A stretch of DNA of 64,000 bases from Gammaproteobacteria bacterium (GTDB lineage: Bacteria; Pseudomonadota; Gammaproteobacteria; UBA4575), in NCBI GenBank assembly GCA_965247265.1, contig OZ252002.1, positions 1,962,565 to 2,026,564 on the forward strand. Direction: 5' to 3'. This document shows positions 1-64,000 of this stretch, one piece after another. How positions within the stretch are numbered: position 1 is the first letter of the stretch; the number at the start of each line of letters is the position of its first letter. The position numbers and the translations under genes were made by a program. The notes beneath the pieces are model-generated. The model made no database searches, had not been told where the DNA came from, and saw only the letters and a list, made by a program, of their open reading frames with translations.

Positions 1-93
1 TTAATTTTTATAATTTTTCTGTGCAGACAAAATGTAAACACAACTATTTCTTATTCTCTATATAAAAATCTCGATATAATTTTTCTTTTAAAA

Positions 94-130
94 TTAATTT
101 TAATGCCCACTTTCGGCCAAAAGAAGACAT
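94..130. repeat. REP-like palindromic element, subfamily a, reverse orientation (ATGCCCACTTTCGGCCAAAAGAAGACAT)
   Basis: Matches the recurring consensus TGACCGCT(A/T)TTGGCCGAAAGCGGACAT in reverse complement. Imperfect copy. Confidence 0.4.
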
Positions 131-172
131 TTCTTGTAAAGTATAGTTAGTGATTAGGCTTTTCTAAAATAG

Positions 173-376
173 TTATAACATCTTGTAGTTTTGTAATACT
201 TTTTGATTACGCACGTTATTTGTACGTCCCAGCATTATCAGTTTTATCGATACAAGAAGAACACCTGCTTCTAGCAACAAATCATGTACAAAACCTTTTA
301 CAAATAATGCGATAGTAAAAAGGACAAAAGTAACGACAATAACTAATATGGACGCTACATCAAATTGTTTACTCAT
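173..376 (-). CDS. small hydrophobic hypothetical protein (67 aa)
   Basis: ORF with two hydrophobic segments in AT-rich DNA. No recognisable domain. Confidence 0.25.
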   Translation of the reverse strand: MSKQFDVASILVIVVTFVLFTIALFVKGFVHDLLLEAGVLLVSIKLIMLGRTNNVRNQKVLQNYKML

Positions 377-457
377 TTTTTCTTCCTTATTTTTATAAAA
401 TTACAGTTAAAGAACCATATTGCTGCTAAAGTGTAATAATGATATTAGTTAATTACG

Positions 458-484
458 AATGTCCGCATTCGGCCAATAGCTATC
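458..484. repeat. REP-like palindromic element (reverse orientation)
   Basis: ATGTCCGCATTCGGCCAATAGC is the reverse complement of the TGACCGCTATTGGCCGAAAGCGGACAT family consensus. Confidence 0.45.
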
Positions 485-645
485 ATTAAAGATTAGCATA
501 ATAGGTATCTAATGCTTAGATATAGAATCGAAATATTTTTGACTAAGCACATAGTCAACTTCAACTTATGTTTTATAATCTGTAATACAAAAGCAAGTTT
601 TCTGTAATCACATTTTCTTAAAATAGGTTCTTACCTGATTACTGA

Positions 646-969
646 CTAGGGCAAAATTTGTGTGCCTGCTTCACCAACGATTGCAGCGGTTAAGTTTGGT
701 GAATCTGTAATGATAGCTCGAACACCACCATTCTCAACAAAACTGATCGCGGCTTGAACTTTAGGTTCCATACTTCCCTTCCCGAACTGCCTTTCTTCAA
801 TGAGCTGATTCGCCTCATCGATGGTTAATTTATCCAACCATTCCAAGCATGGCTCCAAAACCACCTTCTTCCAAAAAATCCCTTTGCATATCAATAATAA
901 TTAAAGCTGTTGCATCTGTATTTGCTTCTAAGGGATAAGGTTCAGCATTAAATGTTATTTTGCTCATTT
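646..969 (-). pseudogene. chimeric gene remnant: isochorismatase/RutB-like N-terminus (about 30 aa) fused out of frame to a carbamate kinase C-terminal fragment
   Basis: Minus-strand translation from 969 reads MSKITFNAEPYPLEANTDATALIIIDMQRDFLEEGGFG (cysteine-hydrolase family N-terminus) and then hits a stop. The overlapping frame 894..646 reads ...GSMEPKVQAAISFVENGGVRAIITD...GEAGTQI, a carbamate kinase C-terminal signature. Neither part is full length. Confidence 0.5.
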
Positions 970-1306
970 GTAAAATTCCTCAAATAATTAAATTTCAAAT
1001 TACACAACACAAAATATTAGGCATGTAGTTTATTTTAAAACTAACACTGAAAAATATAGTGCGCATGATGATGATTTATTTTAGCTAGATTTATCACTAT
1101 TATTATTGAGTTCTGATTATTATTTTCAGTCTGCTCTGTAGTATAATTTTTAACTTATCTTTATTACGTAAAATTAGTAATTGATATTTATATTAATTTA
1201 TAGGCCTTGTAGCGTAATTGTCAGATAATTTTTGAAGTTGTTATAAATTTTATCAGTAAACGGTTGTTTTGTGATTGAGAATGGTCAATAATTGATCGAT
1301 CTGATA

Positions 1307-1380
1307 TGGAGGCTAGGACCGGAATCGAACCGGTGTCCACGGCTTTGCAGGCCGCTGCATAACCACTCTGCCACCTAGCC
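1307..1380 (-). tRNA. cysT: tRNA-Cys (anticodon GCA)
   Basis: Reverse complement GGCTAGGTGGCAGAGTGGTtATGCAGCGGCCTGCAAAGCCGTGGACACCGGTTCGATTCCGGTCCTAGCCTCCA folds as a cloverleaf with anticodon loop CUGCAAA. Resembles E. coli tRNA-Cys. Confidence 0.85.
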
Positions 1381-1444
1381 TAACTCTTTTTAATATCAAT
1401 CAGATAGTTAACTACTCAACTAACTTTAGACGTGATTTTGGCGA

Positions 1445-1849
1445 TTATGTCTTGGATTGTGACATATCGACTAAACACTCTTGGTACTGTCTTAATCCGC
1501 CATCAGTAAAATGACTATATCTTTTAGCCATCTTCTCAGACTTCCATCCCCCAAGTTCTTGTAGAATCCTGGTTGAGACATTACTTTGAGCAAGCCAGCT
1601 TGCGTATGTATGTTGTAGCGTATGAAACGTCACATCTTTCAGTTTCTCCCTACGTCATGCATTCTCAAACACACTTCGTATAGTCTTTAATCGTTTGCCA
1701 CGATATGAAAACACATACTGTGAGTTATCAGCTAGCTTCCATCGTCTTTGCAAGACATCAAGCGCAGTGAAATTTAACGAAACAGTACGAGCCTGTCCAT
1801 TCTTATGTTGATCGGGATATATCCAGCACACCCCACTCTCTAAATCCAC
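1445..1849 (-). pseudogene. tyrosine recombinase (phage integrase) remnant, two out-of-frame C-terminal fragments
   Basis: ORF 1445..1633 carries ...HTLQHTYASWLAQSNVSTRILQELGGWKSEKMAKRYSHF (integrase catalytic C-terminus with HxxR...Y region). ORF 1655..1849 is an upstream integrase core segment. No N-terminus is present. Confidence 0.55.
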
Positions 1850-2111
1850 TTGCTCCCATTCAAGACCTAGAATATTCGATTTCCTGAGTCCAGCACGGGC
1901 AAATCAGATCAAGTTTGGCAGGTGATAACCACAACGCAACATCGACACTTTGCCTTCTCGATATTGCCTGCGGCGCCGAACCCGAAAGTTGTATCGATGA
2001 CGCGAAAATCATGCCGCCTCAACCAACAAAAGAAACGACCGACTCTAGGTGGTACTTTTGGCATGGCCTGGCTGTCCGGGACACAATATACACATTGTTG
2101 CGGCAAAGCCG

Positions 2112-2687
2112 TTAGCGGATATCTTCATCAATCACCTCTCGCAGCAGCTGCATTAGCGTCTCATCCTGATAGCAGGTCTTGTTGATGAGCTCTTTTGCTC
2201 GTGCGGATAGGCGCCGATAGCCCCAGCTTGATCGCCGTTTGGTCTCGGCCCACCCCTCGCGTTGGTAGTAGAGTGGGAGGTTGACATCGAAATATGAGAT
2301 GCTGTCCGCATCCTTGAGCAGATCGGAGCGGGAATCGCCACCCACCTCATGAACCTCCACCAGGCGGCAGGCCTCATCCGCAATATCCCATGCCACGCCG
2401 CATGCGTTTAGAATCGGGCGCAATATTTTCGCCCCATTGCTGGCATGAGCTGCCTTAAAGGCATCGTAATCGTCGAAGTCAGCACGCTTGACCTTTCTCA
2501 CGTCGTCGGCCCGGTCGATGTCATGTGCCAAGGCCGCCAGTTGCAAGGCATCGCCGGCATCCGGTTCCAGGCGCAACAGCCATTCCAAAGTATTGTCGGC
2601 GTGACGGGGATCTTCAGGCACTCGCGAGCCCGCAATGAGCGCCCGGATCTTGCGTTTCGCACGATCGACGTTACGCATCACGCACAA
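2112..2687 (-). CDS. HD-domain phosphohydrolase-like protein (191 aa), last gene of the inositol-phosphate operon
   Basis: H...(25)...HD motif (RHADNTLEW...LAALAHDIDR). Start overlaps the upstream gene by 17 nt. GC-rich. Confidence 0.45.
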   Translation of the reverse strand: MCVMRNVDRAKRKIRALIAGSRVPEDPRHADNTLEWLLRLEPDAGDALQLAALAHDIDRADDVRKVKRADFDDYDAFKAAHASNGAKILRPILNACGVAWDIADEACRLVEVHEVGGDSRSDLLKDADSISYFDVNLPLYYQREGWAETKRRSSWGYRRLSARAKELINKTCYQDETLMQLLREVIDEDIR

Positions 2688-3996
2688 TCATGACCCGGCG
2701 TAGTGTCTCAACATTCATCACCACGGCGATTATCACCAGTACTGGCAACACCAGATTACTCACCGCACCCAGAAAGATAACGAACACGCGCACATCCCGC
2801 CCCATACGCAACCCGGCCTCGCCGCTAGCCGCAATGCGGTCACGCATCAAGTTGTCATATTTATCTGCCGTGTAACTCAGCATAAACGAGCCGATAATAG
2901 CCATGAAACCAGCTAGCAGAACCCAGCCAATCGCTTGCTCCGCAAGGCAATGCCAGGTCAAGCCGAACAGCAGAAAAGCGTCGGCATACCGGTCCAGCAC
3001 CGCATCGAACCAGCTTCCAAAACCGCTGCTTTGGTATTTGAGTCTGGCCACTTCACCGTCGCAACCGTCGACGATCGATGCGAATTGAGCCAGAACACCA
3101 CCAGTGAGGAGGGCAATATACCCGCCCAACGCAAAAAGTCCGGCTGCTAATAGGGAACACACAAATGAGAACATCGAAATCTGATTAGGGGTAATATCGA
3201 AATTCACCAAATGACGTGACAAACGCGCGGAGATCGGGCGGTTTAAATAACGTGCTACCGGACCGTCGTTTGCCTTGTCGCGGAGACGATTCAGCAAGGC
3301 TTTCTCTGCTCTTTGGAAAGATTGGGAATCATCCACATCAATCCAGAAATCCGACGTCGGGATCGCCTTGGCGTGTCCTTTAGCGGCCAAAATCCGCACA
3401 GCCCCGGACAAACTGTTATCACAATTTCCTTTGCTTTGATCCAGTGCCCTAAATATAGCGGGAGTACATAGGAAAACACCGGTGTCGAAGCCATTGAAGT
3501 CGGACAGTCCCTTACTGATATCATGGATCTTTCCGTCCACCATCTTGACCCGAGTGACATCCCCCATATCGACCAGGGGATTGCAGGTATCGCTGTCCAC
3601 CACCAGTGCAATCTCCTCCCTGGGCAGGGTAAGCGTTGTCAATGTACGAACGAGTGATGGCTCGAACAGATGATCCGCCATTAGCAACAAGAAAGGATCC
3701 TGCAGGTGCTCTCGCGCTTTGAGTACCGAAAGGCCGTTGTCTTTGTCCCAATCGTCATTTACCAGCGGAGTGATCCGAATCGCAAGACGTTCCGCCAGCC
3801 GTTCGAGAAAAAGGCGAACCCGCTCGCCCTGGTAGCCGATAACGACATAAAATTCCTCCCCCCGCCCCACGGCCTCCAGGACAGTGCGGATAACACGTTC
3901 AATCAGGGGGATCCCGAGGATGGGGATGAGAGGCTTGCTGTCACCCCTCTGCTGCAGCCGGCTGCCTTTGCCCGCTGCGATGATCAGGCACTTCAT
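2671..3996 (-). CDS. bifunctional nucleotidyltransferase / CDP-alcohol phosphatidyltransferase (IPCT/DIPPS-like; CTP:inositol-1-phosphate cytidylyltransferase fused to di-myo-inositol-phosphate-phosphate synthase)
   Basis: N-terminus MKCLIIAAGKGSRL... is a sugar-phosphate nucleotidyltransferase fold. The C-terminal 190 aa are a multi-TM CDP-OH transferase with the D-G-x2-AR...G-x3-D-x3-D motif (DGCDGEVAR...FDAVLDRYAD). Same domain order as archaeal IPCT/DIPPS. Confidence 0.65.
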   Translation of the reverse strand: MKCLIIAAGKGSRLQQRGDSKPLIPILGIPLIERVIRTVLEAVGRGEEFYVVIGYQGERVRLFLERLAERLAIRITPLVNDDWDKDNGLSVLKAREHLQDPFLLLMADHLFEPSLVRTLTTLTLPREEIALVVDSDTCNPLVDMGDVTRVKMVDGKIHDISKGLSDFNGFDTGVFLCTPAIFRALDQSKGNCDNSLSGAVRILAAKGHAKAIPTSDFWIDVDDSQSFQRAEKALLNRLRDKANDGPVARYLNRPISARLSRHLVNFDITPNQISMFSFVCSLLAAGLFALGGYIALLTGGVLAQFASIVDGCDGEVARLKYQSSGFGSWFDAVLDRYADAFLLFGLTWHCLAEQAIGWVLLAGFMAIIGSFMLSYTADKYDNLMRDRIAASGEAGLRMGRDVRVFVIFLGAVSNLVLPVLVIIAVVMNVETLRRVMIVRDA

Positions 3997-5116
3997 GCAC
4001 TCTCCCCAGTTTATTATTGATAAAGGCTTCTGTCATACGATGGGCTTCATCATCAGTGAACTGCCGTGACGGATGTTTGCAGAAATAGGCCGATGGTGCT
4101 TCCAGTACGCCACTCTGGCCCCGGTCCAATGCCAGCTTGGCACAACGAATCATATCGATGGCCACGCCCGCCGAGTTGGGCGAATCCTCCACCGACAGAC
4201 GCATCTCGAGATTCATTGGTATGTCGCCAAACAGTTTGCCTTCCATGCGCACGAAGGCGATCTTGTTGTCATTCTGCCAGGGTACATAGTCACTGGGACC
4301 GACATGGATATTGTCGTCGTCTAAACGGCGGTCGGTCACGGCCTGCACCGCCTCGGTCTTGGATTCCTTTTTGGAAGCCAGACGGTGGCGGTTCAGCATG
4401 TTTAGAAAGTCGGTATTGCCGCCAGTATTAAGTTGATAGGTGCGTTCCAGCTTAACCCCTCGTTTGGCAAATAGGTCAGTCAGTACGCGGTGGGTAATGG
4501 TTGCCCCCAACTGGGATTTAATATCATCGCCGATAAGGGGCAGTCCGGCCTCTTTAAAATGATCTGCCCACGCTCCTTCAGGATCGCTGGCGATGAAGAC
4601 CGGGATATTGTTGACAAAGGCCAAACCGGCCTTCAATGCGCAGCCGGCATAAAACCGGGTCGCCTCCTCAGAGCCGACAGGCAAATAGTTCACCAGGACT
4701 TCCGCACCGGATTCCTTGAGCGCTTTGATAATTTCTTCTTCCGCAGGCTCTGGTTCATCGGCCAGAATAAAAGTACGTTTTTCGTCGTAATTTTTCATGT
4801 GGTCCGAAAACCCGTCGAGGATTCTGCCCATCCGTACAGTGACACCGGATTCAGGGAGTTCAGAACAGAAAACCGTCGTGCAGTTGGGTGGGGAATAAAT
4901 GGCCTCGTGCACATCGACGCCGACTTTTCGCTGGTCGGTATCGAAGGCCGCGACGACCTCTATGTCGCCGGGTTTGTATCCGCCAATCTCCCAATGCATC
5001 AGACCGATGGCCTCCAGCGGCGTCTTTTCCCGATAGTAGTGGAGGCCCTGTATTAAAGAGCTCGCACAGTTTCCAATCCCGATGATTGCAATCTTAATCT
5101 TATTCAAATTCATCAC
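3941..5116 (-). CDS. myo-inositol-1-phosphate synthase (archaeal/bacterial short type, 391 aa)
   Basis: N-terminal Rossmann motif IAIIGIGNCASSL. The central region aligns with short archaeal MIPS around GDDIKSQLGATITHRVLTDLFAKRGVKLERTYQLNTGGNTDF. Overlaps the downstream IPCT/DIPPS start. Confidence 0.7.
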   Translation of the reverse strand: MMNLNKIKIAIIGIGNCASSLIQGLHYYREKTPLEAIGLMHWEIGGYKPGDIEVVAAFDTDQRKVGVDVHEAIYSPPNCTTVFCSELPESGVTVRMGRILDGFSDHMKNYDEKRTFILADEPEPAEEEIIKALKESGAEVLVNYLPVGSEEATRFYAGCALKAGLAFVNNIPVFIASDPEGAWADHFKEAGLPLIGDDIKSQLGATITHRVLTDLFAKRGVKLERTYQLNTGGNTDFLNMLNRHRLASKKESKTEAVQAVTDRRLDDDNIHVGPSDYVPWQNDNKIAFVRMEGKLFGDIPMNLEMRLSVEDSPNSAGVAIDMIRCAKLALDRGQSGVLEAPSAYFCKHPSRQFTDDEAHRMTEAFINNKLGRVHEVPDHRSGQRQPAAAEG

Positions 5117-5496
5117 TTGCCTCTCATTATTGTTGTGTTTAGCTAACTGCTATCTTGTCGAAGATAGCATACTCGCGATCACTACCCCGTATGCCGGCAA
5201 AAATGGCGCCAACTTTTTTTGCTGCTGGCACCCCAGCCCAGATCTGCGCCGCGAAAGGTGGTCAGAGTTGGTCCTTTCATCTTTAGTTCTTTGAAAATAA
5301 TAAATTGAAATCTGAACACAATCACGAGGCGCTTTGTGAGTCAGTTCAAAAAATATATCGCTCAGCGAACTGGGCGTGTCACAGCGTGACATCGATACGT
5401 CCATTTAGACGTTATTGACGTCGATTATCGTAGATTTTAATGTAACTGTGTTATATATGATTATGTTCTAATTAAATATATATTTGATACTTGCTG

Positions 5497-5534
5497 TTTT
5501 GCAGGCCGCTACATAACCACTCTGCCATCTAGCC
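5497..5534 (-). repeat. partial tRNA-Cys copy (5' half, about 37 nt, 2 mismatches); candidate att-site remnant
   Basis: TTGCAGGCCGCTACATAACCACTCTGCCATCTAGCC matches positions 1344-1380 of the intact tRNA-Cys. Same orientation. Confidence 0.7.
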
Positions 5535-5586
5535 ATATAAATGTTAATTTTTCTTCAGAGCGTATTAACGATCCATAAAGTAAAAA

Positions 5587-5612
5587 AACCTCGAGAAATT
5601 AATCGAGGTTTT
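5587..5612. terminator. bidirectional rho-independent terminator hairpin
   Basis: AAAAAAACCTCGAgaaattaaTCGAGGTTTTAAAAA: 8-bp stem, A-run before and T-run after. Confidence 0.5.
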
Positions 5613-5853
5613 AAAAATTAATACCATCTAAACGTTAGACTTGTCACTGAATTTGCGATTCAATCATTTAAACAGCGCTATTTCAGGAATCTTTCAATTC
5701 TCACCCATTCTGCGTATTTTTATGAATCTAAAGGTGCGCAAATGTACAAAGATTACAGCCACAGCTAGAATCCGTTGTTCCGGCTTTTCTAAAACTAATG
5801 ACAAGTTTTGAATTAAGAGAAAATTAGACTAATTTTCCCTCAAGATGGCTTTG

Positions 5854-6039
5854 CTAGCCAAATATGCTCATAAACTTCCACACGAGGAAGCCAAGAAGAA
5901 TCAATGAAATCACCACATAGGCTTTGACAAAAAGCCAATCTGAAAATGTGAGAGATGAACCACTCGCCACAGTACCGTGGTTAGGTGCCCCAAGCTCTAA
6001 ATTGATAGGTTTTTGATATGATTGAATTACATCATCCAT
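5854..6039 (-). CDS. small membrane protein, hypothetical (61 aa)
   Basis: ORF with a C-terminal TM segment. Confidence 0.3.
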   Translation of the reverse strand: MDDVIQSYQKPINLELGAPNHGTVASGSSLTFSDWLFVKAYVVISLILLGFLVWKFMSIFG

Positions 6040-6553
6040 ACAGGAAATTATCCTAAACTATGTTCTCAACAAATCTAACCTACATCACAAAAATTAAGGA
6101 TTGATGAAATTTTTCTGAATGTAGATTTATTTATTCTTTAAGCGTGTGCAAAGCCGCTTACATAAGCGGTCAATGACCATAAAAGGATAAAAAAGTAGTA
6201 ACCTGCGAATGTAGCGGTAAGTATCAACATCACAAGCAGTAAAAGCGCTTCAAACATAGGTATTTATACAATTATTTTAAACGGTTAGTTATAAATAATC
6301 GTTCAAATGAATGTTATTATAGGAAAATTACAGCGCCCTATGTGTATCTAGGTTCCAGTTAAGCACACATCGCTTAATTCACAGATATATCGCGTGAGTG
6401 GCAATATGAAAATTGAGTTGAATAACAGTGAATAGATTGCGTCAAAGACAATTACGAGACTGCTATATATTAGTGTGGTTTTAGTACCTATGAATTAGGT
6501 GCTATTGAGTTAATTTGGAACACGCGGAATGTCTGTACGTACAAAATATTTAA

Positions 6554-6928
6554 TCATTCTACTTCTACAATATCTGCTTTTAAGCTAGAAACAAATTCAG
6601 CTATTTCATCGCATTCTTGATTTGGAACATTTAATGCCTGCATGGTATCGCCTGCATGACTCATAAAAATTGACCAATCACTTTCACTTATTCCCATGCC
6701 AATATGTGATGTTTTCATATCTCGTCCTGTGTAATACATTGGCCCTCCCGCACTCGCGCATAAATTATCAATAAGCAGCTGCTTCTCTCGTGCTACGCTA
6801 TCATCCCCCCTATTCTGCCAAAACCGCCCAAGTTGTGCGTCTGCTTCTAAACGAGGAAGCAAATCTTCCACAAAATTGATGATTCCTTCATATCCGCCTA
6901 ACCTTTCGTATAGTGATTTATCACTCAT
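6554..6928 (-). CDS. truncated hemoglobin (group I 2-on-2 globin)
   Basis: LYERLGG...GGPMYYTGRDMKTSHIGMGIS matches the trHbN/GlbN family signature. Confidence 0.7.
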   Translation of the reverse strand: MSDKSLYERLGGYEGIINFVEDLLPRLEADAQLGRFWQNRGDDSVAREKQLLIDNLCASAGGPMYYTGRDMKTSHIGMGISESDWSIFMSHAGDTMQALNVPNQECDEIAEFVSSLKADIVEVE

Positions 6929-7055
6929 ATTGATTCCAACTTAATTGTGTGTCACGCCATGATCTTGGCTTAACACAATCAAGATTGCTAGTGAACAGCA
7001 ATAGTAAATAGTAATTTTTGAGGTGAATAATATTTGGGGATTTTTTATTTTCTCA

Positions 7056-7940
7056 TCAAAGCAGTTGGCCCTGCACAGTGGTAATGACATGCCCACCCAC
7101 ACTCACTTCGCAGCCTTCATCTAGCATGCGTGCACGCAACATTATCAATGAAGGCCGACGAACTTCATGACCTTGCTCAATTCTAATTGACAAACTGGTC
7201 CCTGGGAAAAGTTGATGTTTCATTAAGTAAGCACCTAAAAAGGCGGCACCATTTCCTGTAGCTGGATCTTCTCGTACACCATGCGCTTCAAAGAAAAATC
7301 TAACGCATAGATCGTTTTGTGGTGTATGGGTCTGCTGGCAAAATAAGTAAACAAGAGGAGAAAATCCTTCACGTGCCAATGTGGCAAACTTATTAAGGTT
7401 GAGGTTACAGCGACTAAGCGCTTCCAGGCTTCGAATTGGAACAATTAGAGCCGAAGTGCGGGCAGAAATCATCTGTATGGGTGTGCTTGTCTCAATATCT
7501 TCTTGTGAAATACCAAGTGCTGCGGCCATGGGTCCACATGTAGTCGTTGCACCTAAAGTCATCTGAGGTGCCTGAAACCACGCAACTTGTTTTTCTTTAG
7601 CAGATTTTTCATACGTAACAGGTACCTGTCCTACGGCAATATTAAGAAGTACCTTCGAAGTGGGTTCAGGCAAAATACAGTTTCGAATGATATGAGCCGT
7701 GCCAAGAATGGGATGCCCAGCAAATGCAATTTCTTGTGATGGCGTGAATATTCGAACGCGGTACCCACCATTATCATCGGGTACAGATATCGCAAAGGTC
7801 GTTTCAGAAAAATTCATTTCTGTCGCAATCTTCTGCATTATTTCAGCAGACAATGGCTCTTCGCCCACAACAACAGCCAGCGGATTTCCAGAAAAGGGTT
7901 GTTCTGCGAACACATCCACCAAGTAAAATTGCTGTGTCAT
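7056..7940 (-). CDS. PhzF-family phenazine-biosynthesis-like isomerase
   Basis: N-terminus ...VDVFAEQPFSGNPLAVVVGEE...MQKIATEMNFSETTF is the PhzF/YddE signature. 294 aa. Confidence 0.75.
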   Translation of the reverse strand: MTQQFYLVDVFAEQPFSGNPLAVVVGEEPLSAEIMQKIATEMNFSETTFAISVPDDNGGYRVRIFTPSQEIAFAGHPILGTAHIIRNCILPEPTSKVLLNIAVGQVPVTYEKSAKEKQVAWFQAPQMTLGATTTCGPMAAALGISQEDIETSTPIQMISARTSALIVPIRSLEALSRCNLNLNKFATLAREGFSPLVYLFCQQTHTPQNDLCVRFFFEAHGVREDPATGNGAAFLGAYLMKHQLFPGTSLSIRIEQGHEVRRPSLIMLRARMLDEGCEVSVGGHVITTVQGQLL

Positions 7941-8486
7941 TTTAGTTTGCGCCCATTTGCCATTTCTTTCTTATAACATTGCAATTTTGCCCATGAAGCA
8001 ATCATTACGCGAGAATTAAGTGGCGCATCACAGTAAGTAAAATCTGCCTCTAAAGTTTGCTAACCGTGATAATTTCACAGTGCTAAACCTGCACTCATTC
8101 TATATATACAATTAATTACTATAGATTATTACTATATCTAATTGAATTGTTTGATAAATATTCTTCTGAAAGTATTTTGAGCGGTTTTGGGTAACCCTAG
8201 GCAAAATTTCGTATCCAACTTCGGGATCTGTACCCTCACTATCCATCTACCTCTTTATGGTTAAGCTCTTCGAGCAATTGACCTTTTGTCCCGTCTCATT
8301 GAGGATCGGAATTGATAAGCATTCCGCGAAGTGATTGCAGCTCTGATCGCAATAACTATGACGGGCTTCATTGAGCATGATATGGCACACAAAATTAGTA
8401 GTGTTTTAAGGTACCTATAGGGTAAATTGATAGACATCAACTGCCTAAAAACCAGTCATTAGTAAACCTTTTGGTTAATAATTCAG

Positions 8487-9558
8487 ATGATTGGCGAAGG
8501 CAAACATGGCTTATGGCGCGTTCAAGATAACGGCACCATTCGTGAATACCTTAAAGAAGGCAAAAAAGGCTTACCACCTGATGCAGATTTGTTTAATAAG
8601 AAAAATTTCGCAACCATTAATAATAATTACGCGGCCTACCTGCCTAAAGAAAGCTGGAGTGGATACAAACATCCACATCAAAAAATAGCTGATGATGGTA
8701 ATTTAAACTTTATTGATTTACCACTCAATCATCCAAAGTATAAAGGGAAGTATGCAGACCATGTACCTATCGATCTTCCTCACTTTTACTGCACCATGTC
8801 CGCCAACCGATATCCGTACGCAAAACTTCCGATCGATCATGCATTCAATCAACCTGCAGCAGGAGATATTGGCCCACTTGGAAAACGAGCAGGACTGGAT
8901 GTAAATGAGCTGTACACCAAAGTATTGCGTCTTGAGCAGTTTCCCGATGCACGCGCATGGGTCAATGTTGGCGGAAAAGATGAACACTCGGTTGATTGGC
9001 AACCCGTAAATGTCAGTAAAACTAATACGGAATTTTATTTAATAGAACGTCCATTTTTTAATGAGCCCTATTTGTTTGTGACTGCGGTTTTTGATAATGC
9101 TGATAATCAGGATTTTCAATATGTTCGACCAGATGGCCCCTACTATGACTCTGTAAAATCCAAAAAAGTTAAAACAGAAGTCACTCACGAACCTCGTTTT
9201 CATCTTGAAAACGGTAAGGTAGCCAAAGCAAAAGGATTACCCATTTATGGTGTGCATCATCCTAATCGTGCTGCATTTGGTGGAGGGGCGCATGCCCACT
9301 TAAAGGCGGCGACTGGAGCAACTATCCGAAAACGACAGGTGCTGCAGGTTGGCCTACCAACTACGAAGAAATTACACCATTGTGTGATGGCGTACTGGTC
9401 GATATTAAATTCTTCGCTAATCTATCGGGTCAAGATTGGAATGATCCCACAACTTATCTAGCCAATGCCGGAACAGGTTCAAAAGAAGTTACGTACCACA
9501 TGGAGCCAGGCGAGTATGGCGTCTATACCGATCCGTATAACGTTGAGCGTGGGGTGTG
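8487..9558 (+). pseudogene. hypothetical protein of about 357 aa, frameshifted near 9290 (G-run); no recognisable domain
   Basis: ORF 8487..9461 reads through. A +2 frame continues with coding-like text (GGDWSNYPKTTGAAGWPTNYEEITPLCDGVLVDIKFFANLSGQDWNDPTTYLANAGTGSKEVTYHMEPGEYGVYTDPYNVERGV) to 9558. Sits at the AT/GC compositional boundary. Confidence 0.35.
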
Positions 9559-10019
9559 ATGACCAACCGCCGCAGGGCGTCCAGATCGCATCGATCGAGG
9601 GAAGGAGCGAGAGGGTATCGGGTCCGGCTAGCGAACCCATCCGGATCCGTCGCGGCGCATGGCGGCCCGGCTCCGAACGCCATCATCAAGCGTTTCAAAG
9701 AGGAGGAGTATCCTCAGAAGCAGCGCGTAGTGCTACCGTTACGGCGGCGTCCAGTTCCAAGAGCGCATCAGCCTTGAGCATATCCCTTATGGCTCGCCTC
9801 CTGGACGGCAACGCATGATCCGCACCGGAGTCGCGCAATGCCTGCTGCCGCTCAGATCCGGAAACCGACTACACGATCCCGCTTGAATGCGGGCACAGTA
9901 AGCATGTACGGTGGGGTCGACATCGTAGACTGCCGCCGACGAAGCGAGATGATGGGCAGAAAAGAAACCACGGCACCGCCCGCGCCGTCGCCGTTTATGG
10001 GGGACTACATAATCAGAAT

Positions 10020-11846
10020 CTACTTGTTCCCCGGCAAGAGAACGCAAGGATCGGTGCGCGGAGTCAATATTGTTGTCCTCTGCCTTGCTCTCGTGACACT
10101 GACGCGAAAGTTTTGCCGTGCCTGATCATTGATCTGGTTACGTGAATTGAAGCGTACGATACGGTCGGCATTGAAGGGCGGCTTCCTTCCCCTTTGTTGG
10201 ATCGGCCAGCCCTCGAAAATGATCACCTCGTCGAACTGTTTCCCCTTGACTTTGTGCATGTTCATCGCCACCACGCCGGAGTCGGGCTTGGAATTGGTTG
10301 AGAAGTGCTCCTGCGTGAACGCCTGCCGAACGATCGCCAGCGCGTTACGGTAGGCTCCGTTGTCCCGCCAATCCTGAGATAGATTCTGCCTGAGCTGCAT
10401 CCCGCGCTCCAGCACACGGATGTTCCGAACTTCCTCTGCAATTGCCCTCAGCCGCGAACAGGCCCTGATTCAGATGATGCCGTATCGTGCGCCAGTCCTT
10501 GTCGGGTTCACCCGTGAGTGGCAAGGCGCGTGACTCATCGTAGACAGCGCGCACAGAAACAAGAATGCTATTCTGTTTGATGCCCTTGCCACATGCCTGT
10601 CGGGAAAGCCAGTCGTCGTAAGCGTTCTGAATTTTCCTCGCTTGCGTGAGGTCTCCCTTTGTCGGCTTGTCGCCGCCTTTTCCATGATAGTAGCTCTTTA
10701 TGATCTCGATAAATCGCTCGAAGTGGTGGCCGTCGGTATCGGGCTGCATCAAGAAGGCGACAATCTCCGCGCCAAGAATTGCAGCTTCCATATCAATGGC
10801 AGCCGTATGCCGAATCTCGGTCATTCCGCCCGGTGGTGATCGGAACGTGTCAGAGACGACGCGTGTCAGTTTTTTTGTTGGCACAAGAATGGCAATTGAC
10901 CAATCCTCCCGTGCGCTTTCGACGAGGCGCGTTCTGGCTTGGTATGTAGTCGTAACGAGACCAGATAATGTTTGATTTTGGTTTGGCGGATAGACACATA
11001 CTCGAACCCCCGTATAGGGCTCATTGCGGAATGTACCTTCGAGAATGTCATTACCAAATGCCGCGATGTCGGTGCCAGGACTGCGGTGATTGTCTGTGCC
11101 GAGATCCACCTCGGTCAGAGCGAAAGCCTCCCTGAAGTGGTCCAGGCGTTCAGGGTCCGCGCCAATCCAATCATAGATGCGCTGCTCTGGGTCGGCGAGC
11201 GCGAGCAGAGTGCTAAAATCGCCAAGCGCCTTTACGACATCCCATTGTTTGGCATTCGTGTCCTGGAACTCGTCGAGAATGATGACGGGGTATTTCGCGG
11301 CCACCAAGCGGCGGATGCGCGTGCTGCCATGAAGAATATTCCCGACCAGGGGCGCATAGAGATCGAAGCAGACGCGGCCCTCTTCCGACGCGAGGCGATA
11401 CAGCTCGTTGTTCTCGCGTAATTCCTTTTCCGTTTTTTGGTACGGACTGAGCTTTGCATCAGGGCCATATTCGCTGCGGATCTCGGACAGGGCAACCGCC
11501 TCCCCTGCCGTCGCGAGCACCGAGAGCCGCCTCGCCAGGCCGACGAGATACCCGTGGGCCTTGAGGATGCGCCAGAAGAAGGCGTGGTAGGTATCGACGT
11601 CGAGCCGCTGTTTCTGATCGCGGGGATATGGCGCTCGTGTTCGATGGCCTCGATGACGCGAAAGACGGTCGCTCGGGCGAAGCTGAGAAACAGAACCTGC
11701 TGAGCAGGGCGGAGATCCCGTTCGGCAATTCGCCCCGCTTTCAGGATGGAGACGGTCGTCTTGCCGGAGCCTGGCCCTCCTGTGACGAGGAGATGTCCTT
11801 CGGCTTCCATTATGTCCAGTTGTCTCTCAGAAAGTTGCACTTGCAC
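10020..11846 (-). pseudogene. UvrD/PcrA-family helicase (Gabija GajB-like), split into 3 ORFs by frameshifts
   Basis: Walker A GGPGSGKTT (11232..11846). Motif II VIILDEFQDTN (10345..11520). C-terminal ...[14 protein letters not shown] (10020..10415). The start overlaps the end of the upstream OLD-family gene. Confidence 0.6.
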
Positions 11847-13707
11847 CTACTTCCGGTTCGACCCCAACCGGATCGACCGGCTCCGGCACACCACCGTCGT
11901 CATTGCCAGCCGGAGTAGGCTCGCATATCTCCTTAAGCGAAATGCAGGTATCCCGTAACCATTGCGGGGTTTCGTCCTCGGAACATTGCGCAAGAAAGTC
12001 GGCAATGCCCCATTCAGCCTTCTTCCACTCGAAATAGTCGCGCAGCGCCGCTTGAGCATCAGCTTCCGGATCCGGATGATTTTTCTGAAGGTGTTGCGGC
12101 CAGACAATCAGCCTCACGAAACGCCGCAGAGCGTCATCACGCGTGTTATTCAGGATAAGGTTCTCGAAGCCACTTTCGCCGTGCATGAACAAGGCAACGA
12201 CCTGCGCTCTGATATGATCTCTCCTTTCGTCGGGTTGCCTGTCGCAAAGGGCGAAGGTCTGCTTGTCGAGGCCACTATAGAGATGGGCTAGATCAGCAAT
12301 GTTCGTCTCGCCGCCGGCGTCAATCGTACAGATACCTAGCGCTTCCAGAGAGGAATAGGTGTCGGGATTCAGCTCCGCCATTCGTCGGCACGCGACGGGA
12401 AAAGATGCGGCTTCTGTCGCACCTTCGGCAATGAGAATGCGGCGTGCCAGAAGCCCTCACAAAATCGAGTGTGAAACTCTTGGCGATAGCGCTTTGGCTT
12501 AACGCTCTCGGGAAGAGTGATTGTGGTCTGTCCACGTACCCCGTCTGCATCCCGCGCGAGCACAACTGTCTCGTCGAGAGAAAATTCTTCAAGGACATAC
12601 GGCGAATGGGAAGTAAAAAGTGCCTGCGATGCGAGCTTGCGAACTTCGTGAACAATACGTTTCTGTGCATAGGGTGGAATAGCGGTTTCTGGTTCCTCCA
12701 TTGCAAAAATTACGTTCTGCTTGTCCTCGGCAATTTGGGACAGCATTGCCAGAACAAGCATGTTAATCGTCCCGGTGCCTTGTCGGTAGAATGGTGCTGC
12801 GTGGCTGCCTTCTCCCGTGGCGATAAAGGCCGTGATTACCTTCCGCAGATGCTCGCGCGTAAGGTTGGACACCTTAAGGTGTGGCGTGACTCTCCACTCT
12901 TTCGGCACGTATTTCTTAAGGGCTGCATTGATGCTTTCCAGTACACCGGAGATGCCGAGTTCGGGATCGCTTGCGACGGAAAGGTCTTCGAGCGTACCGA
13001 TCGTATCTTCCCACATCTGCGGCCTGACCTCTTTCAGGCGCAGAATGATGTCAAGGAGACTGCCGCGTTCCAGGCTCAGAGCGCGCGAACCTGTGCGCAG
13101 CGAACGCAGATAGAGGAAGCCGCAGATCTGCTTGTCCCTTTTCGAGAACCCGACGGGCGTGTCATTCTCAGAAAGACTGCGTGTGAAATAGGTCTTCCCC
13201 TCGAAATCGTCTTCCTCCGCCTCGTACCGGCCGATGAAAGTGACCCGTAGCGCGTCGGTGATAGGGGCGGCATCAACCCCCCGCCGGGATGGGATCGTTG
13301 TAGAGCGTGTTGGTCGCCGTATCCCAGAACTCAATGTAGTCGCCGAACCTGTCCCGTTGTTCCTCGGTCAGGGCCGTGATCGTCACCTCAATCTCGATGC
13401 AAGGCGGTTCCATCTCAATGACTTCCGCCGTCGAATCCGCGGGGACACCAGCGTCTCCGGCGTTGACCGCGGCTGGGTTGACGGCAGCATCTGGCGTGTC
13501 AGGAACATACTGCCCTCTAAAGAAATCATGCTCGTCAATAGGCGGCGTACGATTCAGTCGATCCGGCCCGAGCACAAGATCTAGTGCTTCGAAGATTGTG
13601 GTTTTACCAGTATTGTTGTCTCCAATGAAGACTGCGTGATCAGGAAGAAGTAATGTTGCAGATCTTATGCCACGAAAACTTGCTATGTTGATTTGACATA
13701 CTCTCAC
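11827..13707 (-). pseudogene. OLD-family ATP-dependent endonuclease (Gabija GajA-like: ABC-type ATPase plus TOPRIM), split into 3 ORFs by frameshifts
   Basis: N-terminus MRVCQINIASFRGIRSATLLL...IGDNNTGKTTIFEAL (Walker A). Mid ...QGTGTINMLVLAMLSQIAEDKQNVIFAMEEPETAIPPYAQKRIV (signature/Walker B/D-loop). Acidic TOPRIM-like C-terminal ORF 11827..12381. Confidence 0.6.
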
Positions 13708-13753
13708 GAATGCCTCCTTTGGCGTCGGCGATATCGACGGCGGTGTTACTGGT

Positions 13754-14130
13754 TCAAAAACCGATACGTCTGATGCCGTCGACTACGTCGAAATGGCTAT
13801 CGTTGCTCAGAATCGCGAGAGCGTGCTGACGGGCGAGCGCGGCGATCCAGGCGTCATTCGGCGGTATAGGATTGCCGAGCCGCTTCAATTGCAGCCGGAT
13901 ATCTGCATACGCATCCGCCGTCGCTGAGGTGACGGCCGCGATTTCGGCCAGCGGCAAATATCGACGAAGCCATTCCTCGTAGCGGCTTCGATGACGCGAT
14001 TGACGAATGCCGAAAAGTACTCGCCAAGTACGACGCTCGGAACGACCAATCGGTCGGCGGATCGAAGAGGAGCCTCGACGGCCGCGAGCCCTTCCGCCCA
14101 GGCGGAGAGGGCATTGGTATCGAGGATCAT
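13754..14130 (-). pseudogene. vapC: PIN-domain toxin VapC, frameshifted
   Basis: N-terminal ORF MILDTNALSAW... and C-terminal ORF ...NDAWIAALA...DSHFD lie in different frames. Confidence 0.55.
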
Positions 14131-14393
14131 GCGATATCTTCGGGGGCGAGCCTCTCGAATTCCTCCTCGATCACATTAAGGATACGGTGGTTTTCGTCCG
14201 AAAGGTCAGATAGCTCGCCGAACCCGGCCATCCAGGGAGCATCGGTTTCGCCGGCGTGGGTGTCGTTCGCGCATTGGCGGACCTGTGCCTCGAGCGCTTC
14301 GTTGAAAAAGTGTTTCAAAGTGATACCACGGCCGGCGGCAAGAGCCTTGGCCCGGCGGAACGTGGCGTCGGGAACCTCAATGGCCGTTTTCAT
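14127..14393 (-). CDS. vapB: VapB-type antitoxin (88 aa)
   Basis: Small ORF immediately upstream of and overlapping the PIN toxin. N-terminal DNA-binding-like region. Confidence 0.5.
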   Translation of the reverse strand: MKTAIEVPDATFRRAKALAAGRGITLKHFFNEALEAQVRQCANDTHAGETDAPWMAGFGELSDLSDENHRILNVIEEEFERLAPEDIA

Positions 14394-14425
14394 TTCACCA
14401 TATTCCCATATTTACGGATTTGTCG

Positions 14426-15630
14426 TCAATCCGTCCCGGTTGGTGACGCATCGCTGTGCATGGAGGACATTTCGGCGGTGCCCGAGAGATCACCACCGAT
14501 GCTGCCTGTGATGCGTGACGCGGCGTTCCGGATCGAATCCCGCGCCAAGTGAGCATAGCGGGCGGTGGTCTGCACTTGGGTATGACCCAAGAGCTTCCCT
14601 ATCATGGTGAGGCATTCGCCGAGCGCCAGCGCGCGCGAAGCGAACGAATGACGCAAGTCGTGGATGCGCACATCCTCCAAGGCCGGCACGCTTGCGAATG
14701 CGCCGCCAGGGACGTTGCAGGTCGGTCAGATGCGAACCGGGGAGCTTTCCGGCGATGACCCACGGGTTGCCCCGTCGCGGGGAATGGATGACAGTACGGC
14801 GCGGGCCTCTGGCCCGAGCGGCACCACCCTTCCGCCGGTCTTGGTATCCGGCAGCTCAAGGCAGTCTTCCTTGACGTACTCCCAGCGCAGATCTCGGATC
14901 TCCGACATCCGGCAGCCGGTCAGGAGCAGCAGCCGGAAGGCGGACACGGCCGAGAGCATCTCCACCTCGGCCTCGCGAAGAATCTCGCCGAGCCGAGCCG
15001 TCTCTTCCGTCGACAGGAACCGCTCTCGTTGGTGTTCCTTGTACCGCTTCACATGCCGGCAGGGTTTGGAACCATTCCGGCGCCAACCCCACACCTCGGC
15101 AAGGTTAAACATCTTCGACAATACTCCGAGTGTGCGGTTGGCCTGATAGGGCTTGTCCCGAAGGCCGTGATGAAGGACCGCGATGTCCTTGCGTTCGACC
15201 GCTGCGACCTGCAATTCCCCGATCACGGGGTCGATGAAGAGCTTCACCGAGCGGCGGTACTCCGTCTGGGTGCTTGGCTTGCAATGGACCCGGACGTACT
15301 CAACCAGAAACCGGCTGCACAGGCCCGCCATCACTGGCTCGGCCTTGCGCCGCGACCTGGACTCGCGGGGTCGATCCCTTTCTTGGCGTCGGCCAGGATC
15401 TGAAGCGCCTGTCCACGCGCCTCGTCTGGGCTCAACGGGTTGTGTGCCCCGATGGTGAACCAGCGCAGCTTGCCGGCGACACGGGTCTGGACGACGTAAT
15501 ATTTCCGCCCCGATCGCCTTACCCGGACACCGAACCCGGTCAGATCGCCATCCCAATAGACGGCGTCGGAGCCGTTGGCCTTCAGGGCATCGACAGATCG
15601 CTTCGTGAGGCGGTGCAGGCCGTTCGCCAT
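14426..15630 (-). pseudogene. int: P4-type tyrosine integrase, 3 fragments (2 frameshifts)
   Basis: N-terminal arm-binding domain ...SVDALKANGSDAVYWDGDLTGFGVRVRRSGRKYYVVQTRVAGKLRWFTIG (15331..15630). Core (14726..15340). Catalytic C-terminus HDLRHSFAS...LLGHTQVQTTARYAHL (14426..14689). Confidence 0.7.
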
Positions 15631-15807
15631 GACGGAAATCCTCTTGACCGGGAAGAGGGAGTTTGTCAGATTGGCAAACAATTTGTATCAAACCAGAGCG
15701 CGCTCAGGCGTAGCCTTGTCGACACTGAAACACATTAACTACAAGAAATATATGGATTTATTAAACTTCGGAGACTTGTAGAGCATTTCTGTCGTGCATA
15801 GGTGTCG

Positions 15808-15855
15808 AAACTCATAACCTGAAGGTCGTAGGTTCAAATCCTACCCCCGCAACCA
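15808..15855 (+). other. tRNA-fMet 3' fragment (anticodon loop through CCA, about 47 nt); attachment-site remnant
   Basis: CTCATAACCTGAAGGTCGTAGGTTCAAATCCTACCCCCGCAACCA is near-identical to the E. coli tRNA-fMet 3' half. No matching 5' half or acceptor 5' strand lies upstream. Confidence 0.75.
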
Positions 15856-15859
15856 AAAA

Positions 15860-15894
15860 GGCCCGTAACTTCACATGGTTACGGGCTTTTCCCT
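15860..15894 (+). terminator. rho-independent terminator following the tRNA fragment
   Basis: GGCCCGTAACttcacatgGTTACGGGCTTTTCCCTTTT. Confidence 0.6.
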
Positions 15895-16041
15895 TTTCGC
15901 AGCCATGACGCGATTAGCGTCGTGGACGCACAGTGGACGCATGAGGGAGCATAATCCTGCACGTTTCTGCGCGACACCGCGCAGGCCGCCCGACTGAGAT
16001 CGCGCGACGTTGACGGCTTACCCGCTGACCTTGGCAGACGT

Positions 16042-19000
16042 TCAGAACCGCATCTGGCCGCGCAGCATCACGGCATGATCCGCGGCAGCATCGTTGGCCG
16101 GCTCACGGCGCTCGCCCTCGAGGCTGAGGTTGAGCGACGACCCGATCTCGAAGCGGCTGCCGATCCAGTAGCGTTGTGACCCTTCGCCGGCCAGCGAGAA
16201 CCCGCCATAGGGCGTCAGCAGCCCGTGCCCGCCGAGCGCGCCGAAGCCATAGCCAAGCTCGCTGTCCAGCCGCATTTGCGGAACGTTGTCATTGGCCGCC
16301 CTATCGTCGCTCGCCAGTTCGGCGACGTCCTGATCCCACAGCCGATCCACCCCGCTCGCTGTCTCGCCCCAGGTCGGGAAGAGGCTGAACGACAGTCCCC
16401 GCCCTTCGGCGCTCGGGTCGAGGCGGACCGAGCCGCCAAGACCCCATTCCTGGTAATTACTCTGCCCCGTCAGCACCCGGCCGTGTCCCTCGACCGTCAG
16501 GCCCGCGGCTGGGTCGCGATAACGCAAGCTGCCGACGATCTCGATGCCGGTGCCCGTGATCCCGTCGCCCCCGTCATGGCGCAGACCCAGCTCCAGGGAC
16601 GGCGTCAGGGACCCGCCCGAGGCCAGCGCCTGCTCGTGGCTGCCCTCCAGCGCCAACCGCAACCGCCAGGCATTCACCGTCTGCTCTTCGATCAGGCCGT
16701 CGTCGCCCTCGACCTCGACCTGCGCCCACGAGGCCTCGCTCCGGAGCTCGAGCGCCATCGTGCCGCCCGCGATCGGTGATTCATCGGTCATCAAGGGACC
16801 GCTCGCTCCCGCCGCCGCCGTCTTGAGCGTCGTGTCGCTGCGCCTTACCGGGTAGTCGGGGTCGCCATCGCGCACCTGCGCGTCCTCGATCTCGATATCG
16901 CCCCACCCATAGCCCACCGTCGCCCAGAGACCGAGACCCTGTGGCGAGGTCCAGCCCAGATAGGGATGAACGCTGGTCATCCGGCTCTCATAGTCGCCGC
17001 GCACCGGCGACGATCCGGTACCGTCGCTATAGTCGAATTCGCCGATCGAGCGCGACAGCGCGAGCCCGGTCAGGAGATCCTCGCGCAGGCAGCCGTCGAT
17101 GCCGAGCTGGCCGGTCAGCACCGTGCCGTCCCAGGCGAAGGCGGACTCCGTGCTCTCCAGCACCTGCCGCTCGCCCCGGCCCCACACCACCGGCCCGCCG
17201 GCGCCGGGTGCCATGCCGTCATTGGCCGCTGCCGCGAGCGGCAGCCGGAAGGACGAGCCAGCCAGCACATCGGCGAGGGTGAGCGCATCGTCCTCGATCG
17301 CCGGCGCGTTGGATCGCAGCGTGTCATAGAGTGTCGATCCCCCGGCCAGCGTGTAGGCGGCCGCCTGTTTGCCGCACGCCTCGTCCATGCGCGCACCGAT
17401 CGCCCGGTTGGTGACATCGGCGAGGGTCAGCGCGTGCTTGGAGAGAATCTCGTCGTTCAGGCGCCGGAAGCGCGCCTGGACCACGGTGCCTTCAGCGTCG
17501 ACGATGGTCAGGGTGGCCCTGGCCGGTGCGCCTTTCGCCACGTCCGTGGGCAGCGTACCGAAGCCCAGCGCCACCCTCACGTCGTGGAAATTGTCGTCTT
17601 GTTTGGCCTGTTCCGTGGCCTCGATGGTGAAGCTCCTGGTGGTGTCGCCCGTCTCCTCGAATTTGAGCGTGACGGTCCCGGTCGCAGGATCCAAGACATC
17701 CGGATCCGTAACCGTAACCGTATAGTCGGCCGCCACGGTCCGGCCCCGCGGGGTCACCGTGATCGGGATCTCCAGCGCGTCGGCCGCTTGCTTGCTCAGC
17801 GTCACCGTCACCCTGACCGGATCGCCGCCCTCTTCGACCGCATAGGCCGCGGCGCCGAAGCGCACCAAATACACCCGCACCACGCTAATGGCCATGGCGT
17901 ACGCCACGCTGTCGCTCTCGCCGTCACTGACCTTGAACCCGAACGTCGCGAAAGGTTCGCCGTGCGCGTTCTCCGGCGGAGTGTAGAGGAGCTTGCCCGC
18001 TTCAAGGTCGGCCGGCGTCACCTGCCGGGGTAGGATGTCGCTGGTGATGGCCGCGCCGTTAAGCGACAGCGTCCCCCGGTCATTCCCCTCGTCATCCACG
18101 GGCGGCGAGGCGATCTTCACGTGGTGCAGCGTGTCCACTTCGTCGTCTGAATAGGCGAAGTCTTTCATCGTAAAGCGGTACGGTTCGTTGTCGTACGTGG
18201 ACACCTCTTTGCTGGAACCCGTGGGGGGGTTGTTGAACGGCGTGGCGTTCGCGGCGGATGCGTCGCCCTCGCCGGCATCGTTCATCGCGCGCACTGCCAA
18301 CGTGTACTCGGTGCCGTTTTTCAGGCCGGGAACGGTGTATCCGGTGGCATTGGTCTGGTGATGGGCGCTGTTGGGGATGTCGGTGAAGTTATCGTCACCG
18401 TTGATGCTGACCTGGTAGCCGGTGATGGTGCTGTCGTTCGGATCGGCCCAGGTAAGTGTAACCTTGCGGTAACCCGGCCCGACCGAGGAAATCTCCGGGG
18501 CGGCCGGCGGCGCAATTGGCCTGGCGGTCACGGTGGATGCCGGGCCGTTACCGGGATCGTTCACCGCGCGCACCGCAAAGGTGTACTCGGTGCCGTTGGT
18601 CAGGCCGGTCACGGTGTATCCGGTGGGGGGCGCATCGGGGTCGGTGACGGCGATGTTCGCCCACGCAGTGTAGGTGCTGTCGTTGCTGCTCCTCACTTTC
18701 GAGCGGACTTGGTACTTGGTGATCGATCTGTCGCTCGGATCGTTCCACGCAAGCACCACCTGGCCGTCGCCCGGCGTGGCCGAGGAAATCGTCGGGGCGT
18801 CCGGCACCGCAATCGGTGTGGCCCCCACGCTGGAGGCTTCGCCGTCACCGGAAGCGTTCACTGCGCGCAGCTCAAACCCGTACGGGCTGCCGTTAGTCAG
18901 GCCGGTCACGGTGTAGGTGGTGGTGGTCGCACTGCTGCCGCCGATGTCGCTCCAGTCGCCGAAATCGGCGCCGCTCACCCTCTGCCGGTACTGATACCTG

Positions 19001-22000
19001 GTGATGCTGCTGTCGTTCGGATCGTCCCAGGTCAGCACAGCCTGCCCGTTAGCCGGCATGGCCGCGAGGTTCGCCGGGGGGGCCGGCACCGGCACCGGCA
19101 TGGCGTCCACGCTGCCCGCTCTGCCGGTGATCACGGTGTCGTCCCCGGACGTATCCACCGCCTGCACCGTGAAGGTGTAGTCGGTGCGATTGGTCAAGCC
19201 GGGAATGAGCAGGGTCGTCTGATCCCCCGAGCCGGGCGAGAGAAACGTTTCCAAGAGCGGGTCCACGGAGTTGATGGGCGTGTAGTAGGTGCTGACCTTA
19301 TAACGGGCGATCCCGGGGTCGCCCCTGTCCCACGTCAGCATGACCTGGCCCTCGCCCGGCGCCGCCACCAGACCGGTCGGCGCGGGCCAGAGCGGCGTGG
19401 CGGTTTCGGGGGACGCCGCGCCGGCACCGGACAGATTCACCGCCCGCAGCTCGAACGTGTATTCGGTGCCGTTGGTCAGGCGGGTACCGGTGCCGTCGCT
19501 CAGGACGGTCACGGTGTGGGTGGTGGTGGCCGCACCGCTGCTCTCGATATCGATGAAGGTCGTGCCGCCGTCGGTGCTGTACTGGTATCCGCTGACCATG
19601 TTGTTGTCCGGGTCGTCCCAGGACAGTGTGACCTGACGGTCCTCCCCCCCCTCGGCCATGAGGCCCGTCGGGGCGGCCGGAAGCGTCGGCGCGGTCACGG
19701 TAGACGCCGCGCCCACACCGGAAGCGTTCACCGCGCGCAGCTTGAACGTGTACTCGGTGCCGTTGGTCAGGCCGGTCACGGTGTAGGCGAGGGTGTTGTC
19801 CGTATCGTTTTCGCTGATGTCGGTGTCGTCGATATCGGCGAACGTCTCGCCGCCGTCGGTGCTGACCTGGTACCCGGTGATTGTGTCGTCGTCCGGATCG
19901 TCCCAGGCCAGCGCAACCTCGGTGGCGCCCGCCGTGGCCGAGAGCGCCGTCGGAGCGGCCGGCACCGCCATCGGCGTGGCGGTTACGGTGGCTGCGAGGC
20001 CTTTACCCGCATCGTTTTCTGCGCGCACGGCAAACGTGTACTCGGTGCCGTTGGTCAGGCCCATGACCGTGTGTGCGGTGGTCTCCTTGTCGCTGTTCGG
20101 AATCCCGCTGTAGTTGTCGCCGCCGTCGGTGCTGACCTCATAGTCATAGTTGCCGATGGTTGCATCGTTGCTCGGCTTGCTCCAGCTCAGCGCCACCTGG
20201 CCGTCACCCGGCGCGGCCGAGAGGTTCTCCGGGGCGTCCGGGATCGCAATCGGCATGGCGTCCACGGTAGACGCCGGGCCCTCACCGGTACCGTTCCCCG
20301 CGCGCACCTCAAACGTGTAGGTCGTGCCGTTGATCAGGCCGGTCGCGGTGTATGTGGTGGGGTGCGTGGGGGGCGTCGCAAAGGGGTTGGGGCTGGTGAT
20401 GTCCGCCCAGGGGGTGTAGGTGCTGTCGTTGCTGTCCTTCACCTTCCAGCGGACCTGGTACTTGGTGATCGTGATATTGCCCGGATCGTCCCATTTCAGC
20501 ACGACCCGGCTGTCACCCGGCGTGGCCGAGGAAATCGTCGGGTCGGCTGGCAGCGGCGGCGCCACCGGTGTGGCTTTCACGCTGGCTTTCACGCTGGTTT
20601 GGGTGCCGCCGGCTGTGGTCGACCACACCGTGAAGGTATATTCGGTGCCGTTGGCCAACGGATGATTGGGATCGAGGCCAATGGAATCGTCAACCTTCGA
20701 CGGCGATGCGCCAAAGGAGAGGAAAGATGACCAATTTACTCCGGGGCCTTTGGTTGTGAGCGTATAGTCTTTGGCTCCGGGGACGCCCGTCCACTCCAGA
20801 TGGACCCGGCCGTGGTCCGGCGTCGCCACAAGATTCGGCGCGGGCCAGAGCGGCGTAGCTTTATCGCTGGACGCCGCGCCCTCGCCGGAAGCGTTCACCG
20901 CCCGCAGCTCGACCGTGTGCTGCCTGCCGTTGCTCAGGCCGGTCACGGTGTGTGAGACGGTGGTCGCACCGCTGCCGTCGATGTCGGTCCAGTCGCCGAA
21001 AGCGCGGTTGCCCCTCTTCTGCCGGTATTGGTACCCGGTGATCGGGACGTTGCCCGGATCGTCCCAGGTCAGCGCCACCTCGCCCCCGTCGCTGCCCCGC
21101 GTGGCCGCGAAGTTCGCCGGGGCGGCCGGTTTCGCAATCGGCGTGGCGGTCACGGTGGCCCACGGGCCTTTACCGGAAGCGTTCTCTGCGCGCACCGCCA
21201 AGGTGTACTGGGTGCCGTTGATCACGATGTTACCGCCACCATCGCTCAGGAAGACTACGGTGTATTCGGTGGTGGTCGCGCTGCTGTCACCAATGGAGAC
21301 GAAGGTCGTCACGCCGCCGTTGGTGCTGTAGTCGTACCCGCTGATCGTGAGGTTGTTCGGATCGTCCCAGGTAAGCAGAACCTCGCCGTCACCCGCCGTG
21401 GGCATGAGGCCCGTCGGCGCGGCGGGCAGAGCCACCGCCGGTGTGGCGGTCGCGGTAGATGCCGCACCGGTGATCTGGAAATTGGTGAAGGTTCCCGACG
21501 CCGCCCGCACTGTGAAGGTGTAGTTGGTGCCGTCGGTCAACCCGCCAACGGATACGGTCGTCTTATTCCCCGATCCGGACTCGTGCGCATTATCCGAAAC
21601 CTGAGTGTTGGTGCCGGTGAGCGTCGTCCGGACCGCATAACGGGCGATCCCGGAGTCGCCCGTGTCCCACTGCAGCACGACCCGGCCTTTGTCCGGCACC
21701 GCCACCAGACCGGTCGGCGCAGGCCACAGGGGCGTGGCAGTCACGCGGGGCGCCGCGCCGGGACCGGAATCGTTCACCGCGCGCACCGCCAACGTGTACT
21801 CGGTGCCGTTGGTCAGGCCGGTCACGGTGGTGGTGGTGGTGGCCGCGCTGCTGCCCTCGATATCGATGAAGTTCGTGCCGCCGTTGGTGCTGACCTGGTA
21901 TTTGGTGATCGTGTCGTCGTCCGGATCGGCCCAAGTGAGCGCAACCTCCTGGCTACGCGCCGTGGGCGAGAGATTCGCCGGGGGGTCCGGCACCGGCGCC

Positions 22001-24405
22001 GGCGTGGCGATCTTGCTGGAGGGCAGGCCGGTGATGCCGGACGTATCCACCGCCCGCACCGTGAAGGTGTATTCGGTGCCGTTGGTCAAGGTGGAAATGG
22101 TGGTGGTCGTCGTGTTCCCCGATCCGGCCGGGACGTCCAAGATCTCAGGCGTCGCGCCGCTGCTGGTGGCCTGCCAATGGATCCGATAATGGGTGATCAA
22201 GGCGTTGCCCGTATCCCACTGCAATATGGCTTGGCCGTCGCCCGGCTCCGCCGCCAGATTGGTCGGTGCCGGCCACAGTGGCGTGGCGGTAATGGCGGCG
22301 GCCGTACCGCCAGCTAAATCGTTAGCCGCGCGCAGCGCCAACGTGTGTGCGGTTCCGTTGGTCAGGCCGGTCACGGTGTGTTCGAGGGTGTTGTCCGTAT
22401 TGTTTTCGATGATGTCGTTGCTGTCGATATTGGTGAAGATCGTGCCACCGTCGGTGCTCACCTGATATTTGGCGATCGTGCTGTCAGCCGGATTGTCCCA
22501 AGTCAGAGTGGCCTTGCGGTCTTCGCCCTGCGTGACCGAGAGGTTCGCCGGGGCGGGCCACAGGGGAATAGCATCGGCGTTGGCCGGATTGCCGTTTCCG
22601 GAAGCGTTCACCGCGCGTACCCACAATGTGTATTGGGTGCCGTTGGTCAGGCCGGTTACGGTGTAGGTGGTGGTGGTCCGACTGCTGCCGCTGATGTCGG
22701 TGAAGTTCCCGCCGCCGTCGGTTCTGACCTGGTACTTCCTGATGGTGTTGTCGCCCGGATTGATCCAGGACAGCGTGACTTGGCCGTCACCCACCGTAGC
22801 CGAGAGGCCCGTCGGTTCGGCCGGTGGCGCGCGCGGCGTCGCGGTCGCGGTGGATGCCTGGCCGGGACCGGAAATGTTCCTCGCGCGCAACTCGAACGTG
22901 TACTCGGTGCCGTTGGTCAGGCCGGTCACGGTGTGTTCGGTGGTGTCCACACCGCTGCCGTCGATGTCCGTCCACGCAGTGTAGGTGCTGTCGTCGCTGT
23001 CCGTCACCTTCGAGCGGACCTGGTATCTGGCGATCGTGTCGCCGCCCGGATTGGACCAGGACAGCGTGACCGCGCCGTCACCCGGCACGGGCAAGAGGCT
23101 CGTCGGGGCGGCCGGGAGCGTCGCGGCGGTCACGGTGGCTGCTGTGCCGTTGCCACCAACATTCTTCGCACGCACCGCAAACGTGTACGCGGTGCTGCTG
23201 GTGAGGCCGGTCACGGTGTATCCGGTGGGGGGCGCATCGGGGTCGGTGACGGCGATGTTCGCCCACGCAGTGTAGGTGCTGTCGTCGCTGTCCGTCACCT
23301 TCGAGCGGACCTGGTATCTGGTGATCGTGTTGTTGCCCGGATCGCCCCAGTTCAGCGTCACCTCGTCGGTTTCATCCGACGCGGCCGAGAGGTTCGGGGC
23401 GGCCGGAAGCGTCGCGGTGGTCACGGTGGCTGCTGCGCCGTTGCCGCCAACATTCTTCGCACGCACCGCAAACGTGTACGTGGTGCCGCTGGTGAGGCCG
23501 GTCACGGTGTAGCTGTCGGTGCTCGCACCGCTGCCGCCGATATCGGTCCAGTTGCCGTAGTCGCCCGCGCCTGTTTTCCGGCGATACTGGTACTTGGTGA
23601 TCGTGTTGTTGGCCGGATCGTCCCAGGTCAGCGCCACCTCGGTTTCACCCGGCGCGGCCGAGAGGTTCTCCGGCGCCGCCGGGGCCAAGGTGTTCCCCTG
23701 GACCCTGATTTGTATCGAAGTTGAGTACACACCGCCATCATCCTCCCAGCCCCCGGTTCTGTCAGACCGGCGCGTGTAGCGGTGATTGCCGATGCTCCAC
23801 TCTATGGCCTTGCCGGAATCTTCGTTGTCGTTAGCCGTCAGGTTCCAACGAGGTCTGGTTCCGCTACCGTCAAACGTCATGTGCACGAAGTATTGGGTGT
23901 TTCGAGTCAGAGTGGCTACGCCAGGGGCGGTGAATGTCTGGAGTCCCGTCCCTATGTTGGACGGGTTGGTCAAGGTGTATAAGACCGCGTTGCTCGGGCG
24001 ACCCGATCCGGTGGCGGCCCCCACCGTGACCGTCAGGGTTCCACTACCCGGAGCCCCCTGCGTGTCCAACTGGATACTTGATAGGTCGTAGCCCCGCGTA
24101 TTCTGGCCCGTGGTGAACCCCTGAGCACAGTCTAGTTCTATTATTGGTTCAGAACCTTGGACACATGCTGTATGGCCGTGGGTGGTTTGGCCCGTGTTGC
24201 TCACGAGGGTTTGGGCGTGCGCCGGCGCCGTGAAACCGAGCGGCAGCACCACGGCGGCGAGGACTGCGCCGATGATTACCAGCCGTGGGAAAGATCTCAC
24301 GGAAACTATCCCCCTGCACGCGCCTGTTCGACACAACGTCGGGCTACTTGCGTTTTTGGCGTGAATTATATCGTTATTCATGTTCGTCTGCTTGCTTGCA
24401 GTCAC
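16042..24405 (-). CDS. giant autotransporter adhesin (2787 aa): signal peptide, about 18-20 fibronectin type III repeats, Calx-beta-like region, C-terminal outer-membrane beta-barrel
   Basis: N-terminal signal peptide ...LGFTAPAHAQT. Repeats of about 95 aa of pattern LPAAP..L.A.....V.L.W..P....I..YQ.R.......T......TTYTVTGLTNGTEYTF.VRA.N..G.G. C-terminus alternates hydrophobic residues and ends ...AVMLRGQMRF (terminal Phe). About 68% GC. Plus-strand ORFs inside are artefacts. Confidence 0.8.
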   Translation of the reverse strand: MTASKQTNMNNDIIHAKNASSPTLCRTGACRGIVSVRSFPRLVIIGAVLAAVVLPLGFTAPAHAQTLVSNTGQTTHGHTACVQGSEPIIELDCAQGFTTGQNTRGYDLSSIQLDTQGAPGSGTLTVTVGAATGSGRPSNAVLYTLTNPSNIGTGLQTFTAPGVATLTRNTQYFVHMTFDGSGTRPRWNLTANDNEDSGKAIEWSIGNHRYTRRSDRTGGWEDDGGVYSTSIQIRVQGNTLAPAAPENLSAAPGETEVALTWDDPANNTITKYQYRRKTGAGDYGNWTDIGGSGASTDSYTVTGLTSGTTYTFAVRAKNVGGNGAAATVTTATLPAAPNLSAASDETDEVTLNWGDPGNNTITRYQVRSKVTDSDDSTYTAWANIAVTDPDAPPTGYTVTGLTSSTAYTFAVRAKNVGGNGTAATVTAATLPAAPTSLLPVPGDGAVTLSWSNPGGDTIARYQVRSKVTDSDDSTYTAWTDIDGSGVDTTEHTVTGLTNGTEYTFELRARNISGPGQASTATATPRAPPAEPTGLSATVGDGQVTLSWINPGDNTIRKYQVRTDGGGNFTDISGSSRTTTTYTVTGLTNGTQYTLWVRAVNASGNGNPANADAIPLWPAPANLSVTQGEDRKATLTWDNPADSTIAKYQVSTDGGTIFTNIDSNDIIENNTDNTLEHTVTGLTNGTAHTLALRAANDLAGGTAAAITATPLWPAPTNLAAEPGDGQAILQWDTGNALITHYRIHWQATSSGATPEILDVPAGSGNTTTTTISTLTNGTEYTFTVRAVDTSGITGLPSSKIATPAPVPDPPANLSPTARSQEVALTWADPDDDTITKYQVSTNGGTNFIDIEGSSAATTTTTVTGLTNGTEYTLAVRAVNDSGPGAAPRVTATPLWPAPTGLVAVPDKGRVVLQWDTGDSGIARYAVRTTLTGTNTQVSDNAHESGSGNKTTVSVGGLTDGTNYTFTVRAASGTFTNFQITGAASTATATPAVALPAAPTGLMPTAGDGEVLLTWDDPNNLTISGYDYSTNGGVTTFVSIGDSSATTTEYTVVFLSDGGGNIVINGTQYTLAVRAENASGKGPWATVTATPIAKPAAPANFAATRGSDGGEVALTWDDPGNVPITGYQYRQKRGNRAFGDWTDIDGSGATTVSHTVTGLSNGRQHTVELRAVNASGEGAASSDKATPLWPAPNLVATPDHGRVHLEWTGVPGAKDYTLTTKGPGVNWSSFLSFGASPSKVDDSIGLDPNHPLANGTEYTFTVWSTTAGGTQTSVKASVKATPVAPPLPADPTISSATPGDSRVVLKWDDPGNITITKYQVRWKVKDSNDSTYTPWADITSPNPFATPPTHPTTYTATGLINGTTYTFEVRAGNGTGEGPASTVDAMPIAIPDAPENLSAAPGDGQVALSWSKPSNDATIGNYDYEVSTDGGDNYSGIPNSDKETTAHTVMGLTNGTEYTFAVRAENDAGKGLAATVTATPMAVPAAPTALSATAGATEVALAWDDPDDDTITGYQVSTDGGETFADIDDTDISENDTDNTLAYTVTGLTNGTEYTFKLRAVNASGVGAASTVTAPTLPAAPTGLMAEGGEDRQVTLSWDDPDNNMVSGYQYSTDGGTTFIDIESSGAATTTHTVTVLSDGTGTRLTNGTEYTFELRAVNLSGAGAASPETATPLWPAPTGLVAAPGEGQVMLTWDRGDPGIARYKVSTYYTPINSVDPLLETFLSPGSGDQTTLLIPGLTNRTDYTFTVQAVDTSGDDTVITGRAGSVDAMPVPVPAPPANLAAMPANGQAVLTWDDPNDSSITRYQYRQRVSGADFGDWSDIGGSSATTTTYTVTGLTNGSPYGFELRAVNASGDGEASSVGATPIAVPDAPTISSATPGDGQVVLAWNDPSDRSITKYQVRSKVRSSNDSTYTAWANIAVTDPDAPPTGYTVTGLTNGTEYTFAVRAVNDPGNGPASTVTARPIAPPAAPEISSVGPGYRKVTLTWADPNDSTITGYQVSINGDDNFTDIPNSAHHQTNATGYTVPGLKNGTEYTLAVRAMNDAGEGDASAANATPFNNPPTGSSKEVSTYDNEPYRFTMKDFAYSDDEVDTLHHVKIASPPVDDEGNDRGTLSLNGAAITSDILPRQVTPADLEAGKLLYTPPENAHGEPFATFGFKVSDGESDSVAYAMAISVVRVYLVRFGAAAYAVEEGGDPVRVTVTLSKQAADALEIPITVTPRGRTVAADYTVTVTDPDVLDPATGTVTLKFEETGDTTRSFTIEATEQAKQDDNFHDVRVALGFGTLPTDVAKGAPARATLTIVDAEGTVVQARFRRLNDEILSKHALTLADVTNRAIGARMDEACGKQAAAYTLAGGSTLYDTLRSNAPAIEDDALTLADVLAGSSFRLPLAAAANDGMAPGAGGPVVWGRGERQVLESTESAFAWDGTVLTGQLGIDGCLREDLLTGLALSRSIGEFDYSDGTGSSPVRGDYESRMTSVHPYLGWTSPQGLGLWATVGYGWGDIEIEDAQVRDGDPDYPVRRSDTTLKTAAAGASGPLMTDESPIAGGTMALELRSEASWAQVEVEGDDGLIEEQTVNAWRLRLALEGSHEQALASGGSLTPSLELGLRHDGGDGITGTGIEIVGSLRYRDPAAGLTVEGHGRVLTGQSNYQEWGLGGSVRLDPSAEGRGLSFSLFPTWGETASGVDRLWDQDVAELASDDRAANDNVPQMRLDSELGYGFGALGGHGLLTPYGGFSLAGEGSQRYWIGSRFEIGSSLNLSLEGERREPANDAAADHAVMLRGQMRF

Positions 24406-24576
24406 GCTGTCCTACTCACCGGTTACTGGCCCTCGTTATGTGGCCTTCGGCTGGTAATCATACCAAAGGGAGCATTCTCTAGACAGTTCTTAGTCGAACC
24501 TGTCAAGTGTCCTAGCCCCTAAACTTGATCCACATTTTAAGAGAGAATTGTATTTTGTAGTGGCCAAGGGGTTCAT

Positions 24577-24942
24577 ATGCGCAAGCGTTTCAAAGAGACC
24601 GAGATCATCAATCTGTTGCGAGGCATTGAAGTAAAGATAGCCGAAGGCCGGGCCGTGCCGGATGCGTGTCGCAGTGCGGGCGTGAGTGATAAAAGCTATT
24701 ATCGCTGGCGTAAGCTCTACGGCAGTATGGGCAGCAGTGAAGTGAAGAAGTGTAAGGAATTGGAGAAGGAGAACGATCGACTCAAACACATTGTCGCCGA
24801 TTTGGAACTCGATAAATGCATCCTGAAGGAAGCGCTGGATTTTTTAGGACACAAGGGGCAGGTCCCGAACAAGTACGCAAAACGGTCATGCATGTCCGTC
24901 AACGCCTGGGGAGTAGCGAGCGCCGCACCTGTCGTATATTAG
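24577..24942 (+). CDS. IS3-family transposase OrfA
   Basis: MRKRFKETEIINLL...SYYRWRKLYG...ELEKENDRLKHIVADLELDKCILKEAL. Confidence 0.7.
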   Translation: MRKRFKETEIINLLRGIEVKIAEGRAVPDACRSAGVSDKSYYRWRKLYGSMGSSEVKKCKELEKENDRLKHIVADLELDKCILKEALDFLGHKGQVPNKYAKRSCMSVNAWGVASAAPVVY

Positions 24943-25724
24943 ATCAACCTCGCAGCACGCAACGCTATGGTTGCATCCAGAATACTGACAATGAGGATGC
25001 CCTGAGACTAGCCCTGGTTCGTTTGGCCAAGCAGTACGGGTGGTACGGTTATCGCAAGATGACCGCCTTGCTTCGCATCGAAGGTTGGCGCGTCAATCAC
25101 AAAAAAGTCGGACGTTTATGGCGAGAAGAAGGATTGCAAGTACCCAAGCGTCATAAGAAACGTAAACGGCTCTACGACCATAAACATTCCATCATTCGGA
25201 TGCGGCCCCTCTATCCACGACACATCTGGAGTGTTAATTTTGTACAAGATCGACTCATCCATGGTCGCCCCTACAAGATGTTAACGGTAATCGATGAATA
25301 TACCCGGCAGTGTTTAATAGTTGCCACGCAGTTTGCGATGACGTCACAAGAGGTGTTGGAAACACTGAGCCAACTCTTTATTCAACATGGAAAACCCCAC
25401 TATATCCGTAGTGACAATGGCGGCGAATTCAAAGCCAGGCGGTTACAACAGCGGCTCACGCAAGTCGGTGTAGAACCGATTTATATCTACCCCGGCAGTC
25501 CTTGGGAGAATGGATATAACGAACGCTTCAATGGCACCTTACGAAATGAAGTACTTAACCTCGAGGTCTTCTATTCCATCCAAGAAGCACAATCAGTGAT
25601 TAAACAATGGGTGCAACAATACAATCACACCAGGCCCCGTCAATCATTAAACTATCGACCTCCTGTGCCCGAAACCACGACACCTGCTCTCTCACAAGAA
25701 GTGGTACATACCAAGGGGGCTTGA
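24816..25724 (+). CDS. IS3-family transposase OrfB (DDE integrase core)
   Basis: ...RRTCRILDQPRSTQRY...HIWSVNFVQD...LTVIDEYTRQCL...IRSDNGGEFKA...WENGYNERFNGTLRNE. Confidence 0.75.
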   Translation: MHPEGSAGFFRTQGAGPEQVRKTVMHVRQRLGSSERRTCRILDQPRSTQRYGCIQNTDNEDALRLALVRLAKQYGWYGYRKMTALLRIEGWRVNHKKVGRLWREEGLQVPKRHKKRKRLYDHKHSIIRMRPLYPRHIWSVNFVQDRLIHGRPYKMLTVIDEYTRQCLIVATQFAMTSQEVLETLSQLFIQHGKPHYIRSDNGGEFKARRLQQRLTQVGVEPIYIYPGSPWENGYNERFNGTLRNEVLNLEVFYSIQEAQSVIKQWVQQYNHTRPRQSLNYRPPVPETTTPALSQEVVHTKGA

Positions 25725-25759
25725 CATGAGATGGTGACGACTGTGACAGTGAATTTTTA

Positions 25760-26199
25760 TTATCAAAAATTATCTCAATAACTCTTTTACCAGTACCACC
25801 TTTTCGTTTACGAATAATATTTACCCCCATTTTTCGTAAAGCTGGTTGAAGCTCAGTAAGCCTGTTACTAAAAGTAGCTGGAATATTTGGCCATCCTCTT
25901 GGTTTGCGCTTTCCAGCAATTTCCCACTGCATTATTCGATCAATAATTTCTAATAATTCTGATGCCGTACCTATCCATTGATCTTGATTTTTTGAAAATG
26001 TGTATATGGCACTACCTAGTAGAGAGTTTTCAATTGTCACCTGGGCATTATTGACATACTTTTTCATATAAATATTTGTAAATTCATGTTCTTGCCATCC
26101 AAATGCAGGAGAAGCAGCTGTAGCCAATAAAACAAAGTCAGCCATTCGGGGCAGTCTATCTAATCGGGTGTGAGGTAACTCGCGCAGTGCAACAGACAA
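25760..26199 (-). pseudogene. IS-truncated gene fragment (phage/plasmid replication-protein-like; function uncertain)
   Basis: ORF opens just upstream of 26199 and runs into the IS3 right end. No confident domain call. Confidence 0.25.
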
Positions 26200-26271
26200 C
26201 CCTTTTTATAGTGCGCCGAGCATTTTTGGTCTAGCAATATCAAACTCTTTTCAGAAAAGACAATATCTAGT

Positions 26272-26811
26272 TTGTGTGAATCAGGTCATTTTCCTCATGC
26301 AGTTATTGATAGAGCCATTTGGTTTAGAAAATCTATCTCTCAAGCTTGGGTTAATGAAAATTTAACAGAATACTTTGATGGCAAACCTTTTAAACCAATT
26401 GTAATAAATAAAATAAATTACACAGATGGTATCGAATCAATCAAAGATTTAGATTTACATTTCCTGAACGAATTAAGCTGTATAGCAGATCGTTTGTATC
26501 AACTAACTGGTTTACCACCAGGTATTTATTTTTTGATTAAGAGCAGTGAAATTGTCTACATAAGCAAAAGTGTTTGTCCATTTAGTAGAATAAAGTCACA
26601 TAAAACTAACAACAAATTATTTGATCATGCCTATCTATTACCTGCACCAGAAATCTACCATACAGAATTAGAAACTGAATTAATTAAGTTATATCAACCG
26701 CCATTAAATAATGAAATTGCTAAGAAGCTTAAGACTTGGGAAAAGTCTAAATATAAAAATGCACAAACATTAGTTACTAAAGTACTGAAAAATGAAGCTG
26801 TTAAGACTTAA
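26272..26811 (+). CDS. GIY-YIG nuclease-domain protein (phage-associated)
   Basis: ...GIYFLIKSSEIVYISKSVCPFSRIKSHK... is a GIY-YIG-like motif. AT-rich. Confidence 0.45.
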   Translation: MCESGHFPHAVIDRAIWFRKSISQAWVNENLTEYFDGKPFKPIVINKINYTDGIESIKDLDLHFLNELSCIADRLYQLTGLPPGIYFLIKSSEIVYISKSVCPFSRIKSHKTNNKLFDHAYLLPAPEIYHTELETELIKLYQPPLNNEIAKKLKTWEKSKYKNAQTLVTKVLKNEAVKT

Positions 26812-27037
26812 AGATTATCGGTTGCGCTTTTACGAGCATCCAAGACCAGCATTAAAAACGTTAAAAAAATACGTTCGTGATGGCGATTTATCAGGCGGTT
26901 TTATTGATAGTAAAGGATATTATTGGGTAGACTTGGACAAAACCGAAATTGAAAATACTCGTTTAGCAGAAGATATCGAAATCGACGAAATTTTAAAACG
27001 CACTCCTGAAGCAGAAGAACAAATAAAAGGTTTATGA
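26792..27037 (+). CDS. small phage protein upstream of and overlapping the integrase (possible excisionase/regulator)
   Basis: 81-aa ORF overlapping the integrase start by 4 nt. Assigned by position only. Confidence 0.3.
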   Translation: MKLLRLKDYRLRFYEHPRPALKTLKKYVRDGDLSGGFIDSKGYYWVDLDKTEIENTRLAEDIEIDEILKRTPEAEEQIKGL

Positions 27038-28185
27038 ATCCTAGAAAGTGGAAGCACGACTTACCAGATAATTTAACACTGGATGAGTCTAAAGGTCGTT
27101 ATCGTTACTGGCATCCTATTAAAAAAAATCGAACCTGGCTGGGAAAAGATAAAGCCAAAGCTATGCAATTAGCTACAGATTTTAATCTTGCTATTGAATT
27201 ACAATTACAAAAAAGACGAATCGAGAATGGAAATCCATACAAAGTTAAACATCTTGTTAATTTGTTCCGTGCATCTGCGATTCATAACGAGCCGTGGGAT
27301 GATGGCACAAAACGTAATTACGAATTTAAGTTAAATGTAATTAATGATGAATATGGAAATCACCATTTTGTTGCTATTGATCGTTTAGAAATTGATAAGT
27401 TTTTAACACTACGTTGTAAAAATGCTGATACTTGGAATAAATGGCGGTATGTATTCATATTGTTATATCGCTTTGCTATTAGCAAAAAAATAGTCGAATT
27501 TAATGAAGCTGAAGCTGTATTGAAAAGATCGACTAGCAAAAAAATAGCATATAACCGCACTCAGAGAATCCCTTTAACTATAGATCGTTTCTGGAAGATT
27601 CATGATCATGAAGAAACCGAACCTTTTATGAAAGTGGCAATGAAGTTTTCACTGGTAACATTACAATCAAGATTTGAATGTGTAAGTGTAAAATATACAG
27701 ATGAACGAGACGGATTTATTTATATTATTCGCGACAAGACATCTGGTGATTCAGATATGGCCTTTATTCGTATCGAAGTTACCGACCAAATAAAGGAGAT
27801 CATTGGTGAATCACGTAACGATAATGTAGTAACCCCTTACATTGTTCATCGTAAACCTAAATCACGCCAACGTCGACATATAGATAACAAACCACACTGG
27901 ACTTATGTTGAGCCTGATTTTATTACCAAGGAATTTCGCAGAGTAATGTTATTAGCATGTCCTGAATATAAAAATACAGGTCGTCAATGCCCTACTTTTC
28001 ATCAAATACGTAAGCTTGGCGCGAATCTGTATTACGACGGTGGCTACACAAAGGACCAAGTACGCTCACTCATGACTCACACAGACGAGAAAACCACTCA
28101 AATCTATTTAACCACTGGCCAAGTACCAGATAATCGATTTATCAAGGTAAAAGCCTCACTTAAGCTGTCAGATTTTAGAACTTGA
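27034..28185 (+). CDS. int: tyrosine site-specific integrase (383 aa) adjacent to tRNA-Gly
   Basis: C-terminus ...RQCPTFHQIRKLGANLYYDGGYTKDQVRSLMTHTDEKTTQIYL carries the HxxR and catalytic Tyr. Transcribed toward the tRNA-Gly 3' end 127 nt downstream. Confidence 0.8.
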   Translation: MNPRKWKHDLPDNLTLDESKGRYRYWHPIKKNRTWLGKDKAKAMQLATDFNLAIELQLQKRRIENGNPYKVKHLVNLFRASAIHNEPWDDGTKRNYEFKLNVINDEYGNHHFVAIDRLEIDKFLTLRCKNADTWNKWRYVFILLYRFAISKKIVEFNEAEAVLKRSTSKKIAYNRTQRIPLTIDRFWKIHDHEETEPFMKVAMKFSLVTLQSRFECVSVKYTDERDGFIYIIRDKTSGDSDMAFIRIEVTDQIKEIIGESRNDNVVTPYIVHRKPKSRQRRHIDNKPHWTYVEPDFITKEFRRVMLLACPEYKNTGRQCPTFHQIRKLGANLYYDGGYTKDQVRSLMTHTDEKTTQIYLTTGQVPDNRFIKVKASLKLSDFRT

Positions 28186-28216
28186 TCACAGTCGGTGAAC
28201 GGTTGCGCTTTTATAA

Positions 28217-28260
28217 TTTTTGAGTAGACACATAGACACAAAGTTTGTGTCTACTTTGTG
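28217..28260. repeat. nested perfect palindrome between the integrase and tRNA-Gly (GTAGACACA TAGACACAAAG t TTGTGTCTA ctt TGTGTCTAC)
   Basis: 10-bp perfect inverted arms TAGACACAAA / TTTGTGTCTA with an outer 9-bp pair GTAGACACA / TGTGTCTAC. Candidate integrase core-binding site or terminator. Confidence 0.5.
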
Positions 28261-28311
28261 TCTACAGTTTAGAACGTGATTTTTACAAGTGATTGAATTG
28301 TAAAAAGAATA

Positions 28312-28388
28312 ATGGAGCGGGAAACCAGGTTCGAACTGGCGACCTCAACCTTGGCAAGGTTGCGCTCTACCAACTGAGCTATTCCCGC
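28312..28388 (-). tRNA. glyW: tRNA-Gly (anticodon GCC)
   Basis: Reverse complement GCGGGAATAGCTCAGTTGGTAGAGCGCAACCTTGCCAAGGTTGAGGTCGCCAGTTCGAACCTGGTTTCCCCGCTCCA resembles E. coli glyW. The 3' acceptor strand has one extra C (77 nt). Confidence 0.85.
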
Positions 28389-28451
28389 TTAAGAGTGCAC
28401 TATTCTATTGATCAACATCGCTGAGTCAATAAACCTGGTAAATGTAAAATA

Positions 28452-29006
28452 TTAGCTGTTTACCTTAATCGCTCGGCTTATATAAACCACCATTGACCAT
28501 AAAGTAAGTGCTGCAGCAACATATAATAGCCACACACCAATATCAAATATTGGTAGACCGAAAATTGGGTAATAGTAGAGCAAAAGAAATAAAGAAACCA
28601 TTTGCGCAGTTGTTTTTATCTTACCTAACATTGATACCGCAACAGAGCCCCGATGACCAAGCTCGGACATCCATTCTCTTAAGCCAGAAACTGTGATTTC
28701 TCGACCAATTATGATTAGAGAAGGTATTAAAATCGATAACTTTCCGTATTCATCAACAATCATGACCAGGACGGTTACCACAATAAGCTTATCTGCGATG
28801 GGGTCTAAAAATTCTCCAAGTTTGGAGCTTTGATTTAACTTTCGAGCTAGATAGCCATCAAGCCAATCCGTGATTCCTGCTAAACCAAATAAAATTGCCG
28901 CGGCTGGCATTCCAAATTTGTTTGCAGGAAAATAATACACAAGCACTAATAAAGGAATAATTAATATTCTTATTATTGTCAATATATTAGGGATGTTATT
29001 TGACAT
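28452..29006 (-). CDS. pgsA: CDP-diacylglycerol--glycerol-3-phosphate 3-phosphatidyltransferase
   Basis: ...GITDWLDGYLARKLNQSSKLGEFLDPIADKL is the CDP-OH transferase motif. 184 aa. Conserved uvrC-pgsA-tRNA-Gly synteny. Confidence 0.85.
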   Translation of the reverse strand: MSNNIPNILTIIRILIIPLLVLVYYFPANKFGMPAAAILFGLAGITDWLDGYLARKLNQSSKLGEFLDPIADKLIVVTVLVMIVDEYGKLSILIPSLIIIGREITVSGLREWMSELGHRGSVAVSMLGKIKTTAQMVSLFLLLYYYPIFGLPIFDIGVWLLYVAAALTLWSMVVYISRAIKVNS

Positions 29007-29012
29007 TTTAAT

Positions 29013-30842
29013 TTAATTATTCAATGAGTGAAGTGCTTGGTAAACGTCTTTTGCAAGATTCTTACTAATACCCGGCACTGTAGCAAGCTCATCTATACCT
29101 GCACGTGCAATGCCTCGCAAACCTCCAAAATATTTCAGAAGATTTTGTCTGCGCTTAGGGCCTAAACCAGGTATGTCCTCCAGGGATGAAGTAACACGCT
29201 TTTTTGATCGCCTATTTCGATGGCTGGTAATCGCAAATCGATGCGCCTCATCTCTAATTTGTTGCACTAAATGCAACGCTAAGGAGTGTTCTGCTAAATT
29301 AATAACCTGCCCAATATCTCCAATGATTAAAGTCTCGTTGCCAGGCCGCCTTTCCACTCCCTTAGCAACACCTATAACTTTAACACCTTCAACTTGCAAT
29401 TCTTCGAGCGCATGGATTGCTCTACTTACCTGTCCTTTCCCTCCATCAATGAATAAAATATCGGGTAGTTTCCCTTCACCTTTTTTAAGACGTGTGTAAC
29501 GGCGCGTGAGTGCCTGATGCATCGCTGCATAGTCATCCCCAGGTTCAATACCTTCTATATTAAAGCGTCTGTAGTCACTTTTAATGGGTCCCCCCTGCTC
29601 AAATACAACACATGAAGCAACCGTAGCCTCTCCACTCGTATGGCTCACATCAAAACATTCAATACGTGTCGGTTCAAAATCAAGCGTGAGCTCTTCTTGC
29701 AATGCTTCAAATCGTTGCATCAAGCCTGCCTTAGACGCTAATTTGGCATATAAGGCTATCATTACATTTTTATTTGCGATGTCTAGCCATTTTGCACGCC
29801 TACTTTTATGTGAAGACGATAAAATTATGTTTTTACCCGCCTTGATATTTAACATCTCTTGCACAAGCGCATACTCATCTGGTTTAGTATTCACTATTAC
29901 TTCATCAGGTACTGTATGAGTGAGATAATATTGACCTAAAAATGCAGATAGAATTATTTCTTTGCTAAATGCTTCTGGGAGATTTGGGAAATAACTTTTA
30001 TTGCCGAGATTAACACCAGCACGTATATTAAATACTTGCACACACGCATGCTCTCCTTCGCATTGCACTGCAACAATATCTATATTTTCATCTTTTGAAC
30101 TTACATATTGTTGCTCAGAAACAGCTCGAAGCATTTCAATTTTATCTCGATATTCTGCTGCCTTTTCAAAATCTAAATCAGCCGATGCTCCATCCATACT
30201 TTGCACATAACGGTCAATTAGTTGATGACTATTCCCTTCTAAAAATTCGATTGCGGAGTTAATGTCGTTTCGATACTTTTCTTTACTAATATAATCGACA
30301 CAGGGCGCACTACAACGATCAATTTGATGTTGTAAGCACGGTCGACTACGATGGCTGTAAAAATAATCATCGCACTGTCTAACTTTAAATACCTTTTGAA
30401 GAATACTTAGCGCATTTCTTGCGGCACCCACGCTTGCGTAAGGCCCAAAATATTTCCCGACTTTACTACGGCTGCCGCGGTGAAAAGTTATTTGAGGGAA
30501 CTCATGTTTGGAAGAAATGAAAATATAAGGGTAACTTTTATCATCTCTTAATAAAATATTATAACGCGGCCGATGTTGCTTAATGATGTTATTTTCTAAC
30601 AACAAAGCCTCAGCTTCGGTGTTTGTGATTGTTATCTCTATATTAGCTGCCTGCGAAATCATTTTTGCAATTCGAGGACTTTGCTTATTTTTAGAAAAAT
30701 AAGTTGCAACTCGTTTTTTTAAACTTTTTGCTTTACCCACATAGAGCAACTTGCTATCCGCATCTATCATTCGATAGACACCCGGATCAGTCGTGAGTGT
30801 TTGAATAAATTCCTTTGAATTAAAATTATTTTTGTCGCCCAT
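29013..30842 (-). CDS. uvrC: excinuclease ABC subunit C
   Basis: N-terminal GIY-YIG (GVYRMIDADSKLLYVGKAKSLKKRV), UvrBC domain, C-terminal HhH. 609 aa. Confidence 0.9.
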   Translation of the reverse strand: MGDKNNFNSKEFIQTLTTDPGVYRMIDADSKLLYVGKAKSLKKRVATYFSKNKQSPRIAKMISQAANIEITITNTEAEALLLENNIIKQHRPRYNILLRDDKSYPYIFISSKHEFPQITFHRGSRSKVGKYFGPYASVGAARNALSILQKVFKVRQCDDYFYSHRSRPCLQHQIDRCSAPCVDYISKEKYRNDINSAIEFLEGNSHQLIDRYVQSMDGASADLDFEKAAEYRDKIEMLRAVSEQQYVSSKDENIDIVAVQCEGEHACVQVFNIRAGVNLGNKSYFPNLPEAFSKEIILSAFLGQYYLTHTVPDEVIVNTKPDEYALVQEMLNIKAGKNIILSSSHKSRRAKWLDIANKNVMIALYAKLASKAGLMQRFEALQEELTLDFEPTRIECFDVSHTSGEATVASCVVFEQGGPIKSDYRRFNIEGIEPGDDYAAMHQALTRRYTRLKKGEGKLPDILFIDGGKGQVSRAIHALEELQVEGVKVIGVAKGVERRPGNETLIIGDIGQVINLAEHSLALHLVQQIRDEAHRFAITSHRNRRSKKRVTSSLEDIPGLGPKRRQNLLKYFGGLRGIARAGIDELATVPGISKNLAKDVYQALHSLNN

Positions 30843-30858
30843 ATAAAAGTCAGTAAAT

Positions 30859-31509
30859 CTAGTTTTTGTCTAATATGGATTTTGCTTTTCGAAATATTGC
30901 TTCAAATTGTTTTTGCGTGAGTCGCTTTGTTTGCGTGTTATAGCGACTGCAATGATATGAATCCAAAAGATGTATACTGTTATCCAGCTTAAATAAATTT
31001 GCATGGCCAAATGGATATTGGCTTAGCTTTAAATTAAATGCGCGTAATACTGCATCATGTGCAATTTTACCTAATGCCAGAATTACATTTCCATTCTTTA
31101 GTCCCTGCAGTTCATTTTTTAAATAGCTATTACAGGTTTTAATCTCATCGATTGTAGGCTTATTTGCCGGTGGCACACACTTTACCGCATTAGTGATTCT
31201 ACAATTTTTAAGTTTCAAGGAATCATTGCGACTTTTTGATACCGCATGCGATGAAAAATTAAACTTATGCAATGTCTCATATAAGAGCACTCCTGCATAA
31301 TCTCCAGTGAATGGCCTGCCTGTGGCATTGGCGCCATGTAACCCGGGAGCTAACCCTACAATTAATAGACATGCATTTTTGTCGCCAAAAGCAGGAACCG
31401 GCTTACAGTAATAGGAAGGAAATTTTGATTTGGAATTTTTTAAAAATTCAGCAAGACGTGTACACTTTGTGCAATTTTCTTCATAGATTAATGATTTCGA
31501 AATAGCCAA
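30859..31509 (-). CDS. uracil-DNA glycosylase, family 4 (Fe-S type)
   Basis: CxxC (CTKCTRL), ...GDKNACLLIVGLAPG... and ...NAVKCVPP motifs. Confidence 0.75.
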   Translation of the reverse strand: MAISKSLIYEENCTKCTRLAEFLKNSKSKFPSYYCKPVPAFGDKNACLLIVGLAPGLHGANATGRPFTGDYAGVLLYETLHKFNFSSHAVSKSRNDSLKLKNCRITNAVKCVPPANKPTIDEIKTCNSYLKNELQGLKNGNVILALGKIAHDAVLRAFNLKLSQYPFGHANLFKLDNSIHLLDSYHCSRYNTQTKRLTQKQFEAIFRKAKSILDKN

Positions 31510-31527
31510 CAGTGTGTTTAACTACTG

Positions 31528-32496
31528 TTAGAATTTAAGCAGCGCAGAACCCCAGGTGAACCCTCCGCCAAATGCCTCAAACATAAGTGTTTCGCCTTTT
31601 TTAATTCGTCCATCACGAACTGCTACATCTAGTGCAAGTGGTATAGATGCTGCAGAGGTATTCCCATGCTCCATTACAGTTACGACTACTTGCTCCATAG
31701 ACATCTTTAATTTTCTCGCCGTTGCTTCAATGATGCGATTATTTGCCTGGTGCGGCACCAGCCAATCAATATCACTCTTACCAATATTATTTGCCTCTAA
31801 TGTCTCATCGACAATTCTTCCCAAGGTATTAACCGCCATTTTAAAAACTGCATTTCCTTCCATGTGCACATACGCTTCACCAGCTTTTAGCTGCTCATAC
31901 CCCATAGAGATGCCATGAGGAACATGCAGCAAGTGTTCATAACTGCCATCTGCATGTAAATGTGTGGAAAAGATACCGGGCTCTTTTGCTGCTTCAAGAA
32001 TAATAGCACCTGCGCCATCGCCAAATAAAACACATGTACTGCGATCTTTCCAATCTAAAATGCGTGATAATGTTTCAGATCCAACTACTAACGCACATTT
32101 TGCAGCGCCTGTACGAATAAATTTGTCTGCAATTGCTAACGCATACACAAATCCTGTGCAAACTGCTTGTACATCAAAGGCCGCACACCCATGCACATCC
32201 ATGCGTTTTTGCAGCAGACATGCGGTGCTTGGGAAAATTTTATCGGGCGTTGTGGTGGCGACAATGATTAAATCGATATCCGTTTTCGCCCTTTCAGCCA
32301 TTTCTAATGCGCGCCTTGCAGCACCTACCGCAAGATCACATGTGGTTTCACCATCGGCCGCGATATGTCGATTTTTAATTCCTGTACGTTCTTGAATCCA
32401 TTTGTCTGAGGTATCAACTATTTTTTCGAGATCTTTATTTGACAGTGCTTTGTCTGGCAAATAGCCACCCGTCCCTGTGATTTTTGAATAATTCAT
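31528..32496 (-). CDS. fabH: 3-oxoacyl-ACP synthase III
   Basis: ...[16 protein letters not shown] (active-site Cys), His/Asn motifs. 322 aa. Confidence 0.9.
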
Positions 32497-33518
32497 GCTG
32501 CGCTTTTGTGATTTAAATATTCATGTATTCGTGTATCAATTTGTTTGGGCACCTGTTTGATGGATTCTATACGTGCAATGTTAATTGCGTGCTGGAAAGA
32601 GAATGCATCTGCACCCCCATGGCTCTTAATTACAACGCCTCGTAAACCTAAAAAACTTGCACCATTATAACATCTTGGATCTATACGTTTCCTAAATGCT
32701 TTAAGTACGGGCAATGCCATCAACCCACAAAATTTTGTAAAAAGATTACGATTAAATTCTAATTTTGCATAGTGAGATATAATTTTTGCTACACCTTCAC
32801 TAGTTTTTAACGCTACATTTCCTACAAATCCATCACACACCACTACATCCACATCGCCGCAGTAAATATCATCACCTTCAACATAGCCGATATAATTTAA
32901 TCCACTTTGTTTAAGCACATCATTGGCTTCTTTAACTTGCTCATTACCTTTAATTTCTTCTTGACCGATGTTAAGCAAACCAATTCTAGGATTTTTTATT
33001 TCATCAACAGCTGTGGCTAAGACGGCTCCCATCACAGCAAATTGGAGCAGGTGTTTACTTGTGCAACCCACATTTGCACCTAAATCAAGCATGTAGGTCT
33101 GGCCATGAATGGATGGAATTGTGCTTGTGATAGCGGGTCGATCTATGCCAAGTAGCATTTTTAGCACATATCGTGCCGTCGCCATTAATGCGCCCGTGTT
33201 GCCCGCACTAACACATGCATCCGCCGTCCCTTCTTTCACAAGATTAATAGCAACACGCATAGACGAGTCTTTTTTATTCCGCAACGCTTGGGATGGATGC
33301 TCGCCCATCTCCACACATTGGCTTGCGTGATTAATTTTCAGTCGCTCGTAGGGCCTAATATTAAGCTTATTCAGCTCAGTCGTTATCATTTGCTGATCTC
33401 CCACTAAAATTAGCGACGTATCTTGATTGCTTTGCAGGTAATCTACGGCGGCCTTGGCTACTACACCGGGCCCAAAGTCACCACCCATAGCATCTAGCGA
33501 TACCGTAAAATTTGTCAC
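32493..33518 (-). CDS. plsX: phosphate acyltransferase PlsX
   Basis: [17 protein letters not shown].... 341 aa. Overlaps fabH by 4 nt. Confidence 0.9.
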
Positions 33519-33624
33519 TTAAGATTAGAATTCAAATAAATGAATTTGCGTGTTTGGGAAATTAAAATACGTTACTTATCAATGAATTAAAATGTATATT
33601 TAAATTGAGTGCTAATTAAAAATA

Positions 33625-33822
33625 TTATTCTTCATCATCGTCATACTCTTCAGGTTTAGCAATAACTTGTCTGCCTCGATAAAACCCATCTGGTGAAATT
33701 TGGTGGCGCAGGTGTGTTTCGCCTGTTGTACTATCAACGGACAAAGCTGGCGTGATCAGCGAATCGTGTGCTCGACGCATATCTCTCTTTGAACGTGTTT
33801 TTCGGCTTTTTTGCACCGCCAT
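33625..33822 (-). CDS. rpmF: 50S ribosomal protein L32
   Basis: [22 protein letters not shown].... Confidence 0.9.
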
Positions 33823-33840
33823 TTGATTTCTCCATACATT

Positions 33841-34398
33841 CTAGCGTTTCAGTATAGCAAAAGGATTATCCGCTTTTTGAGCTGGCTCCTTGTTCAAGGC
33901 GAGCCAAGCTACCATATCTTGGTTACATAAGGAAATATCCTGATGTTTGGGGGCCAATGGCAGCGCTAGGAGTAATTCATCTTCGATTAAATTGGCTAAT
34001 TCAAGGCTATTGTCAGAATATTCATAAAACTCGTACTCCTCATTCTCTTTAGCCACAGATTCATTTTCAGACTTCAGTAAAACTTGAATTGTTGGTTCTA
34101 GTACAATTTTAACCTCATCTAAACAACGTTCACAGCGCATGCCAAGCGCATAACTTACTTTTCCAGATATTCTAGGCAGGCCATAAAGCCCAAAAGAAAA
34201 TTGCAATTGAACCAAAACTTCCGGCCCCATTGAAAGTGCAACATTTTTTAATCGTGACATCCCGTTAGCAGGAAGGGTCCCCACTAATTCACGATTTTGA
34301 TCCACCATAAGTTTAGGATCAAATTGATGAGGAAAAACCTTTTTTTCAGGCTGTGACATTATTAGTAATATGCCTAAATATTTAAGATAATTATACAA
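33841..34398 (-). CDS. yceD: YceD/DUF177 large-subunit accumulation protein
   Basis: Conserved position upstream of rpmF. CxxC...CxxC pattern (CERCLDE...). Confidence 0.7.
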   Translation of the reverse strand: MYNYLKYLGILLIMSQPEKKVFPHQFDPKLMVDQNRELVGTLPANGMSRLKNVALSMGPEVLVQLQFSFGLYGLPRISGKVSYALGMRCERCLDEVKIVLEPTIQVLLKSENESVAKENEEYEFYEYSDNSLELANLIEDELLLALPLAPKHQDISLCNQDMVAWLALNKEPAQKADNPFAILKR

Positions 34399-34432
34399 AA
34401 GCTTCGAGTCAGTTCAATAATCATCGATTTAT

Positions 34433-35020
34433 ATGAAAATTATTTTGGCATCTAGCTCTCCTTACAGGAAAAAATTGTTAAACACTTTGCTGCCTTCGTT
34501 AACTTGCATCGCTCCAAATATTAATGAATCTTTACATGAAGGAGAATCACCCGCCAAGAATGTAACTCGGCTTTCATTCGAAAAAGCAAAAGCAGTATCA
34601 CATCAATTAGGAAATGCTCTTATTTATTGGTTCAGATCAATGTGCAGAACTAAATGGGAATATAATTTGTAAACCTAATGATCATAATGAAGCATTCAAT
34701 CAACTATCAGCCGTTAGTGGCAAACAAGTTACTTTTTACACTGGCCTATGCCTACTCAATTCAAAAAGTAAGGCCCATCAGGTATGTTGCGAAACATTTC
34801 AAGTCCAATTTCGTGATTTAAAAAACGAACAAATTACAGCTTATTTAAAAAGAGATGAGCCTTATGATTGTGCAGGAAGTTTTAAATCAGAAAGTTTAGG
34901 GTTAAGCACTGTTTAAAAAAATGCAGGGTGATGACCCTAACACACTCATAGGCTTGCCAATGATTAGGCTTATTTCAATGTTGTCCAATGAAGGCATCGA
35001 TGTATTAACAAATTCAGCCT
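34433..35020 (+). pseudogene. maf: Maf-like nucleotide pyrophosphatase with two +1 frameshifts in T-runs
   Basis: MKIILASSSPYRKKLL... shifts to ...IGSDQCAELNGNIICKP...FYTGLCLLN...CAGSFKSESLGL and shifts again to ...DPNTLIGLPMIRL.... The shifts are near 34620 and 34915. Confidence 0.7.
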
Positions 35021-35038
35021 TATAAATTGTTAACTATA

Positions 35039-36013
35039 CTAATTTAAAGTTGGAAACGTAATGACTTCTCGAATAGATTTTACTAGCGCACTACCCAATC
35101 TTTCAGCAAATTGCTGAAAATAATCTTGCCGGTATGTGTAATCATGAATCTCTTCGATACCAACAACCTCACGCGCAACATAGCTTGCACTTCCAAATCC
35201 ATCAACAAGGCCTAATTCTAGTGCTTGCTCCCCAGTCCAAAACAAACCACTAAACATTTTTTCATCTTTAGCAAGCCTGTCACCTCTGCCTTCTTTAACT
35301 ACATCAATAAATTGTTGATGGATATCGTCCAGGAGTGCTTGCACATGTAACTTTTCAAATTCATCTTCTGGTGAAAATGGATCAAGAATTGCCTTATGTT
35401 CACCTGCTGTCATTAATCTTCGTTCAATACCTAGCTTTTCTATTGCGTCCACAAAACCAAAACCATCCATACGCACACCGATTGACCCAACAATACTGGC
35501 TTTGTTAGCATAAATTTTATCAGCAGCAACTGCAGCAAATACGCCTCCTGATGCACAAATATCAGCAACTACTGCATAAAGCGGTTTTCCCGGATGTAGC
35601 TCACGAAGTCTTTTAATTTCATGATTGATATAGCTTGCTTGTACTGGACTTCCACCAGGGCTATTAATTCTTAATATTACCGCGGCAGATTTTTCGCTCT
35701 TAAATGCCTCACGTAATCCAGATACCACGTTACCGGCACTTGCATTTTCACCGTGTGCAATAATGCCTTCGAGCTCGACCAGTGCAGTATGCTGCCCACC
35801 TGAAGACAAGTCCAACATATCCCAGTCAATTAGGCTAATTAGAAAAATTGACACATAGGCAAAACCGAGAATTTTAAAAAAGATTCCCCAGCGACGCGCT
35901 CGACGCTGTTCTTTAAGGGCATTTGTAGCGAGTTTTTCAATAATATCACGCTCCCACTTAGAGGTCGTTCGATCATCGCTTGAGAGCTTGTCTAAACTAA
36001 TTTTTGGCTCCAT
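35039..36013 (-). CDS. S49-family peptidase (SohB/SppA-like)
   Basis: N-terminal TM segment, then ...RINSPGGSPVQAS...DICASGGVFAA... is the ClpP/S49 fold. Confidence 0.7.
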   Translation of the reverse strand: MEPKISLDKLSSDDRTTSKWERDIIEKLATNALKEQRRARRWGIFFKILGFAYVSIFLISLIDWDMLDLSSGGQHTALVELEGIIAHGENASAGNVVSGLREAFKSEKSAAVILRINSPGGSPVQASYINHEIKRLRELHPGKPLYAVVADICASGGVFAAVAADKIYANKASIVGSIGVRMDGFGFVDAIEKLGIERRLMTAGEHKAILDPFSPEDEFEKLHVQALLDDIHQQFIDVVKEGRGDRLAKDEKMFSGLFWTGEQALELGLVDGFGSASYVAREVVGIEEIHDYTYRQDYFQQFAERLGSALVKSIREVITFPTLN

Positions 36014-36137
36014 AGCCTATTTTCACCTTACTACTAATTTATATATAGCTTTCAGTAAACAACATCCTGTGAACCAAATCAAATCCATTCAACATGCAAA
36101 TCAATAATTCCATCTTAAGGTAATTGATGTGATCGTC

Positions 36138-37082
36138 TTATGACGCTAAGCCTTCTAAAAATGACTCTAAATTTATCTCCAGAGGTGCTGAAAAACTGTA
36201 TTTTCTACCACTTTCTTCCATCTGAAATGAAATAGATGCCGCATGCAGAAACATGCGATTCAATCCCATTTTCTTACATTCACGATTAATTGAAAAATCA
36301 CCATGTTTTTGGTCACCAACCACAGGATGATTTAGTCCTGCGGCATGTATACGTATTTGGTGTGTGCGACCTGTGCCAATTTCAACATCTAATAGTGAAA
36401 ATGCCTGATAAATTTTTCGAGGATGAAACTTTGTTTCAGCCTGTTTTTCGAATGAAGTGTGGTTATTATCTTCTGAGAATAATTCAGATTTGTTTTTTAC
36501 ATTTATCGCCGCGTTGACCATTTTAGTGCCTAGTTCCCATTTGCCTTTCACTAGTGCTACGTATTCTTTTCTGATCTTCTTTGCACGCAGCAGATCATGC
36601 AATGCATTCAACATACGTTTATTTTTTGCAATGAGCAGACATCCACTTGTTTGTCGATCAAGCCGATGCACGAGCTCCAAGTACGGTGCTGCTGGTCTTG
36701 AGGCCCTTAGAATATCAATTACACCGAATGAAACACGCGTCCCAGAATGTACGGCAACTCCTGCAGGTTTATTGATAACAATAAGATCTTCATCTTCGTA
36801 CAAAATTGATGAAGTTACTTGATGGCGCGCTTCATTTGTAATTACCACTCCATTTTGCTGTGACGTTGTTACACGTAGATCCGGAATAAATACTTTATCG
36901 TTCGTTTGTAATCGATAAATTTGCTTCACGCGCTTGCCATTTACTCGAATTTTTCTAGTGCGCAATAATTTATATATTAGACTTTTAGGGACTCCTTTAA
37001 GATGAGTAATTAAGAAATTATCAATACGTTGCCCGTCTTTATTAGCATCAACAATTTTAATGGAACCATTCATGACAGACAT
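36138..37082 (-). CDS. rluC: 23S rRNA pseudouridine synthase C
   Basis: S4 domain ...GQRIDNFLITHLKGVPKSLIYKLLR.... Catalytic ...HRLDRQTSGCLLIAK.... Divergent from rne as in E. coli. Confidence 0.85.
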   Translation of the reverse strand: MSVMNGSIKIVDANKDGQRIDNFLITHLKGVPKSLIYKLLRTRKIRVNGKRVKQIYRLQTNDKVFIPDLRVTTSQQNGVVITNEARHQVTSSILYEDEDLIVINKPAGVAVHSGTRVSFGVIDILRASRPAAPYLELVHRLDRQTSGCLLIAKNKRMLNALHDLLRAKKIRKEYVALVKGKWELGTKMVNAAINVKNKSELFSEDNNHTSFEKQAETKFHPRKIYQAFSLLDVEIGTGRTHQIRIHAAGLNHPVVGDQKHGDFSINRECKKMGLNRMFLHAASISFQMEESGRKYSFSAPLEINLESFLEGLAS

Positions 37083-37509
37083 TTGACCGCCAGCTATCGA
37101 TTGAAAACATACTATGGACCTATTTGCTGGACTAGGCAGAGATTGATATAGTTAATCCTGTGAAATTTGAAACAGTTACGCAATATTTTAGCGTACGGTG
37201 CCAAAAAGAGAGCTATTTGTTTCACGTTGGTGCACCTTGATTTCCTACGCTTCATAACATTGATTCAAAATTTTAGTTGTTGTGAAGATAAATTTGAGTG
37301 CGTTTTGAACCCTAGTTGGGTTTCAAACATGCTATTCAAAGAACGTATATACAAAATGATTAGTATTTTAAGTATCACAATTCATTATCTCCTTCGGCAA
37401 TTTTCCGTAGATACAGCAAATCCAACAAACTACTGTTGGCTGAATGTAATGACTGATTCATCTAGGAATAACCATGCTCGAAGGATACACATATCCAATA
37501 GAGTAAATT
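37083..37509 (+). promoter_or_regulatory. rne promoter and long 5' leader
   Basis: 427-nt AT-rich gap between the divergent rluC and rne. In E. coli this leader is autoregulatory. ORF 37167..37628 here is judged spurious. Confidence 0.4.
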
Positions 37510-39504
37510 ATGAAAAGAATTTTAATCAATGCCACACAGCAAGAAGAATTACGTGTGGGGATGGTCGATGGACAGCGACTATACGATCTCGATATCGAAT
37601 TACCCTCTCGAAACCAAAAGAAAGATAACGTATATAAGGGTGAAATCACCCGAATTGAACCTAGCTTAGAAGCAGCTTTTATAAATTATGGTGCAAAACG
37701 CCACGGTTTTTTACCGTTCAAAGAAATTGCGCGTGGCTATTTAGGTAGCTCATCTAGTAATGACAGTGAACGCCAACCTATCAAAGACCTCCTGTCTGAG
37801 GGCCAAAAGCTCATCATTCAAGTTGATCGTGAAGAGCGTGGCAATAAAGGCGCTGCACTAACCACCTATATCAGTCTTGCAGGGCGTTACCTTGTGCTAA
37901 TGCCTAATAATCCTCGTGCTGGTGGTGTATCTCGACGCATTGAAGGTGATGAACGTGAAGAAATCAGAAATACACTTTCTCAGCTAGAAATACCTAATGG
38001 GATGGGTGTCATTGTTCGCACTGTAGGTGTGGGACGTTCAGCAGAAGAATTACAGTGGGACCTAAACTACTTACTACAAATTAACGACGCTATTTTAAAA
38101 GCCTCAGATATACAAGATGAACCATTTTTAATTTATCAGGAAAGTAATGTCATTATCCGAGCGCTGCGCGATCACCTTAGAGATGACATTGGTGAAATCA
38201 TCATTGATGATGAAAACGTCTATGGCGATGCAAAAAAGTTTGTTGAACAGGTTATGCCACACAACCTGAAAAAACTTAAACTTTATGAAGATACTGTTCC
38301 ATTATTTAATCGATATCAAATTGAATCACAAATTGAAACTGCGTTTACTCGAGAAGTCTCCTTACCATCTGGTGGCTCGATTGTTATAGATCTTACCGAA
38401 GCATTAATTTCAATTGATATTAATTCTGCACGTGCCACAAAAGGTAGTGATATTGAAGAAACTGCATTGAACACCAATCTTGAAGCTGCAGATGAAATTA
38501 CAAGGCAACTACGTTTGCGTGATATCGGTGGGCTTATTGTTATCGACTTTATTGACATGATGTCAAACAAAAACCAACGAGATGTTGAAAATCGATTACG
38601 CGATGCACTGCAAATAGACCGTGCACGCGTTCAATTTGGAAGAATATCCCGCTTTGGCTTACTTGAAATGTCACGACAAAGACTTCGACCCTCACTTGAT
38701 GAATCAAGCCAAATTGTATGTCCACGTTGTACAGGTCATGGGACCATACGAAGCATAGAATCACTTGCCTTAGCTGTCCTTCGGCTCATAGAAGATGAAG
38801 CTATGAAAGAAAAAACTGGCAAGGTCATTGCCAAATTGCCGGTTGATGTAACCAGCTTTTTACTCAATGAAAAACGCAGTGTAATTAGTGAAATTGAAGC
38901 GCGCCATACGGTACAGCTAATAATTGTTCCTGATCCTAACTTAGAAACACCTCATTTTTCTGTAGAGCGAATTCGTGATGACGACAAAGAAACCAGTAAA
39001 ACGTCAAGCTATGAGCTAATTCCTCAAGAAGAAGCGACCGTTAACTTATCGAGTCAGCCTGCCGTAGCGGTAGAACAGCCGGCGGTCAAATCAATTCAAG
39101 CTGCGACCCCTGCCCCAATCCCACAAAAACCAGTATCTACTTCTTCTAAGCCTGGCATTTTCACTCGACTATTTGCTTGGCTGTTTGCTAAAGAAGAACC
39201 AAAAAAATCTAAACAACACAATAAAAGTTATAAGCACAGTAGCCGTCAGCGAAATTATCGAAGTAATTCAAATAACCGTAATCGTACTGGTAGTCACAGA
39301 AGACGGGGTCCGCGCGATGCTGGGCGAAACAATAATCGCAGAAGAAATGATAATTCTCGTCGAACATCAAGTCCACGCGGCCAAAATAATAAACAAAATG
39401 GGAAAAATCATAATAGCCAGTCAGATACGAGCAAACCATCATACTCAGAATCTAACGCTAATAAGCAACCTAGCAAACAATCTAATTCTGAAAAAACAAT
39501 TTAA
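37510..39504 (+). CDS. rne: ribonuclease E (664 aa, short form with N/R/S-rich tail)
   Basis: [75 protein letters not shown] is near-identical to the E. coli Rne N-terminus. Confidence 0.9.
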
Positions 39505-39535
39505 AACTAATTGAAAAGAATTGTACATATAGAGT

Positions 39536-40066
39536 TTATTTATGTTTTTTGAACTCTAATGAATGATTCACGTTGATAAATTTAAGCAGCCCTGCACTTG
39601 CTTCTTCAATTACGTCTAAAGCCGTTTCAAACCCACTTAAGCCACCATAATATGGGTCTGGAACTTCTTTGTTTTTAGATTTTGTAGCGTAATATGAAAA
39701 TAGTTTTACTTTTTTTGTATATTTCGAATCACATAATGCTAATAAGTCTTGTTTAACCCCGAGATCCATAGCCAAGACATAGTCAAATCGTAAGAAATCT
39801 TCTTCTTCGATTTTACGCGCACGAATTATGTTCAAATCATAGCCACGATTTGCCGCTGCTGCACATGCGCGCGAATCTGGTTTATCTCCTGCGTGATATG
39901 CATACGTGCCAGCTGAATCAATTCCAATTGAATCATTTAAATGTTGGTCTTTAACGAGCTTTTGAAACACACCATGAGCCGTTGGCGAACGACATATATT
40001 GCCCATGCACACAAATAGCACATTCACCATTTTAGTGTCGCTTTTTTTCGTTTTAAATATTTTCAA
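39536..40066 (-). CDS. low-molecular-weight protein-tyrosine phosphatase
   Basis: P-loop VLFVCMGNICRSPTAHG (CX5R). Confidence 0.8.
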   Translation of the reverse strand: MKIFKTKKSDTKMVNVLFVCMGNICRSPTAHGVFQKLVKDQHLNDSIGIDSAGTYAYHAGDKPDSRACAAAANRGYDLNIIRARKIEEEDFLRFDYVLAMDLGVKQDLLALCDSKYTKKVKLFSYYATKSKNKEVPDPYYGGLSGFETALDVIEEASAGLLKFINVNHSLEFKKHK

Positions 40067-40326
40067 CGCTTGTGCTTTTGATCAATATTGGCGGATGGAT
40101 CTTTTAGAGCTCTAACGATTAACCTTCCACAGGTTAATCCAAGAAACCAAGTAAAAAATATTTTCCATGCATTCATCTTTTCGAGTGTAACTGCATTTTT
40201 ATAATAAGCCTGTACATCATCGTTTGATGCGCCTTCGAAAAACAGCATGTCTACAGGAAACAACACGAAAGTTATGATTAATGCAACAACTAGTAATACT
40301 AAATGAATTTTAACTAGTTGCTTCAC
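40063..40326 (-). CDS. small membrane protein, hypothetical
   Basis: Two TM segments. Overlaps the downstream gene. Confidence 0.35.
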   Translation of the reverse strand: MKQLVKIHLVLLVVALIITFVLFPVDMLFFEGASNDDVQAYYKNAVTLEKMNAWKIFFTWFLGLTCGRLIVRALKDPSANIDQKHKR

Positions 40327-40338
40327 TTTAATTCAAAA

Positions 40339-41676
40339 TTATCGGTCAAATTGTAATTGTTCGCCATAAAATCCTTCCTTAGTAAATTTTCCATCCTCAT
40401 ATACGATCTTTCCATTTAGAATAGTGGCGCTAATTGAAGATCGAAAAGTAAAATTATTAAAAGGCGACCAACCGCATTTGTATAAAATATTTTCAGGTGT
40501 TACATGGAATGATTTTTCGTGGTCTATTAGTACCAAATCTGCAAAATAATCTTCCCGAATATAGCCTCTATCTACAACGCTAAAGCGTTTTGCAACATTA
40601 TGACTTGTTTTTTCAACAATCTTTTCCATGCTAAAAATATTGTTGTGATAGTGTTCTAAAAGGCTTAATAGGGCATGCTGCACCAAAGGCAATCCAGCAG
40701 GCGCTGTTATATAATTTCCATGTTTTTCTTTCATTAAATGCGGAGCATGATCCGTAGCAATTATATCAATTCGATTTTCATTCACCCCATGTAATAGGCC
40801 CTGCTGATCCTGAAGTGTCTTAATAGCTGGATTACATTTAATTAAAGATCCATGTTCGGCATAATCTGCCGCATTGAAAAACAAATAATGCACACAAACT
40901 TCAGCTGTAATATTCTTATTATCTACCTCGGCACTATCAAAAAGATCTAATTCCTTAGCTGTAGACAAATGTAATACATGCAGCTGGGTTCCATGTTTCT
41001 TTGCAAGCGTTACTGCCTTTAATGAAGAGTTATAACATGCCTGTTCTGAGCGAATTATTGGGTGATATTCGACAGGTATATCATCCCCATATTCTTGCTG
41101 AAATTTATGTAGATTTTCATTAATTAAAACTGAATCTTCGCAGTGCGTAATAATGGGTACAGGTGCATTTTTGAATATCCCTTCTAAAACATCATCATCG
41201 TCTACGAGCATGTTACCTGTAGATGCTCCCATAAACACTTTAATTCCACATGCTAAGTTCTTTGGCACCATTTTCAATATTTCTAAATTGTCATTACTGG
41301 CTCCCATGTAAAATGCATAATTTGCTTGTGCACGCTTCGCTGCAACTTCATATTTTTGTTGCAATAGCTCTAAGGTAAGTGTTGGCGGTTTGACATTTGG
41401 CATGTCCATAAAGCTGGTTATACCACCTGCAATAGCAGCATGAGATTCCGTTGCCATATCTGCTTTATGCGTAAGCCCTGGTTCTCTGAAATGCACTTGG
41501 TCATCAATCATGCCGGGGATCAAGCACTTGCCATTAGCATCCAGAATTTGTTTAGCGGTAACGTGTTGTAAATCATTATCAATCTGCGTAATTCTTTGAT
41601 TAGTTATTAGGATATCTTTATTTACAGTTGTACTTTCATTTACAACTCTTGCATTAGTAATTAGTAGATCATGCAT
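40339..41676 (-). CDS. pyrC: dihydroorotase-like cyclic amidohydrolase (class I, 445 aa)
   Basis: ...CLIPGMIDDQVHFREPG...metal-binding His/Asp pattern. Confidence 0.65.
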   Translation of the reverse strand: MHDLLITNARVVNESTTVNKDILITNQRITQIDNDLQHVTAKQILDANGKCLIPGMIDDQVHFREPGLTHKADMATESHAAIAGGITSFMDMPNVKPPTLTLELLQQKYEVAAKRAQANYAFYMGASNDNLEILKMVPKNLACGIKVFMGASTGNMLVDDDDVLEGIFKNAPVPIITHCEDSVLINENLHKFQQEYGDDIPVEYHPIIRSEQACYNSSLKAVTLAKKHGTQLHVLHLSTAKELDLFDSAEVDNKNITAEVCVHYLFFNAADYAEHGSLIKCNPAIKTLQDQQGLLHGVNENRIDIIATDHAPHLMKEKHGNYITAPAGLPLVQHALLSLLEHYHNNIFSMEKIVEKTSHNVAKRFSVVDRGYIREDYFADLVLIDHEKSFHVTPENILYKCGWSPFNNFTFRSSISATILNGKIVYEDGKFTKEGFYGEQLQFDR

Positions 41677-41872
41677 ATGGATTGTATTTATCTTGACTAA
41701 TTGAAAAATTAAATGTCTAAATTTTAACTGACTGATATTAAGTAGGTTAACTTTTTTATCGCTTAATTACACTCAAAAACACGAAAATAATTAATGTTGT
41801 TTTAATAACCAAAATATGAAACCCTTCACATTACGGTGTTTGAAATTATAGACAGCCTTTGCTTAAAAACAC

Positions 41873-42133
41873 TTGAATGAGTTGGAAACATACTGGAGTG
41901 GAGATAGAACGATGAGTCAGATTGGAATTGACTTGGCATACACAAATGATCGCAGACAATGCATTGATCGACGCGAACGCATAATAAAATCTGAATTTCC
42001 TCTTGTAGATAGTGATGGACGCTTCATTAAAGCCGATCGCAGAAATGCGCCTGATCGCAGGCTTGCCAACATTCAAGTCAAAGAAGTGTCGGTAAATGGG
42101 CGAATCTTTAGTTCATTATTTAGCAACCATTAA
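41873..42133 (+). CDS. small basic protein with duplicated DRR-x3-5-DRR motifs (paralogue 1)
   Basis: ...TNDRRQCIDRRERI...ADRRNAPDRRLANIQV...FSSLF. Start may be at Met-14 (MSQIG...). Confidence 0.45.
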   Translation: MNELETYWSGDRTMSQIGIDLAYTNDRRQCIDRRERIIKSEFPLVDSDGRFIKADRRNAPDRRLANIQVKEVSVNGRIFSSLFSNH

Positions 42134-42359
42134 ACTAAGAAACCATTTGCTGCTTCTCGGTGCGCTCATTTTGTATATACAAAATTATTTAGTTACCAAT
42201 TAGCTATTACTTGTTAATCACAAATATTTACTTAAAAAAATTAAGCATTTCTTCCTGTAATTGTGTGAAGTAGATCACATACATATCGAAGTAAATTTCG
42301 ATACGGTATGCACACAAATATGTTACTTATTATTAGAATAAAAATATCGAAGGAATGAA

Positions 42360-42578
42360 ATGAAAATGATCAATAATGGTGATCGCCGTGGTGAAAATGA
42401 CCGAAGGAACTCAATGCAAGGTGCTCAATTTCCAATTATTACGCGCCATGGTGTTTGTGTGCGTAATGATAGGCGCCGACATCCTGATCGAAGAATTTCA
42501 AAAATAGAAGTAGGTGAAAATAATATTGATGAAGACGCATTTGAGCTTCTCTTTCAAACCTATACCGAAAATCGATAA
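42360..42578 (+). CDS. small basic protein with duplicated DRR-x3-5-DRR motifs (paralogue 2)
   Basis: ...GDRRGENDRRNS...NDRRRHPDRRISKIEV...FELLF. Collinear with paralogue 1. Confidence 0.45.
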   Translation: MKMINNGDRRGENDRRNSMQGAQFPIITRHGVCVRNDRRRHPDRRISKIEVGENNIDEDAFELLFQTYTENR

Positions 42579-42647
42579 CAAGTCCGTGTAAACTTCTTTA
42601 TCTTTGAGATGCGATCTCAATCCATTCGTTTTGATTTAATCATGATT

Positions 42648-42845
42648 TCATTCTAAATTTGAAACCAGCCGATATACCGCAATAAGCAACCCAAACCCGA
42701 CATACAGTCCCAGAAGTGAAATAAGCAAAAGCAGCCCCACAGCTGAACTGACTACTTCGGTTCGAACTAAAATAAATACACCAGCCACCAAGCTAGTGAA
42801 TAACGTCATCGTCCCAACAACGATTATAATTTTATTGTGTTTCAT
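42648..42845 (-). CDS. small membrane protein, hypothetical
   Basis: 65 aa with two TM helices. Confidence 0.3.
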   Translation of the reverse strand: MKHNKIIIVVGTMTLFTSLVAGVFILVRTEVVSSAVGLLLLISLLGLYVGFGLLIAVYRLVSNLE

Positions 42846-43027
42846 TAATTACCAATAATATATTCACATAATCTAGTTATCTATATCGTTATAATACTAT
42901 TGCATTCAGTATCATGCCGAGAATTTTTGCCAAAACAAAAATATATATTATGTGTATATTAAAATTTAAAGTAACAAAATATGCTATAAGTTGATAGCCT
43001 TATTAATTCAGATTTTGTTACTTATAT

Positions 43028-43843
43028 TTACTTGGAAATTGCACACCGAAACCCAATAGATCCATAAATCGATTTCCCACTTACTGGCGGTTTAACGTTA
43101 CGATACGAACTACGTAAGTTCTTTTTATTTTCATCCCAAGAACCCCCTCGCACGATTCTTTGTTTTCCTTTTGCAGGGCCTGCTAAATCGCCTTTTGCAT
43201 AATGGTCTTGAATTGCAGTTTTTGAATACCAATTCATGGTCCATTCTCCTGCGTTTCCGTGCATATCGAAAAGATCAAAATTATTAGGTTCTCTACTCGC
43301 TATTTTCCAAGTGCGGTCTTCGCCACATCCATCTGGTTCGTTTGGAACGGATCCAAACGTGACACCATCATCCAAAATTGCGTGTGTACAATCCACATCT
43401 TGACCCCAAGGGTAGCGAGTAATTGATTCTGCTCTCGCTGCTTTTCCCATTCTGCTTCATACGGCAGTCGCCTACCTTTCCATTCACAATAAGAAAGTGC
43501 CTCATCCCAATCAACGCAATTCACAGGATGATTCACACGCGTTGGCTCACCGACATTACAATACTTATTTCGAAAGTGATCTTTTGGTCGTTTGCATACA
43601 CCTTCAGCCATGCATTCTTCATATTGCGAAACCGTAACCTCATATTTATCAATATTAAAACTCGGCACTATTACGCTTTCACCCCCCCCCTTCTCGTCCT
43701 TCATCTTCCAAGCAGAGATCATCAGCAGGTGAACAACCCATATTGAATTTTCCTTCAGAGATCTTAATAGAACTTGAGTCTGCAATAATAGAACTGCTGT
43801 AGAAAATGAAATATAAAATAGTAAAATTTAATAATTTGCTCAT
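43028..43843 (-). pseudogene. formylglycine-generating-enzyme (FGE-sulfatase/SUMF1) family protein with signal peptide; frameshifts at a G9 tract (43682-43690) and an A-run (about 43442)
   Basis: Three frames: MSKLLNFTILYFIFYSSSIIA...KFNMGCSPADDLCLEDEGREGGG | ...ESVIVPSFNIDKYEVT...NHPVNCVDWDEALSYCEWKGRRLPYEAEWEK | AARAESITRYPWG...MHGNAGEWTMNWY...RIVRGGSWDE. Confidence 0.65.
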
Positions 43844-44263
43844 GCTATGTAAATGTAGTGACCACATGATGATATCCTGCCTTTGAATGAATTTTTTTAT
43901 CTTTAACATAGACAGAAATTAGAAGAATTTGATTGCAAATTATTTTGCTGATCTTTTGCAATTATCTATGTTAATACTTGCTGATTTTTCCATTCTACAG
44001 ACTCTTTAGAAGTTGTATTGTTGACTATAAGCATTGCTGAATGCTTGCCTCAATTTTGAACAACTTACCATCGTACAATTTCCTCCATCCATATTAACGA
44101 CATTCTGCCTCCATTAGTCTCACTGGGCATTTTGCACCTCTTATCCAAGTTTAAACGTACTTTGATACGTAATTGTGAAAGTATAGGTCACAGTTTAGAT
44201 ATCTAAACCAATTTTTGAATTGTCTTAGTACAAGAAATTCTTGTAGAAAAAATTGTGCGTTAA

Positions 44264-44608
44264 ATGAGTAGTAAATTTTTCTTTGTGCTTTGGGGTGCTA
44301 CATTAGCATTCATATTACTTATTATAGGGGTTCTAGCTATCCTAGACTTATCTAATTTCGTTACCCTTAACTGGATTCAAAATTTATTTCAAAGCAAACC
44401 AACAAAAATTGCATGGGTGGTTGGGTCTATGTCCTGCTTCATTATTTTTGTAATGCTTGCAACAAATGCATACCGTAAAGAAAAGGATATTTATTTGCTA
44501 AGGGTTGATGAAAATAAAATGGTATTAATGTCCAATTTAAGAAAACCGCAAAACGCACACTCAGCTCAAGTTGCTGACACTTTATTTAAAGAAGATGCAA
44601 TTCAATAG
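44264..44608 (+). CDS. membrane protein, hypothetical (114 aa)
   Basis: Two TM segments. Confidence 0.35.
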   Translation: MSSKFFFVLWGATLAFILLIIGVLAILDLSNFVTLNWIQNLFQSKPTKIAWVVGSMSCFIIFVMLATNAYRKEKDIYLLRVDENKMVLMSNLRKPQNAHSAQVADTLFKEDAIQ

Positions 44609-44663
44609 CACTATTTTATTAGATTAATTTTTTCCCTGTATAAATAACCCTGAGACCAATCTT

Positions 44664-45074
44664 ATGTATCGATTAATAGCAATTATTTTACTTTCCCTAA
44701 TTGCGAGCAGTTCGCAAGCCTATAACTATGAAATTCCTTCATTTTATATTACATCAAACTGCATCGATAACACTGCTGTTGAAAAATCAAATAAGAATGA
44801 CGGCTGGATATTAACACTCAATTTTTCAAGCGAAGGTGCCGCAAAAATCTATAAATTCAGCAAAGAAAACAATGGGAAAATGGTTAAATTTATCTTCAAA
44901 AGTGATGATTATGAATTCAGAACAAAAACTATGCTGCGTAGTGAAATTACTAATCAAATGCGTATCGAAGGTAATATTTCAAATAAAGAAATATTTAAAG
45001 TACAAGATAAAATTCCTACAATACAAGGTGAATGCGGTGTAAAAAAGCTTGATGAACGCTATATGACACCTTGA
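44664..45074 (+). CDS. secreted hypothetical protein (136 aa)
   Basis: Signal peptide MYRLIAIILLSLIASSSQA. Confidence 0.35.
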   Translation: MYRLIAIILLSLIASSSQAYNYEIPSFYITSNCIDNTAVEKSNKNDGWILTLNFSSEGAAKIYKFSKENNGKMVKFIFKSDDYEFRTKTMLRSEITNQMRIEGNISNKEIFKVQDKIPTIQGECGVKKLDERYMTP

Positions 45075-45142
45075 ATTAAAAAGAATTAAATTTTAGACCA
45101 AACAACAGGAACAATCATCAATGAATTTTTGTAGATTTAAAT

Positions 45143-45838
45143 TTAAAAATAATTAATGCTGCTCGGTGGATAAACACACTCTCCATTAATGGCTATACCA
45201 TTCGATATTTCACACACAGATCCGTTACTCATATATATTTTTCCAGACTTTAAAATCAACCCCCTCTCAAAATAACCAATAAACTTTTGTCCGGCTTTAT
45301 CAAAGTAGGTGCCTTTCCCTTGAATAGTGCCAGTGTGGTATTGACCTTCGTACCTGCTACCATTTGGCCAGGTAGTGGTACCAAAACCGTGTCTAAAATC
45401 ATCTTGATAATTACCTTCATAGCGTTGTCCATTCGAAAATTCATAAACACCTAGTCCATTACGCTGATCATCGCGATAACTACCTTTGTATTGATCTCCG
45501 TTAGGCCATTTGTAAACACCTTTCCCTTCACGCATCCCACTACGAAACCCACCCACATACATTTCACCATTAAACCAAATTGTGACGCCTTCTTCATCCT
45601 TTTCACCGTTAACAAAGCTTTCTCTAAATTTGCTGCCGTCTTTATAGATTATTGTTCCCTCTCCGTGAGGGATAGTGCCATCGCATTGGCCATAATACGT
45701 TTCCCCACCATCATTGTCGGTTAACTTTAATTCACAGATATTGAGGTGACTTGCAGATGTTTCTGGCGAGCTTGCGCTTTCTGCATAAGCACGAGTTGAG
45801 ATCAATAAAAAAATAATAATGAAAATATGTATTTTCAT
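45143..45838 (-). CDS. secreted MORN-repeat protein
   Basis: Signal peptide, then about 6 repeats of YxGxxxxGxxxGxGxxxWxNGxxYxG. Confidence 0.65.
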   Translation of the reverse strand: MKIHIFIIIFLLISTRAYAESASSPETSASHLNICELKLTDNDGGETYYGQCDGTIPHGEGTIIYKDGSKFRESFVNGEKDEEGVTIWFNGEMYVGGFRSGMREGKGVYKWPNGDQYKGSYRDDQRNGLGVYEFSNGQRYEGNYQDDFRHGFGTTTWPNGSRYEGQYHTGTIQGKGTYFDKAGQKFIGYFERGLILKSGKIYMSNGSVCEISNGIAINGECVYPPSSINYF

Positions 45839-46283
45839 TACACATCCTCGAATTACGAACCGATATGCTCGATATGAATCTATACTATTAAATTTGATTT
45901 GAGCAGCCTAAAATTTAGAAACACAGCTTACTGTTAATTACAAACTTCAATCAATTAGTATCACACTAATATATTTGAAATGGATTTTTAAATATTCCAA
46001 CCTTACTATTTGTATCACAATTTTTAAAGATAACCTTAATGTTGCGATGTTAATAAAATCGAAATACTGCAATGTTAATAATGTATATAGGTTGTTTTTA
46101 TACGTACAGCACAAAAGTATTAAAATAATTATTCATTATACGTATACATTCGGATACAACACTAGTAATTTGCATGTAAAATGCTATTAATGGTTAGATA
46201 TTTTAGGTAGCTTTTAAACCCTTTATTAACAACCTAGAATAAATGCAGAATCTTAAAATTCTGTTAATAAAGAAATTTGGGGG

Positions 46284-46577
46284 ATGTTCTCAGTGAAATT
46301 TGGAATCACACTTCCTATTGCAGTTGTTGCCTTTACCGTAGGCGCATTTGCACCATATTTCTACCTAAAAGGTAAAATCGAAGATATAAATTCGAAAGTA
46401 GATAGCTTCATTGAATATGTAAAATCTAACAACCAAAGAAATGAAGGTTACCAACCCGTTACTAGCGATAAGATAAAAACAAACATCCTGTCAGAAAAAG
46501 CAAGTGAAGTTGATGTTATGAATCAAAAGTATAACAATAGTGTTGCTGTACAAATTAATGATTCTACAAATTTGTAA
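46284..46577 (+). CDS. membrane-anchored hypothetical protein
   Basis: N-terminal TM segment. Confidence 0.3.
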   Translation: MFSVKFGITLPIAVVAFTVGAFAPYFYLKGKIEDINSKVDSFIEYVKSNNQRNEGYQPVTSDKIKTNILSEKASEVDVMNQKYNNSVAVQINDSTNL

Positions 46578-46586
46578 CTTCCAAAC

Positions 46587-47078
46587 TTAATTAAGCACAT
46601 TCTTTTCCTCTGAGAAAATACAGTGCTTAATTTTTTTCCAAAAATTAAGATCTTCTTGTGTAAGGCGGTTTTCTAAATCACCTAGTATATTCTCATATAA
46701 GGCATAAATTTTATCTCCAATTTCGATACCTTTTGAAGTAATATGAATTTCAACCACGCGCCGATCATTGATCTGGCGTTTGCGTTCAATTAACTGCCTT
46801 TCTTCCAGTCCATCTAACAAACGAGTTATTGTAGTTGCGTCTGCATTCATCAAATTTGCTATCTTTGTAGGTGTATCAGCACGCTTAAGATAAATAATCT
46901 TCAGCACTAACCATTGATTAATGGAAAGATTAACACTCCGCAGTGGCTTAATGAGCTGACGCTTTGCCTCATTTACCACGCTCATACCAAGAAAAACTGT
47001 AGATACATATATCTCTAAACAACGTTTTTTAACGGGTAATTTACTTTCACGCTCTAATATGTTTACTGTTCTGTTCAT
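46587..47078 (-). CDS. MarR-family transcriptional regulator
   Basis: Winged HTH ...PTKIANLMNADATTITRLLDGLEERQLIERKRQINDRRVVEIHITSKG. Confidence 0.7.
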   Translation of the reverse strand: MNRTVNILERESKLPVKKRCLEIYVSTVFLGMSVVNEAKRQLIKPLRSVNLSINQWLVLKIIYLKRADTPTKIANLMNADATTITRLLDGLEERQLIERKRQINDRRVVEIHITSKGIEIGDKIYALYENILGDLENRLTQEDLNFWKKIKHCIFSEEKNVLN

Positions 47079-47261
47079 CTTTGTCCCTCTACTTTACGTA
47101 TTCAATGTCATAAAATTCAAATCAGCCCTTTCTCTCTAGTCATTGGCTATATTTATCATTTATTATAGTTGCAGCTGACAATTACCGATCCCAGTTTTTT
47201 ACGGTAATTAACGTGTTAAATATGAAATTACATCGCGCGCCTGGTTGAGCGCAAAAAATAC

Positions 47262-48882
47262 ATGAGCACAACAGATTCAATAGATCGAACAGGTGTGGAA
47301 CCAAGTGAAGATGAGATAAAAATCCAACTCACTTCAATTCTAGAAGATCCTGAATTCAAACGATCCCCAAAAATACAAATGTTTTTGGAATATGTTGTTG
47401 TAGAAACATTAGATAATAAGCAACAATATTTAAAAGCCTACGCCATTGCTGTAGCGGTATTTCAAAAAAGTGATGATTTTGACCCGCAGACTGACCCAAT
47501 TGTCCGCGTACAAGCTGTCCGATTACGGCGTATGCTACAGCAATTTTATTTGTCGTCAGGGCGCGATGATAAAGTGATCATAGAAATTCAAAAAGGCAGC
47601 TATATCCCAAAATTTTATTACCGTAATACTCAAAATCATCAAAAATCCATTTCGCCAGAATTTATAAAAGAAGGTTCATTCCCAAGCATTGCAATACTAA
47701 ACTTTAAAGACCTCAGCACTCACTTTGCGCATGAAAATTTTGTAGATGGAATCTCACAGGAAATATTCCATCAATAATCCAAATTTAAAGGGCTAATTGT
47801 TATTGCAAGAACTTCAATTAATGTTGATGAAAATAAATATTTAGCTACTAAAAACCTTCATAAAATTACAGATGTCCGCTATGTATTGAGTGGTAGTGTT
47901 CACATACTAGAGGATGCCATTCGTGTTTATGTAGAACTTGATGACACCTATACGCATACTAATGTTTGGACGCATACTTTTGATAAAAAGATGAGTGTAA
48001 GTAGCATAATTGCAATACAAGACGATATTGCACATCAGGCTGCTGCAGCCATTGCACAACCATATGGAGTAATAATCCGCAATGAACTCGCAAATTTAAA
48101 TCGTAAGTCTACAAATGACCTAACTGCATATGAACTTTACTTACACTACTATAAATGGCGCCTGACTTTATCACCAAAGGATCATTTGCTAGCACGCGAA
48201 TCACTGGAACAAGCTGTTCAATTAGATCAAGATTTTTCCGATGCATGGGCAGCGCTTGCAATGATCTATGCTGCAGAGCACTTTTTATCATGCAATATTG
48301 TGAAGCGAGATCGTGAAATCCAGCAACTCACTTTTGAAACAGCACGCAAGGCTTGTCAAAATCAGCCCAGAAAATGCTCGCGCGCACTACGCTTTATACT
48401 ATGCCGACCTCATGACCCGTGGGGCACAATCAAGTACAGCGCAAGCAGAAAAAGCCTTTAACCTAAATCCAAATGATTCGCTGTTACTGGCAGGATACGG
48501 AATTCGATTAGCATTCAGTGGGAAATGGAATAGAGGCTTAGAAATGATCGAGCATGCGATGATTTTGAACCCTGCCCATCCAGATTTTTTTCATATTCCC
48601 TTTGTCATTGATTTTTATCATCGCGGCGAACTTGATAACGCACTACGCGAAGCAAGAGAAATTGACATGCCAGACTTTTATTGGACTTATATGATATTAA
48701 CTGCCATCTATGCAGATATGAATGATTCAAACAAAGCGCAGGAAACAGCAAAACACTTATCCACGCTATATCCAGATATTGAGCACCATGCCCGAAGTGA
48801 ACTAGAGAAATGGCAATTGCCCACAGGCCTTATTGATAAAATTTTAAATGGGCTGAAAAAATCAGGCTTACAAATTACTTGA
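47262..48882 (+). pseudogene. CadC/ToxR-like winged-helix transcriptional activator with TolB_N-like and TPR domains; in-frame TAA at 47775-47777 plus a frameshift near 48313-48461
   Basis: wHTH ...PKIQMFLEYVVVE...RVQAVRLRRML. Reading continues in the same frame through TAA into ...LIVIARTS...VRYVLSGSV.... TPR-like C-terminus in a third ORF. Confidence 0.55.
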
Positions 48883-48925
48883 TTAAATTATTATAACCTT
48901 TTATTTATTAAGTAATTTATTAAAT

Positions 48926-48939
48926 TGGCGGAGAGGGAG
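48926..48939 (+). repeat. candidate att direct repeat TGGCGGAGAGGGAG (tRNA-Ser-like 3' end, reverse complement)
   Basis: 14/15 match with 57855-57868. The reverse complement CTCTCCGCCA equals the 3' end of enterobacterial tRNA-Ser. Confidence 0.4.
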
Positions 48940-49080
48940 TCCGTCATAGTCTAATCTAATACAACCCTATATAATCCAAAAAATAGCTGTATTACAGCAG
49001 TTAAACTAAGATTATAGTCTAATGCTGTCCGATTCAATATTCTTGAATCCGTATATAAGACGTATATAGGAACGTATATA

Positions 49081-50280
49081 GATGCCTAAGACGATTGAGC
49101 GTTTAAGCGCACTGAAGAAGGGTCCAAAAGTTAAAGAAAAGTGACTGGTACGCTGATGGAGACGGCCTGTATCTACAAATAAGCCTTTCTGGATCAAAGT
49201 CTTGTGTATTCGCTATGTGCTGCATGGGAAAGAGCATCGACATGGGCTTGCTCATTTGACACCATCGACTTATCAACGGCTCGAAAGCATGCCAAAGAAT
49301 GCAGAGGGCTTAAAAAAGAAGGCATTGACCCCATTCAGTTTAAAAGGGCGCGCAACGCTAAAACCGCATTAAAGCAAGCCAAGAGCAAAACTTTTAAAGA
49401 TTGCGCACTAGCATATATTGATGCGCATAAAGCAGGTTGGAAAAGCCGGAAACACGAATCCCAGTGGCGCAACACACTCGAAACCTACGCATATCCAGTT
49501 ATTGGAAATATATCTATCCAAAGCATTGATGTTGCGTTTGTACTAAAAGTACTTGAACCCATTTGGTATGAGAAAACTGAAACGGCAACACGAGTAAGGC
49601 AACGTATCGAGAATATTCTAGATTGGGCTACCGCACGCAGATACCGAACTGGTGAAAACCCTGCAAGATGGCGAGGTCATTTAGATAAACTCCTGCCAAA
49701 ACGCACAAAGATACAAAAAGTAAAGCATTTCAGTGCAATGCCGTATACAGAATTACCTAAGTATTATGCAAAGCTAAGAAAGAAAGACACCATTGCAGCA
49801 CAAGCATTAGCTTTTACTATCCTTACTGCTACGAGAATAAGCGAGTCAAGAAACGCTGCATGGAAAGAAATTAACCTGAAAACTAAAGAATGGAATATCC
49901 CAGATGTGCGCATGAAAGCGGGTCGACCCCATCGTATACCGTTATCAAAAGAAACTATTACAATATTAAAGAAGGCAAAAATACTTTCACCTGATCAACT
50001 TTTATTTGAGGGAAATATTTTAGGCAGACCAATAAGTGATTCATCCATTAGATCATTGTTGCAAGAAGACTATCCTGATGTAACGGTGCACGGATTTCGT
50101 TCTACTTTTCGCGATTGGTGTGCAGAAATGACTTCGTATCCACGAGAAGTAGCGGAAGCCGCCCTTGCTCACACTATAAAAGATGCAACAGAAAGAGCGT
50201 ATCAACGTGGTGATATATTTAGGAAACGACAACGGTTGATGAATGCATGGGCTAGTTATATATGCGGAGTTAAGGCATGA
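49081..50280 (+). pseudogene. int: P4-type tyrosine integrase with two N-terminal frameshifts
   Basis: MPKTIERLSALKKGPKVKEK | ...WYADGDGLYLQISLSGSKSCVF... | ...AKECRGLKKEGIDP...HGFRSTFRDW...LAH.... Confidence 0.65.
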
Positions 50281-51062
50281 GACTGATGGCAAAACTCCCA
50301 CTGCTGAAGTATTGGAAGCTTGAAGAAGTTTTTAAGAAGAATGAGGGTAAATATTTACTTGATCTTGATGACGAAGAATATAAAACATCAACTTCTGGCT
50401 TCAAAAATAAGCTCTTTCGCGCAATTGATTTAGAAGAAATAGAAACACACAAGTTTAAAAATGATGCTGCTGTTTACTTGCTTAAAGATGACGTTTATGA
50501 ATGGTTTTTTTCTATATACCGCGTAACACTTGACAATTTATTAGATTTACAAATGGGGTATTACACAGATGATAAACCTGATTACATAGCATTTTCTAAT
50601 GCGGCGCATAACCAGAGTGACCCACACAATGAAAGTGCTTTGAATATTCATACTGCATTTTGCTATTTAGTAGGAATACCTATAACTCGTGGTAAGTCAT
50701 TGTGGTCTAAAGAAGAGAAAGAGGAATTTGGTAAATTTAATGAATTTACAGATGGTCGAGAATTTATTTCTCCAAACAGAATAAAATTTATATCAGAAAA
50801 AACAAATATTCCTATGCCTGAAGAAATGATTATTGTGTTCGACGAATATGAGTTTTTGAAGGAAAATAACCCACAAAAAAGAAAACACCCTTTAAAAAAG
50901 TTTATACAAGAGAAGCGTAAAGAGATGTATCAGGAAATTGGGAAAGACCCTGATAAAGAAGCATTATGGAAACGATTTAAAAAGATTCAGACTGAAAATA
51001 ATTTACTTGAAAAGGTTTGGGATGATGTTTTTAGCTGGAAAACCCAAACACATTTATTATAA
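50277..51062 (+). CDS. hypothetical protein (261 aa), start overlaps the integrase stop (ATGA)
   Basis: AT-rich. Lys/Glu-rich. No recognisable domain. Confidence 0.35.
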   Translation: MRLMAKLPLLKYWKLEEVFKKNEGKYLLDLDDEEYKTSTSGFKNKLFRAIDLEEIETHKFKNDAAVYLLKDDVYEWFFSIYRVTLDNLLDLQMGYYTDDKPDYIAFSNAAHNQSDPHNESALNIHTAFCYLVGIPITRGKSLWSKEEKEEFGKFNEFTDGREFISPNRIKFISEKTNIPMPEEMIIVFDEYEFLKENNPQKRKHPLKKFIQEKRKEMYQEIGKDPDKEALWKRFKKIQTENNLLEKVWDDVFSWKTQTHLL

Positions 51063-51244
51063 AAGAAGTTCCATTTAAAAATTTTGATAGACTAGTAAGA
51101 GAAGTTAAAAAAATTACCCACCACCATAATATTTTCATTTTTTTTCATATATTTTCTTAGCCGTCCCTTAGCCGTCTTTAGCTGTAAATTTATTGTGGGA
51201 TAATCTCTCCGGTGGAGACAAACTTAATCCGATGGAGATCAAAA

Positions 51245-51517
51245 ATGGCGAATAATCCTGAAACTGGCTTTATACGTGTAAAGCATATAGTTGGCGACCC
51301 AAATGCAGAGCCACCAATACCCGCAATTACCCCTGTTTCAAAATCCACTTGGTGGGACGGTGTCAAAACAGGCCACTTCCCACAGCCTGTGAAACTTGGC
51401 GTTAATACTACAGCGTGGCGAGCTGAAGACATTCGGAAAAGGAGTTTAAAACAAGCTGGGTTGGATAATTCAAAAACAAGATGTTTAATGTCCGCTAACG
51501 ACCCAAAGCGGACATAG
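51245..51517 (+). CDS. alpA: AlpA-family phage regulatory protein (excisionase-like DNA-binding)
   Basis: ...ITPVSKSTWWDGVKTGHFPQPVKLGVNTTAWRAEDI.... The C-terminus is encoded by a REP-like element. Confidence 0.65.
   Translation: MANNPETGFIRVKHIVGDPNAEPPIPAITPVSKSTWWDGVKTGHFPQPVKLGVNTTAWRAEDIRKRSLKQAGLDNSKTRCLMSANDPKRT
51488..51515. repeat. REP-like palindrome, subfamily b (ATGTCCGCTAACGACCCAAAGCGGACAT)
   Basis: 9-bp perfect stem, 10-nt loop. Identical cores at 55196 and 56114. Confidence 0.6.
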
Positions 51518-51688
51518 GAACTAGTTCAAGACTTGGTTGGCCCAGTCTGAATTGGTTGATTCTTGTTGCGAGGTATTTTGTACAAATAAGGCGTACACTT
51601 CACATCCCTTTCATATCGTTTCTATCGAGTCTGTCGGCAATCCTGCCCACACCCTCTTGAGCGGTTATCAAACCTTTAGGAGGTTACT

Positions 51689-51970
51689 ATGGGCAATAAA
51701 CTTTACATCGGAAATTTACCGTACTCAGCAAATCAACAAACACTTCAGGACGCATTTGGCAAGTGTGGCACAGTCGATTCGGTTAATGTAATCATGGATC
51801 GTCAAACTGGTCAGAGCAAAGGCTTTGGTTTTGTCGAGATGTCGAGTAGTGCCGAGGCGCAAAAGGCTATCCAAGAAATCAATGGATCTAGCATTGACGG
51901 GCGCGAGGTAAAAGTCAATGAGGCAAAACCCAAAGAGAAGAGATCTGGCGGCGGTGGAAAGCGCTGGTAA
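51689..51970 (+). CDS. RRM-domain RNA-binding protein (93 aa)
   Basis: RNP-2 LYIGNL, RNP-1 KGFGFVEM, glycine-rich tail. Confidence 0.75.
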   Translation: MGNKLYIGNLPYSANQQTLQDAFGKCGTVDSVNVIMDRQTGQSKGFGFVEMSSSAEAQKAIQEINGSSIDGREVKVNEAKPKEKRSGGGGKRW

Positions 51971-52059
51971 GCACTATCCGCTTAACATGTGATGATTTTA
52001 AGACATCATATTCTATTCAGCTTCGAGCTAGTGCACGAAGTCTGTTTAAGTGAACACGC

Positions 52060-52326
52060 ATGACAGATGAACCCTCAGTGGTTCGTAAACAGTACGAGAT
52101 CGTATCGATCCTGCGAACAGTGTCACCGCCCGGTGCGGATGGCTCTGATTGGCACCGTTATGAGATTGCATATGGCACGAATATCATCAACGGTTACAAA
52201 CAAGGAAGTCTCGACGCCGTGACAACAGCAGTGGAAGTAAATGTCGCCCAATTAAACGAACGCCAACGGGGCAATTGTGGCCACGTTAACATTTGGCCGT
52301 CGTCGAAAAATAAACCCAGCAACTGA
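52060..52326 (+). CDS. hypothetical protein (88 aa)
   Basis: ORF followed by a REP-like element. Confidence 0.3.
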   Translation: MTDEPSVVRKQYEIVSILRTVSPPGADGSDWHRYEIAYGTNIINGYKQGSLDAVTTAVEVNVAQLNERQRGNCGHVNIWPSSKNKPSN

Positions 52327-52360
52327 CATTTCAGATCGCTGCCGACTGAGTGGTTATGAA

Positions 52361-52388
52361 TGACCGCTATTGGCCGAAAGCAGACAAA
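52361..52388. repeat. REP-like palindrome, subfamily a (TGACCGCTATTGGCCGAAAGCAGACA)
   Basis: Family consensus. Confidence 0.55.
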
Positions 52389-52504
52389 TCTAATCTTCAG
52401 GTAAATGTTCACTTCCTATACTGTTCAAATCACAAGTTGTGTTTTTTATTTATGTACACAATTGGGTCAATAAATTTGGACAGACCTATTAATTTGAAAA
52501 GTCA

Positions 52505-53008
52505 TTAGTTATTAATTATTAATTTAATTGTGACGGGCATTTTATTGTCGCCCGAAAAATATGACTTGACGGCGATACGAAATCTAGAAACATCTATACC
52601 AAGGTAAGTACCTTTTATACGTTTCATCTTTTCAAGTCCTTCAGTCGCCATGCGCTTTGCAACATCGTTAAATCCCTGGAATTTCTTAAGATGGGCGGCA
52701 GAGATCTGGATCAAGCCCTGTATAAACAACCCCGTTTCGGTTTGTCTTCCTGCTGCGACCCAGACTACTTCAAGTGCTTCATGCGCCTCCCACCAATAAC
52801 CGTAATTGAATAAATCGATACCATATAAATACTCATTACAAGATTGCCACTGCTTGTTTTCAAATGATGTGAGCTTTTCTAAAGGTTTCTCATATGAATG
52901 TCCATTTGGATCGCGGGTCGGATGCGGTGATTTTTTTGGAATAAAACGATATGGCGGAAATGGTCGGTCAGTGTAACGAGAGGTAGATTTTTTTACAGGT
53001 GACTTCAT
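52505..53008 (-). CDS. DUF309-domain protein
   Basis: ...LFNYGYWWEAHEALEVVW...GLIQISAAHL.... The true start is probably MKSPVKK; the longer ORF overlaps the upstream gene. Confidence 0.45.
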   Translation of the reverse strand: MKSPVKKSTSRYTDRPFPPYRFIPKKSPHPTRDPNGHSYEKPLEKLTSFENKQWQSCNEYLYGIDLFNYGYWWEAHEALEVVWVAAGRQTETGLFIQGLIQISAAHLKKFQGFNDVAKRMATEGLEKMKRIKGTYLGIDVSRFRIAVKSYFSGDNKMPVTIKLIINN

Positions 53009-53022
53009 TTTTGCAGGATAAA

Positions 53023-54702
53023 TTAATTCAGGTGCCAATAAGCAGGTAGTGGCTGTAGACGAGGATCGTCTACTGGTGCACCGACAGTAAAATGGTACAA
53101 ACTCTGCCAACTGTGATCACTAATGCCAAGTACCTCATGCATGGCATCATCAAAAAAGCAGCCGATCCCTGTAGATCGAATTCCAGCTGCTTCGGCTTCC
53201 AGGTACAGGATTTGTCCTATCAATCCCGTTTCCCAAAACAGACGCGTATAAAATAATGCACCGTGTTGTTCAAGACTGGCATCGAACTCCGCCAGCATCC
53301 CCAGTGCAAAGGCACCGTCTGCAGCAATATCTTGATGACAACTAATTATTTTTGCGACCTCACATGCATCGGCTTCTTGTAGCATATACAGAGGGAGAAT
53401 CTCTGGACAACCTTCGGGTTTTTTCCAACATAGCTCAGAACGCAATGACTTTTTTAAAGAAGGTTCGTGACTAGGATCGCGAACGAGCATATACAATCCA
53501 GTTGGTAAATCTTCTACACGGTGAACGAAAATTGCGAGTGAAACGGTTGCCTGCCAAGGCAGTACTTCTATTATATTTTTTCCCATATGCGGAGAGGCAT
53601 GTGCCATCATTCTATAAAAGGTATCTTTACTAATCGTGTTACGCCCATCCATCGCCAGTGCGCTTCGACGTTCCCTTATAATTTTTCGCGCTGATATTTG
53701 CCTGTCTTCAACAAATTCAATTTTATTATTATGTTCTATTAGTGAATACAATTTGTGATCCAATGGACAATGACTATCGAAACGGCATGCTTCAGCAACG
53801 CGCTCAATGATCGGCCAATCATGATGATCATTACTTAATGTATTTGGACAACCTTCAAATTCGATTGTTTTAAGCCGTTCAAGTAATGCAGTAGAGAGAT
53901 TAACGATGTGATCTGTTAGTGTTATGCCTTCATCAAACGGGAAAATTGCGAGCAGGCAATCTGGATGTTCCGCCTCGATGCCTTCTTGTTGGCGCAGCCC
54001 TAATAGCGTTTCTAGTTCGTCATCAGTTACAGAGTTTATCAACTTGGTTTTCCAACCGAGTGCCGCTGCGGCAAAAGTAACTGCACCAATCGCATGTCCA
54101 ACATCGTGATGACAATAACGAAAGGCACGTTCACCATATTTCCATGATTCACGCCAATAGATCGAGGTCAGTGAAATTAACAGGGAATCTGTTGGTAGAT
54201 TCTGGCTTATGGCATTCCATTCCGTATTCGTCAGGATGGCTCGATTTTCTAATGCATGTTCTTGGGTAGAATAATGGTAGACAGCTGTTGCTTCACTTAA
54301 ATCTTCTATGGGACCAGCTATTAAATACGCTTCAGTGGGATGGAGATTGCCGCTTGAAGGATTAACACGTAAGGACCAGCGATTCCCGCCCGCCTGTTTC
54401 CAGGCAGAGATTGCGAGGCTCTCGTATAAGAGATGACTGATTGAATCCCTATTTATTGGGGCCACAGGTTCCTTACATGTATTAAATAATGAGTCATAGG
54501 TTGGTGTTTCAGTGATCTGCGGATGGTCAAGTGGAATTGTTAATGATGGGTTGTAACGCCGGAATGGATCGGGTTGACTCTTCCAGTCCAGGTAGCCCAA
54601 TGAACGTGAGTAGCGTTGAAGTTGATGCTTAGTTTGATTGTGATACTCGTATACGAGATCAAGTTTAGTGGTGTTACGATGATTCTTGGACATTTTTGTC
54701 AA
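53023..54702 (-). CDS. SagB/ThcOx-family dehydrogenase (tandem nitroreductase-like domains, 559 aa)
   Basis: N-terminal YHxxTKH signature (VYEYHNQTKHQLQRY) and two nitroreductase-like halves. Confidence 0.55.
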   Translation of the reverse strand: MTKMSKNHRNTTKLDLVYEYHNQTKHQLQRYSRSLGYLDWKSQPDPFRRYNPSLTIPLDHPQITETPTYDSLFNTCKEPVAPINRDSISHLLYESLAISAWKQAGGNRWSLRVNPSSGNLHPTEAYLIAGPIEDLSEATAVYHYSTQEHALENRAILTNTEWNAISQNLPTDSLLISLTSIYWRESWKYGERAFRYCHHDVGHAIGAVTFAAAALGWKTKLINSVTDDELETLLGLRQQEGIEAEHPDCLLAIFPFDEGITLTDHIVNLSTALLERLKTIEFEGCPNTLSNDHHDWPIIERVAEACRFDSHCPLDHKLYSLIEHNNKIEFVEDRQISARKIIRERRSALAMDGRNTISKDTFYRMMAHASPHMGKNIIEVLPWQATVSLAIFVHRVEDLPTGLYMLVRDPSHEPSLKKSLRSELCWKKPEGCPEILPLYMLQEADACEVAKIISCHQDIAADGAFALGMLAEFDASLEQHGALFYTRLFWETGLIGQILYLEAEAAGIRSTGIGCFFDDAMHEVLGISDHSWQSLYHFTVGAPVDDPRLQPLPAYWHLN

Positions 54703-54849
54703 GCCGATTATTTAGACAGTACGCATTCAAATACTGCATTCGACATCACTAATATACTCTAGTCAAGTGACCACTTTTCAGCCGAAAGCAGGCGTTTTAT
54801 AATTACATTTTGTGCAATATAAAAATGCACAGGCCCTTCGTAGCAGAGG

Positions 54850-55164
54850 GTGTTTATGATCGACACAGAAAAGCTTTCTCGAATCTCAGATTATCTAAAA
54901 TCTATTTGGCTATCAGATAATGTTGAATACGAATATCTGACAAGCAGAGAATTACATAAATTTACATTTACAGGACCTGGCCACAAACAAGCTTTTTTAG
55001 TAAGCGATACTTATCTCAGTGATCACAGAATAGACGTAATACTAACTGATATGGATACTCGGCATGTTGAAGACATATTAATGAGTAGAAATAGTCACAA
55101 TGAGTATTATCTGGGTTACAACTCAAGCGGTGCAGTTACATTTTCCGTAGTAGAGAAAGAGTGA
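54850..55164 (+). CDS. hypothetical protein (104 aa)
   Basis: ORF in a small-gene array. No domain recognised. Confidence 0.3.
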   Translation: MFMIDTEKLSRISDYLKSIWLSDNVEYEYLTSRELHKFTFTGPGHKQAFLVSDTYLSDHRIDVILTDMDTRHVEDILMSRNSHNEYYLGYNSSGAVTFSVVEKE

Positions 55165-55195
55165 GGCCGTGGGAAATGAGGAAGAAGTAAAATGT

Positions 55196-55223
55196 ATAAC
55201 CGCTAACGACCCAAAGCGGACAT
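55196..55223. repeat. REP-like palindrome, subfamily b
   Basis: ATAACCGCTAACGACCCAAAGCGGACAT. Confidence 0.55.
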
Positions 55224-55253
55224 TATAGTTAAAAAATTTATTTTAAAATTCCT

Positions 55254-55544
55254 ATGAATGAAATAAATAAGTTGTGGGAAGAATTTCAGAATATACCATT
55301 CCCGAAGGACTTAGCAGGAGAAGAAATTGACGGAGTTGATTTAATGTCGATTGATACTTTTGCTGCTAGTTGTATAAGTACTTATATAGAGAATCGAGGT
55401 AAATTAGATAATCATAGGCACGCTGTATTACGAGAATGCATGTCTGATTTAGATAAAGTAATAAATAAAATCAGAGAGGAAGGAGAAAAATCGTTCTCGC
55501 TTCTATATAAATTAGGGACAATGATTCTAGATGAGCTTAAATGA
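55254..55544 (+). CDS. hypothetical protein (96 aa); the TGA stop lies inside a REP-like element
   Basis: ...DELK-TGA-CCGCAATTGGCCGAAAGCAGACAC. Confidence 0.3.
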   Translation: MNEINKLWEEFQNIPFPKDLAGEEIDGVDLMSIDTFAASCISTYIENRGKLDNHRHAVLRECMSDLDKVINKIREEGEKSFSLLYKLGTMILDELK

Positions 55545-55568
55545 CCGCAATTGGCCGAAAGCAGACAC
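55542..55568. repeat. REP-like palindrome, subfamily a
   Basis: TGACCGCAATTGGCCGAAAGCAGACAC. Confidence 0.55.
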
Positions 55569-55597
55569 ACGCTTTAAAAATTATGGTTAGATGCTAG

Positions 55598-56116
55598 ATG
55601 GGTAATATTTTATACGCAGCATATGGTTCAAATCTTCACCCAATACGATTATCGGAACGTGTTCCATCAGCAAAATTCTTAGGAAAAGGGATTCTTAATA
55701 AAAAGGTTCTTCGATTTCATAAACTCAGCAAAGATGGTTCCGGGAAATGCAATATTGTTAATGACGACAAACAGAACATCTATCTTGCAGTATATAAAAT
55801 AGATCCATCTGAAAAACTGTTATTGGATAATATTGAAGGCGTTGGATATGGCTACCGAACTGAAGAAGTTAAGGTAGCTGGTTTTGGTACATGTTTCACC
55901 TACATTGCGCAGGAATCTCATATAGTCGACTCACTCAACCCTTACACGTGGTATAAGGAGTTGGTCCTTGTCGGATGTATAAATTTGGAGTTCCCACCAG
56001 ATTATATTGAACGAATTCGTGATGTTGAGGCTGATGTTGATATAGATAAGCAAAGACATTCAAAACACATGCAGTTGGTCGCGAATGCAAAAAATAATCA
56101 TATAGATTTTTTATGA
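55598..56116 (+). CDS. gamma-glutamyl cyclotransferase-like (AIG2/GGCT fold) protein
   Basis: N-terminus LYAAYGSNLHPIRL matches the YGSNL signature. The stop TGA is the first three bases of a REP-like element. Confidence 0.45.
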   Translation: MGNILYAAYGSNLHPIRLSERVPSAKFLGKGILNKKVLRFHKLSKDGSGKCNIVNDDKQNIYLAVYKIDPSEKLLLDNIEGVGYGYRTEEVKVAGFGTCFTYIAQESHIVDSLNPYTWYKELVLVGCINLEFPPDYIERIRDVEADVDIDKQRHSKHMQLVANAKNNHIDFL

Positions 56117-56140
56117 CCGCTAACGACCCAAAGCGGACAT
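56114..56140. repeat. REP-like palindrome, subfamily b
   Basis: TGACCGCTAACGACCCAAAGCGGACAT. Confidence 0.55.
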
Positions 56141-56214
56141 TTTATAATTGAAAAGTCGTTTCTTTAAGCCAGTAAAGTAGCTTAATTATCTTCTGCATTA
56201 AATACCGCTGTGAC

Positions 56215-56463
56215 GTGCTGATAAGAGAGTGTTACGAGAGTTTGTATTACCTACCCAAACAAAAGCGTATCATTTTAATTGTGGATGCTATACGCAGACA
56301 AAGAAGAAAGTGTAAAGTGCAAAGTTATTCGCCTACATTTGAATTATGGTTCAACAAACTCATTGCAGTGATGGATCAGCTAGGAGCTGCCGAGTACTCG
56401 TATGAAACGATCAGGAAAGCGGCACACAATCCTTTACTAACTTATTACAGTGACGGTTACTGA
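56215..56463 (+). CDS. hypothetical protein (82 aa)
   Basis: ORF only. Confidence 0.25.
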   Translation: MLIRECYESLYYLPKQKRIILIVDAIRRQRRKCKVQSYSPTFELWFNKLIAVMDQLGAAEYSYETIRKAAHNPLLTYYSDGY

Positions 56464-56465
56464 AC

Positions 56466-56663
56466 GTGATGAAACAATTACAGAATTGCAGAGCGTGCAA
56501 ACACCATGAAAAAATCTTGAACAGCACGCATATTAACTGCGCCAGCGTCAAAGCCAGCCCTACACCCATGACGCGTGCAAGCAATTCAAATTATTGGAAC
56601 TGGCCAACCGATTTTGATCCGATCTGGTTACAAAGTTGCAATGATTTTAAAAAAGGACGTTAA
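56466..56663 (+). CDS. hypothetical Cys-rich small protein (65 aa)
   Basis: CRACKHH...C...C pattern. Confidence 0.25.
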   Translation: MMKQLQNCRACKHHEKILNSTHINCASVKASPTPMTRASNSNYWNWPTDFDPIWLQSCNDFKKGR

Positions 56664-56690
56664 TTTAGTTTAAAAAAATAGCAAGAAAAT

Positions 56691-57498
56691 GGCACTAGTT
56701 GAGACGGTACTGACAAGTTAACTTTCATGCGTCTGCGAGTTCCAGTAAATACATATTCTATAATGCCGTAACGCAATTCCAAGACGCAAAGGCGTTCTCT
56801 CTAAATATTCGGTAATGCTTTGCTGATACTAAATGACGACCAAGATTGAACAGATTGTATACCGCTGCATGAGCATTTAAAAATCGTTGCGCTTGTTGCA
56901 TCGATTTGAATCGCCGCATGCCTCGCTCTCGAACGCGTGTCGGTTGACGTGAAACTTCGGCTCGGTTATTCGCATACTGAGTGGTATCGTGAATGGACTC
57001 TGGAATGAGTTCTCGGTGCGCGACACCATAACTTCTCAATTTATCCGTCACGATCTTTCTGGGCTCACTGCCATGCTTTTTTATTAGGCGCTTGAAAAAA
57101 TGCTTGGCTGCTTTACCATCGCGCCGTGCCTGTAAAAATACATCGACAACTTCGCCATCCTGGTCCACTGCACGCCACAAGTATTTCTGTTGTCCATGAA
57201 TCTTAACGAAAACTTCATCTATATAAAGTGTATCGCCATACCCTCGGTGTCGACGCTTCAATTGCCTGGCGTATTGAGGACCAAATTTGTTACACCACAA
57301 ACGAATGGACTCATAGCTGACTTCAACGCCTCGTTCAGTTAACAGATCTTCAATATCGCGATGACTTACATTGAATCGATAGTAAAGCCATACAGCATAT
57401 TGAATAATTTCAGAAGGAAAGCGATGACGTTTATATGAACTGATTGATGTATTCATCTAGACATTGTCGCGCAGATGCACTTAACTTGTCAGTACCGT
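56691..57498 (-). mobile_element. IS6-family insertion sequence (IS26-like)
   Basis: Transposase flanked by inverted repeats ACGGTACTGACAAGTTAA (56704-56721) and TTAACTTGTCAGTACCGT (57481-57498). The left flank GGCACTAGTTGAG resembles the IS26 terminus. Confidence 0.7.
56758..57456 (-). CDS. IS6-family DDE transposase (232 aa)
   Basis: MNTSISSYKRHRFPSEIIQYAVWLYYRFNVSHRDIEDLL...LYIDEVFVKIHGQQKYLWRAVDQDG.... Confidence 0.8.
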   Translation of the reverse strand: MNTSISSYKRHRFPSEIIQYAVWLYYRFNVSHRDIEDLLTERGVEVSYESIRLWCNKFGPQYARQLKRRHRGYGDTLYIDEVFVKIHGQQKYLWRAVDQDGEVVDVFLQARRDGKAAKHFFKRLIKKHGSEPRKIVTDKLRSYGVAHRELIPESIHDTTQYANNRAEVSRQPTRVRERGMRRFKSMQQAQRFLNAHAAVYNLFNLGRHLVSAKHYRIFRENAFASWNCVTAL

Positions 57499-57854
57499 AA
57501 GCAGACATTAAAAAAATATTTATAAAAAAATATAAAAATATATTTTGAGGGTGACACTAAAGCCTAGATTTAGCAGACCCCGATCGGATGCACTCCCACC
57601 TTTCTAAATAGACACAACTCTAGATTAAAAACTCCACCACATGCGCAAACCCATGAAGTCGAAATCCCCAGCAGTGGGAAGATCGAATTGCGCGAGCAAA
57701 TCATACTTATATATAAGTAGCCGACCACATGTGCAGATCAATGTTAAAATGCTGACAAAGACTCAGAAATTAAAAGAGACTTGTATATAGATACGTATAT
57801 AGAGATTATCTATGAAGTATATATTTATATATATCATACAGTTGTAGTTGTATC

Positions 57855-57868
57855 TGGCGGAGAGTGAG
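57855..57868 (+). repeat. candidate att direct repeat TGGCGGAGAGTGAG (partner of 48926-48939)
   Basis: 14/15 identity. Preceded at 57781-57810 by two ACGTATATAG repeats that also occur at 49051-49082. Confidence 0.4.
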
Positions 57869-58100
57869 GGATTCGATACATCTCGCACTATTTAGCCCCT
57901 AATATGTTCAATCACTTATATTAGCTTCCTCAGAGCATAGTTGTATTTGATGGGGCTGGATGGGGGGTAAACGCGACAGATTTCGTGACACCTCAATAAG
58001 CACTTACTACCCATATATTAGATTCTGAATATCACTACCTCAGAAATATAATTTCCACAACGAGGACATTTCATGAACGGCTATGATAGCTTGTCAGATC

Positions 58101-58685
58101 ATGTGTGGCCGCTTTTCACTAGATCATTATCCTAAGTCCATCATCGATGCATTAGATGTGGGCCCTGTTCAATTTTCCCCTCGAACACAAGTCTATCCGA
58201 CCCAGCAAGTCGATGTCATTTTCCGTAGCGATTACGGTAACGAAGTTGCTGGAATGACATGGGGTTGGGAACGACCATTCACCAAAAGACCATTAATTAA
58301 TGCCCGTGGATTCGATGCATGGGAAAAACGTACATGGTCTAAAGCCATGCGTGAACGTCGTTGCATAATTCCTACAAGTGGATTCTTTGAGTGGAATGAG
58401 AATCAACCAAAAGGTAATCGGGACCGTTACAGAATAAATCCAACGTTTGATGATGGCTTTGCATTTGGTGGATTGTATGAAATCAATTCCGAATCAGGCG
58501 AAATGTTTACATCTATTCTTACAACAGATCCAAATAAAAAGATGGCAAAGATCCATCATCGTATGCCTGTAATCCTAGATAATCATGAATATGACAATTG
58601 GTTTAAGTCAGATGATCGAGAATTGATTAATCATCTAATGAGCCCTGCAAATGAAAAATGGATAGAAGTAGTAAAAGGTATATGA
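58101..58685 (+). CDS. yedK: SOS-response-associated peptidase (SRAP/YedK, abasic-site processing)
   Basis: MCGRFSL... N-terminus with catalytic Cys2. About 195 aa. Confidence 0.75.
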   Translation: MCGRFSLDHYPKSIIDALDVGPVQFSPRTQVYPTQQVDVIFRSDYGNEVAGMTWGWERPFTKRPLINARGFDAWEKRTWSKAMRERRCIIPTSGFFEWNENQPKGNRDRYRINPTFDDGFAFGGLYEINSESGEMFTSILTTDPNKKMAKIHHRMPVILDNHEYDNWFKSDDRELINHLMSPANEKWIEVVKGI

Positions 58686-58940
58686 ACTATTTCTGTTTGC
58701 AGTCCCTTATTGAGAATATGTAATGGATATTGGCCAGCTTATAACATTAGTCTTAATGCTCATGTTTGCAGCTTATATTTGTTTAGGAAAAAGTAATGAA
58801 TATAGAAACGCAATTATTAGTCTATTTAATATTGTTGATGTTATCTGACACCGTAATTCCATTACCAATTACAGCGAGCATATTATTTTTTGTCGTATTA
58901 AAGCGTCCTGAATGGTTTAGAGATTTATATCATCAAGTAT

Positions 58941-59390
58941 ATGAATAAGTTCTTGCCACTCATTTTAATTGTATGCGCAACGATATATTTTTATCCGATT
59001 ACTTCCTTAGCGCAAAAATTCGATCCTGATAGCGAAGAAGGCAAAGCCTTTAATAATGAATCTAGTGAATTTGTTACCTGCTCCAGCTTTTATGGAGTGC
59101 TTAATGAAGCCGCAAAAAGATCCGAGAGTGAAGATGCGGCTGAATTAGCTGTCAAGTCAGTACATTTCAGTGAAGAGGCTTTTGATTATGCTTTACTTTA
59201 TGCTGAGACAACGCGTAGTGAAGATCTAGCAATGAAAGTTACGCTCGCAAGACTTAAGTTGGAAATAGATGATATGAAAAAAGAAATTGAAGGAGATTTT
59301 AGCAACACACCTATTCTAATGGCCAAATATCTTGAACCATGCAAGGAAAAAATGGAACACCCTACTGCTGTTATTGAAAAGTGGCAATAA
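58941..59390 (+). CDS. secreted hypothetical protein (149 aa)
   Basis: Signal peptide MNKFLPLILIVCATIYFYPITSLA. Confidence 0.35.
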   Translation: MNKFLPLILIVCATIYFYPITSLAQKFDPDSEEGKAFNNESSEFVTCSSFYGVLNEAAKRSESEDAAELAVKSVHFSEEAFDYALLYAETTRSEDLAMKVTLARLKLEIDDMKKEIEGDFSNTPILMAKYLEPCKEKMEHPTAVIEKWQ

Positions 59391-59496
59391 ATAACATAAA
59401 TTTAAACATATTTTATTTTGGATTAGCACTATGCGTCTAATCCCACTCATTTTAATTTATTTGCAACATCTACGTTGTGATTTAGCGAGGTAGCTT

Positions 59497-59682
59497 ATGT
59501 GCAATTACGATCTAATTGAATATTATCAACTATTACAAGAAGACTCTGAAAAAATTGATAAAGAATTATCAAAGCTAGACGATATAATTAGTGAAATACA
59601 TCGCGATAATTCTTTGGAAACAAGTTACGCAGAGAAACTAACAGAAACGGCCAGATTACAAACAAAATTCCAGGAGTCGTAA
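59497..59682 (+). CDS. small hypothetical protein (61 aa)
   Basis: Coiled-coil-like. Immediately upstream of the VOC gene. Confidence 0.25.
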   Translation: MCNYDLIEYYQLLQEDSEKIDKELSKLDDIISEIHRDNSLETSYAEKLTETARLQTKFQES

Positions 59683-59684
59683 TC

Positions 59685-60062
59685 ATGCCTAATACTAAAA
59701 GCTATGACATTTTATCAATTAACGCTGTAACACTTGCTACTTCTAATATGATGCAAGCAATAAAGTTTTACAAGAAAATTGGTTTTGTATTGTTTCAAGG
59801 TGGTATAGAGGAAATGTTTACTAGTTTTAAAGTCGGGGAATCACAAATACTAAACATAACAATAGAAAGACCAGATTTTAGAGGTTTATGGTGGGGTCGT
59901 ATAATTTTTTATGTCTCTAATGTTGATATTTTATATCAGCATATTATTAAGCATGGATTAAATCCAGATTTTGCTCCTCGAGATGCTGCGTGGAATGAAC
60001 GCTATTTCCATATTACCGATCCAGATGGTCATGAACTAAGTTTTGCCCAACGAATCACTTAA
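59685..60062 (+). CDS. VOC-family (glyoxalase/bleomycin-resistance fold) protein
   Basis: ...FHITDPDGHELSF... C-terminal VOC signature. Confidence 0.55.
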   Translation: MPNTKSYDILSINAVTLATSNMMQAIKFYKKIGFVLFQGGIEEMFTSFKVGESQILNITIERPDFRGLWWGRIIFYVSNVDILYQHIIKHGLNPDFAPRDAAWNERYFHITDPDGHELSFAQRIT

Positions 60063-60434
60063 TAATTACCTTAATTGTTATGAAAATATTGATAAACCTA
60101 TGCGCATCATCCAATCCTTTAACGACCTTGACCTATTAGAACAACTGTAACCGTACTGCACCGATTGCGGTCACTGTGGGGATGTGGTTGATGAATACTA
60201 CTTAACATAAAATGATTTATTAATAACTGACTTGCTGCACAAGCTTAAATGCAATCAGTGTGGCAGCAAGGATGTAACCTTCAAGCTTGTGTCCAATGAA
60301 GCAATGGCGTTTCTGGATAAGTCTAATGTTGCATTCTTTTCGGATAATTTGAGGACGGCATGAATGCCCGCTTTGGGTCGTAAGCGGTCATTCATTATTC
60401 CTACTAGCTTTTATTTATTACGTCGAACCGTGAT

Positions 60435-60940
60435 TCACTCACAGTTCAATGTTCCCCCCGCAACATTGAGGAAGGCACTCAAAGTCGTGTTATTTACACA
60501 GATGAGATTACCTGCTGCAATGTTCTTCTGGACAAGCGCTTTTGCATTCCTATTTACTGTGATCCTGCCGCTTAAGGTCTCATTTTCAATGACGTTCGCG
60601 GGTTGCATGCTCAAGCACAACGAGATCCCCTGTGAACACGGTGTTGGCGATGACATTAGCAACGGCCGATGCCTTCCTGCCCATCAGTACGAACTACCCG
60701 GATCCTGCCACCAACCTTATTGTTCAGCAGTAAAACGTTATCAGTGTCTCTTATAGTAAGATTTCCCTTGATGGTGCTTGATATAATGGCACAAGAACTT
60801 TCAAGGCTAACTAATAAGTTATTTTCAAATGTTTCATTTTCAAGCACGCCGTCGCCACAACCCTCTGCCATGGCGGCACTTGATGTAATTACCAATAACA
60901 AAGAGACCGCGAAATTTACTATGAGCTGCTTTACTTTCAT
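60435..60940 (-). pseudogene. secreted repeat (beta-helix-like) protein, frameshifted near 60660
   Basis: Signal peptide MKVKQLIVNFAVSLLLVITSSAAMA. Two ORFs with parallel repeat text (LENETFENNLLVSL... / IENETLSGRITVN...). Confidence 0.4.
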
Positions 60941-61330
60941 TATTATTCTCCTCAGCTAACGGAAACTCTAGCTAAATAAGCTAAAAAAGTTCCAGATCAT
61001 AATACCAAAAAACAAAAGCGCTCCACATACGAATGTATAAATAAACAACCTATCAGCAAGTAAGAGTGGGGCTTTTTGTCCCTTCAAGATGATTGATTCG
61101 ATTTTGATCTTTTCTCGGTCTGTAGTCTCTCTCATTCTGATTATTCCCAATCCTTATATTCAGTAAAAAAACACCACTCACACATTAAGATCTTAAGGAA
61201 AAAATATCGAACAATTATTGATTTAGATCAATATAAATTTGAACCCTAAAGCGAGGGAGATAAAACTGTGGCAGCAGAGAAAAAATAAGTTATAAAACTG
61301 ATCTAAAGAAGCGTCTTTTAAATCATAGAA

Positions 61331-61356
61331 TGACCGCTTTTGGCCGAAAGCGGACA
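61331..61356. repeat. REP-like palindrome, subfamily a (TGACCGCTTTTGGCCGAAAGCGGACAT)
   Basis: Closest to the family consensus. Confidence 0.55.
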
Positions 61357-61364
61357 TTGCGTAA

Positions 61365-61643
61365 CTAATTTTGTATTAACCTTTCACTAAACTCCACCGA
61401 CACCTCCTCATACAACCAAGCATCTTGAGGTTCCTTCCATTCCTTAACTATCGTCTTCCTTCTTTCATATTCTCTATATTCAATAAGTCCCTCTTCCTTT
61501 AGCTTTGCGTAAATGGCTCTTAATGATAAGCATGCATCTGCTACATGCACCACATCTACTGGCTCCCATTCCACATATGGCTTCTTCATTATCTGATCAG
61601 CCTTGATAATCTCTTCTTTTATATTGGCGTGGATTTCAATCAA
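61365..61643 (-). CDS. hypothetical protein (92 aa)
   Basis: ORF only. Acidic. Confidence 0.3.
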   Translation of the reverse strand: MIEIHANIKEEIIKADQIMKKPYVEWEPVDVVHVADACLSLRAIYAKLKEEGLIEYREYERRKTIVKEWKEPQDAWLYEEVSVEFSERLIQN

Positions 61644-62004
61644 AATTGATCCTTCTTGATGTTAAAATGGCCTATATCGACTAACCCCTACCCTTACCCT
61701 TACTTACCCATATATAAGCGATTTTCCCCTCTGAAAGCCGCATAGAATAGGGCCGAAATTCAAGTTTTTAAGGGTCTTAGGTATCTATAAATAGCTAGAA
61801 ACTTGGTCTTATTATTCAGGTCTAAAGTCATACCTATTGTTTGGTTAGCTCCATTACCAATGGATGGGTTATAGAAGTTATTCAGTAGGTGCTCGCCATC
61901 GTAGGCTTGTGTGGTTTCCCCTATCACGCACACGCTCTTAAGCTGGCGGTGGCGGGTTTAACTAAAAGGCCTATTATATTTTTTAGTCATAAGTATAGAA
62001 ATAT

Positions 62005-62643
62005 TCAAAATCGTGGCGGATTCTTTTTCCAATATAAAATAAGAACAAAACCAAATAACATTCCACCTAAGTGTGCAAAATGCGCAATGCCTTCAGCTGT
62101 TCCAGTAATTCCAAACCATAATTCAATTGCGCCAAAGACTATGACAAACCATCTTGCCTCCATTGGTATAGGTGGGAAAATGAGAATGATTCGCTCTCGT
62201 GGGTAAAACATGCCAAAAGCTAGCAACAAACCAAAAACACCACCCGAAGCACCTACCGTTGGATAGATATTTTCACCCTGAGAAGAAACCAATAACTGCA
62301 TTAAGCCCGCACCCACTACACAGACAAAATAATAAACAGCGAAAACTTTAGAACCCCATAAATTTTCAATGCGTGAGCCAAACATCCACAAGGCATACAT
62401 GTTCAACAACAAATGCATTACACCACCATGCAAAAATGCATACGTCACCAATTGAGAAATGCCAAACTGTGGTTGTGTTGTCGCTATGTTTGGGCTGGGC
62501 GAAAGATCCAACGGCCACAATGCCAATTCTGCAATCATGGCATTACCCATATACATTTGAAGCAAGAAAGTTACTCCAATCACAATTAGCAGTGACTTGA
62601 CGACGGGTGTAACCGAGGCATATGGGATGGAAAAACCTGTCAC
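62005..62643 (-). CDS. rhomboid-family intramembrane serine protease
   Basis: ...GASGGVFGLLLAF... (catalytic Ser) and ...AHLGGMLFG... (catalytic His). Six TM segments. Confidence 0.75.
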   Translation of the reverse strand: MTGFSIPYASVTPVVKSLLIVIGVTFLLQMYMGNAMIAELALWPLDLSPSPNIATTQPQFGISQLVTYAFLHGGVMHLLLNMYALWMFGSRIENLWGSKVFAVYYFVCVVGAGLMQLLVSSQGENIYPTVGASGGVFGLLLAFGMFYPRERIILIFPPIPMEARWFVIVFGAIELWFGITGTAEGIAHFAHLGGMLFGFVLILYWKKNPPRF

Positions 62644-62733
62644 ACGTATCCTTACTTATAAATCATAATAGTTATATACACTCACTCATAAATTTTATAT
62701 TACATGAGTTTTCATATAAATATGAACTCTAAT

Positions 62734-63597
62734 CTACAAAGCCTTCTCAATAACTCCAGCAATTTCTTTAAAAGACATATCATCCAATGCAGCAACAGTT
62801 GCTTCAGCAACACCCACATTGCTTTCGTTCCCGCAATCGTTATCTGCAGCAATGATAAATTCTATGTTTGGATGTCTTTCTCTTAAATGTCTAGCAACAG
62901 ATTCTAAGTTACCCGCATCAAAGGCAACCGCAACCACATCATTTGTTAATTCATGAATGGTTGCACCTGTTGCAAAGCCTTCGCAGACATATAAAACATT
63001 CTTTAGTTTCCCCAACAGACAATAAGATCCTTTCTTCTTTGTTCCTGGTAGAAACTTCTTGCTTCCATCGGGTTTAATAAACTGAAGTCCTGTCAAAGCT
63101 CCATCTCGATACAAAGGAATGATTAATTCAAAACCATTTGAACGTATACCGTGTGGTTTAATTCTCTTATCTCTTAAATAGCGATGCAGCCCACTTTCTG
63201 CTGCAGATGTTTCCCATATTCTTTTTGCTTCCTTTACTGCTTGCTGGTGCTTTCGTTCTTGTTCTGTTTCTAATCGTTTTTGTTCTTGCTTGATACGTTC
63301 ATGGACCACAGGGTCATATGTTTTTGTTTTGGTTTTATCATTGCCAAACCATCGATGTTTTACATCTGGCTCCTTCCATGACCCAAACGCACCAAAGGGA
63401 TTAGGATGTAAGCTAAACACATACCACCCATTCAGTGTCCCTGGTTTATCACTCTCTATATGGAATCTATGAATCTTCTGATCCGCAATAGGCATACCAT
63501 TAAATGGAATTCCTGCACGGTGCATCTCATCTAGAAATTTTTGTTCAGGACTCATCAAGCTGCTCGGCAATTGCCATTTGCCATTCCTTTGTTTCAT
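62734..63597 (-). CDS. TOPRIM-domain DNA primase (phage/plasmid TraC/P4-alpha-like)
   Basis: ...VLYVCEGFATGATIHEL...AVAFDAGNL...IIAADND... TOPRIM acidic motifs. Confidence 0.6.
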   Translation of the reverse strand: MKQRNGKWQLPSSLMSPEQKFLDEMHRAGIPFNGMPIADQKIHRFHIESDKPGTLNGWYVFSLHPNPFGAFGSWKEPDVKHRWFGNDKTKTKTYDPVVHERIKQEQKRLETEQERKHQQAVKEAKRIWETSAAESGLHRYLRDKRIKPHGIRSNGFELIIPLYRDGALTGLQFIKPDGSKKFLPGTKKKGSYCLLGKLKNVLYVCEGFATGATIHELTNDVVAVAFDAGNLESVARHLRERHPNIEFIIAADNDCGNESNVGVAEATVAALDDMSFKEIAGVIEKAL

Positions 63598-63772
63598 CCG
63601 TTACCAGATACAGAGCCTCAAGTCGGTCCTTATCAATAAATTTAGGTGCAGTTACATCTTTTATCATAGTGCTGATTACATCCATGTAATGAATGTTCTG
63701 TTCCCATATTTCTTTAAACTCTTTTTTAATCATCTCGTTTTCTCGTTTTAGTGATGGTGTAATTAAATCCAT
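63545..63772 (-). CDS. hypothetical protein (75 aa) overlapping the primase start
   Basis: ORF only. Confidence 0.3.
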   Translation of the reverse strand: MDLITPSLKRENEMIKKEFKEIWEQNIHYMDVISTMIKDVTAPKFIDKDRLEALYLVTDETKEWQMAIAEQLDES

Positions 63773-64000
63773 AGAAATTCCTCATGCAGAAATAGGCCTC
63801 TGCAGCAACAGCAGCGACCAATCAATGTATTGATTGAATAATTGCCGAGAACTCGGCTGATAAAGAAAAACCTCCCTCTCTTACCCATATAGAACGAAAT
63901 GTTTGCAAGCTTTTGAATGTACTAATAAAGCTGAATTTCACGCTTGTTGATTCCACTCATGTACAAAGGAATATAAAGAAATTCTCCTGTACGAATATTG

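Follow-up and report, generated by a model that had tools for sequence, protein, structure and literature searches.

The gene for an FGE-fold protein at 43028-43867 on the minus strand of the window (or at 43028-43909, if the annotators' start is taken), where the window is the whole 64,000-nucleotide stretch of DNA that was analysed, is probably a pseudogene of recent origin that arose at a slippage-prone poly-G tract in a genome undergoing decay. Its coding sequence is split over three frames by two breaks, a G9 tract at 43682-43690 and a 1-nt deletion at 43442-43445, and the frame is thereby disrupted relative to intact positional orthologues in related bacteria. The earlier note on this DNA had left the choice between a phase-variable locus and decay. 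The anatomy given there has held up and the tract does vary in length, while the switch is not supported, since both alleles known so far are OFF and no in-frame allele was found. The event is a new instance of an already known kind.

The first segment, in frame A (43679-43867, minus strand), encodes a Sec-type signal peptide followed by about 30 mature residues. It starts at ATG 43867 (MWSLHLHSMSKLL...) and ends in ...EDEGREGGG, after which the frame is closed by TGA at 43679-43681. Directly before this stop codon lies the first frameshift site, a G9 homopolymer (C9 on the plus strand, 43682-43690) that is +1 relative to an in-frame G8; tract, position and the end of the signal-peptide frame are exactly as the earlier note had placed them. 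A 76-aa product of this segment (P0142) is present among the gene calls of the source genome, where the annotators' start is ATG 43909. The conserved start is probably ATG 43867 (MWSL...), because ATG 43909 is out of frame in a contig from a sister population; the sister gene call (P0143) begins at MWSL. The second segment, in frame B (43446-43681, minus strand), encodes the N-terminal half of the FGE-sulfatase domain, from ESVIVPSFNIDKYEVT to LPYEAEWEK, and is followed by the second frameshift site at 43442-43445 on the same strand, a 1-nt deletion in the EAEWEKAARA motif that leaves GGGAAAAGCAG where orthologues have GGGAAAAAGCN or GGGAAAAGGCN. The third segment, in frame C (43028-43441, minus strand), encodes the C-terminal half of the domain, from AARAESITRYPWGQ to GFRCAISK and a stop codon, and its 140-aa product (P0141) is likewise found among the source-genome gene calls. 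Loss of one G fuses the first two frames perfectly and gives the predicted ...EDEGREGGGESVIVPSFNIDKYEVT..., and in silico repair of both sites (minus one G in the tract, plus one base at 43442-43445) yields a protein of 271-294 aa. The two shifts are of opposite sign, which puts segments 1 and 3 in one genomic frame. A compensated double frameshift with read-through was considered and rejected, as the shared frame contains more than 16 stops across the intervening 79 codons. A scan for promoters and terminators gave no signal above shuffle expectation.

The repaired protein matches the FGE-sulfatase family (Pfam PF03781) over profile positions 5-254 of 255, with 162.5 bits (cut-off 23.3) and E=1.9e-47, a full-length match that places it in the FGE-sulfatase fold superfamily. 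Among sequences in the PDB the best matches are human and bacterial FGE (E about 1e-22), PorK and PvdO. A true FGE is recognized by the catalytic, copper-binding cysteine pair in its C-terminal ...GGSxxCHxSYCxRYR... motif. In the alignment to human FGE chains no cysteine of this pair (CxxxxC) is found at either position: the window has GGSWDENKKN---LRSSYR, and the orthologues likewise have no Cys there. The assignment to the FGE-sulfatase family is correct for the fold, which the window protein has in common with human and bacterial FGE (SUMF1), but the catalytic cysteines are found only in the latter. By its sequence, the protein would not qualify as a SUMF1-type formylglycine-generating enzyme, and because the cysteine pair is absent, it should not be taken to act in sulfatase maturation. 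All scores against NCBIfam equivalog models lie below their cut-offs (GldK 91/350, EgtB 88/360, SenA 82/420, and PvdO 69/500 bits). PvdO is likewise exported and free of the FGE catalytic cysteines, but the window protein is far below the PvdO cut-off, and PorK/GldK have the fold in common with a protein that is also far below the cut-off for GldK. No pyoverdine, T9SS or sulfatase context was seen around the gene, and no sulfatase neighbours were seen in the window or in five orthologue loci with flanks of about 3-10 kb. Neither was a conserved partner gene found across the neighborhoods in Neptuniibacter, Shewanella, Thiomicrospira, and Marinobacterium, so that no functional inference is possible from them. 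About 10 conserved cysteines together with the signal peptide suggest that the predicted product is probably a disulfide-rich periplasmic protein. Proteins diversified by DGRs carry their variable region at the C-terminus. Such a variable protein was considered for this FGE/CLec fold (PDB 2y3c is among the matches) and was rejected, as the C-terminus is invariant among orthologues.

The nearest proteins in a collection of 5.8 billion clusters are 72-75% identical, 264-284 aa long, and intact. In four contigs of related uncultured Gammaproteobacteria (L001, L002, L003, and L026) the intact gene adjoins most or all of the genes that are its neighbors in the window, and it is on account of these shared neighbors that the copies are regarded as positional orthologues. 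The shared genes encode a 65-aa membrane protein, small 'DRR' proteins, an amidohydrolase, a low-molecular-weight phosphotyrosine phosphatase (LMW-PTP), and RNase E, and where the locus reaches far enough also RluC, SppA, and PlsX; on the opposite flank of the gene synteny ends. The 65-aa membrane protein (42648-42845, minus strand) is the conserved downstream neighbor and has the same order and orientation in L001, L002, and L026. The 'DRR...PDRR'-rich small ORFs are paralogous, encode 86 and 72 aa (41873-42133 and 42360-42578, plus strand), have no Pfam match, and keep their position in L001, L002, L003, L026, and L071. Each of 15 aligned orthologues is one single ORF, and neither site is shifted in the loci inspected. 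The repaired window protein keeps 122 of the 122 residues that are invariant among these 15.

The G9 tract at 43682-43690 is the longest G/C run of the window. Within the low-GC part (39 kb, 38% GC) the second-longest G/C run has 6 bases, and the number of runs of at least 9 expected there is 0.023 by an analytic estimate from a first-order Markov model; shuffling the whole window with its dinucleotides preserved yields 0.18, a value inflated by a high-GC island. For a 2.76-Mb genome of such composition about 1.6 runs of at least 9 are expected by chance, so the tract is unusual locally and not extraordinary genome-wide. At the tract site orthologues have DEGxxGGxxVxVPxF, which is one residue shorter than in the protein repaired by removal of one G, and their DNA reads GGN GGN with at most G5. 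As intact syntenic orthologues carry such sequences, the tract is specific to this lineage, and the ancestral state would have been about GGG GGT (G5). The G9 tract is 4 nt longer than this ancestral GGG GGT: G5 and G8 are in frame, the latter with one extra Gly, and G9 is shifted by +1.

A second allele of the tract comes from a sister population. A 61-aa ENA protein falls into the same cluster as the 76-aa fragment and is encoded on a contig of 1,090 bp (L064, assembly ERZ27248692) that aligns to the window at 44562-43473 with 93.4% identity overall and about 97% within the FGE-fold gene. The tract on this contig is G6 (GAA GGG GGG TGA), 3 nt shorter than G9 and in the same out-of-frame phase. 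Comparison of tract length, which the earlier note had proposed for isolates, shows the tract to be variable between these populations, and its length has changed at least twice in a short evolutionary time. Searches of 5.8 billion protein clusters, GTDB representative genomes, and JGI contigs gave no ON allele and no full-length protein with more than 77% identity; the scans of GTDB genomes and JGI metagenomes returned nothing above 72% identity, and hence no sister alleles.

Aside from the two shifts, the coding sequence displays no decay. Window and sister gene differ by nine non-synonymous and five synonymous substitutions, and with only 14 substitutions the resulting omega of 0.42 is not significantly below 1 (P=0.11). 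The six replacements in the mature region all lie at variable columns and introduce residues that are seen in orthologues (P about 0.04), and the gene segment has diverged by 3.6%, vs. 7.4% for the remainder of the sister contig (Fisher P=0.016). Since conserved sites are untouched and the divergence of the gene is low, purifying selection has probably acted on the FGE-fold gene during most of the period after the populations split. Either the tract was hit independently and recently in both populations, or the gene is still under selection or switching; the untouched conserved sites fit a very recent inactivation.

The second shift, which the earlier note had put about 240 nt downstream of the tract, lies 237 nt downstream of it, within the invariant peptide EAEWEKAARA. 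The window reads TGG GAA AAG CAG, and orthologues read TGG GAA AAA GCN or TGG GAA AAG GCN. A lesion in an A4/A5 run had been proposed. There is indeed a 1-nt deletion at this site, and the base lost may have been one of the A5 run or one of the GG pair, because orthologues have GAAAAAGC or GAAAAGGC. With this lesion present, a G8 allele would still give a truncated product, with an out-of-frame end at 43300. Slippage in the tract alone can therefore not recover the window copy, and the tract is no longer a switch here, which bears out the argument that the second lesion speaks for pseudogenisation. Coverage by the sister contig stops at 43473, 28 nt short of the second lesion, and no sister fragment over this site was found with a 140-aa C-terminal query or among contigs reached via neighboring genes; the contigs so reached (L069, L070, and L071) run away from the FGE-fold gene or end before it. 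One candidate fragment, P0203 (93% identity over 31%), was rejected as a non-syntenic, internally deleted copy in another organism. We infer that the second lesion is real.

Two other genes of the window show ordinary decay by two lesions each. The Maf gene (34433-35025, plus strand) carries two 1-nt insertions (34623 and 34904) and is intact, with 196 aa, in a 99%-identical JGI contig (L063). A gene for a TPR protein (47262-48882, plus strand) is split in three by a TTA>TAA change at 47775-47777 and a 1-nt insertion at 48353, and is intact in the sister population (539 aa; P0145 on L065). The lesions in both genes lie outside long homopolymers, and one of them is a nonsense substitution. UvrC, RNase E, SppA, RluC, the amidohydrolase, and LMW-PTP have full-length domain matches and are unbroken, the best match of UvrC being 83% identical. 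In 9.2 kb of alignment between the window and the sister population, frameshifting indels within gene bodies are found only in Maf, the TPR gene, and the FGE-fold gene; other indels are intergenic or lie within the last few codons of genes. Lesions that come two per gene and in non-essential genes have the look of real pseudogenes and not of random error.

Single-base length differences between the populations at 45040, 45164, and 46606 fall in the last few codons of three genes and look like natural, tolerated C-terminal frameshift polymorphisms. The first of these (A6/A7) separates 136-aa from 129-aa variants of a SecDF-P1-head-like protein (44664-45074), and the other two are located at the 3' ends of the genes for a MORN-repeat protein and MarR. 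The window also contains transposases of the IS3 and IS6 types and an integrase that is truncated. In this integrase, of phage type (49204-50280), just the final third of the arm-binding domain is left (profile positions 51-82 of 83), and the IS6-like transposase (232 aa, 56758-57456) has relatives with at least 90% identity on other metagenome contigs.

The FGE-fold family is dispensable elsewhere too, because in the orthologue of Marinobacterium jannaschii DSM 6295 an in-frame TAG takes the place of the invariant Trp codon of the NCVDW motif (L022:10331-10333) and an internally deleted copy is present in another marine lineage. The former inactivation is independent and concerns the genome of a cultured strain. 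In the latter (L066:10001-10270; also L067 and L068) an 89-aa remnant is left, in which an internal deletion has fused the signal peptide directly to the last 45 or so residues. The remnant of L066 lies downstream of a gene for an ECF-type sigma factor and a 209-aa ORF.

These observations are best explained by a sequence of steps in which a gene for a Sec-exported periplasmic protein of the FGE-sulfatase/C-type-lectin-like fold would have acquired a pure G run from a GGN GGN glycine codon pair in this lineage, and slipped-strand mispairing at this run would have put the gene out of frame. The run would later have changed in length again, to G6 in one population and to G9 in the window, and the second 1-nt deletion, in the EAEWEKAARA motif, would have come afterwards, the FGE-fold gene being one of the losses in a general decay of genes in this genome. 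The mechanism of slippage, the order of events, and the absence of selective switching are what we infer from the alleles compared.

Homopolymer-seeded pseudogenes of host-restricted or otherwise decaying genomes resemble the present case: short runs carry single-base indels, each dead gene has several lesions, IS elements are present, and relatives keep intact orthologues; unlike such genomes, that of the window organism, with 2.76 Mb, is not strongly reduced. The closest analogues are the capC/capD autotransporter genes and cj0046/cj0676 of Campylobacter and, at the protein level, non-catalytic FGE-fold paralogues such as PvdO. The Campylobacter genes have in common with the FGE-fold gene an intragenic tract of about G9, an AT-rich genome, and a tract length that varies by lineage. 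However, they belong to a different gene family, and Campylobacter, which is without mismatch repair, has dozens of such tracts, vs. one visible in 39 kb here, in an uncultured marine gammaproteobacterium. The genes capC/capD, cj0046, and cj0676 are listed in annotations as pseudogenes and have extra lesions, so that a change of the tract is not restorative, and this has been described as lineage-specific decay and not as phase variation (PMC7168839, PMC8355987). In Campylobacter, length changes of poly-G tracts are biased towards insertion at G8 and towards deletion from G11 upwards, and this keeps the tracts around G9-G10; poly-G tracts are also found in genes that decay lineage by lineage (PMC8355987, PMC7168839). 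Given this length bias and the occurrence of poly-G tracts in decaying genes, a G9 tract in a dead gene is an expected neutral outcome.

An unlikely alternative to decay is a phase-variable locus mediated by a simple sequence repeat, in which the poly-G tract switches an exported FGE-fold protein ON and OFF, both sampled populations are OFF by chance, and the second shift would have arisen as a terminal hit in one strain or through an error of sequencing. Two features of contingency loci are indeed present, namely a hypermutable repeat of sufficient length (G9, with G6 in the sister) and length variation between populations that are 93-97% identical here. In known systems a length of G9 suffices for slippage at high rates, and every stepwise path between G6 and G9 crosses the in-frame G8. 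The tract is situated in the 5' part of the ORF, right after the signal peptide, and an early site in the ORF of an exported protein is the classic position of a contingency tract. The main point in favor of switching, which at the same time counts against decay, is the fully conserved coding sequence, with all 122 invariant residues kept, substitutions away from conserved sites, and a gene less divergent than its flank. A further point against decay is that only the window assembly shows the second lesion. It is improbable, on our assessment, that the locus is a working contingency switch whose clean coding sequence reflects continuing selection, with a window copy that is just dead or has a miscalled A-run.

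Decay is preferred over switching because no in-frame allele was found, which leaves all collections searched without an ON state to set beside the OFF states, and because the G6 of the sister is short for an efficient switch. The second frameshift adds to this: with it the remainder of the ORF is not intact, G8 would remain truncated, and the window copy is non-switchable. Apart from the tract, no G/C run exceeds 6 in the 39 kb of native DNA, which gives no sign of a multi-locus phasome, and the plain two-lesion decay of the nearby Maf and TPR genes in the same genome and the dispensability of the family elsewhere point in the same direction. In the library of papers searched, no work joins formylglycine-generating enzyme with phase-variable, and we know of no earlier phase-variable member of the FGE-fold family.

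An artefact of sequencing or assembly, by which the gene would be intact and both shifts homopolymer miscalls of a long-read assembly, is very improbable. Both lesions are located in or beside homopolymers, the source is one 2.76-Mb contig that was probably built from long reads, and the exact length of the G9 tract and the state of the A-run depend on one assembly. Against this, the tract is also out of frame (as G6) in the separately assembled sister contig, so the first shift is not an artefact of the window assembly; the contig names of the k141_ form presumably indicate a short-read MEGAHIT assembly. The window has about 200 A/T runs of 5 and yet its long housekeeping genes are unbroken, the A6 state of the window at 45040 is common to four independently assembled members of the 136-aa cluster, and the other broken genes contain a nonsense substitution and indels outside homopolymers. 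An artefact is unlikely for the first lesion, and the second may be one.

Hardly credible, finally, is recoding of the gene as it stands, either by +1 ribosomal slippage at GGG_UGA, prfB-like and with the G run as an internal Shine-Dalgarno stimulator, together with -1 slippage of tRNA-Lys at GAA_AAG, or by slippage of RNA polymerase on G9, from which a certain amount of full-length protein would result. The sites of prfB and of the dnaX type are established models of frameshifting, the junction GGG followed by TGA A is kept in both populations, and +1 at this junction and -1 at A_AAG would each restore the conserved peptide exactly. However, the orthologues are all unshifted, in place of the conservation of the frameshift site expected by analogy with prfB, two low-efficiency events in series would give a negligible amount of product, and any homopolymer indel trivially makes such 'slippery' sites.

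The appropriate annotation for the locus is that of a pseudogene for an FGE-fold protein, and not for a demonstrated sulfatase maturase. Beyond annotation its importance is small. It offers a small, clear example of how a Gly-Gly codon pair may turn into a slippage-prone poly-G tract, lead to inactivation, and go on changing in length. Together, the Maf and TPR pseudogenes and the IS elements suggest that the lineage is at present actively losing genes, and this may bear on its lifestyle. If the phase-variable reading were true, it would add a new protein family and an environmental gammaproteobacterium to the biology of contingency loci.

Some further features of the window lie apart from the FGE-fold gene. 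Two stretches of high GC content (53-69% GC, at 2000-5100 and 9000-25000) are found in this genome of about 38% GC, and the high-GC region is probably an acquired genomic island. A protein of 2,787 aa with at least 17 fibronectin-III repeats is encoded there (16042-24405, minus strand), and its gene contains runs of G7, G7, and C8 yet is intact; it is followed by IS3-type orfA/orfB at 24577-25724. Integrase-like genes are located at 14726-15691 and 27034-28185, the latter adjoining a tRNA-Gly gene (28313-28388). Overlapping ORFs, all on the minus strand, form a chain at 10020-13707 that matches part of the N-terminal domain of UvrD-helicase (profile positions 178-270 of 271) and, in the C-terminal part only, the AAA_15/AAA_21 ATPases; it looks like a frameshifted pair of ATPase and helicase genes, possibly a degraded defence system. 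Likewise in high-GC DNA (2671-5116, minus strand), a gene for myo-inositol-1-phosphate synthase stands beside a fused gene (441 aa) for NTP_transf_3 and CDP-alcohol phosphatidyltransferase domains, a pair that we take to resemble IPCT/DIPPS of di-myo-inositol-phosphate synthesis or a phosphatidylinositol-type synthesis, and an IPCT/DIPPS-like pair is unexpected in a low-GC marine gammaproteobacterium.

Follow-up and report, generated by a model that had tools for sequence, protein, structure and literature searches.

Integrative elements at small-RNA genes and the locus examined

In Escherichia coli, P4 resides at leuX and CP4-57 at ssrA, and in both elements the integrase gene (int) lies beside the target gene, co-oriented with it. 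Islands at tRNA genes are defined as intervals with an internal tyrosine integrase gene, the 3' end of a tRNA gene at one boundary and a direct repeat of this end at the other; the tRNA segment displaced on insertion is replaced from attP (Hudson, Lau and Williams 2015, PMC4383910). Tandem arrays at tRNA genes (125 cases) and damaged fragments have been documented in this class, and the T-loop and the anticodon stem are the canonical sublocations of integrase crossover (PMC4383910).

We analysed a 64-kb stretch of DNA (the window) for which a preliminary description had proposed a P4-like island at 48926-57868. This interpretation was essentially right, as our results support the view that the 8.9-kb interval is a decayed island once inserted into the 3' end of a tRNA-Ser(UGA) gene. 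The island is real but of an ordinary kind, and it is dead. We consider it very probable that the whole locus represents a fossil tRNA-Ser(UGA) island with a P4/CP4-57-type integrase, which moved by the mechanism set out below, decayed and was joined by a second element in tandem.

As in the tRNA-gene islands defined above, a tyrosine integrase gene (here a pseudogene) lies inside the interval, and an uninterrupted target site is present in a related genome (L089). Unlike them, the locus lacks the bound formed by an intact tRNA gene and has tRNA fragments of 14 nt on the left and 22 nt on the right, in the same orientation; the intact-tRNA form of this layout is present in the relatives L007, L019, L049, L067 and L081. 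With P4 and CP4-57 the locus shares the domains Arm-DNA-bind_3, Phage_int_M and Phage_integrase, an AlpA-family gene downstream, a target at the 3' end of a small-RNA gene, and candidate arm-type repeats flanking a short core. It differs from them in that the core of this locus, like that of 35 related ones, has an inverted orientation with respect to int, which places int at the far end. The term P4-like holds for the integrase/AlpA module but not for replication or capsid redirection: searches of the island ORFs with Pfam, NCBIfam and PHROGs gave none of alpha (primase-helicase), sid, delta, psu and cos.

Attachment sites and arm-type repeats

The two ends of the island carry the following features.

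48926-48939, plus strand: attL core, reverse complement of the 3'-terminal 14 nt of tRNA-Ser(UGA)
49050-49081, plus strand: putative P' arm-type sites, CGTATATAA / CGTATATAG / CGTATATAG at 49050, 49061 and 49073
49082-50280, plus strand: tyrosine integrase pseudogene of the P4/CP4-57 type (Pfam and tblastn)
57782-57802, plus strand: putative P arm-type sites, direct repeats TGTATATAG / CGTATATAG, with the attR core 52 nt to the right
57855-57876, minus strand: attR core and tRNA remnant, the core (57855-57868) being TGGCGGA plus the putative overlap GAGTGAG

When up to one mismatch was allowed, TGGCGGAGAG[G/T]GAG was found at only two sites in the 64 kb, 48926 and 57855, with 0.01 expected from shuffled sequences. 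Both copies, TGGCGGAGAGGGAG (48926-48939) and TGGCGGAGAGTGAG (57855-57868), are on the plus strand. The 14/15-nt direct repeat reported previously is real in both copies and in their common orientation, but the identity is 13/14 rather than 14/15, and the adjoining bases are unlike (t/c before, T/G after). Its resemblance to the end of tRNA-Ser was borne out, the 14-mer matching the 3'-terminal 14 nt of tRNA-Ser in sequence. The attL core is composed of TGGCGGA and a 7-nt overlap, GAGGGAG, and is directly followed by the element half-site TCCGTC (48940-48945), an inverted GGCGGA with one mismatch. The attR core runs into eight more tRNA bases, GGATTCGA, giving a 22-nt remnant that matches tRNA-Ser positions 69-90 with up to 95% identity and comprises part of the T-loop, the 3' strand of the T-stem, the 3' strand of the acceptor stem and GCCA, the break lying within the T-loop. 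The overlaps are unequal at their central base (GAGGGAG in attL, GAGTGAG in attR), a G/T difference that may reflect a later mutation rather than heterology between attP and attB. The 7-bp overlap and the half-sites are putative assignments made from sequence patterns rather than cleavage mapping. Between 48 and 59 kb, neither ARAGORN nor Rfam (E<=10) called a tRNA, in agreement with the earlier statement that the element holds no intact tRNA-Ser.

Concerning the arm-type repeats, exact copies of CGTATATAG occur at three window positions (49061, 49073 and 57794), and one-mismatch copies adjoin them at 49050 and 57782. The earlier reading as integrase arm sites just inside both ends gains support, but the copy number is three on the left and two on the right, not two at each end; all are on the plus strand with a spacing of 11-12 nt. 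The P' repeats end directly 5' of the int ATG. The same P' layout, with element-specific motifs, was found in L001, L006, L007, L019, L067 and L081, and L006 carries CGTATATAGGAACGTATATAG at the position equivalent to the P arm of the window. The ACGTATATAG repeats behave as arm-type sites, since the motif changes among related elements yet any one element always has matching motifs at its two ends.

Integrase pseudogene

The frameshifted P4-type integrase described at the start of the element was confirmed and carries three frameshifts, all in the arm-binding domain (the first ~56 codons). They were located with translations and with tblastn using P0002, an intact 398-aa homologue 82% identical to the window integrase: frame 2 encodes residues 1-11 and 43-55, frame 3 residues 12-42 and frame 1 residues 57-395. 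The catalytic portion is an open ORF of 358 codons (49204-50280). Pfam detected Phage_int_M (2.1e-32), Phage_integrase (2.5e-10) and a residual Arm-DNA-bind_3 (DUF4102; 5.8e-4), so that the three-domain set is matched in full in the window ORF, with the last match being partial because of the frameshifts; all three domains of the P4/CP4-57 type are precomputed for every close homologue. The NCBIfam domain model PRK09692 scored 133 bits, below its cutoff of 434 bits. The motifs ATRISESR, MKAGRPHR, HGFRSTFRDW and AYQRGD, which presumably contain the residues required for catalysis (R, K, HxxR, H/W, Y), can be read in the ORF and are conserved across the integrase alignment.

Cargo genes and insertion sequence

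The remainder of the island contains the following features.

50277-51062, plus strand: 261-aa ORF overlapping the int stop codon
51212-51517, plus strand: AlpA-family small DNA-binding protein (Pfam Phage_AlpA, 24.6 bits, cutoff 21)
51689-56663, mixed strands: cargo region as a whole
51689-51970, plus strand: RRM RNA-binding protein
52060-52326, plus strand: 88-aa ORF
52505-53110, minus strand: DUF309 protein
53023-54702, minus strand: SagB-family dehydrogenase-like protein (TIGR03605, 110.8 bits, cutoff 78.4)
54850-55164 and 55254-55544, plus strand: small ORFs
55598-56116, plus strand: AIG2-like gamma-glutamyl cyclotransferase
56215-56463 and 56466-56663, plus strand: small ORFs
56706-57496, minus strand: IS6-family insertion sequence of 791 bp, with its transposase gene at 56758-57456

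Pfam and NCBIfam recovered the AlpA, small cargo, SagB-like/DUF309 and IS6 genes as they had been described. The 261-aa ORF was matched by none of Pfam, NCBIfam, PHROGs and PADLOC and showed no homology to the ORF in the same position in L001. AlpA is presumed to be an excisionase or regulator; its translation probably begins with the ATG at 51245, and the 3' end of its ORF extends into a REP-like hairpin. PADLOC gave no defence match in the island cargo. The IS6 transposase was identified by NF033587 (218.8 bits, cutoff 125), and the element ends in perfect 16-bp terminal inverted repeats, GGTACTGACAAGTTAA. An 8-bp target duplication was looked for at the IS6 ends and was absent (GTTGAGAC versus GTAAGCAG), as often happens when IS6-type elements form cointegrates or cause deletions. 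The GC content of the interval is 0.35-0.43, hardly distinct from the surroundings. A Toprim/primase-like ORF is situated outside the island, at 62734-63597.

Empty site and related elements

The preliminary description had suggested seeking an empty site in relatives, and one was found in L089, where the left flank is joined straight to an intact tRNA-Ser(UGA). The L089 contig matches window positions 46905-48939 with 96.7% identity, and the similarity stops at 48939, the last base of the left 14-mer. Beyond this point L089 carries the tRNA gene on the minus strand, followed by Bax1-I, YajQ, DUF423, MOSC and SerRS. With the tRNA on the minus strand, the intact gene is expected at the right end of an island and int at the far end.

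Metagenomic loci with related integrases numbering 35 possess TGGCGGA-N7-TCCGCC about 150-240 nt upstream of int, and tRNA-Ser accounts for 25 of the 29 tRNAs in loci found with the integrase alignment. In L007, L019, L049, L067 and L081 an intact complement-strand tRNA-Ser, starting with the identical 14-mer, is present 4-8 kb downstream. The nearest integrase relatives of the window (L006, L002, L001 and L007) all share the architecture in which int is distal to tRNA-Ser; this position of int is a regular arrangement of the clade and no oddity.

Three relatives were compared individually. L007 (OJHI01000003.1) resembles the window in its order of attL core, arm repeats, int, ~7 kb of genes, arm repeats and complement-strand tRNA-Ser(UGA), in an island of 8.3 kb with the same 14-mer. 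It differs in its intact integrase and tRNA, in its arm motif (CCGTACATC rather than CGTATATAG) and in that the element's copy of the hairpin downstream of the tRNA is also duplicated. The sister element L006 (GCA_041576975.1, JBFGJY010000063.1) has an integrase 80% identical in DNA and 83% in protein (cluster representative P0003) that is likewise broken near the N-terminus, CGTATATAG arm repeats at both ends, the same attR 14-mer and a truncated tRNA-Ser. Unlike the window, it carries unrelated cargo (photolyase, DAO, SDR, Usp), has lost the attL core and has different flanks; its tRNA remnant is 59 nt, ending in the anticodon stem, versus 22 nt in the window. The close relative L087 has the same cargo, and its right repeat is gone together with the rest of a 409-bp deletion (57497-57905) that starts exactly at the IS6 end. 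The same content without the repeats had been named as evidence against an island; L087 carries this content without the right repeat. Since the deletion that explains this loss abuts the IS6 end, it does not refute the island.

Fate of the tRNA gene

Were the two 14-mers a chance or unrelated repeat and the integrase a stray pseudogene, the interval would be no discrete insertion. The shortness and imperfection (13/14) of the repeat, the absence of an intact tRNA and a GC content (0.35-0.43) near that of the surroundings could be read in this way. However, only 0.01 matches are expected, the spacing between core motif and int is conserved across 35 related loci, the L089 empty site stops exactly at the repeat, five intact elements share the two-ended layout, and the arm repeats are paired between the ends. 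A chance repeat is thus extremely improbable, and we consider it refuted by the 35 loci and by the empty site at the exact base.

The remnant is not followed on its right by the native flank; beyond 57876, nothing is shared with that flank as it stands in L089. The likeliest explanation is a tandem second element, the intact tRNA being situated outside the window. Such an element would have entered the same tRNA by crossover in the T-loop, and the regenerated tRNA-Ser(UGA) would be followed by the native Bax1-I, YajQ and SerRS, all past the window's right end; the array that probably occupies tRNA-Ser(UGA) here would span at least 15 kb. The source genome encodes orthologues of Bax1-I and DUF423 (P0272 and P0282; 2,764,221-bp contig). 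As crossover positions, the T-loop break of the window and the anticodon-stem break of L006 both support a tandem arrangement, and a different integrase gene directly adjoins the same tRNA-Ser(UGA) in L095 and L096, which are more distant relatives. By the wobble rules, reading of UCA codons requires tRNA-Ser(UGA), so an intact copy must survive somewhere. The 64-kb window includes neither an intact tRNA-Ser nor a second integrase gene, and the tandem arrangement is therefore one that we infer rather than observe. To the right of the island, L087 has rhomboid, methyltransferase and flavin-reductase genes, and its 8 kb there lack any mobility gene; the methyltransferase genes have unrelated neighbours in other relatives, so the right flank is not clearly an island.

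Alternatively, after insertion into an intact tRNA-Ser(UGA), a deletion or rearrangement, possibly mediated by IS6, could have removed the 5' two-thirds of the gene and the native right flank with no second element involved, tRNA function then coming from another copy elsewhere. Deletion next to IS6 is demonstrably active here, L087 having lost 57497-57905 from the IS end; the IS6 copy without a target duplication suggests an earlier IS-mediated rearrangement, and no integrase or mobility gene is present in 57877-62802 or its continuation in L087. On the other hand, the 57876/57877 break is 380 bp off the IS end rather than adjoining it, and falls in the T-loop, one canonical crossover site, while L006 breaks at the other, the anticodon stem. 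Moreover, by the wobble rules a cell should not survive the loss of its sole tRNA-Ser(UGA), a second copy is not known, and Bax1-I and DUF423 persist in the genome. We regard this course of events as unlikely.

Proposed integration and decay

In the explanation that we favour, the island entered the 3' end of tRNA-Ser(UGA) by site-specific recombination catalysed by its P4/CP4-57-type tyrosine integrase. The N-terminal domain of the live enzyme would bind the tandem arm repeats (CGTATATAG here), with P' just upstream of int and P on the opposite side, at a distance of some 50-75 bp from the core, whereas the core-binding and catalytic domains would bind the inverted GGCGGA / TCCGCC half-sites around the 7-bp overlap. 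As this overlap would be the 3' strand of the tRNA acceptor stem, that of each element should fit the tRNA-Ser of its host. Strand exchange across the overlap would place int at the end remote from the tRNA and leave a 14-nt direct repeat of CCA, discriminator base, acceptor strand and three T-stem bases. AlpA is the likely excision factor. In the window copy, IS6 has landed between cargo and P arm, and REP-like hairpins of the host have colonised the island. An excisable element has an intact integrase and identical attL and attR overlaps, and the window copy has neither. Judged from its sequence, it looks immobilised on account of the three int frameshifts, the one-base overlap difference and the internal IS6.

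The locus is now annotated with base precision for attL, attR, arm sites, integrase pseudogene, cargo and IS6. Standard island finders would miss it because an intact tRNA gene is absent, as would an Islander-type search anchored on intact tDNAs within the window. tRNA-Ser(UGA) is an integration hotspot in this bacterial group, used by at least two integrase families. The comparative set, comprising 35 attL cores and paired arm motifs from six elements, provides a testable attachment-site model for the integrase clade, in which GGCGGA half-sites surround a 7-bp overlap identical with the acceptor stem and the arm repeats are specific to each element. This model could aid the design of tRNA-Ser-targeting integration vectors.

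Polarity of integration within the integrase family

In about 19 loci of the integrase family the tRNA is directly upstream of int. About 35 loci, including the window, have a GGCGGA-N7-TCCGCC attP core, a perfect half-site palindrome whose overlap is the reverse complement; such an element would enter the opposite way round, leaving int distal to the tRNA. We tentatively raise the possibility, somewhat doubtful at present, that one integrase family uses the tRNA-Ser 3' end in both polarities (~19 versus ~35 loci) according to the direction of the attP overlap. In a neighbour-joining integrase tree of poor resolution the two layouts are interspersed, which hints at repeated interconversion. 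If this occurred, the loci would form a natural series in which overlap asymmetry alone sets the direction of integration, and would also show the overlap co-evolving with the acceptor stems of tRNA-Ser isoacceptors.

An empty site in a close relative

An 8.9-kb interval of the window had been read in a preliminary description as an island inserted at the 3′ end of a tRNA-Ser gene, delimited by short direct repeats. We found the left core 14-mer TGGCGGAGAGGGAG at 48926-48939 and the right core TGGCGGAGAGTGAG at 57855-57868, both on the + strand and differing by one mismatch. They are the only matches in the 64-kb window, with 0.01 expected by chance. The repeat, given earlier as 14/15 nt, is thus real and in the same orientation, but its identity is 13/14, as the bases flanking the 14-mer differ on both sides. 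Exact copies of the candidate arm repeat CGTATATAG occur in the window only at 49061, 49073 and 57794, and copies with one mismatch at 49050 and 57782. On the left, three tandem copies end at the ATG of the integrase gene, int (49082); on the right, two copies lie 52 nt to the left of the right core.

In the window, the TPR gene of the left flank (47262-48882) is interrupted twice: near 47775 by an in-frame stop, and near 48350-48377 by a frameshift. A homologue search with its C-terminal fragment found nothing. The members of its 90% cluster include an intact 539-aa protein, P0256, and through this cluster we reached the contig that encodes it (L089, from a close relative). Window 46905-48939 aligns with L089 at 96.7% identity, and the alignment goes no further than the final base of the left 14-mer. 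Beyond this point, L089 continues as an intact tRNA-Ser(UGA) gene on the minus strand, followed by genes for Bax1-I, YajQ, DUF423, MOSC and seryl-tRNA synthetase. The three junctions align as expected for one attachment site and its two products, and the overlaps (the proposed 7 bp between the core half-sites) of attL and attR differ in their central base. The repeat-bounded interval is therefore confirmed by the two sole 14-mer matches, the arm repeats at both ends and the gene content, and its placement at a tRNA-Ser 3′ end is supported by L089, which joins the left flank to the intact gene.

Junctions of the empty and occupied sites
attB (L089): left, ...tatcagat; core, TGGCGGAGAGGGAG; right, ggattcgaaccc
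attL (window): left, ...tattaaat; core, TGGCGGAGAGGGAG; right, tccgtcatag
attR (window): left, ...gttgtatc; core, TGGCGGAGAGTGAG; right, ggattcgatac

Gene content of the island

The first gene of the interval encodes a P4/CP4-57-type tyrosine integrase. By tblastn with the intact homologue P0002 (82% identical), residues 1-11, 12-42, 43-55 and 57-395 lie in frames 2, 3, 2 and 1, respectively. The gene recognized earlier as frameshifted thus contains three frameshifts, all within the arm-binding domain. The remaining content agrees with the first reading.

Features of the island (48926-57868) other than int
Downstream of int: 261-aa ORF without assigned function
Downstream of int: AlpA-family gene
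Downstream of int: RRM protein gene
Downstream of int: AIG2-like cyclotransferase gene
52505-54702, minus strand: SagB-family dehydrogenase-like gene (559 aa, two nitroreductase-fold stretches), paired with a DUF309 protein gene
Island cargo: several small ORFs
56706-57496: IS6 element, 791 bp, with perfect 16-bp inverted repeats

The SagB-family and DUF309 genes share 88 nt, and neither a precursor peptide nor a cyclodehydratase could be recognised near the pair. The island cargo gave no match to PADLOC defence models, and no target duplication was seen at the IS6 element. Since no replication or helper-exploitation genes of a P4 satellite were found in the island, it is not such a satellite; the term "P4-like" holds for the P4/CP4-57-type integrase and AlpA, but not beyond them. 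The interval, with these two genes, belongs to the standard kind of tRNA-integrated genomic island. The strict Islander criterion asks for an intact tRNA gene at the boundary; further rearrangement of the site is the sole reason why the interval falls outside it.

Attachment site of the integrase clade

Scanning metagenomes with 25 aligned integrase homologues gave 80 loci, in which 25 of the 29 tRNAs are tRNA-Ser. Two layouts were observed. In 19 loci, tRNA and int share a strand, and 130-210 nt separate the tRNA end from the int gene downstream of it. The other layout, with TGGCGGA-N7-TCCGCC upstream of int, was seen in 35 loci, among them the window and L001, L002 and L007, its nearest relatives; here the tRNA 3′ end appears as its reverse complement, and the GGCGGA half-site is then repeated in inverted orientation. 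Five loci of this second layout reach the far end on the same contig (L007, L019, L049, L067 and L081). All five harbour an intact complement-strand tRNA-Ser that starts with the identical 14-mer, followed by GGATTCGAACCC, and their islands measure 4.3-8.4 kb. The right identity boundary is always 14 nt, and the left one may be longer, reaching a duplicate of the hairpin downstream of the tRNA (L007, L081). From these sequences we infer that the core would consist of GGCGGA-type half-sites around a 7-bp overlap equal to the 3′ strand of the acceptor stem, which would account for the variation of N7 with the host tRNA-Ser.

The arm motif varies between elements and, within any one of them, is located just before int and again 45-75 nt from the attR core.

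Arm motifs of individual elements
L007: CCGTACATC
L019: GTGGGTAG
L067: AAGTTAGGG
L081: GATGGGTAGG
Window and L006 (sister element, GCA_041576975.1, JBFGJY010000063.1): CGTATATAG

The motif matches better between the two ends of one element than between different elements. The repeats inside both ends of the island, proposed earlier as plausible arm-type sites, thus look as arm-type integrase sites should. The inverted-core layout puts int far from the tRNA, and this family-wide view of the attachment site is the most interesting by-product of the analysis.

The missing tRNA-Ser and the right flank

As had been noted, the window contains no intact tRNA-Ser. ARAGORN identified only tRNA-Cys (1307-1380) and tRNA-Gly (28313-28388) in the window, and Rfam at E≤10 gave chance hits only, with no tRNA between 48 and 59 kb. 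At attR, a 22-nt tRNA remnant (TGGCGGAGAGTGAGGGATTCGA) breaks in the T-loop. The region 57877-64000 bears no resemblance to the native flank of L089, and the source genome still encodes the Bax1-I and DUF423 orthologues (P0272 and P0282); together these imply an insertion of at least 15 kb at the tRNA. In L006, the remnant is 59 nt long, identical to the 3′ part of the intact tRNA-Ser(UGA) of L095, and ends in the anticodon stem.

The most economical reading, which we consider probable, is that a second element lies in tandem and that the regenerated tRNA is located beyond the window. It is favoured by several points. tRNA-Ser(UGA) should be indispensable for reading UCA codons, and in two more distant relatives (L095, L096) a different integrase adjoins the same tRNA gene. 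The T-loop/T-stem and the anticodon loop are the standard crossover sublocations of integrases in tRNA genes, and tandem island arrays at tRNA genes are documented (PMC4383910). With a tandem element, the order to the right of 64000 would be integrase (minus), tRNA-Ser(UGA) (minus) and Bax1-I on the same replicon, and the last 22-23 nt of the regenerated tRNA would read TGGCGGAGAG(G/T)GAGGGATTCGA(A) in + strand orientation. The main alternative, a deletion or rearrangement that removed the rest of the tRNA and the native flank, is given some support by the finding that 57877-62802 and its continuation in L087, a 99%-identical relative, contain no mobility gene; it would call for a second tRNA-Ser(UGA) elsewhere in the genome, and we regard it as rather unlikely. 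An outward walk from the right flank through the L087 methyltransferase met unrelated, IS-rich neighbours, and gave no evidence for or against a second element.

A second element of the same integrase family was rejected, as both polarities leave 14-nt fragments and not a 22-nt one; the repeat is also 14 nt in L047, the only locus with an int-proximal tRNA that has both ends on the contig.

In L095 (949-2156) and L096 (473-1332), a 324-aa integrase and the 3′ end of tRNA-Ser(UGA) are 146 nt apart. Their tRNA has a variable arm unlike that of L089 and an identical 5′ half, which suggests that the adjoining element supplies the 3′ half via an anticodon-loop crossover.

Further to the right, the product of a Toprim ORF (62734-63597) matches phage primases (phrog_2249) over their N-terminal third. 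The ORF shares its last 22 codons with a 53-aa ORF of L087 and L088, and these two relatives have methyltransferase and flavin-reductase genes in place of the Toprim region; a further insertion or replacement therefore starts at 62803 (breakpoint 62802/62803). The best homologue of the Toprim protein is 45% identical and offered no useful context, and a genome-contig scan with the protein gave three distant relatives only.

Decay of the window copy

The window integrase is inactivated, the IS6 element sits inside the island, and the central bases of the two overlaps are unequal. A host REP-like hairpin (ATGTCCGCT...AGCGGACAT) occurs within the island as well as beyond its ends, and relatives have it too, which argues for long residence. 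The palindromes, dispersed over intergenic DNA, lie at 51480-51516, 52358-52386, 55200-55223, 56104-56140, 60363-60396 and 61329-61358; L006, L087 and L088 carry the element too, and metagenome contigs often break off at it.

L087 has the same cargo and right flank without 57497-57905, the stretch holding the P arm (the repeats near attR), the attR core and the tRNA remnant. By the letter, it is thus a relative with the same gene content that lacks the right-hand repeat, an observation that had been expected to speak against the island. However, the 409-bp deletion starts right where the IS6 element ends, at its right inverted repeat (L087 7764-7766 versus window 57496-57906), and this textbook IS6-type adjacent deletion is plainly secondary. 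A single shared insertion for the window and L006 islands was rejected, since their flanks and cargo have nothing in common and their integrase lesions differ.

Upstream of attL in L002 (6560-6800), three IS6-type terminal repeats, GGTACTGACAA(G/A)TTAA, occur with no transposase between them; the cluster is possibly a MITE that stems from the same IS as the window copy.

Other foreign-looking DNA in the window

A block at 9000-25000 has 52-69% GC in a genome of ~38% GC, and seems to have been acquired recently from a high-GC donor. Within it, an ORF of 2787 aa (16042-24405, minus strand) consists of fibronectin type III repeats, at least 17 in number. The mobile debris on its flanks comprises fragments of UvrD-helicase and AAA_15/AAA_21 genes (10345-13334), another remnant of a P4-type integrase (14726-15691) and, at 24816-25724, an IS3-type transposase. 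Another foreign-looking block (2112-5116, minus strand, 53-56% GC), beside tRNA-Cys, codes for a myo-inositol-1-phosphate synthase and a fused NTP-transferase/CDP-alcohol phosphatidyltransferase, a pairing for di-myo-inositol-phosphate synthesis. At ~1511-1678, tblastx detected an integrase-like remnant that resembles the integrases of L095 and L096. A lambda-type integrase gene (Arm-DNA-bind_1 and Phage_integrase; 27034-28185, + strand) lies 127 nt from tRNA-Gly (minus strand), and the pair (27034-28388) probably marks the end of another island.

Follow-up and report, generated by a model that had tools for sequence, protein, structure and literature searches.

A family of 28-bp palindromes is concentrated in the accessory DNA of the window (the whole 64,000-nucleotide stretch analysed), bounds gene modules there and coincides with rearrangements between closely related strains. 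Lying where accessory modules join, swap, flip and vanish, the elements resemble joints for recombination, not terminators of mRNA. With moderate confidence, we interpret them as mobile, DNA-level palindromes of the REP/REPIN class that act as joints for a cassette-like exchange of accessory modules; the mechanism of that exchange we infer. The initial annotation had likened the layout to a cassette array, its most informative remark, which our results support together with its suggestion of a link to mobility.

In size and shape the palindromes resemble REPs, and they form a genuine repeat family. Each unit is a dyad of 28 bp, ATGNCCGCT-N10-AGCGGNCAT, in which conserved arms of 9–12 bp (ATGTCCGCT and AGCGGACAT) surround a variable short centre. 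Centres across the family are short and of a few discrete types, and two occur in the window, TGGCCG (A-type) and CGACCC (B-type). Allowing up to three mismatches, the pattern CCGCWWWYGRCCSAAAGCRG matched 13 times on the two strands of the window, whereas shuffled sequence predicts 0.22 matches and none of 100 shuffles reached 13. Flanks reading ATGT/AT, which lie outside the search pattern, were 74–93% conserved at 144 sites in other genomes, and the arms are conserved across classes as sequence, beyond mere pairing. The initial annotation had placed repeat copies of two sub-types correctly; the unit is redefined here as two arms around a variable centre, and a degenerate copy (54767..54794) and a remnant (57498..57508) are added.

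The stretch at 51.4–61.4 kb has seven good copies together with one degenerate and one half copy, and two degenerate A-type copies, ATGCCCACTTTCGGCCAAAAGAAGACAT (103..130) and ATGTCCGCATTCGGCCAATAGCTATCAT (459..486), lie outside the island. A consensus scan (≤4 mismatches) found no copy at 487–51487 and eight or nine at 51488–61357, so that copies cluster in the accessory segment. The island backbone (49204..51517, plus strand) lies immediately upstream of the first element, with a P4-type tyrosine integrase (49204–50280), an ORF without assigned function (50277–51062) and an AlpA-like ORF with an AlpA domain (51212–51517), all on the plus strand. The first element, B-type ATGTCCGCTAACGACCCAAAGCGGACAT with perfect 9-bp arms (51488..51515, plus), forms the last nine codons of the AlpA-like ORF, with TAG directly after, and does encode the terminal MSANDPKRT, as first described. 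On the same strand, A-type ATGACCGCTATTGGCCGAAAGCAGACAA (52360..52387) lies 34 nt past the stop of ORF 52060–52326 with convergent genes on either side, and B-type ATAACCGCTAACGACCCAAAGCGGACAT (55196..55223) lies 32 nt past the stop of ORF 54850–55164. A 607-bp GGACT module is bordered on the left by A-type ATGACCGCAATTGGCCGAAAGCAGACAC (55541..55568, plus) and on the right by B-type ATGACCGCTAACGACCCAAAGCGGACAT (56113..56140, plus); the TGA within each, at 55542 and 56114, is indeed the stop codon of the upstream ORF (55254–55544 and the AIG2/GGACT-like ORF 55598–56116, respectively). The right-arm remnant (T)AAGCAGACAT (57498..57508, plus) abuts the right inverted repeat of an IS6-family insertion sequence (56704–57498; transposase 56758–57456, minus strand) that has no target duplication.

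Placement at gene 3' ends, sometimes with supply of the stop or last codons, holds for most copies, but the claim that each follows a plus-strand gene does not. Degenerate A-like GTGACCACTTTTCAGCCGAAAGCAGGCG (54767..54794, plus) lies away from any gene 3' end, in the divergent promoter region between a nitroreductase-family gene (minus, start 54702) and ORF 54850, and is kept in L241 with one change. The B-type copy at 60364..60391 is inverted, reading ATGACCGCTTACGACCCAAAGCGGGCAT on the minus strand, inside a longer TGAATG...CATTCA palindrome, and A-type ATGACCGCTTTTGGCCGAAAGCGGACAT (61330..61357, plus) abuts the 3' end of minus-strand ORF 61365–61643, 8 nt from its stop.

Comparison with contigs 98–99% identical to the window revealed an inversion, a centre switch and a site present in one or two copies. 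Where the window has a single site at 61330, L240 has a 915-bp module, carrying a frameshifted SET-domain-like gene, with an element at each end, the half-sites being arranged as left(window)+right(module) and left(module)+right(window); ordinary or slipped recombination between direct repeats identical at 23 of 28 positions could equally have produced this polymorphism by deletion. The 60364 element is exactly inverted in L240 (36/36 reverse complement) and holds 8 of the 34 differences found over 3424 bp. The 56113 element has the centre AACGACCC in the window and in L242, ATTGGCCG in L241 and ATTGGCCC in L240; the last, seemingly hybrid, is one base from L241 and may be a point mutation. 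L240 also lacks window positions 57497–57905, the region at the IS-abutting remnant. The 607-bp A-GGACT-B unit recurs at 95% identity in L243 among unrelated neighbours (AlaDH, GST), with homology beginning at 55535 and ending at the outer edges of both elements.

At a defence hotspot in Qin/DicB-type prophages of E. coli, the junctions of eight different cargoes with the backbone fall within the palindrome; the backbone half-sites, TAGTCCGCTTTGAGCG left of the joint and GGCACAAAGCGGACAAcc right of it, are common to all eight and the inner half-sites vary with cargo, so that the joints map to about positions 13–16, in the centre, the part in which copies are least homologous to one another. 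Among 5426 E. coli genomes, no empty hotspot site was found. Homology also breaks at the element in P4-like viral contigs.

The family extends beyond this locus and this species: its arms recur in Alpha-, Beta- and Gammaproteobacteria, viral contigs, enterobacterial plasmids and E. coli prophages. An arms-only scan found 566 sites in 1.1 Mb of hit loci versus none in 315 kb of control loci, namely 71 loci with relatives of the window's P4-type integrase; that integrase (49204–50280) is thereby ruled out as the cognate enzyme. The earlier term 'genome-wide' understates a spread over several proteobacterial classes, and the window copies are uneven and confined to accessory DNA. No copy was found on the Coxiella plasmid QpH1. 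Some genomes hold hundreds of copies, and in related MAGs the units also form A-spacer-B doublets of ~110–140 nt, each folding into a single long, bulged hairpin whose terminal loop varies (z −4.9 to −5.3). Arrays there are of uniform orientation, with small and diverse genes (VOC, tautomerase, isochorismatase, GGACT). One relative (L047) carries the array SET-E-ORF166-E-ORF111-E (E, element) between sppA and maf, where the window is empty. L239 has 31 elements in 20.6 kb, all in one orientation even beside minus-strand genes.

We suggest that breakage and rejoining inside the palindrome would insert, remove, exchange or flip DNA between accessory modules, and elements acting as module joints would explain why one follows each small accessory gene. 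This might be done in trans by a dimeric recombinase or transposase that binds both arms and cuts in or beside the central 4–6 bp, with a 12-4-12 or 11-6-11 geometry, so that a resident site could take up a circular module with one site. The element ends contain ATGA or TGA, and the stop codons and C-terminal extensions that they give to upstream genes would be by-products. Several results count against a role as joints: neither the window nor ~1.5 Mb of related loci yielded a recombinase or transposase linked to the elements, no empty counterpart of the E. coli hotspot was found, 29-bp variants (136 of the 566 sites) misfit a strict recombinase geometry, and GGACT homologues in other MAGs lack elements, so that gene and element are not obligately coupled.

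The initial annotation took the elements for RNA hairpins that stabilize or terminate the upstream transcript and would spread with the genes they serve. This terminator or stabilizer reading is weak, and we consider it improbable. Five of the eight window copies do overlap or lie ≤35 nt from a plus-strand stop codon, and five of eight fold with z between −3 and −5.8 (−4.4 at 51488, −5.8 at 60364), but the 52360 and 55541 copies have no sense-orientation fold (z +1.3) and the 54767 copy has no significant one. Every window copy lacks a T tract, none was called as an intrinsic terminator, and Rfam gave no match. Arm substitutions across 409 copies are one-sided, and double changes are as frequent as independence would predict (pair 6-23: C-G 276, T-G 57, C-A 46, T-A 7) and thus no compensatory pattern. 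Also at odds with an RNA role are the orientation kept beside minus-strand genes in L239, the E. coli copies flanking cargo at its 5' and 3' sides alike, and arm conservation that exceeds pairing.

At the DNA level, the elements could instead be selfish REP/REPIN repeats, copied to intergenic sites by a RAYT-type Y1 transposase whose single gene copy lies elsewhere, with module boundaries coinciding through RecA-, Red/RecET- or slippage-mediated short-homology rearrangement. We regard this as possible, if rather unlikely. It accords with the size, imperfect dyad and extragenic position, with the REPIN-like long hairpins of inverted doublets, with decay from the consensus unaccompanied by compensatory change, with presence that follows lineage rather than gene, and with a near-identical doublet (three differences in 111 nt) beside different genes in L159 and L161. 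The very high density in L239, adjoining ordinary-looking genes (DEAD helicase, FadL, AhpC), is equally compatible with a cassette array and with a selfish repeat that proliferates. It fits poorly with the missing GTAG at the hairpin foot of window copies, the lack of a RAYT-like ORF in ~1.5 Mb of loci (a crude screen), arms common to Alphaproteobacteria through E. coli prophages and plasmids, one orientation over 20 kb, and E. coli joints at the point of least homology. That the doublets are divergent integron attC sites, the arrays sedentary cassette arrays and the singlets collapsed remnants is very unlikely: doublet size, bulged hairpin, terminal loop, array orientation and gene content all suit it, but RYYYAAC ... 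GTTRRRY core sites lack the arrangement that attC requires, no IntI occurs in the window or beside any array seen, 28-bp singlets are too short for attC, as already remarked in the initial annotation, and E. coli prophages and plasmids carry the same arms without an integron. Least credible are operators for a dimeric host regulator or nucleoid protein; dyad symmetry and sequence-level arm conservation would suit them, but established copies decay neutrally (those at the right junction in E. coli diverge as the backbone does), mostly follow genes rather than mark promoters, coincide with rearrangement points and have no consistently adjoining regulator.

Read as module joints, the elements share features with several known systems. 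Like REP/REPIN sequences, they are short, imperfect extragenic palindromes in many copies, as singlets and inverted long-hairpin doublets (PMC3116915, PMC3337134, PMC3333891), decay from a master sequence and can overlap gene ends. REPIN-RAYT systems are vertically inherited and lineage-specific (PMC3116915, PMC3337134, PMC3333891), whereas the elements have cross-class arms, also on phages and plasmids, and differ further in lacking GTAG and a linked RAYT, in their concentration in accessory DNA, uniform orientation over 20 kb and position at gene-module boundaries. In Acinetobacter plasmids, dif modules are bounded by 28-bp pdif (XerC/XerD) sites (PMC6449649, PMC13141974). Both are 28-bp dyads (arm, short centre, arm) that bound discrete accessory modules shuffled between contexts, and neither has an adjacent recombinase gene, so that the enzyme would act in trans. 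The two element arms are alike, whereas pdif joins a XerC arm to a XerD arm, and the elements are chromosomal and also lie in prophages or satellites across Proteobacteria, with hundreds of copies and doublets in some genomes. Their arms also appear unlike the dif consensus. As in integron cassettes, a hairpin-forming site of uniform orientation follows each of the small accessory genes, most of which point the same way, one site alternates with two flanking an extra module, and doublets are attC-sized with a bulged stem; unlike integrons, the elements have no R''/R' core sites and no adjacent intI or attI, and their arrays occupy several loci, also within prophages and islands. Site I of Tn3/gamma-delta res, used by small serine recombinases, is a 28-bp dyad (12-4-12) with half-site TGTCYNNTA, which resembles the element's TGTCCGCTA/T, and the Tn3 res sequence was confirmed to exist in this form; with TGTC motifs aligned, the element spacing is 26 bp, not 28 bp, and no resolvase gene is nearby, and we treat the resemblance as a lead only. 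CGTC REPs, common in Alphaproteobacteria with TGTC-starting variants and without a dedicated transposase, have an unpaired tag, 8–9-bp stems beginning with A-T pairs, 4–5-nt loops and a CCA tail (PMC3733652), whereas the element TGTC pairs with GACA around a 10-nt centre. QMITE2 of Coxiella burnetii has REP-like small forms in 3' UTRs, few-bp gene-end overlap and a long stem with a palindromic tip, with BLAST hits in Bradyrhizobium and Rhodopseudomonas (PMC5896051). This Coxiellaceae-to-Bradyrhizobiaceae spread parallels that of the elements, a likeness by description, not sequence. The PeSL 'mobile regulatory cassettes' of T4-type phages, short stem-loop repeats that flank novel ORFs in plastic regions, have a proposed role in shuffling; unlike the elements they carry a promoter and are limited to phages.

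The window's repeated element is a 28-bp dyad, ATG-N-CCGCT and AGCGG-N-CAT on either side of a 10-nt centre, with arms that extend to 11–12 bp and hence a geometry of 12-4-12 or 11-6-11. B-type copies (centre CGACCC) lie at 51488, 55196, 56113 and, inverted, 60364, and A-type copies (centre TGGCCG) at 52360, 55541 and 61330. The island, an accessory segment with a P4-type integrase (49204–50280), also holds a degenerate copy (54767) and a right-arm remnant (57498) abutting an IS6-family insertion sequence; two degenerate copies (103 and 459) lie outside it. A scan of positions 487–51487, which include ~23 kb of ordinary core genes (uvrC, plsX, fabH, rne and rluC), found no copy. With 13 matches to the degenerate pattern in the window against 0.22 expected from shuffles, the copies reported in the initial annotation and their two centre types are present in the sequence. 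As described there, elements also supply stop codons and last codons: the stops of open reading frames (ORFs) 55254–55544 and 55598–56116 fall within elements, and the C terminus MSANDPKRT of the AlpA-like ORF is element-encoded. Copies are intergenic or overlap gene ends and, as a 28-bp extragenic imperfect palindrome in many copies, the element falls in the REP size range (20–40 bp).

The proposal that the palindromes act as mRNA stabilisers or terminators was not supported. Intrinsic terminators are GC-rich hairpins with a T/U tract behind them; no copy in the window has such a tract, which rejects this class, and a terminator scan called no element in sense orientation, the flanks having no T run; its one call was a short stem (60376–60389) inside the inverted copy at 60364. 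Folding of the sense RNA gave z −3 to −5.8 for five of the eight copies in the window, but z +1.3 for 52360 and 55541, where C·A mismatches produced by G-to-A changes prevent folding. An alignment of 409 copies of 28 bp, drawn from many genomes, showed one-sided substitutions in the arms and a lack of compensatory changes: pair 6–23 was C-G in 276 copies, T-G in 57, C-A in 46 and T-A in 7, where independence predicts ~8 T-A. Judged from this alignment, the copies resemble degenerating duplicates of one master sequence and not a structure kept by selection. The changes seen most often in the arms, at positions 6 and 23, were C-to-T transitions in the CpG of CCGC/GCGG on one strand or the other (57 and 46 copies), a pattern that might reflect deamination of methylated cytosine. 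No Rfam family was found at gathering or E-value threshold in the window and four Pseudolabrys loci. As far as can be tested, the elements are not RNA elements.

Distribution is the point where the family departs from ordinary REP sequences. A species-level scan (one genome per species) recovered at least 118 loci with at least 148 sites, the matches listed including Alphaproteobacteria (Pseudolabrys, Henriciella, Caulobacter and Sphingomonas), Betaproteobacteria (Massilia, Ralstonia and Rhodoferax) and Gammaproteobacteria (Lysobacter, Frateuria, Dyella, Coxiellaceae, Thiotrichales and several metagenome-assembled genomes (MAGs) of 38–41% GC). Flanking ATGT and AT, outside the search pattern, were 74–93% conserved, and conservation ended at the 28-bp edge. 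An arms-only scan of the matched loci (1.1 Mb) gave 566 sites with a few recurrent centre types (GACCC, GGCCG/C, GGCAC, GAGCG, GGGGGT and GGATAG). Beyond these loci, the arms were found in 29 IMG/VR contigs, at prophages and islands of E. coli chromosomes, and in Klebsiella and Enterobacter plasmids (L148 and L149; L-numbers denote loci or contigs of other genomes), in whose leading regions copies with other centres (TTTTCGCTCA and AAGAGCGAAG) have psiB, parB-like and orphan methyltransferase genes nearby. This range, from three proteobacterial classes to viral contigs and plasmids, does not agree with a local duplication confined to the window. A 315-kb control of 71 metagenomic loci encoding relatives of the window's P4-type integrase contained no element, and we rejected the element as an att site of that integrase. 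Full-text literature searches with element sequence strings returned unrelated primer matches only.

Low-GC gammaproteobacterial MAGs related to the window carry an element after each small accessory ORF, in one orientation (L047, L072, L059, L114 and L102). L047 shares the window's rluC-sppA ... maf synteny and, instead of the ~20 bp that separate sppA from maf in the window, carries an array, SET-element-ORF166-element-ORF111-element. The maf gene itself (yceF-like, 34433–35010) appears in the window as two overlapping ORFs, 34433–34672 and 34614–34916, which suggests a frameshift or pseudogene. SET-domain-like genes are element-flanked modules at two places (L047, 2886–3164; L240, 6215–6690), suggesting a common cassette pool within the lineage. 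In L239, 31 elements within 20.6 kb are arranged as A, a ~55-nt spacer and B; these doublets separate nearly all genes, and all asymmetric B units share one orientation, even where genes are on the minus strand. Through pairing of A with B, a doublet folds into a single long, bulged hairpin (z −4.9 to −5.3). Doublets were found in L159/L239, L161 and L102, a three-unit composite in Pseudolabrys folds likewise, and the window itself holds singlets only. Homologues of the AIG2/GGACT-like gene (55598–56116 in the window) lack adjacent elements in other MAGs (L160 and L162–L164); the elements therefore belong to certain lineages and not to the gene, and constant co-travel of gene and element was rejected. 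Elsewhere, GGACT homologues are called from the element's ATG (L159/L239, 10001–10609; L161, 4001–4612), yielding products of 202–203 aa instead of ~170 aa whose first codons are element sequence, a systematic annotation artefact of the element.

Four independent lines locate rearrangement points in elements. Three JGI contigs (L240, L241 and L242) match window positions 54.2–61.6 kb at 98–99% identity. Element 60364 is exactly inverted in L240 and carries 8 of the 34 differences in 3424 bp. Element 56113, whose flanks are identical throughout, has a B centre in the window and L242 but an A centre in L241, and in L240 its centre reads ATTGGCCC. Element 61330 stands alone in the window; at its place L240 has a pair of elements enclosing a 915-bp module, in which a SET-domain-like gene is frameshifted. 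The half-sites run window-left plus module-right, module, module-left plus window-right, the arrangement expected after insertion of a circular module; such a circle would carry the predicted hybrid site ATGTCCGCTAATGG+CCGAAAGCGGTCAT. A 607-bp unit comprising an A element, the GGACT-like gene and a B element (55535–56141) is 95% identical in L243, where its neighbours are AlaDH and GST genes, and window/L243 homology ends at the outer edges of both elements. Homology between near-identical P4-like islands in IMG/VR contigs likewise breaks at an element.

In a Qin/DicB-type prophage of E. coli, eight different cargoes, among them AbiH, SIR2, SMEK, FRG, RelA/SpoT and HAD+NUDIX, occupy the interval from hokD to the DUF977 (ydaW-like) gene (L150, L152–L157 and L166), and both borders of this hotspot fall within palindrome copies. 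The left half-site of the backbone is TAGTCCGCTTTGAGCG and its right half-site GGCACAAAGCGGACAAcc. Inner half-sites vary by cargo, which places the joints at about positions 13–16 of the 28-mer. Homology begins at the element's left edge in many of ~4000 genomes with a Qin/DicB-type backbone. The predicted empty site, joining the left and right backbone halves, was not found among 5426 E. coli genomes, the best match being an internal deletion of one cargo.

Other features of the window were recorded alongside. Positions 2000–25700 form a block of 46–68% GC within a ~38% GC genome that is probably a second, foreign island. It encodes a 2787-aa protein with 17 fibronectin-III repeats (16042–24405, minus strand), an IS3-family transposase (24577–25724), and fragments of an AAA_15/AAA_21 ATPase (12369–13334) and a UvrD-type helicase (10345–11520) that look like a broken Gabija-type pair. 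On the minus strand at 2671–5116, a myo-inositol-1-phosphate synthase gene adjoins a fused nucleotidyltransferase/CDP-alcohol phosphatidyltransferase gene, the pair expected for synthesis of di-myo-inositol-phosphate, a compatible-solute pathway unusual in a low-GC gammaproteobacterium. Past the high-GC block, and recorded with it, a lambda-type integrase (27034–28185) adjoins tRNA-Gly (28313–28388). The island's P4-type integrase ORF (49204–50280) has a GTG start, matches the arm-binding domain at profile positions 51–82 of 83 only and lacks a neighbouring tRNA gene; the island may therefore have a truncated integration module. The IS6-family insertion sequence (56704–57498) has inverted repeats ACGGTACTGACAAGTTAA and no 8-bp target duplication, and its right end abuts a half element; the 409 bp past it (57497–57905) are absent from the 99%-identical L240, as expected from IS6-mediated adjacent deletion.

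No enzyme was found linked to the elements. The island encodes the P4-type integrase, AlpA-like, RRM, DUF309, nitroreductase-family and GGACT-like proteins, an IS6 transposase, and SRAP, VOC, rhomboid and Toprim proteins. When ORFs within 2.5 kb of 155 sites were clustered, abundant families alone recurred (ABC substrate-binding proteins, LysR, SDR and ABC ATPases), and motif screens near the sites for serine, tyrosine and Y1 enzymes gave no consistent partner. REPIN systems have a RAYT (Y1 HUH transposase) gene in single copy, with the repeats on its flanks; no RAYT was detected among 30 Pfam-scanned window proteins or in a crude HUH/Y-motif screen of ~1.5 Mb of loci. The window encodes no serine recombinase, and one lies near the 148 sites among the matches listed. 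IntI is absent from the window proteins, whose integrases are P4-type and lambda-type only. The only small recombinase seen near repeats is a tyrosine recombinase of ~200 aa (FimB/FimE size class) between palindrome clusters of two related viral contigs (L136, 3023–3688; L142, 1685–2296), a proximity that may be coincidence.

We give an even chance to the reading that the elements are mobile REP/REPIN-like DNA palindromes serving as joints at which accessory gene modules are gained, lost, exchanged and inverted; a putative trans-acting enzyme would cut in the element centre, and modules would change hands or flip there. The main rival, possible but on the doubtful side, holds that these are ordinary selfish REPINs whose copies merely supply short homology for recombination. 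The doublet architecture is REPIN-like: a REPIN is an inverted REP pair forming a ~100-nt hairpin, a likeness seen in the doublets but not in the window's singlets. The GTAG at the 5' foot of REPIN hairpins is absent beside all window copies, and it occurs 5 nt upstream of the B unit in some doublet spacers. REPIN–RAYT systems are lineage-specific and vertically inherited, whereas the element's arms are shared by Alpha-, Beta- and Gammaproteobacteria, viral contigs, plasmids and E. coli prophages, and membership fails on both the tag and lineage specificity.

We consider it unlikely that the dyads serve as the crossover points of a so far unrecognised cassette system, integron- or dif-module-like, with its recombinase in trans. 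One-site circular gene modules would then integrate at resident sites and build chromosomal arrays in several proteobacterial classes, and cargo including anti-phage defence genes would be loaded and swapped at hotspots in prophages, P4-like satellites and plasmid leading regions. 

The initial annotation had likened the layout to a cassette array and taken the elements as possible marks of mobile miniature elements, and both remarks are supported. As in dif and pdif systems, 28-bp sites fitting 11-6-11 (or 12-4-12) bound discrete modules. The XerC and XerD arms of the dif consensus are GGTGCGCATAA and TTATGTTAAAT; the element's arms (ATGTCCGCTTT and AAAGCGGACAT) form identical dyads unlike either, and Xer/dif membership was rejected. 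Integron attC sites have RYYYAAC ... GTTRRRY core sites, span 57–141 bp and accompany adjacent intI/attI, whereas element singlets measure 28 bp and doublets lack attC core sites in the required arrangement, on which ground attC identity was rejected.

If a dedicated enzyme makes the joints, as in the mobile-palindrome reading, the elements would mark a widespread and hitherto unnamed path for the uptake and shuffling of single-gene modules in Proteobacteria and in their phages, satellites and plasmids, and would explain why at least one defence hotspot in E. coli prophages is so sharply bordered. A family that is 'only' REPIN-like would still be unusual in two ways: its arms are conserved between Alphaproteobacteria and the mobile elements of enterobacteria, and it is tightly linked to module boundaries. 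The first of these runs against the accepted view that REPINs are lineage-restricted. The element also distorts annotation systematically, its ATG starting ORFs (MSANDPKRT... N termini) and its TGA ending those upstream.

Among other known systems, miniature inverted-repeat transposable elements share inverted repeats with the element's arms, but the flanks are themselves inverted (A...T and TGA...TCA) and not direct repeats, and the MITE class was rejected for want of a target-site duplication. Tn3/gamma-delta resolvase recognises the half-site TGTCYNNTA, and its site I is a 28-bp 12-4-12 dyad. Sites of this kind for small serine recombinases (res site I, hix) have a 2-bp crossover at the centre and a cognate resolvase or invertase. 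The element half-site TGTCCGCTA/T fits TGTCYNNTA and the E. coli joints map to the central 4 bp, although the TGTC-to-GACA span is 26 bp as against 28 bp at res site I; a Tn3 res sequence was confirmed to exist, no resolvase gene lies close to the elements, and the resemblance may be taken as a lead and not a result. CGTC/TGTC-tagged REP sequences have an unpaired tag, an 8–9-bp stem from A-T pairs, a 4–5-nt loop and a CCA tail (Di Nocera 2013, PMC3733652), whereas the element's TGTC pairs with GACA, its centre is 10 nt and it has no CCA tail, and membership of this class was rejected. The small REP-like form of Coxiella QMITE2 lies in 3' untranslated regions, overlaps gene ends and has BLAST matches in Bradyrhizobium and Rhodopseudomonas (Wachter et al., PMC5896051); compared by description, its sequence being in figures only, QMITE2 may be the same family, and the Coxiella plasmid QpH1 held no element copy. 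Overall, the elements are closest to REPs and REPINs in form, and to dif modules or integron cassettes in behaviour.
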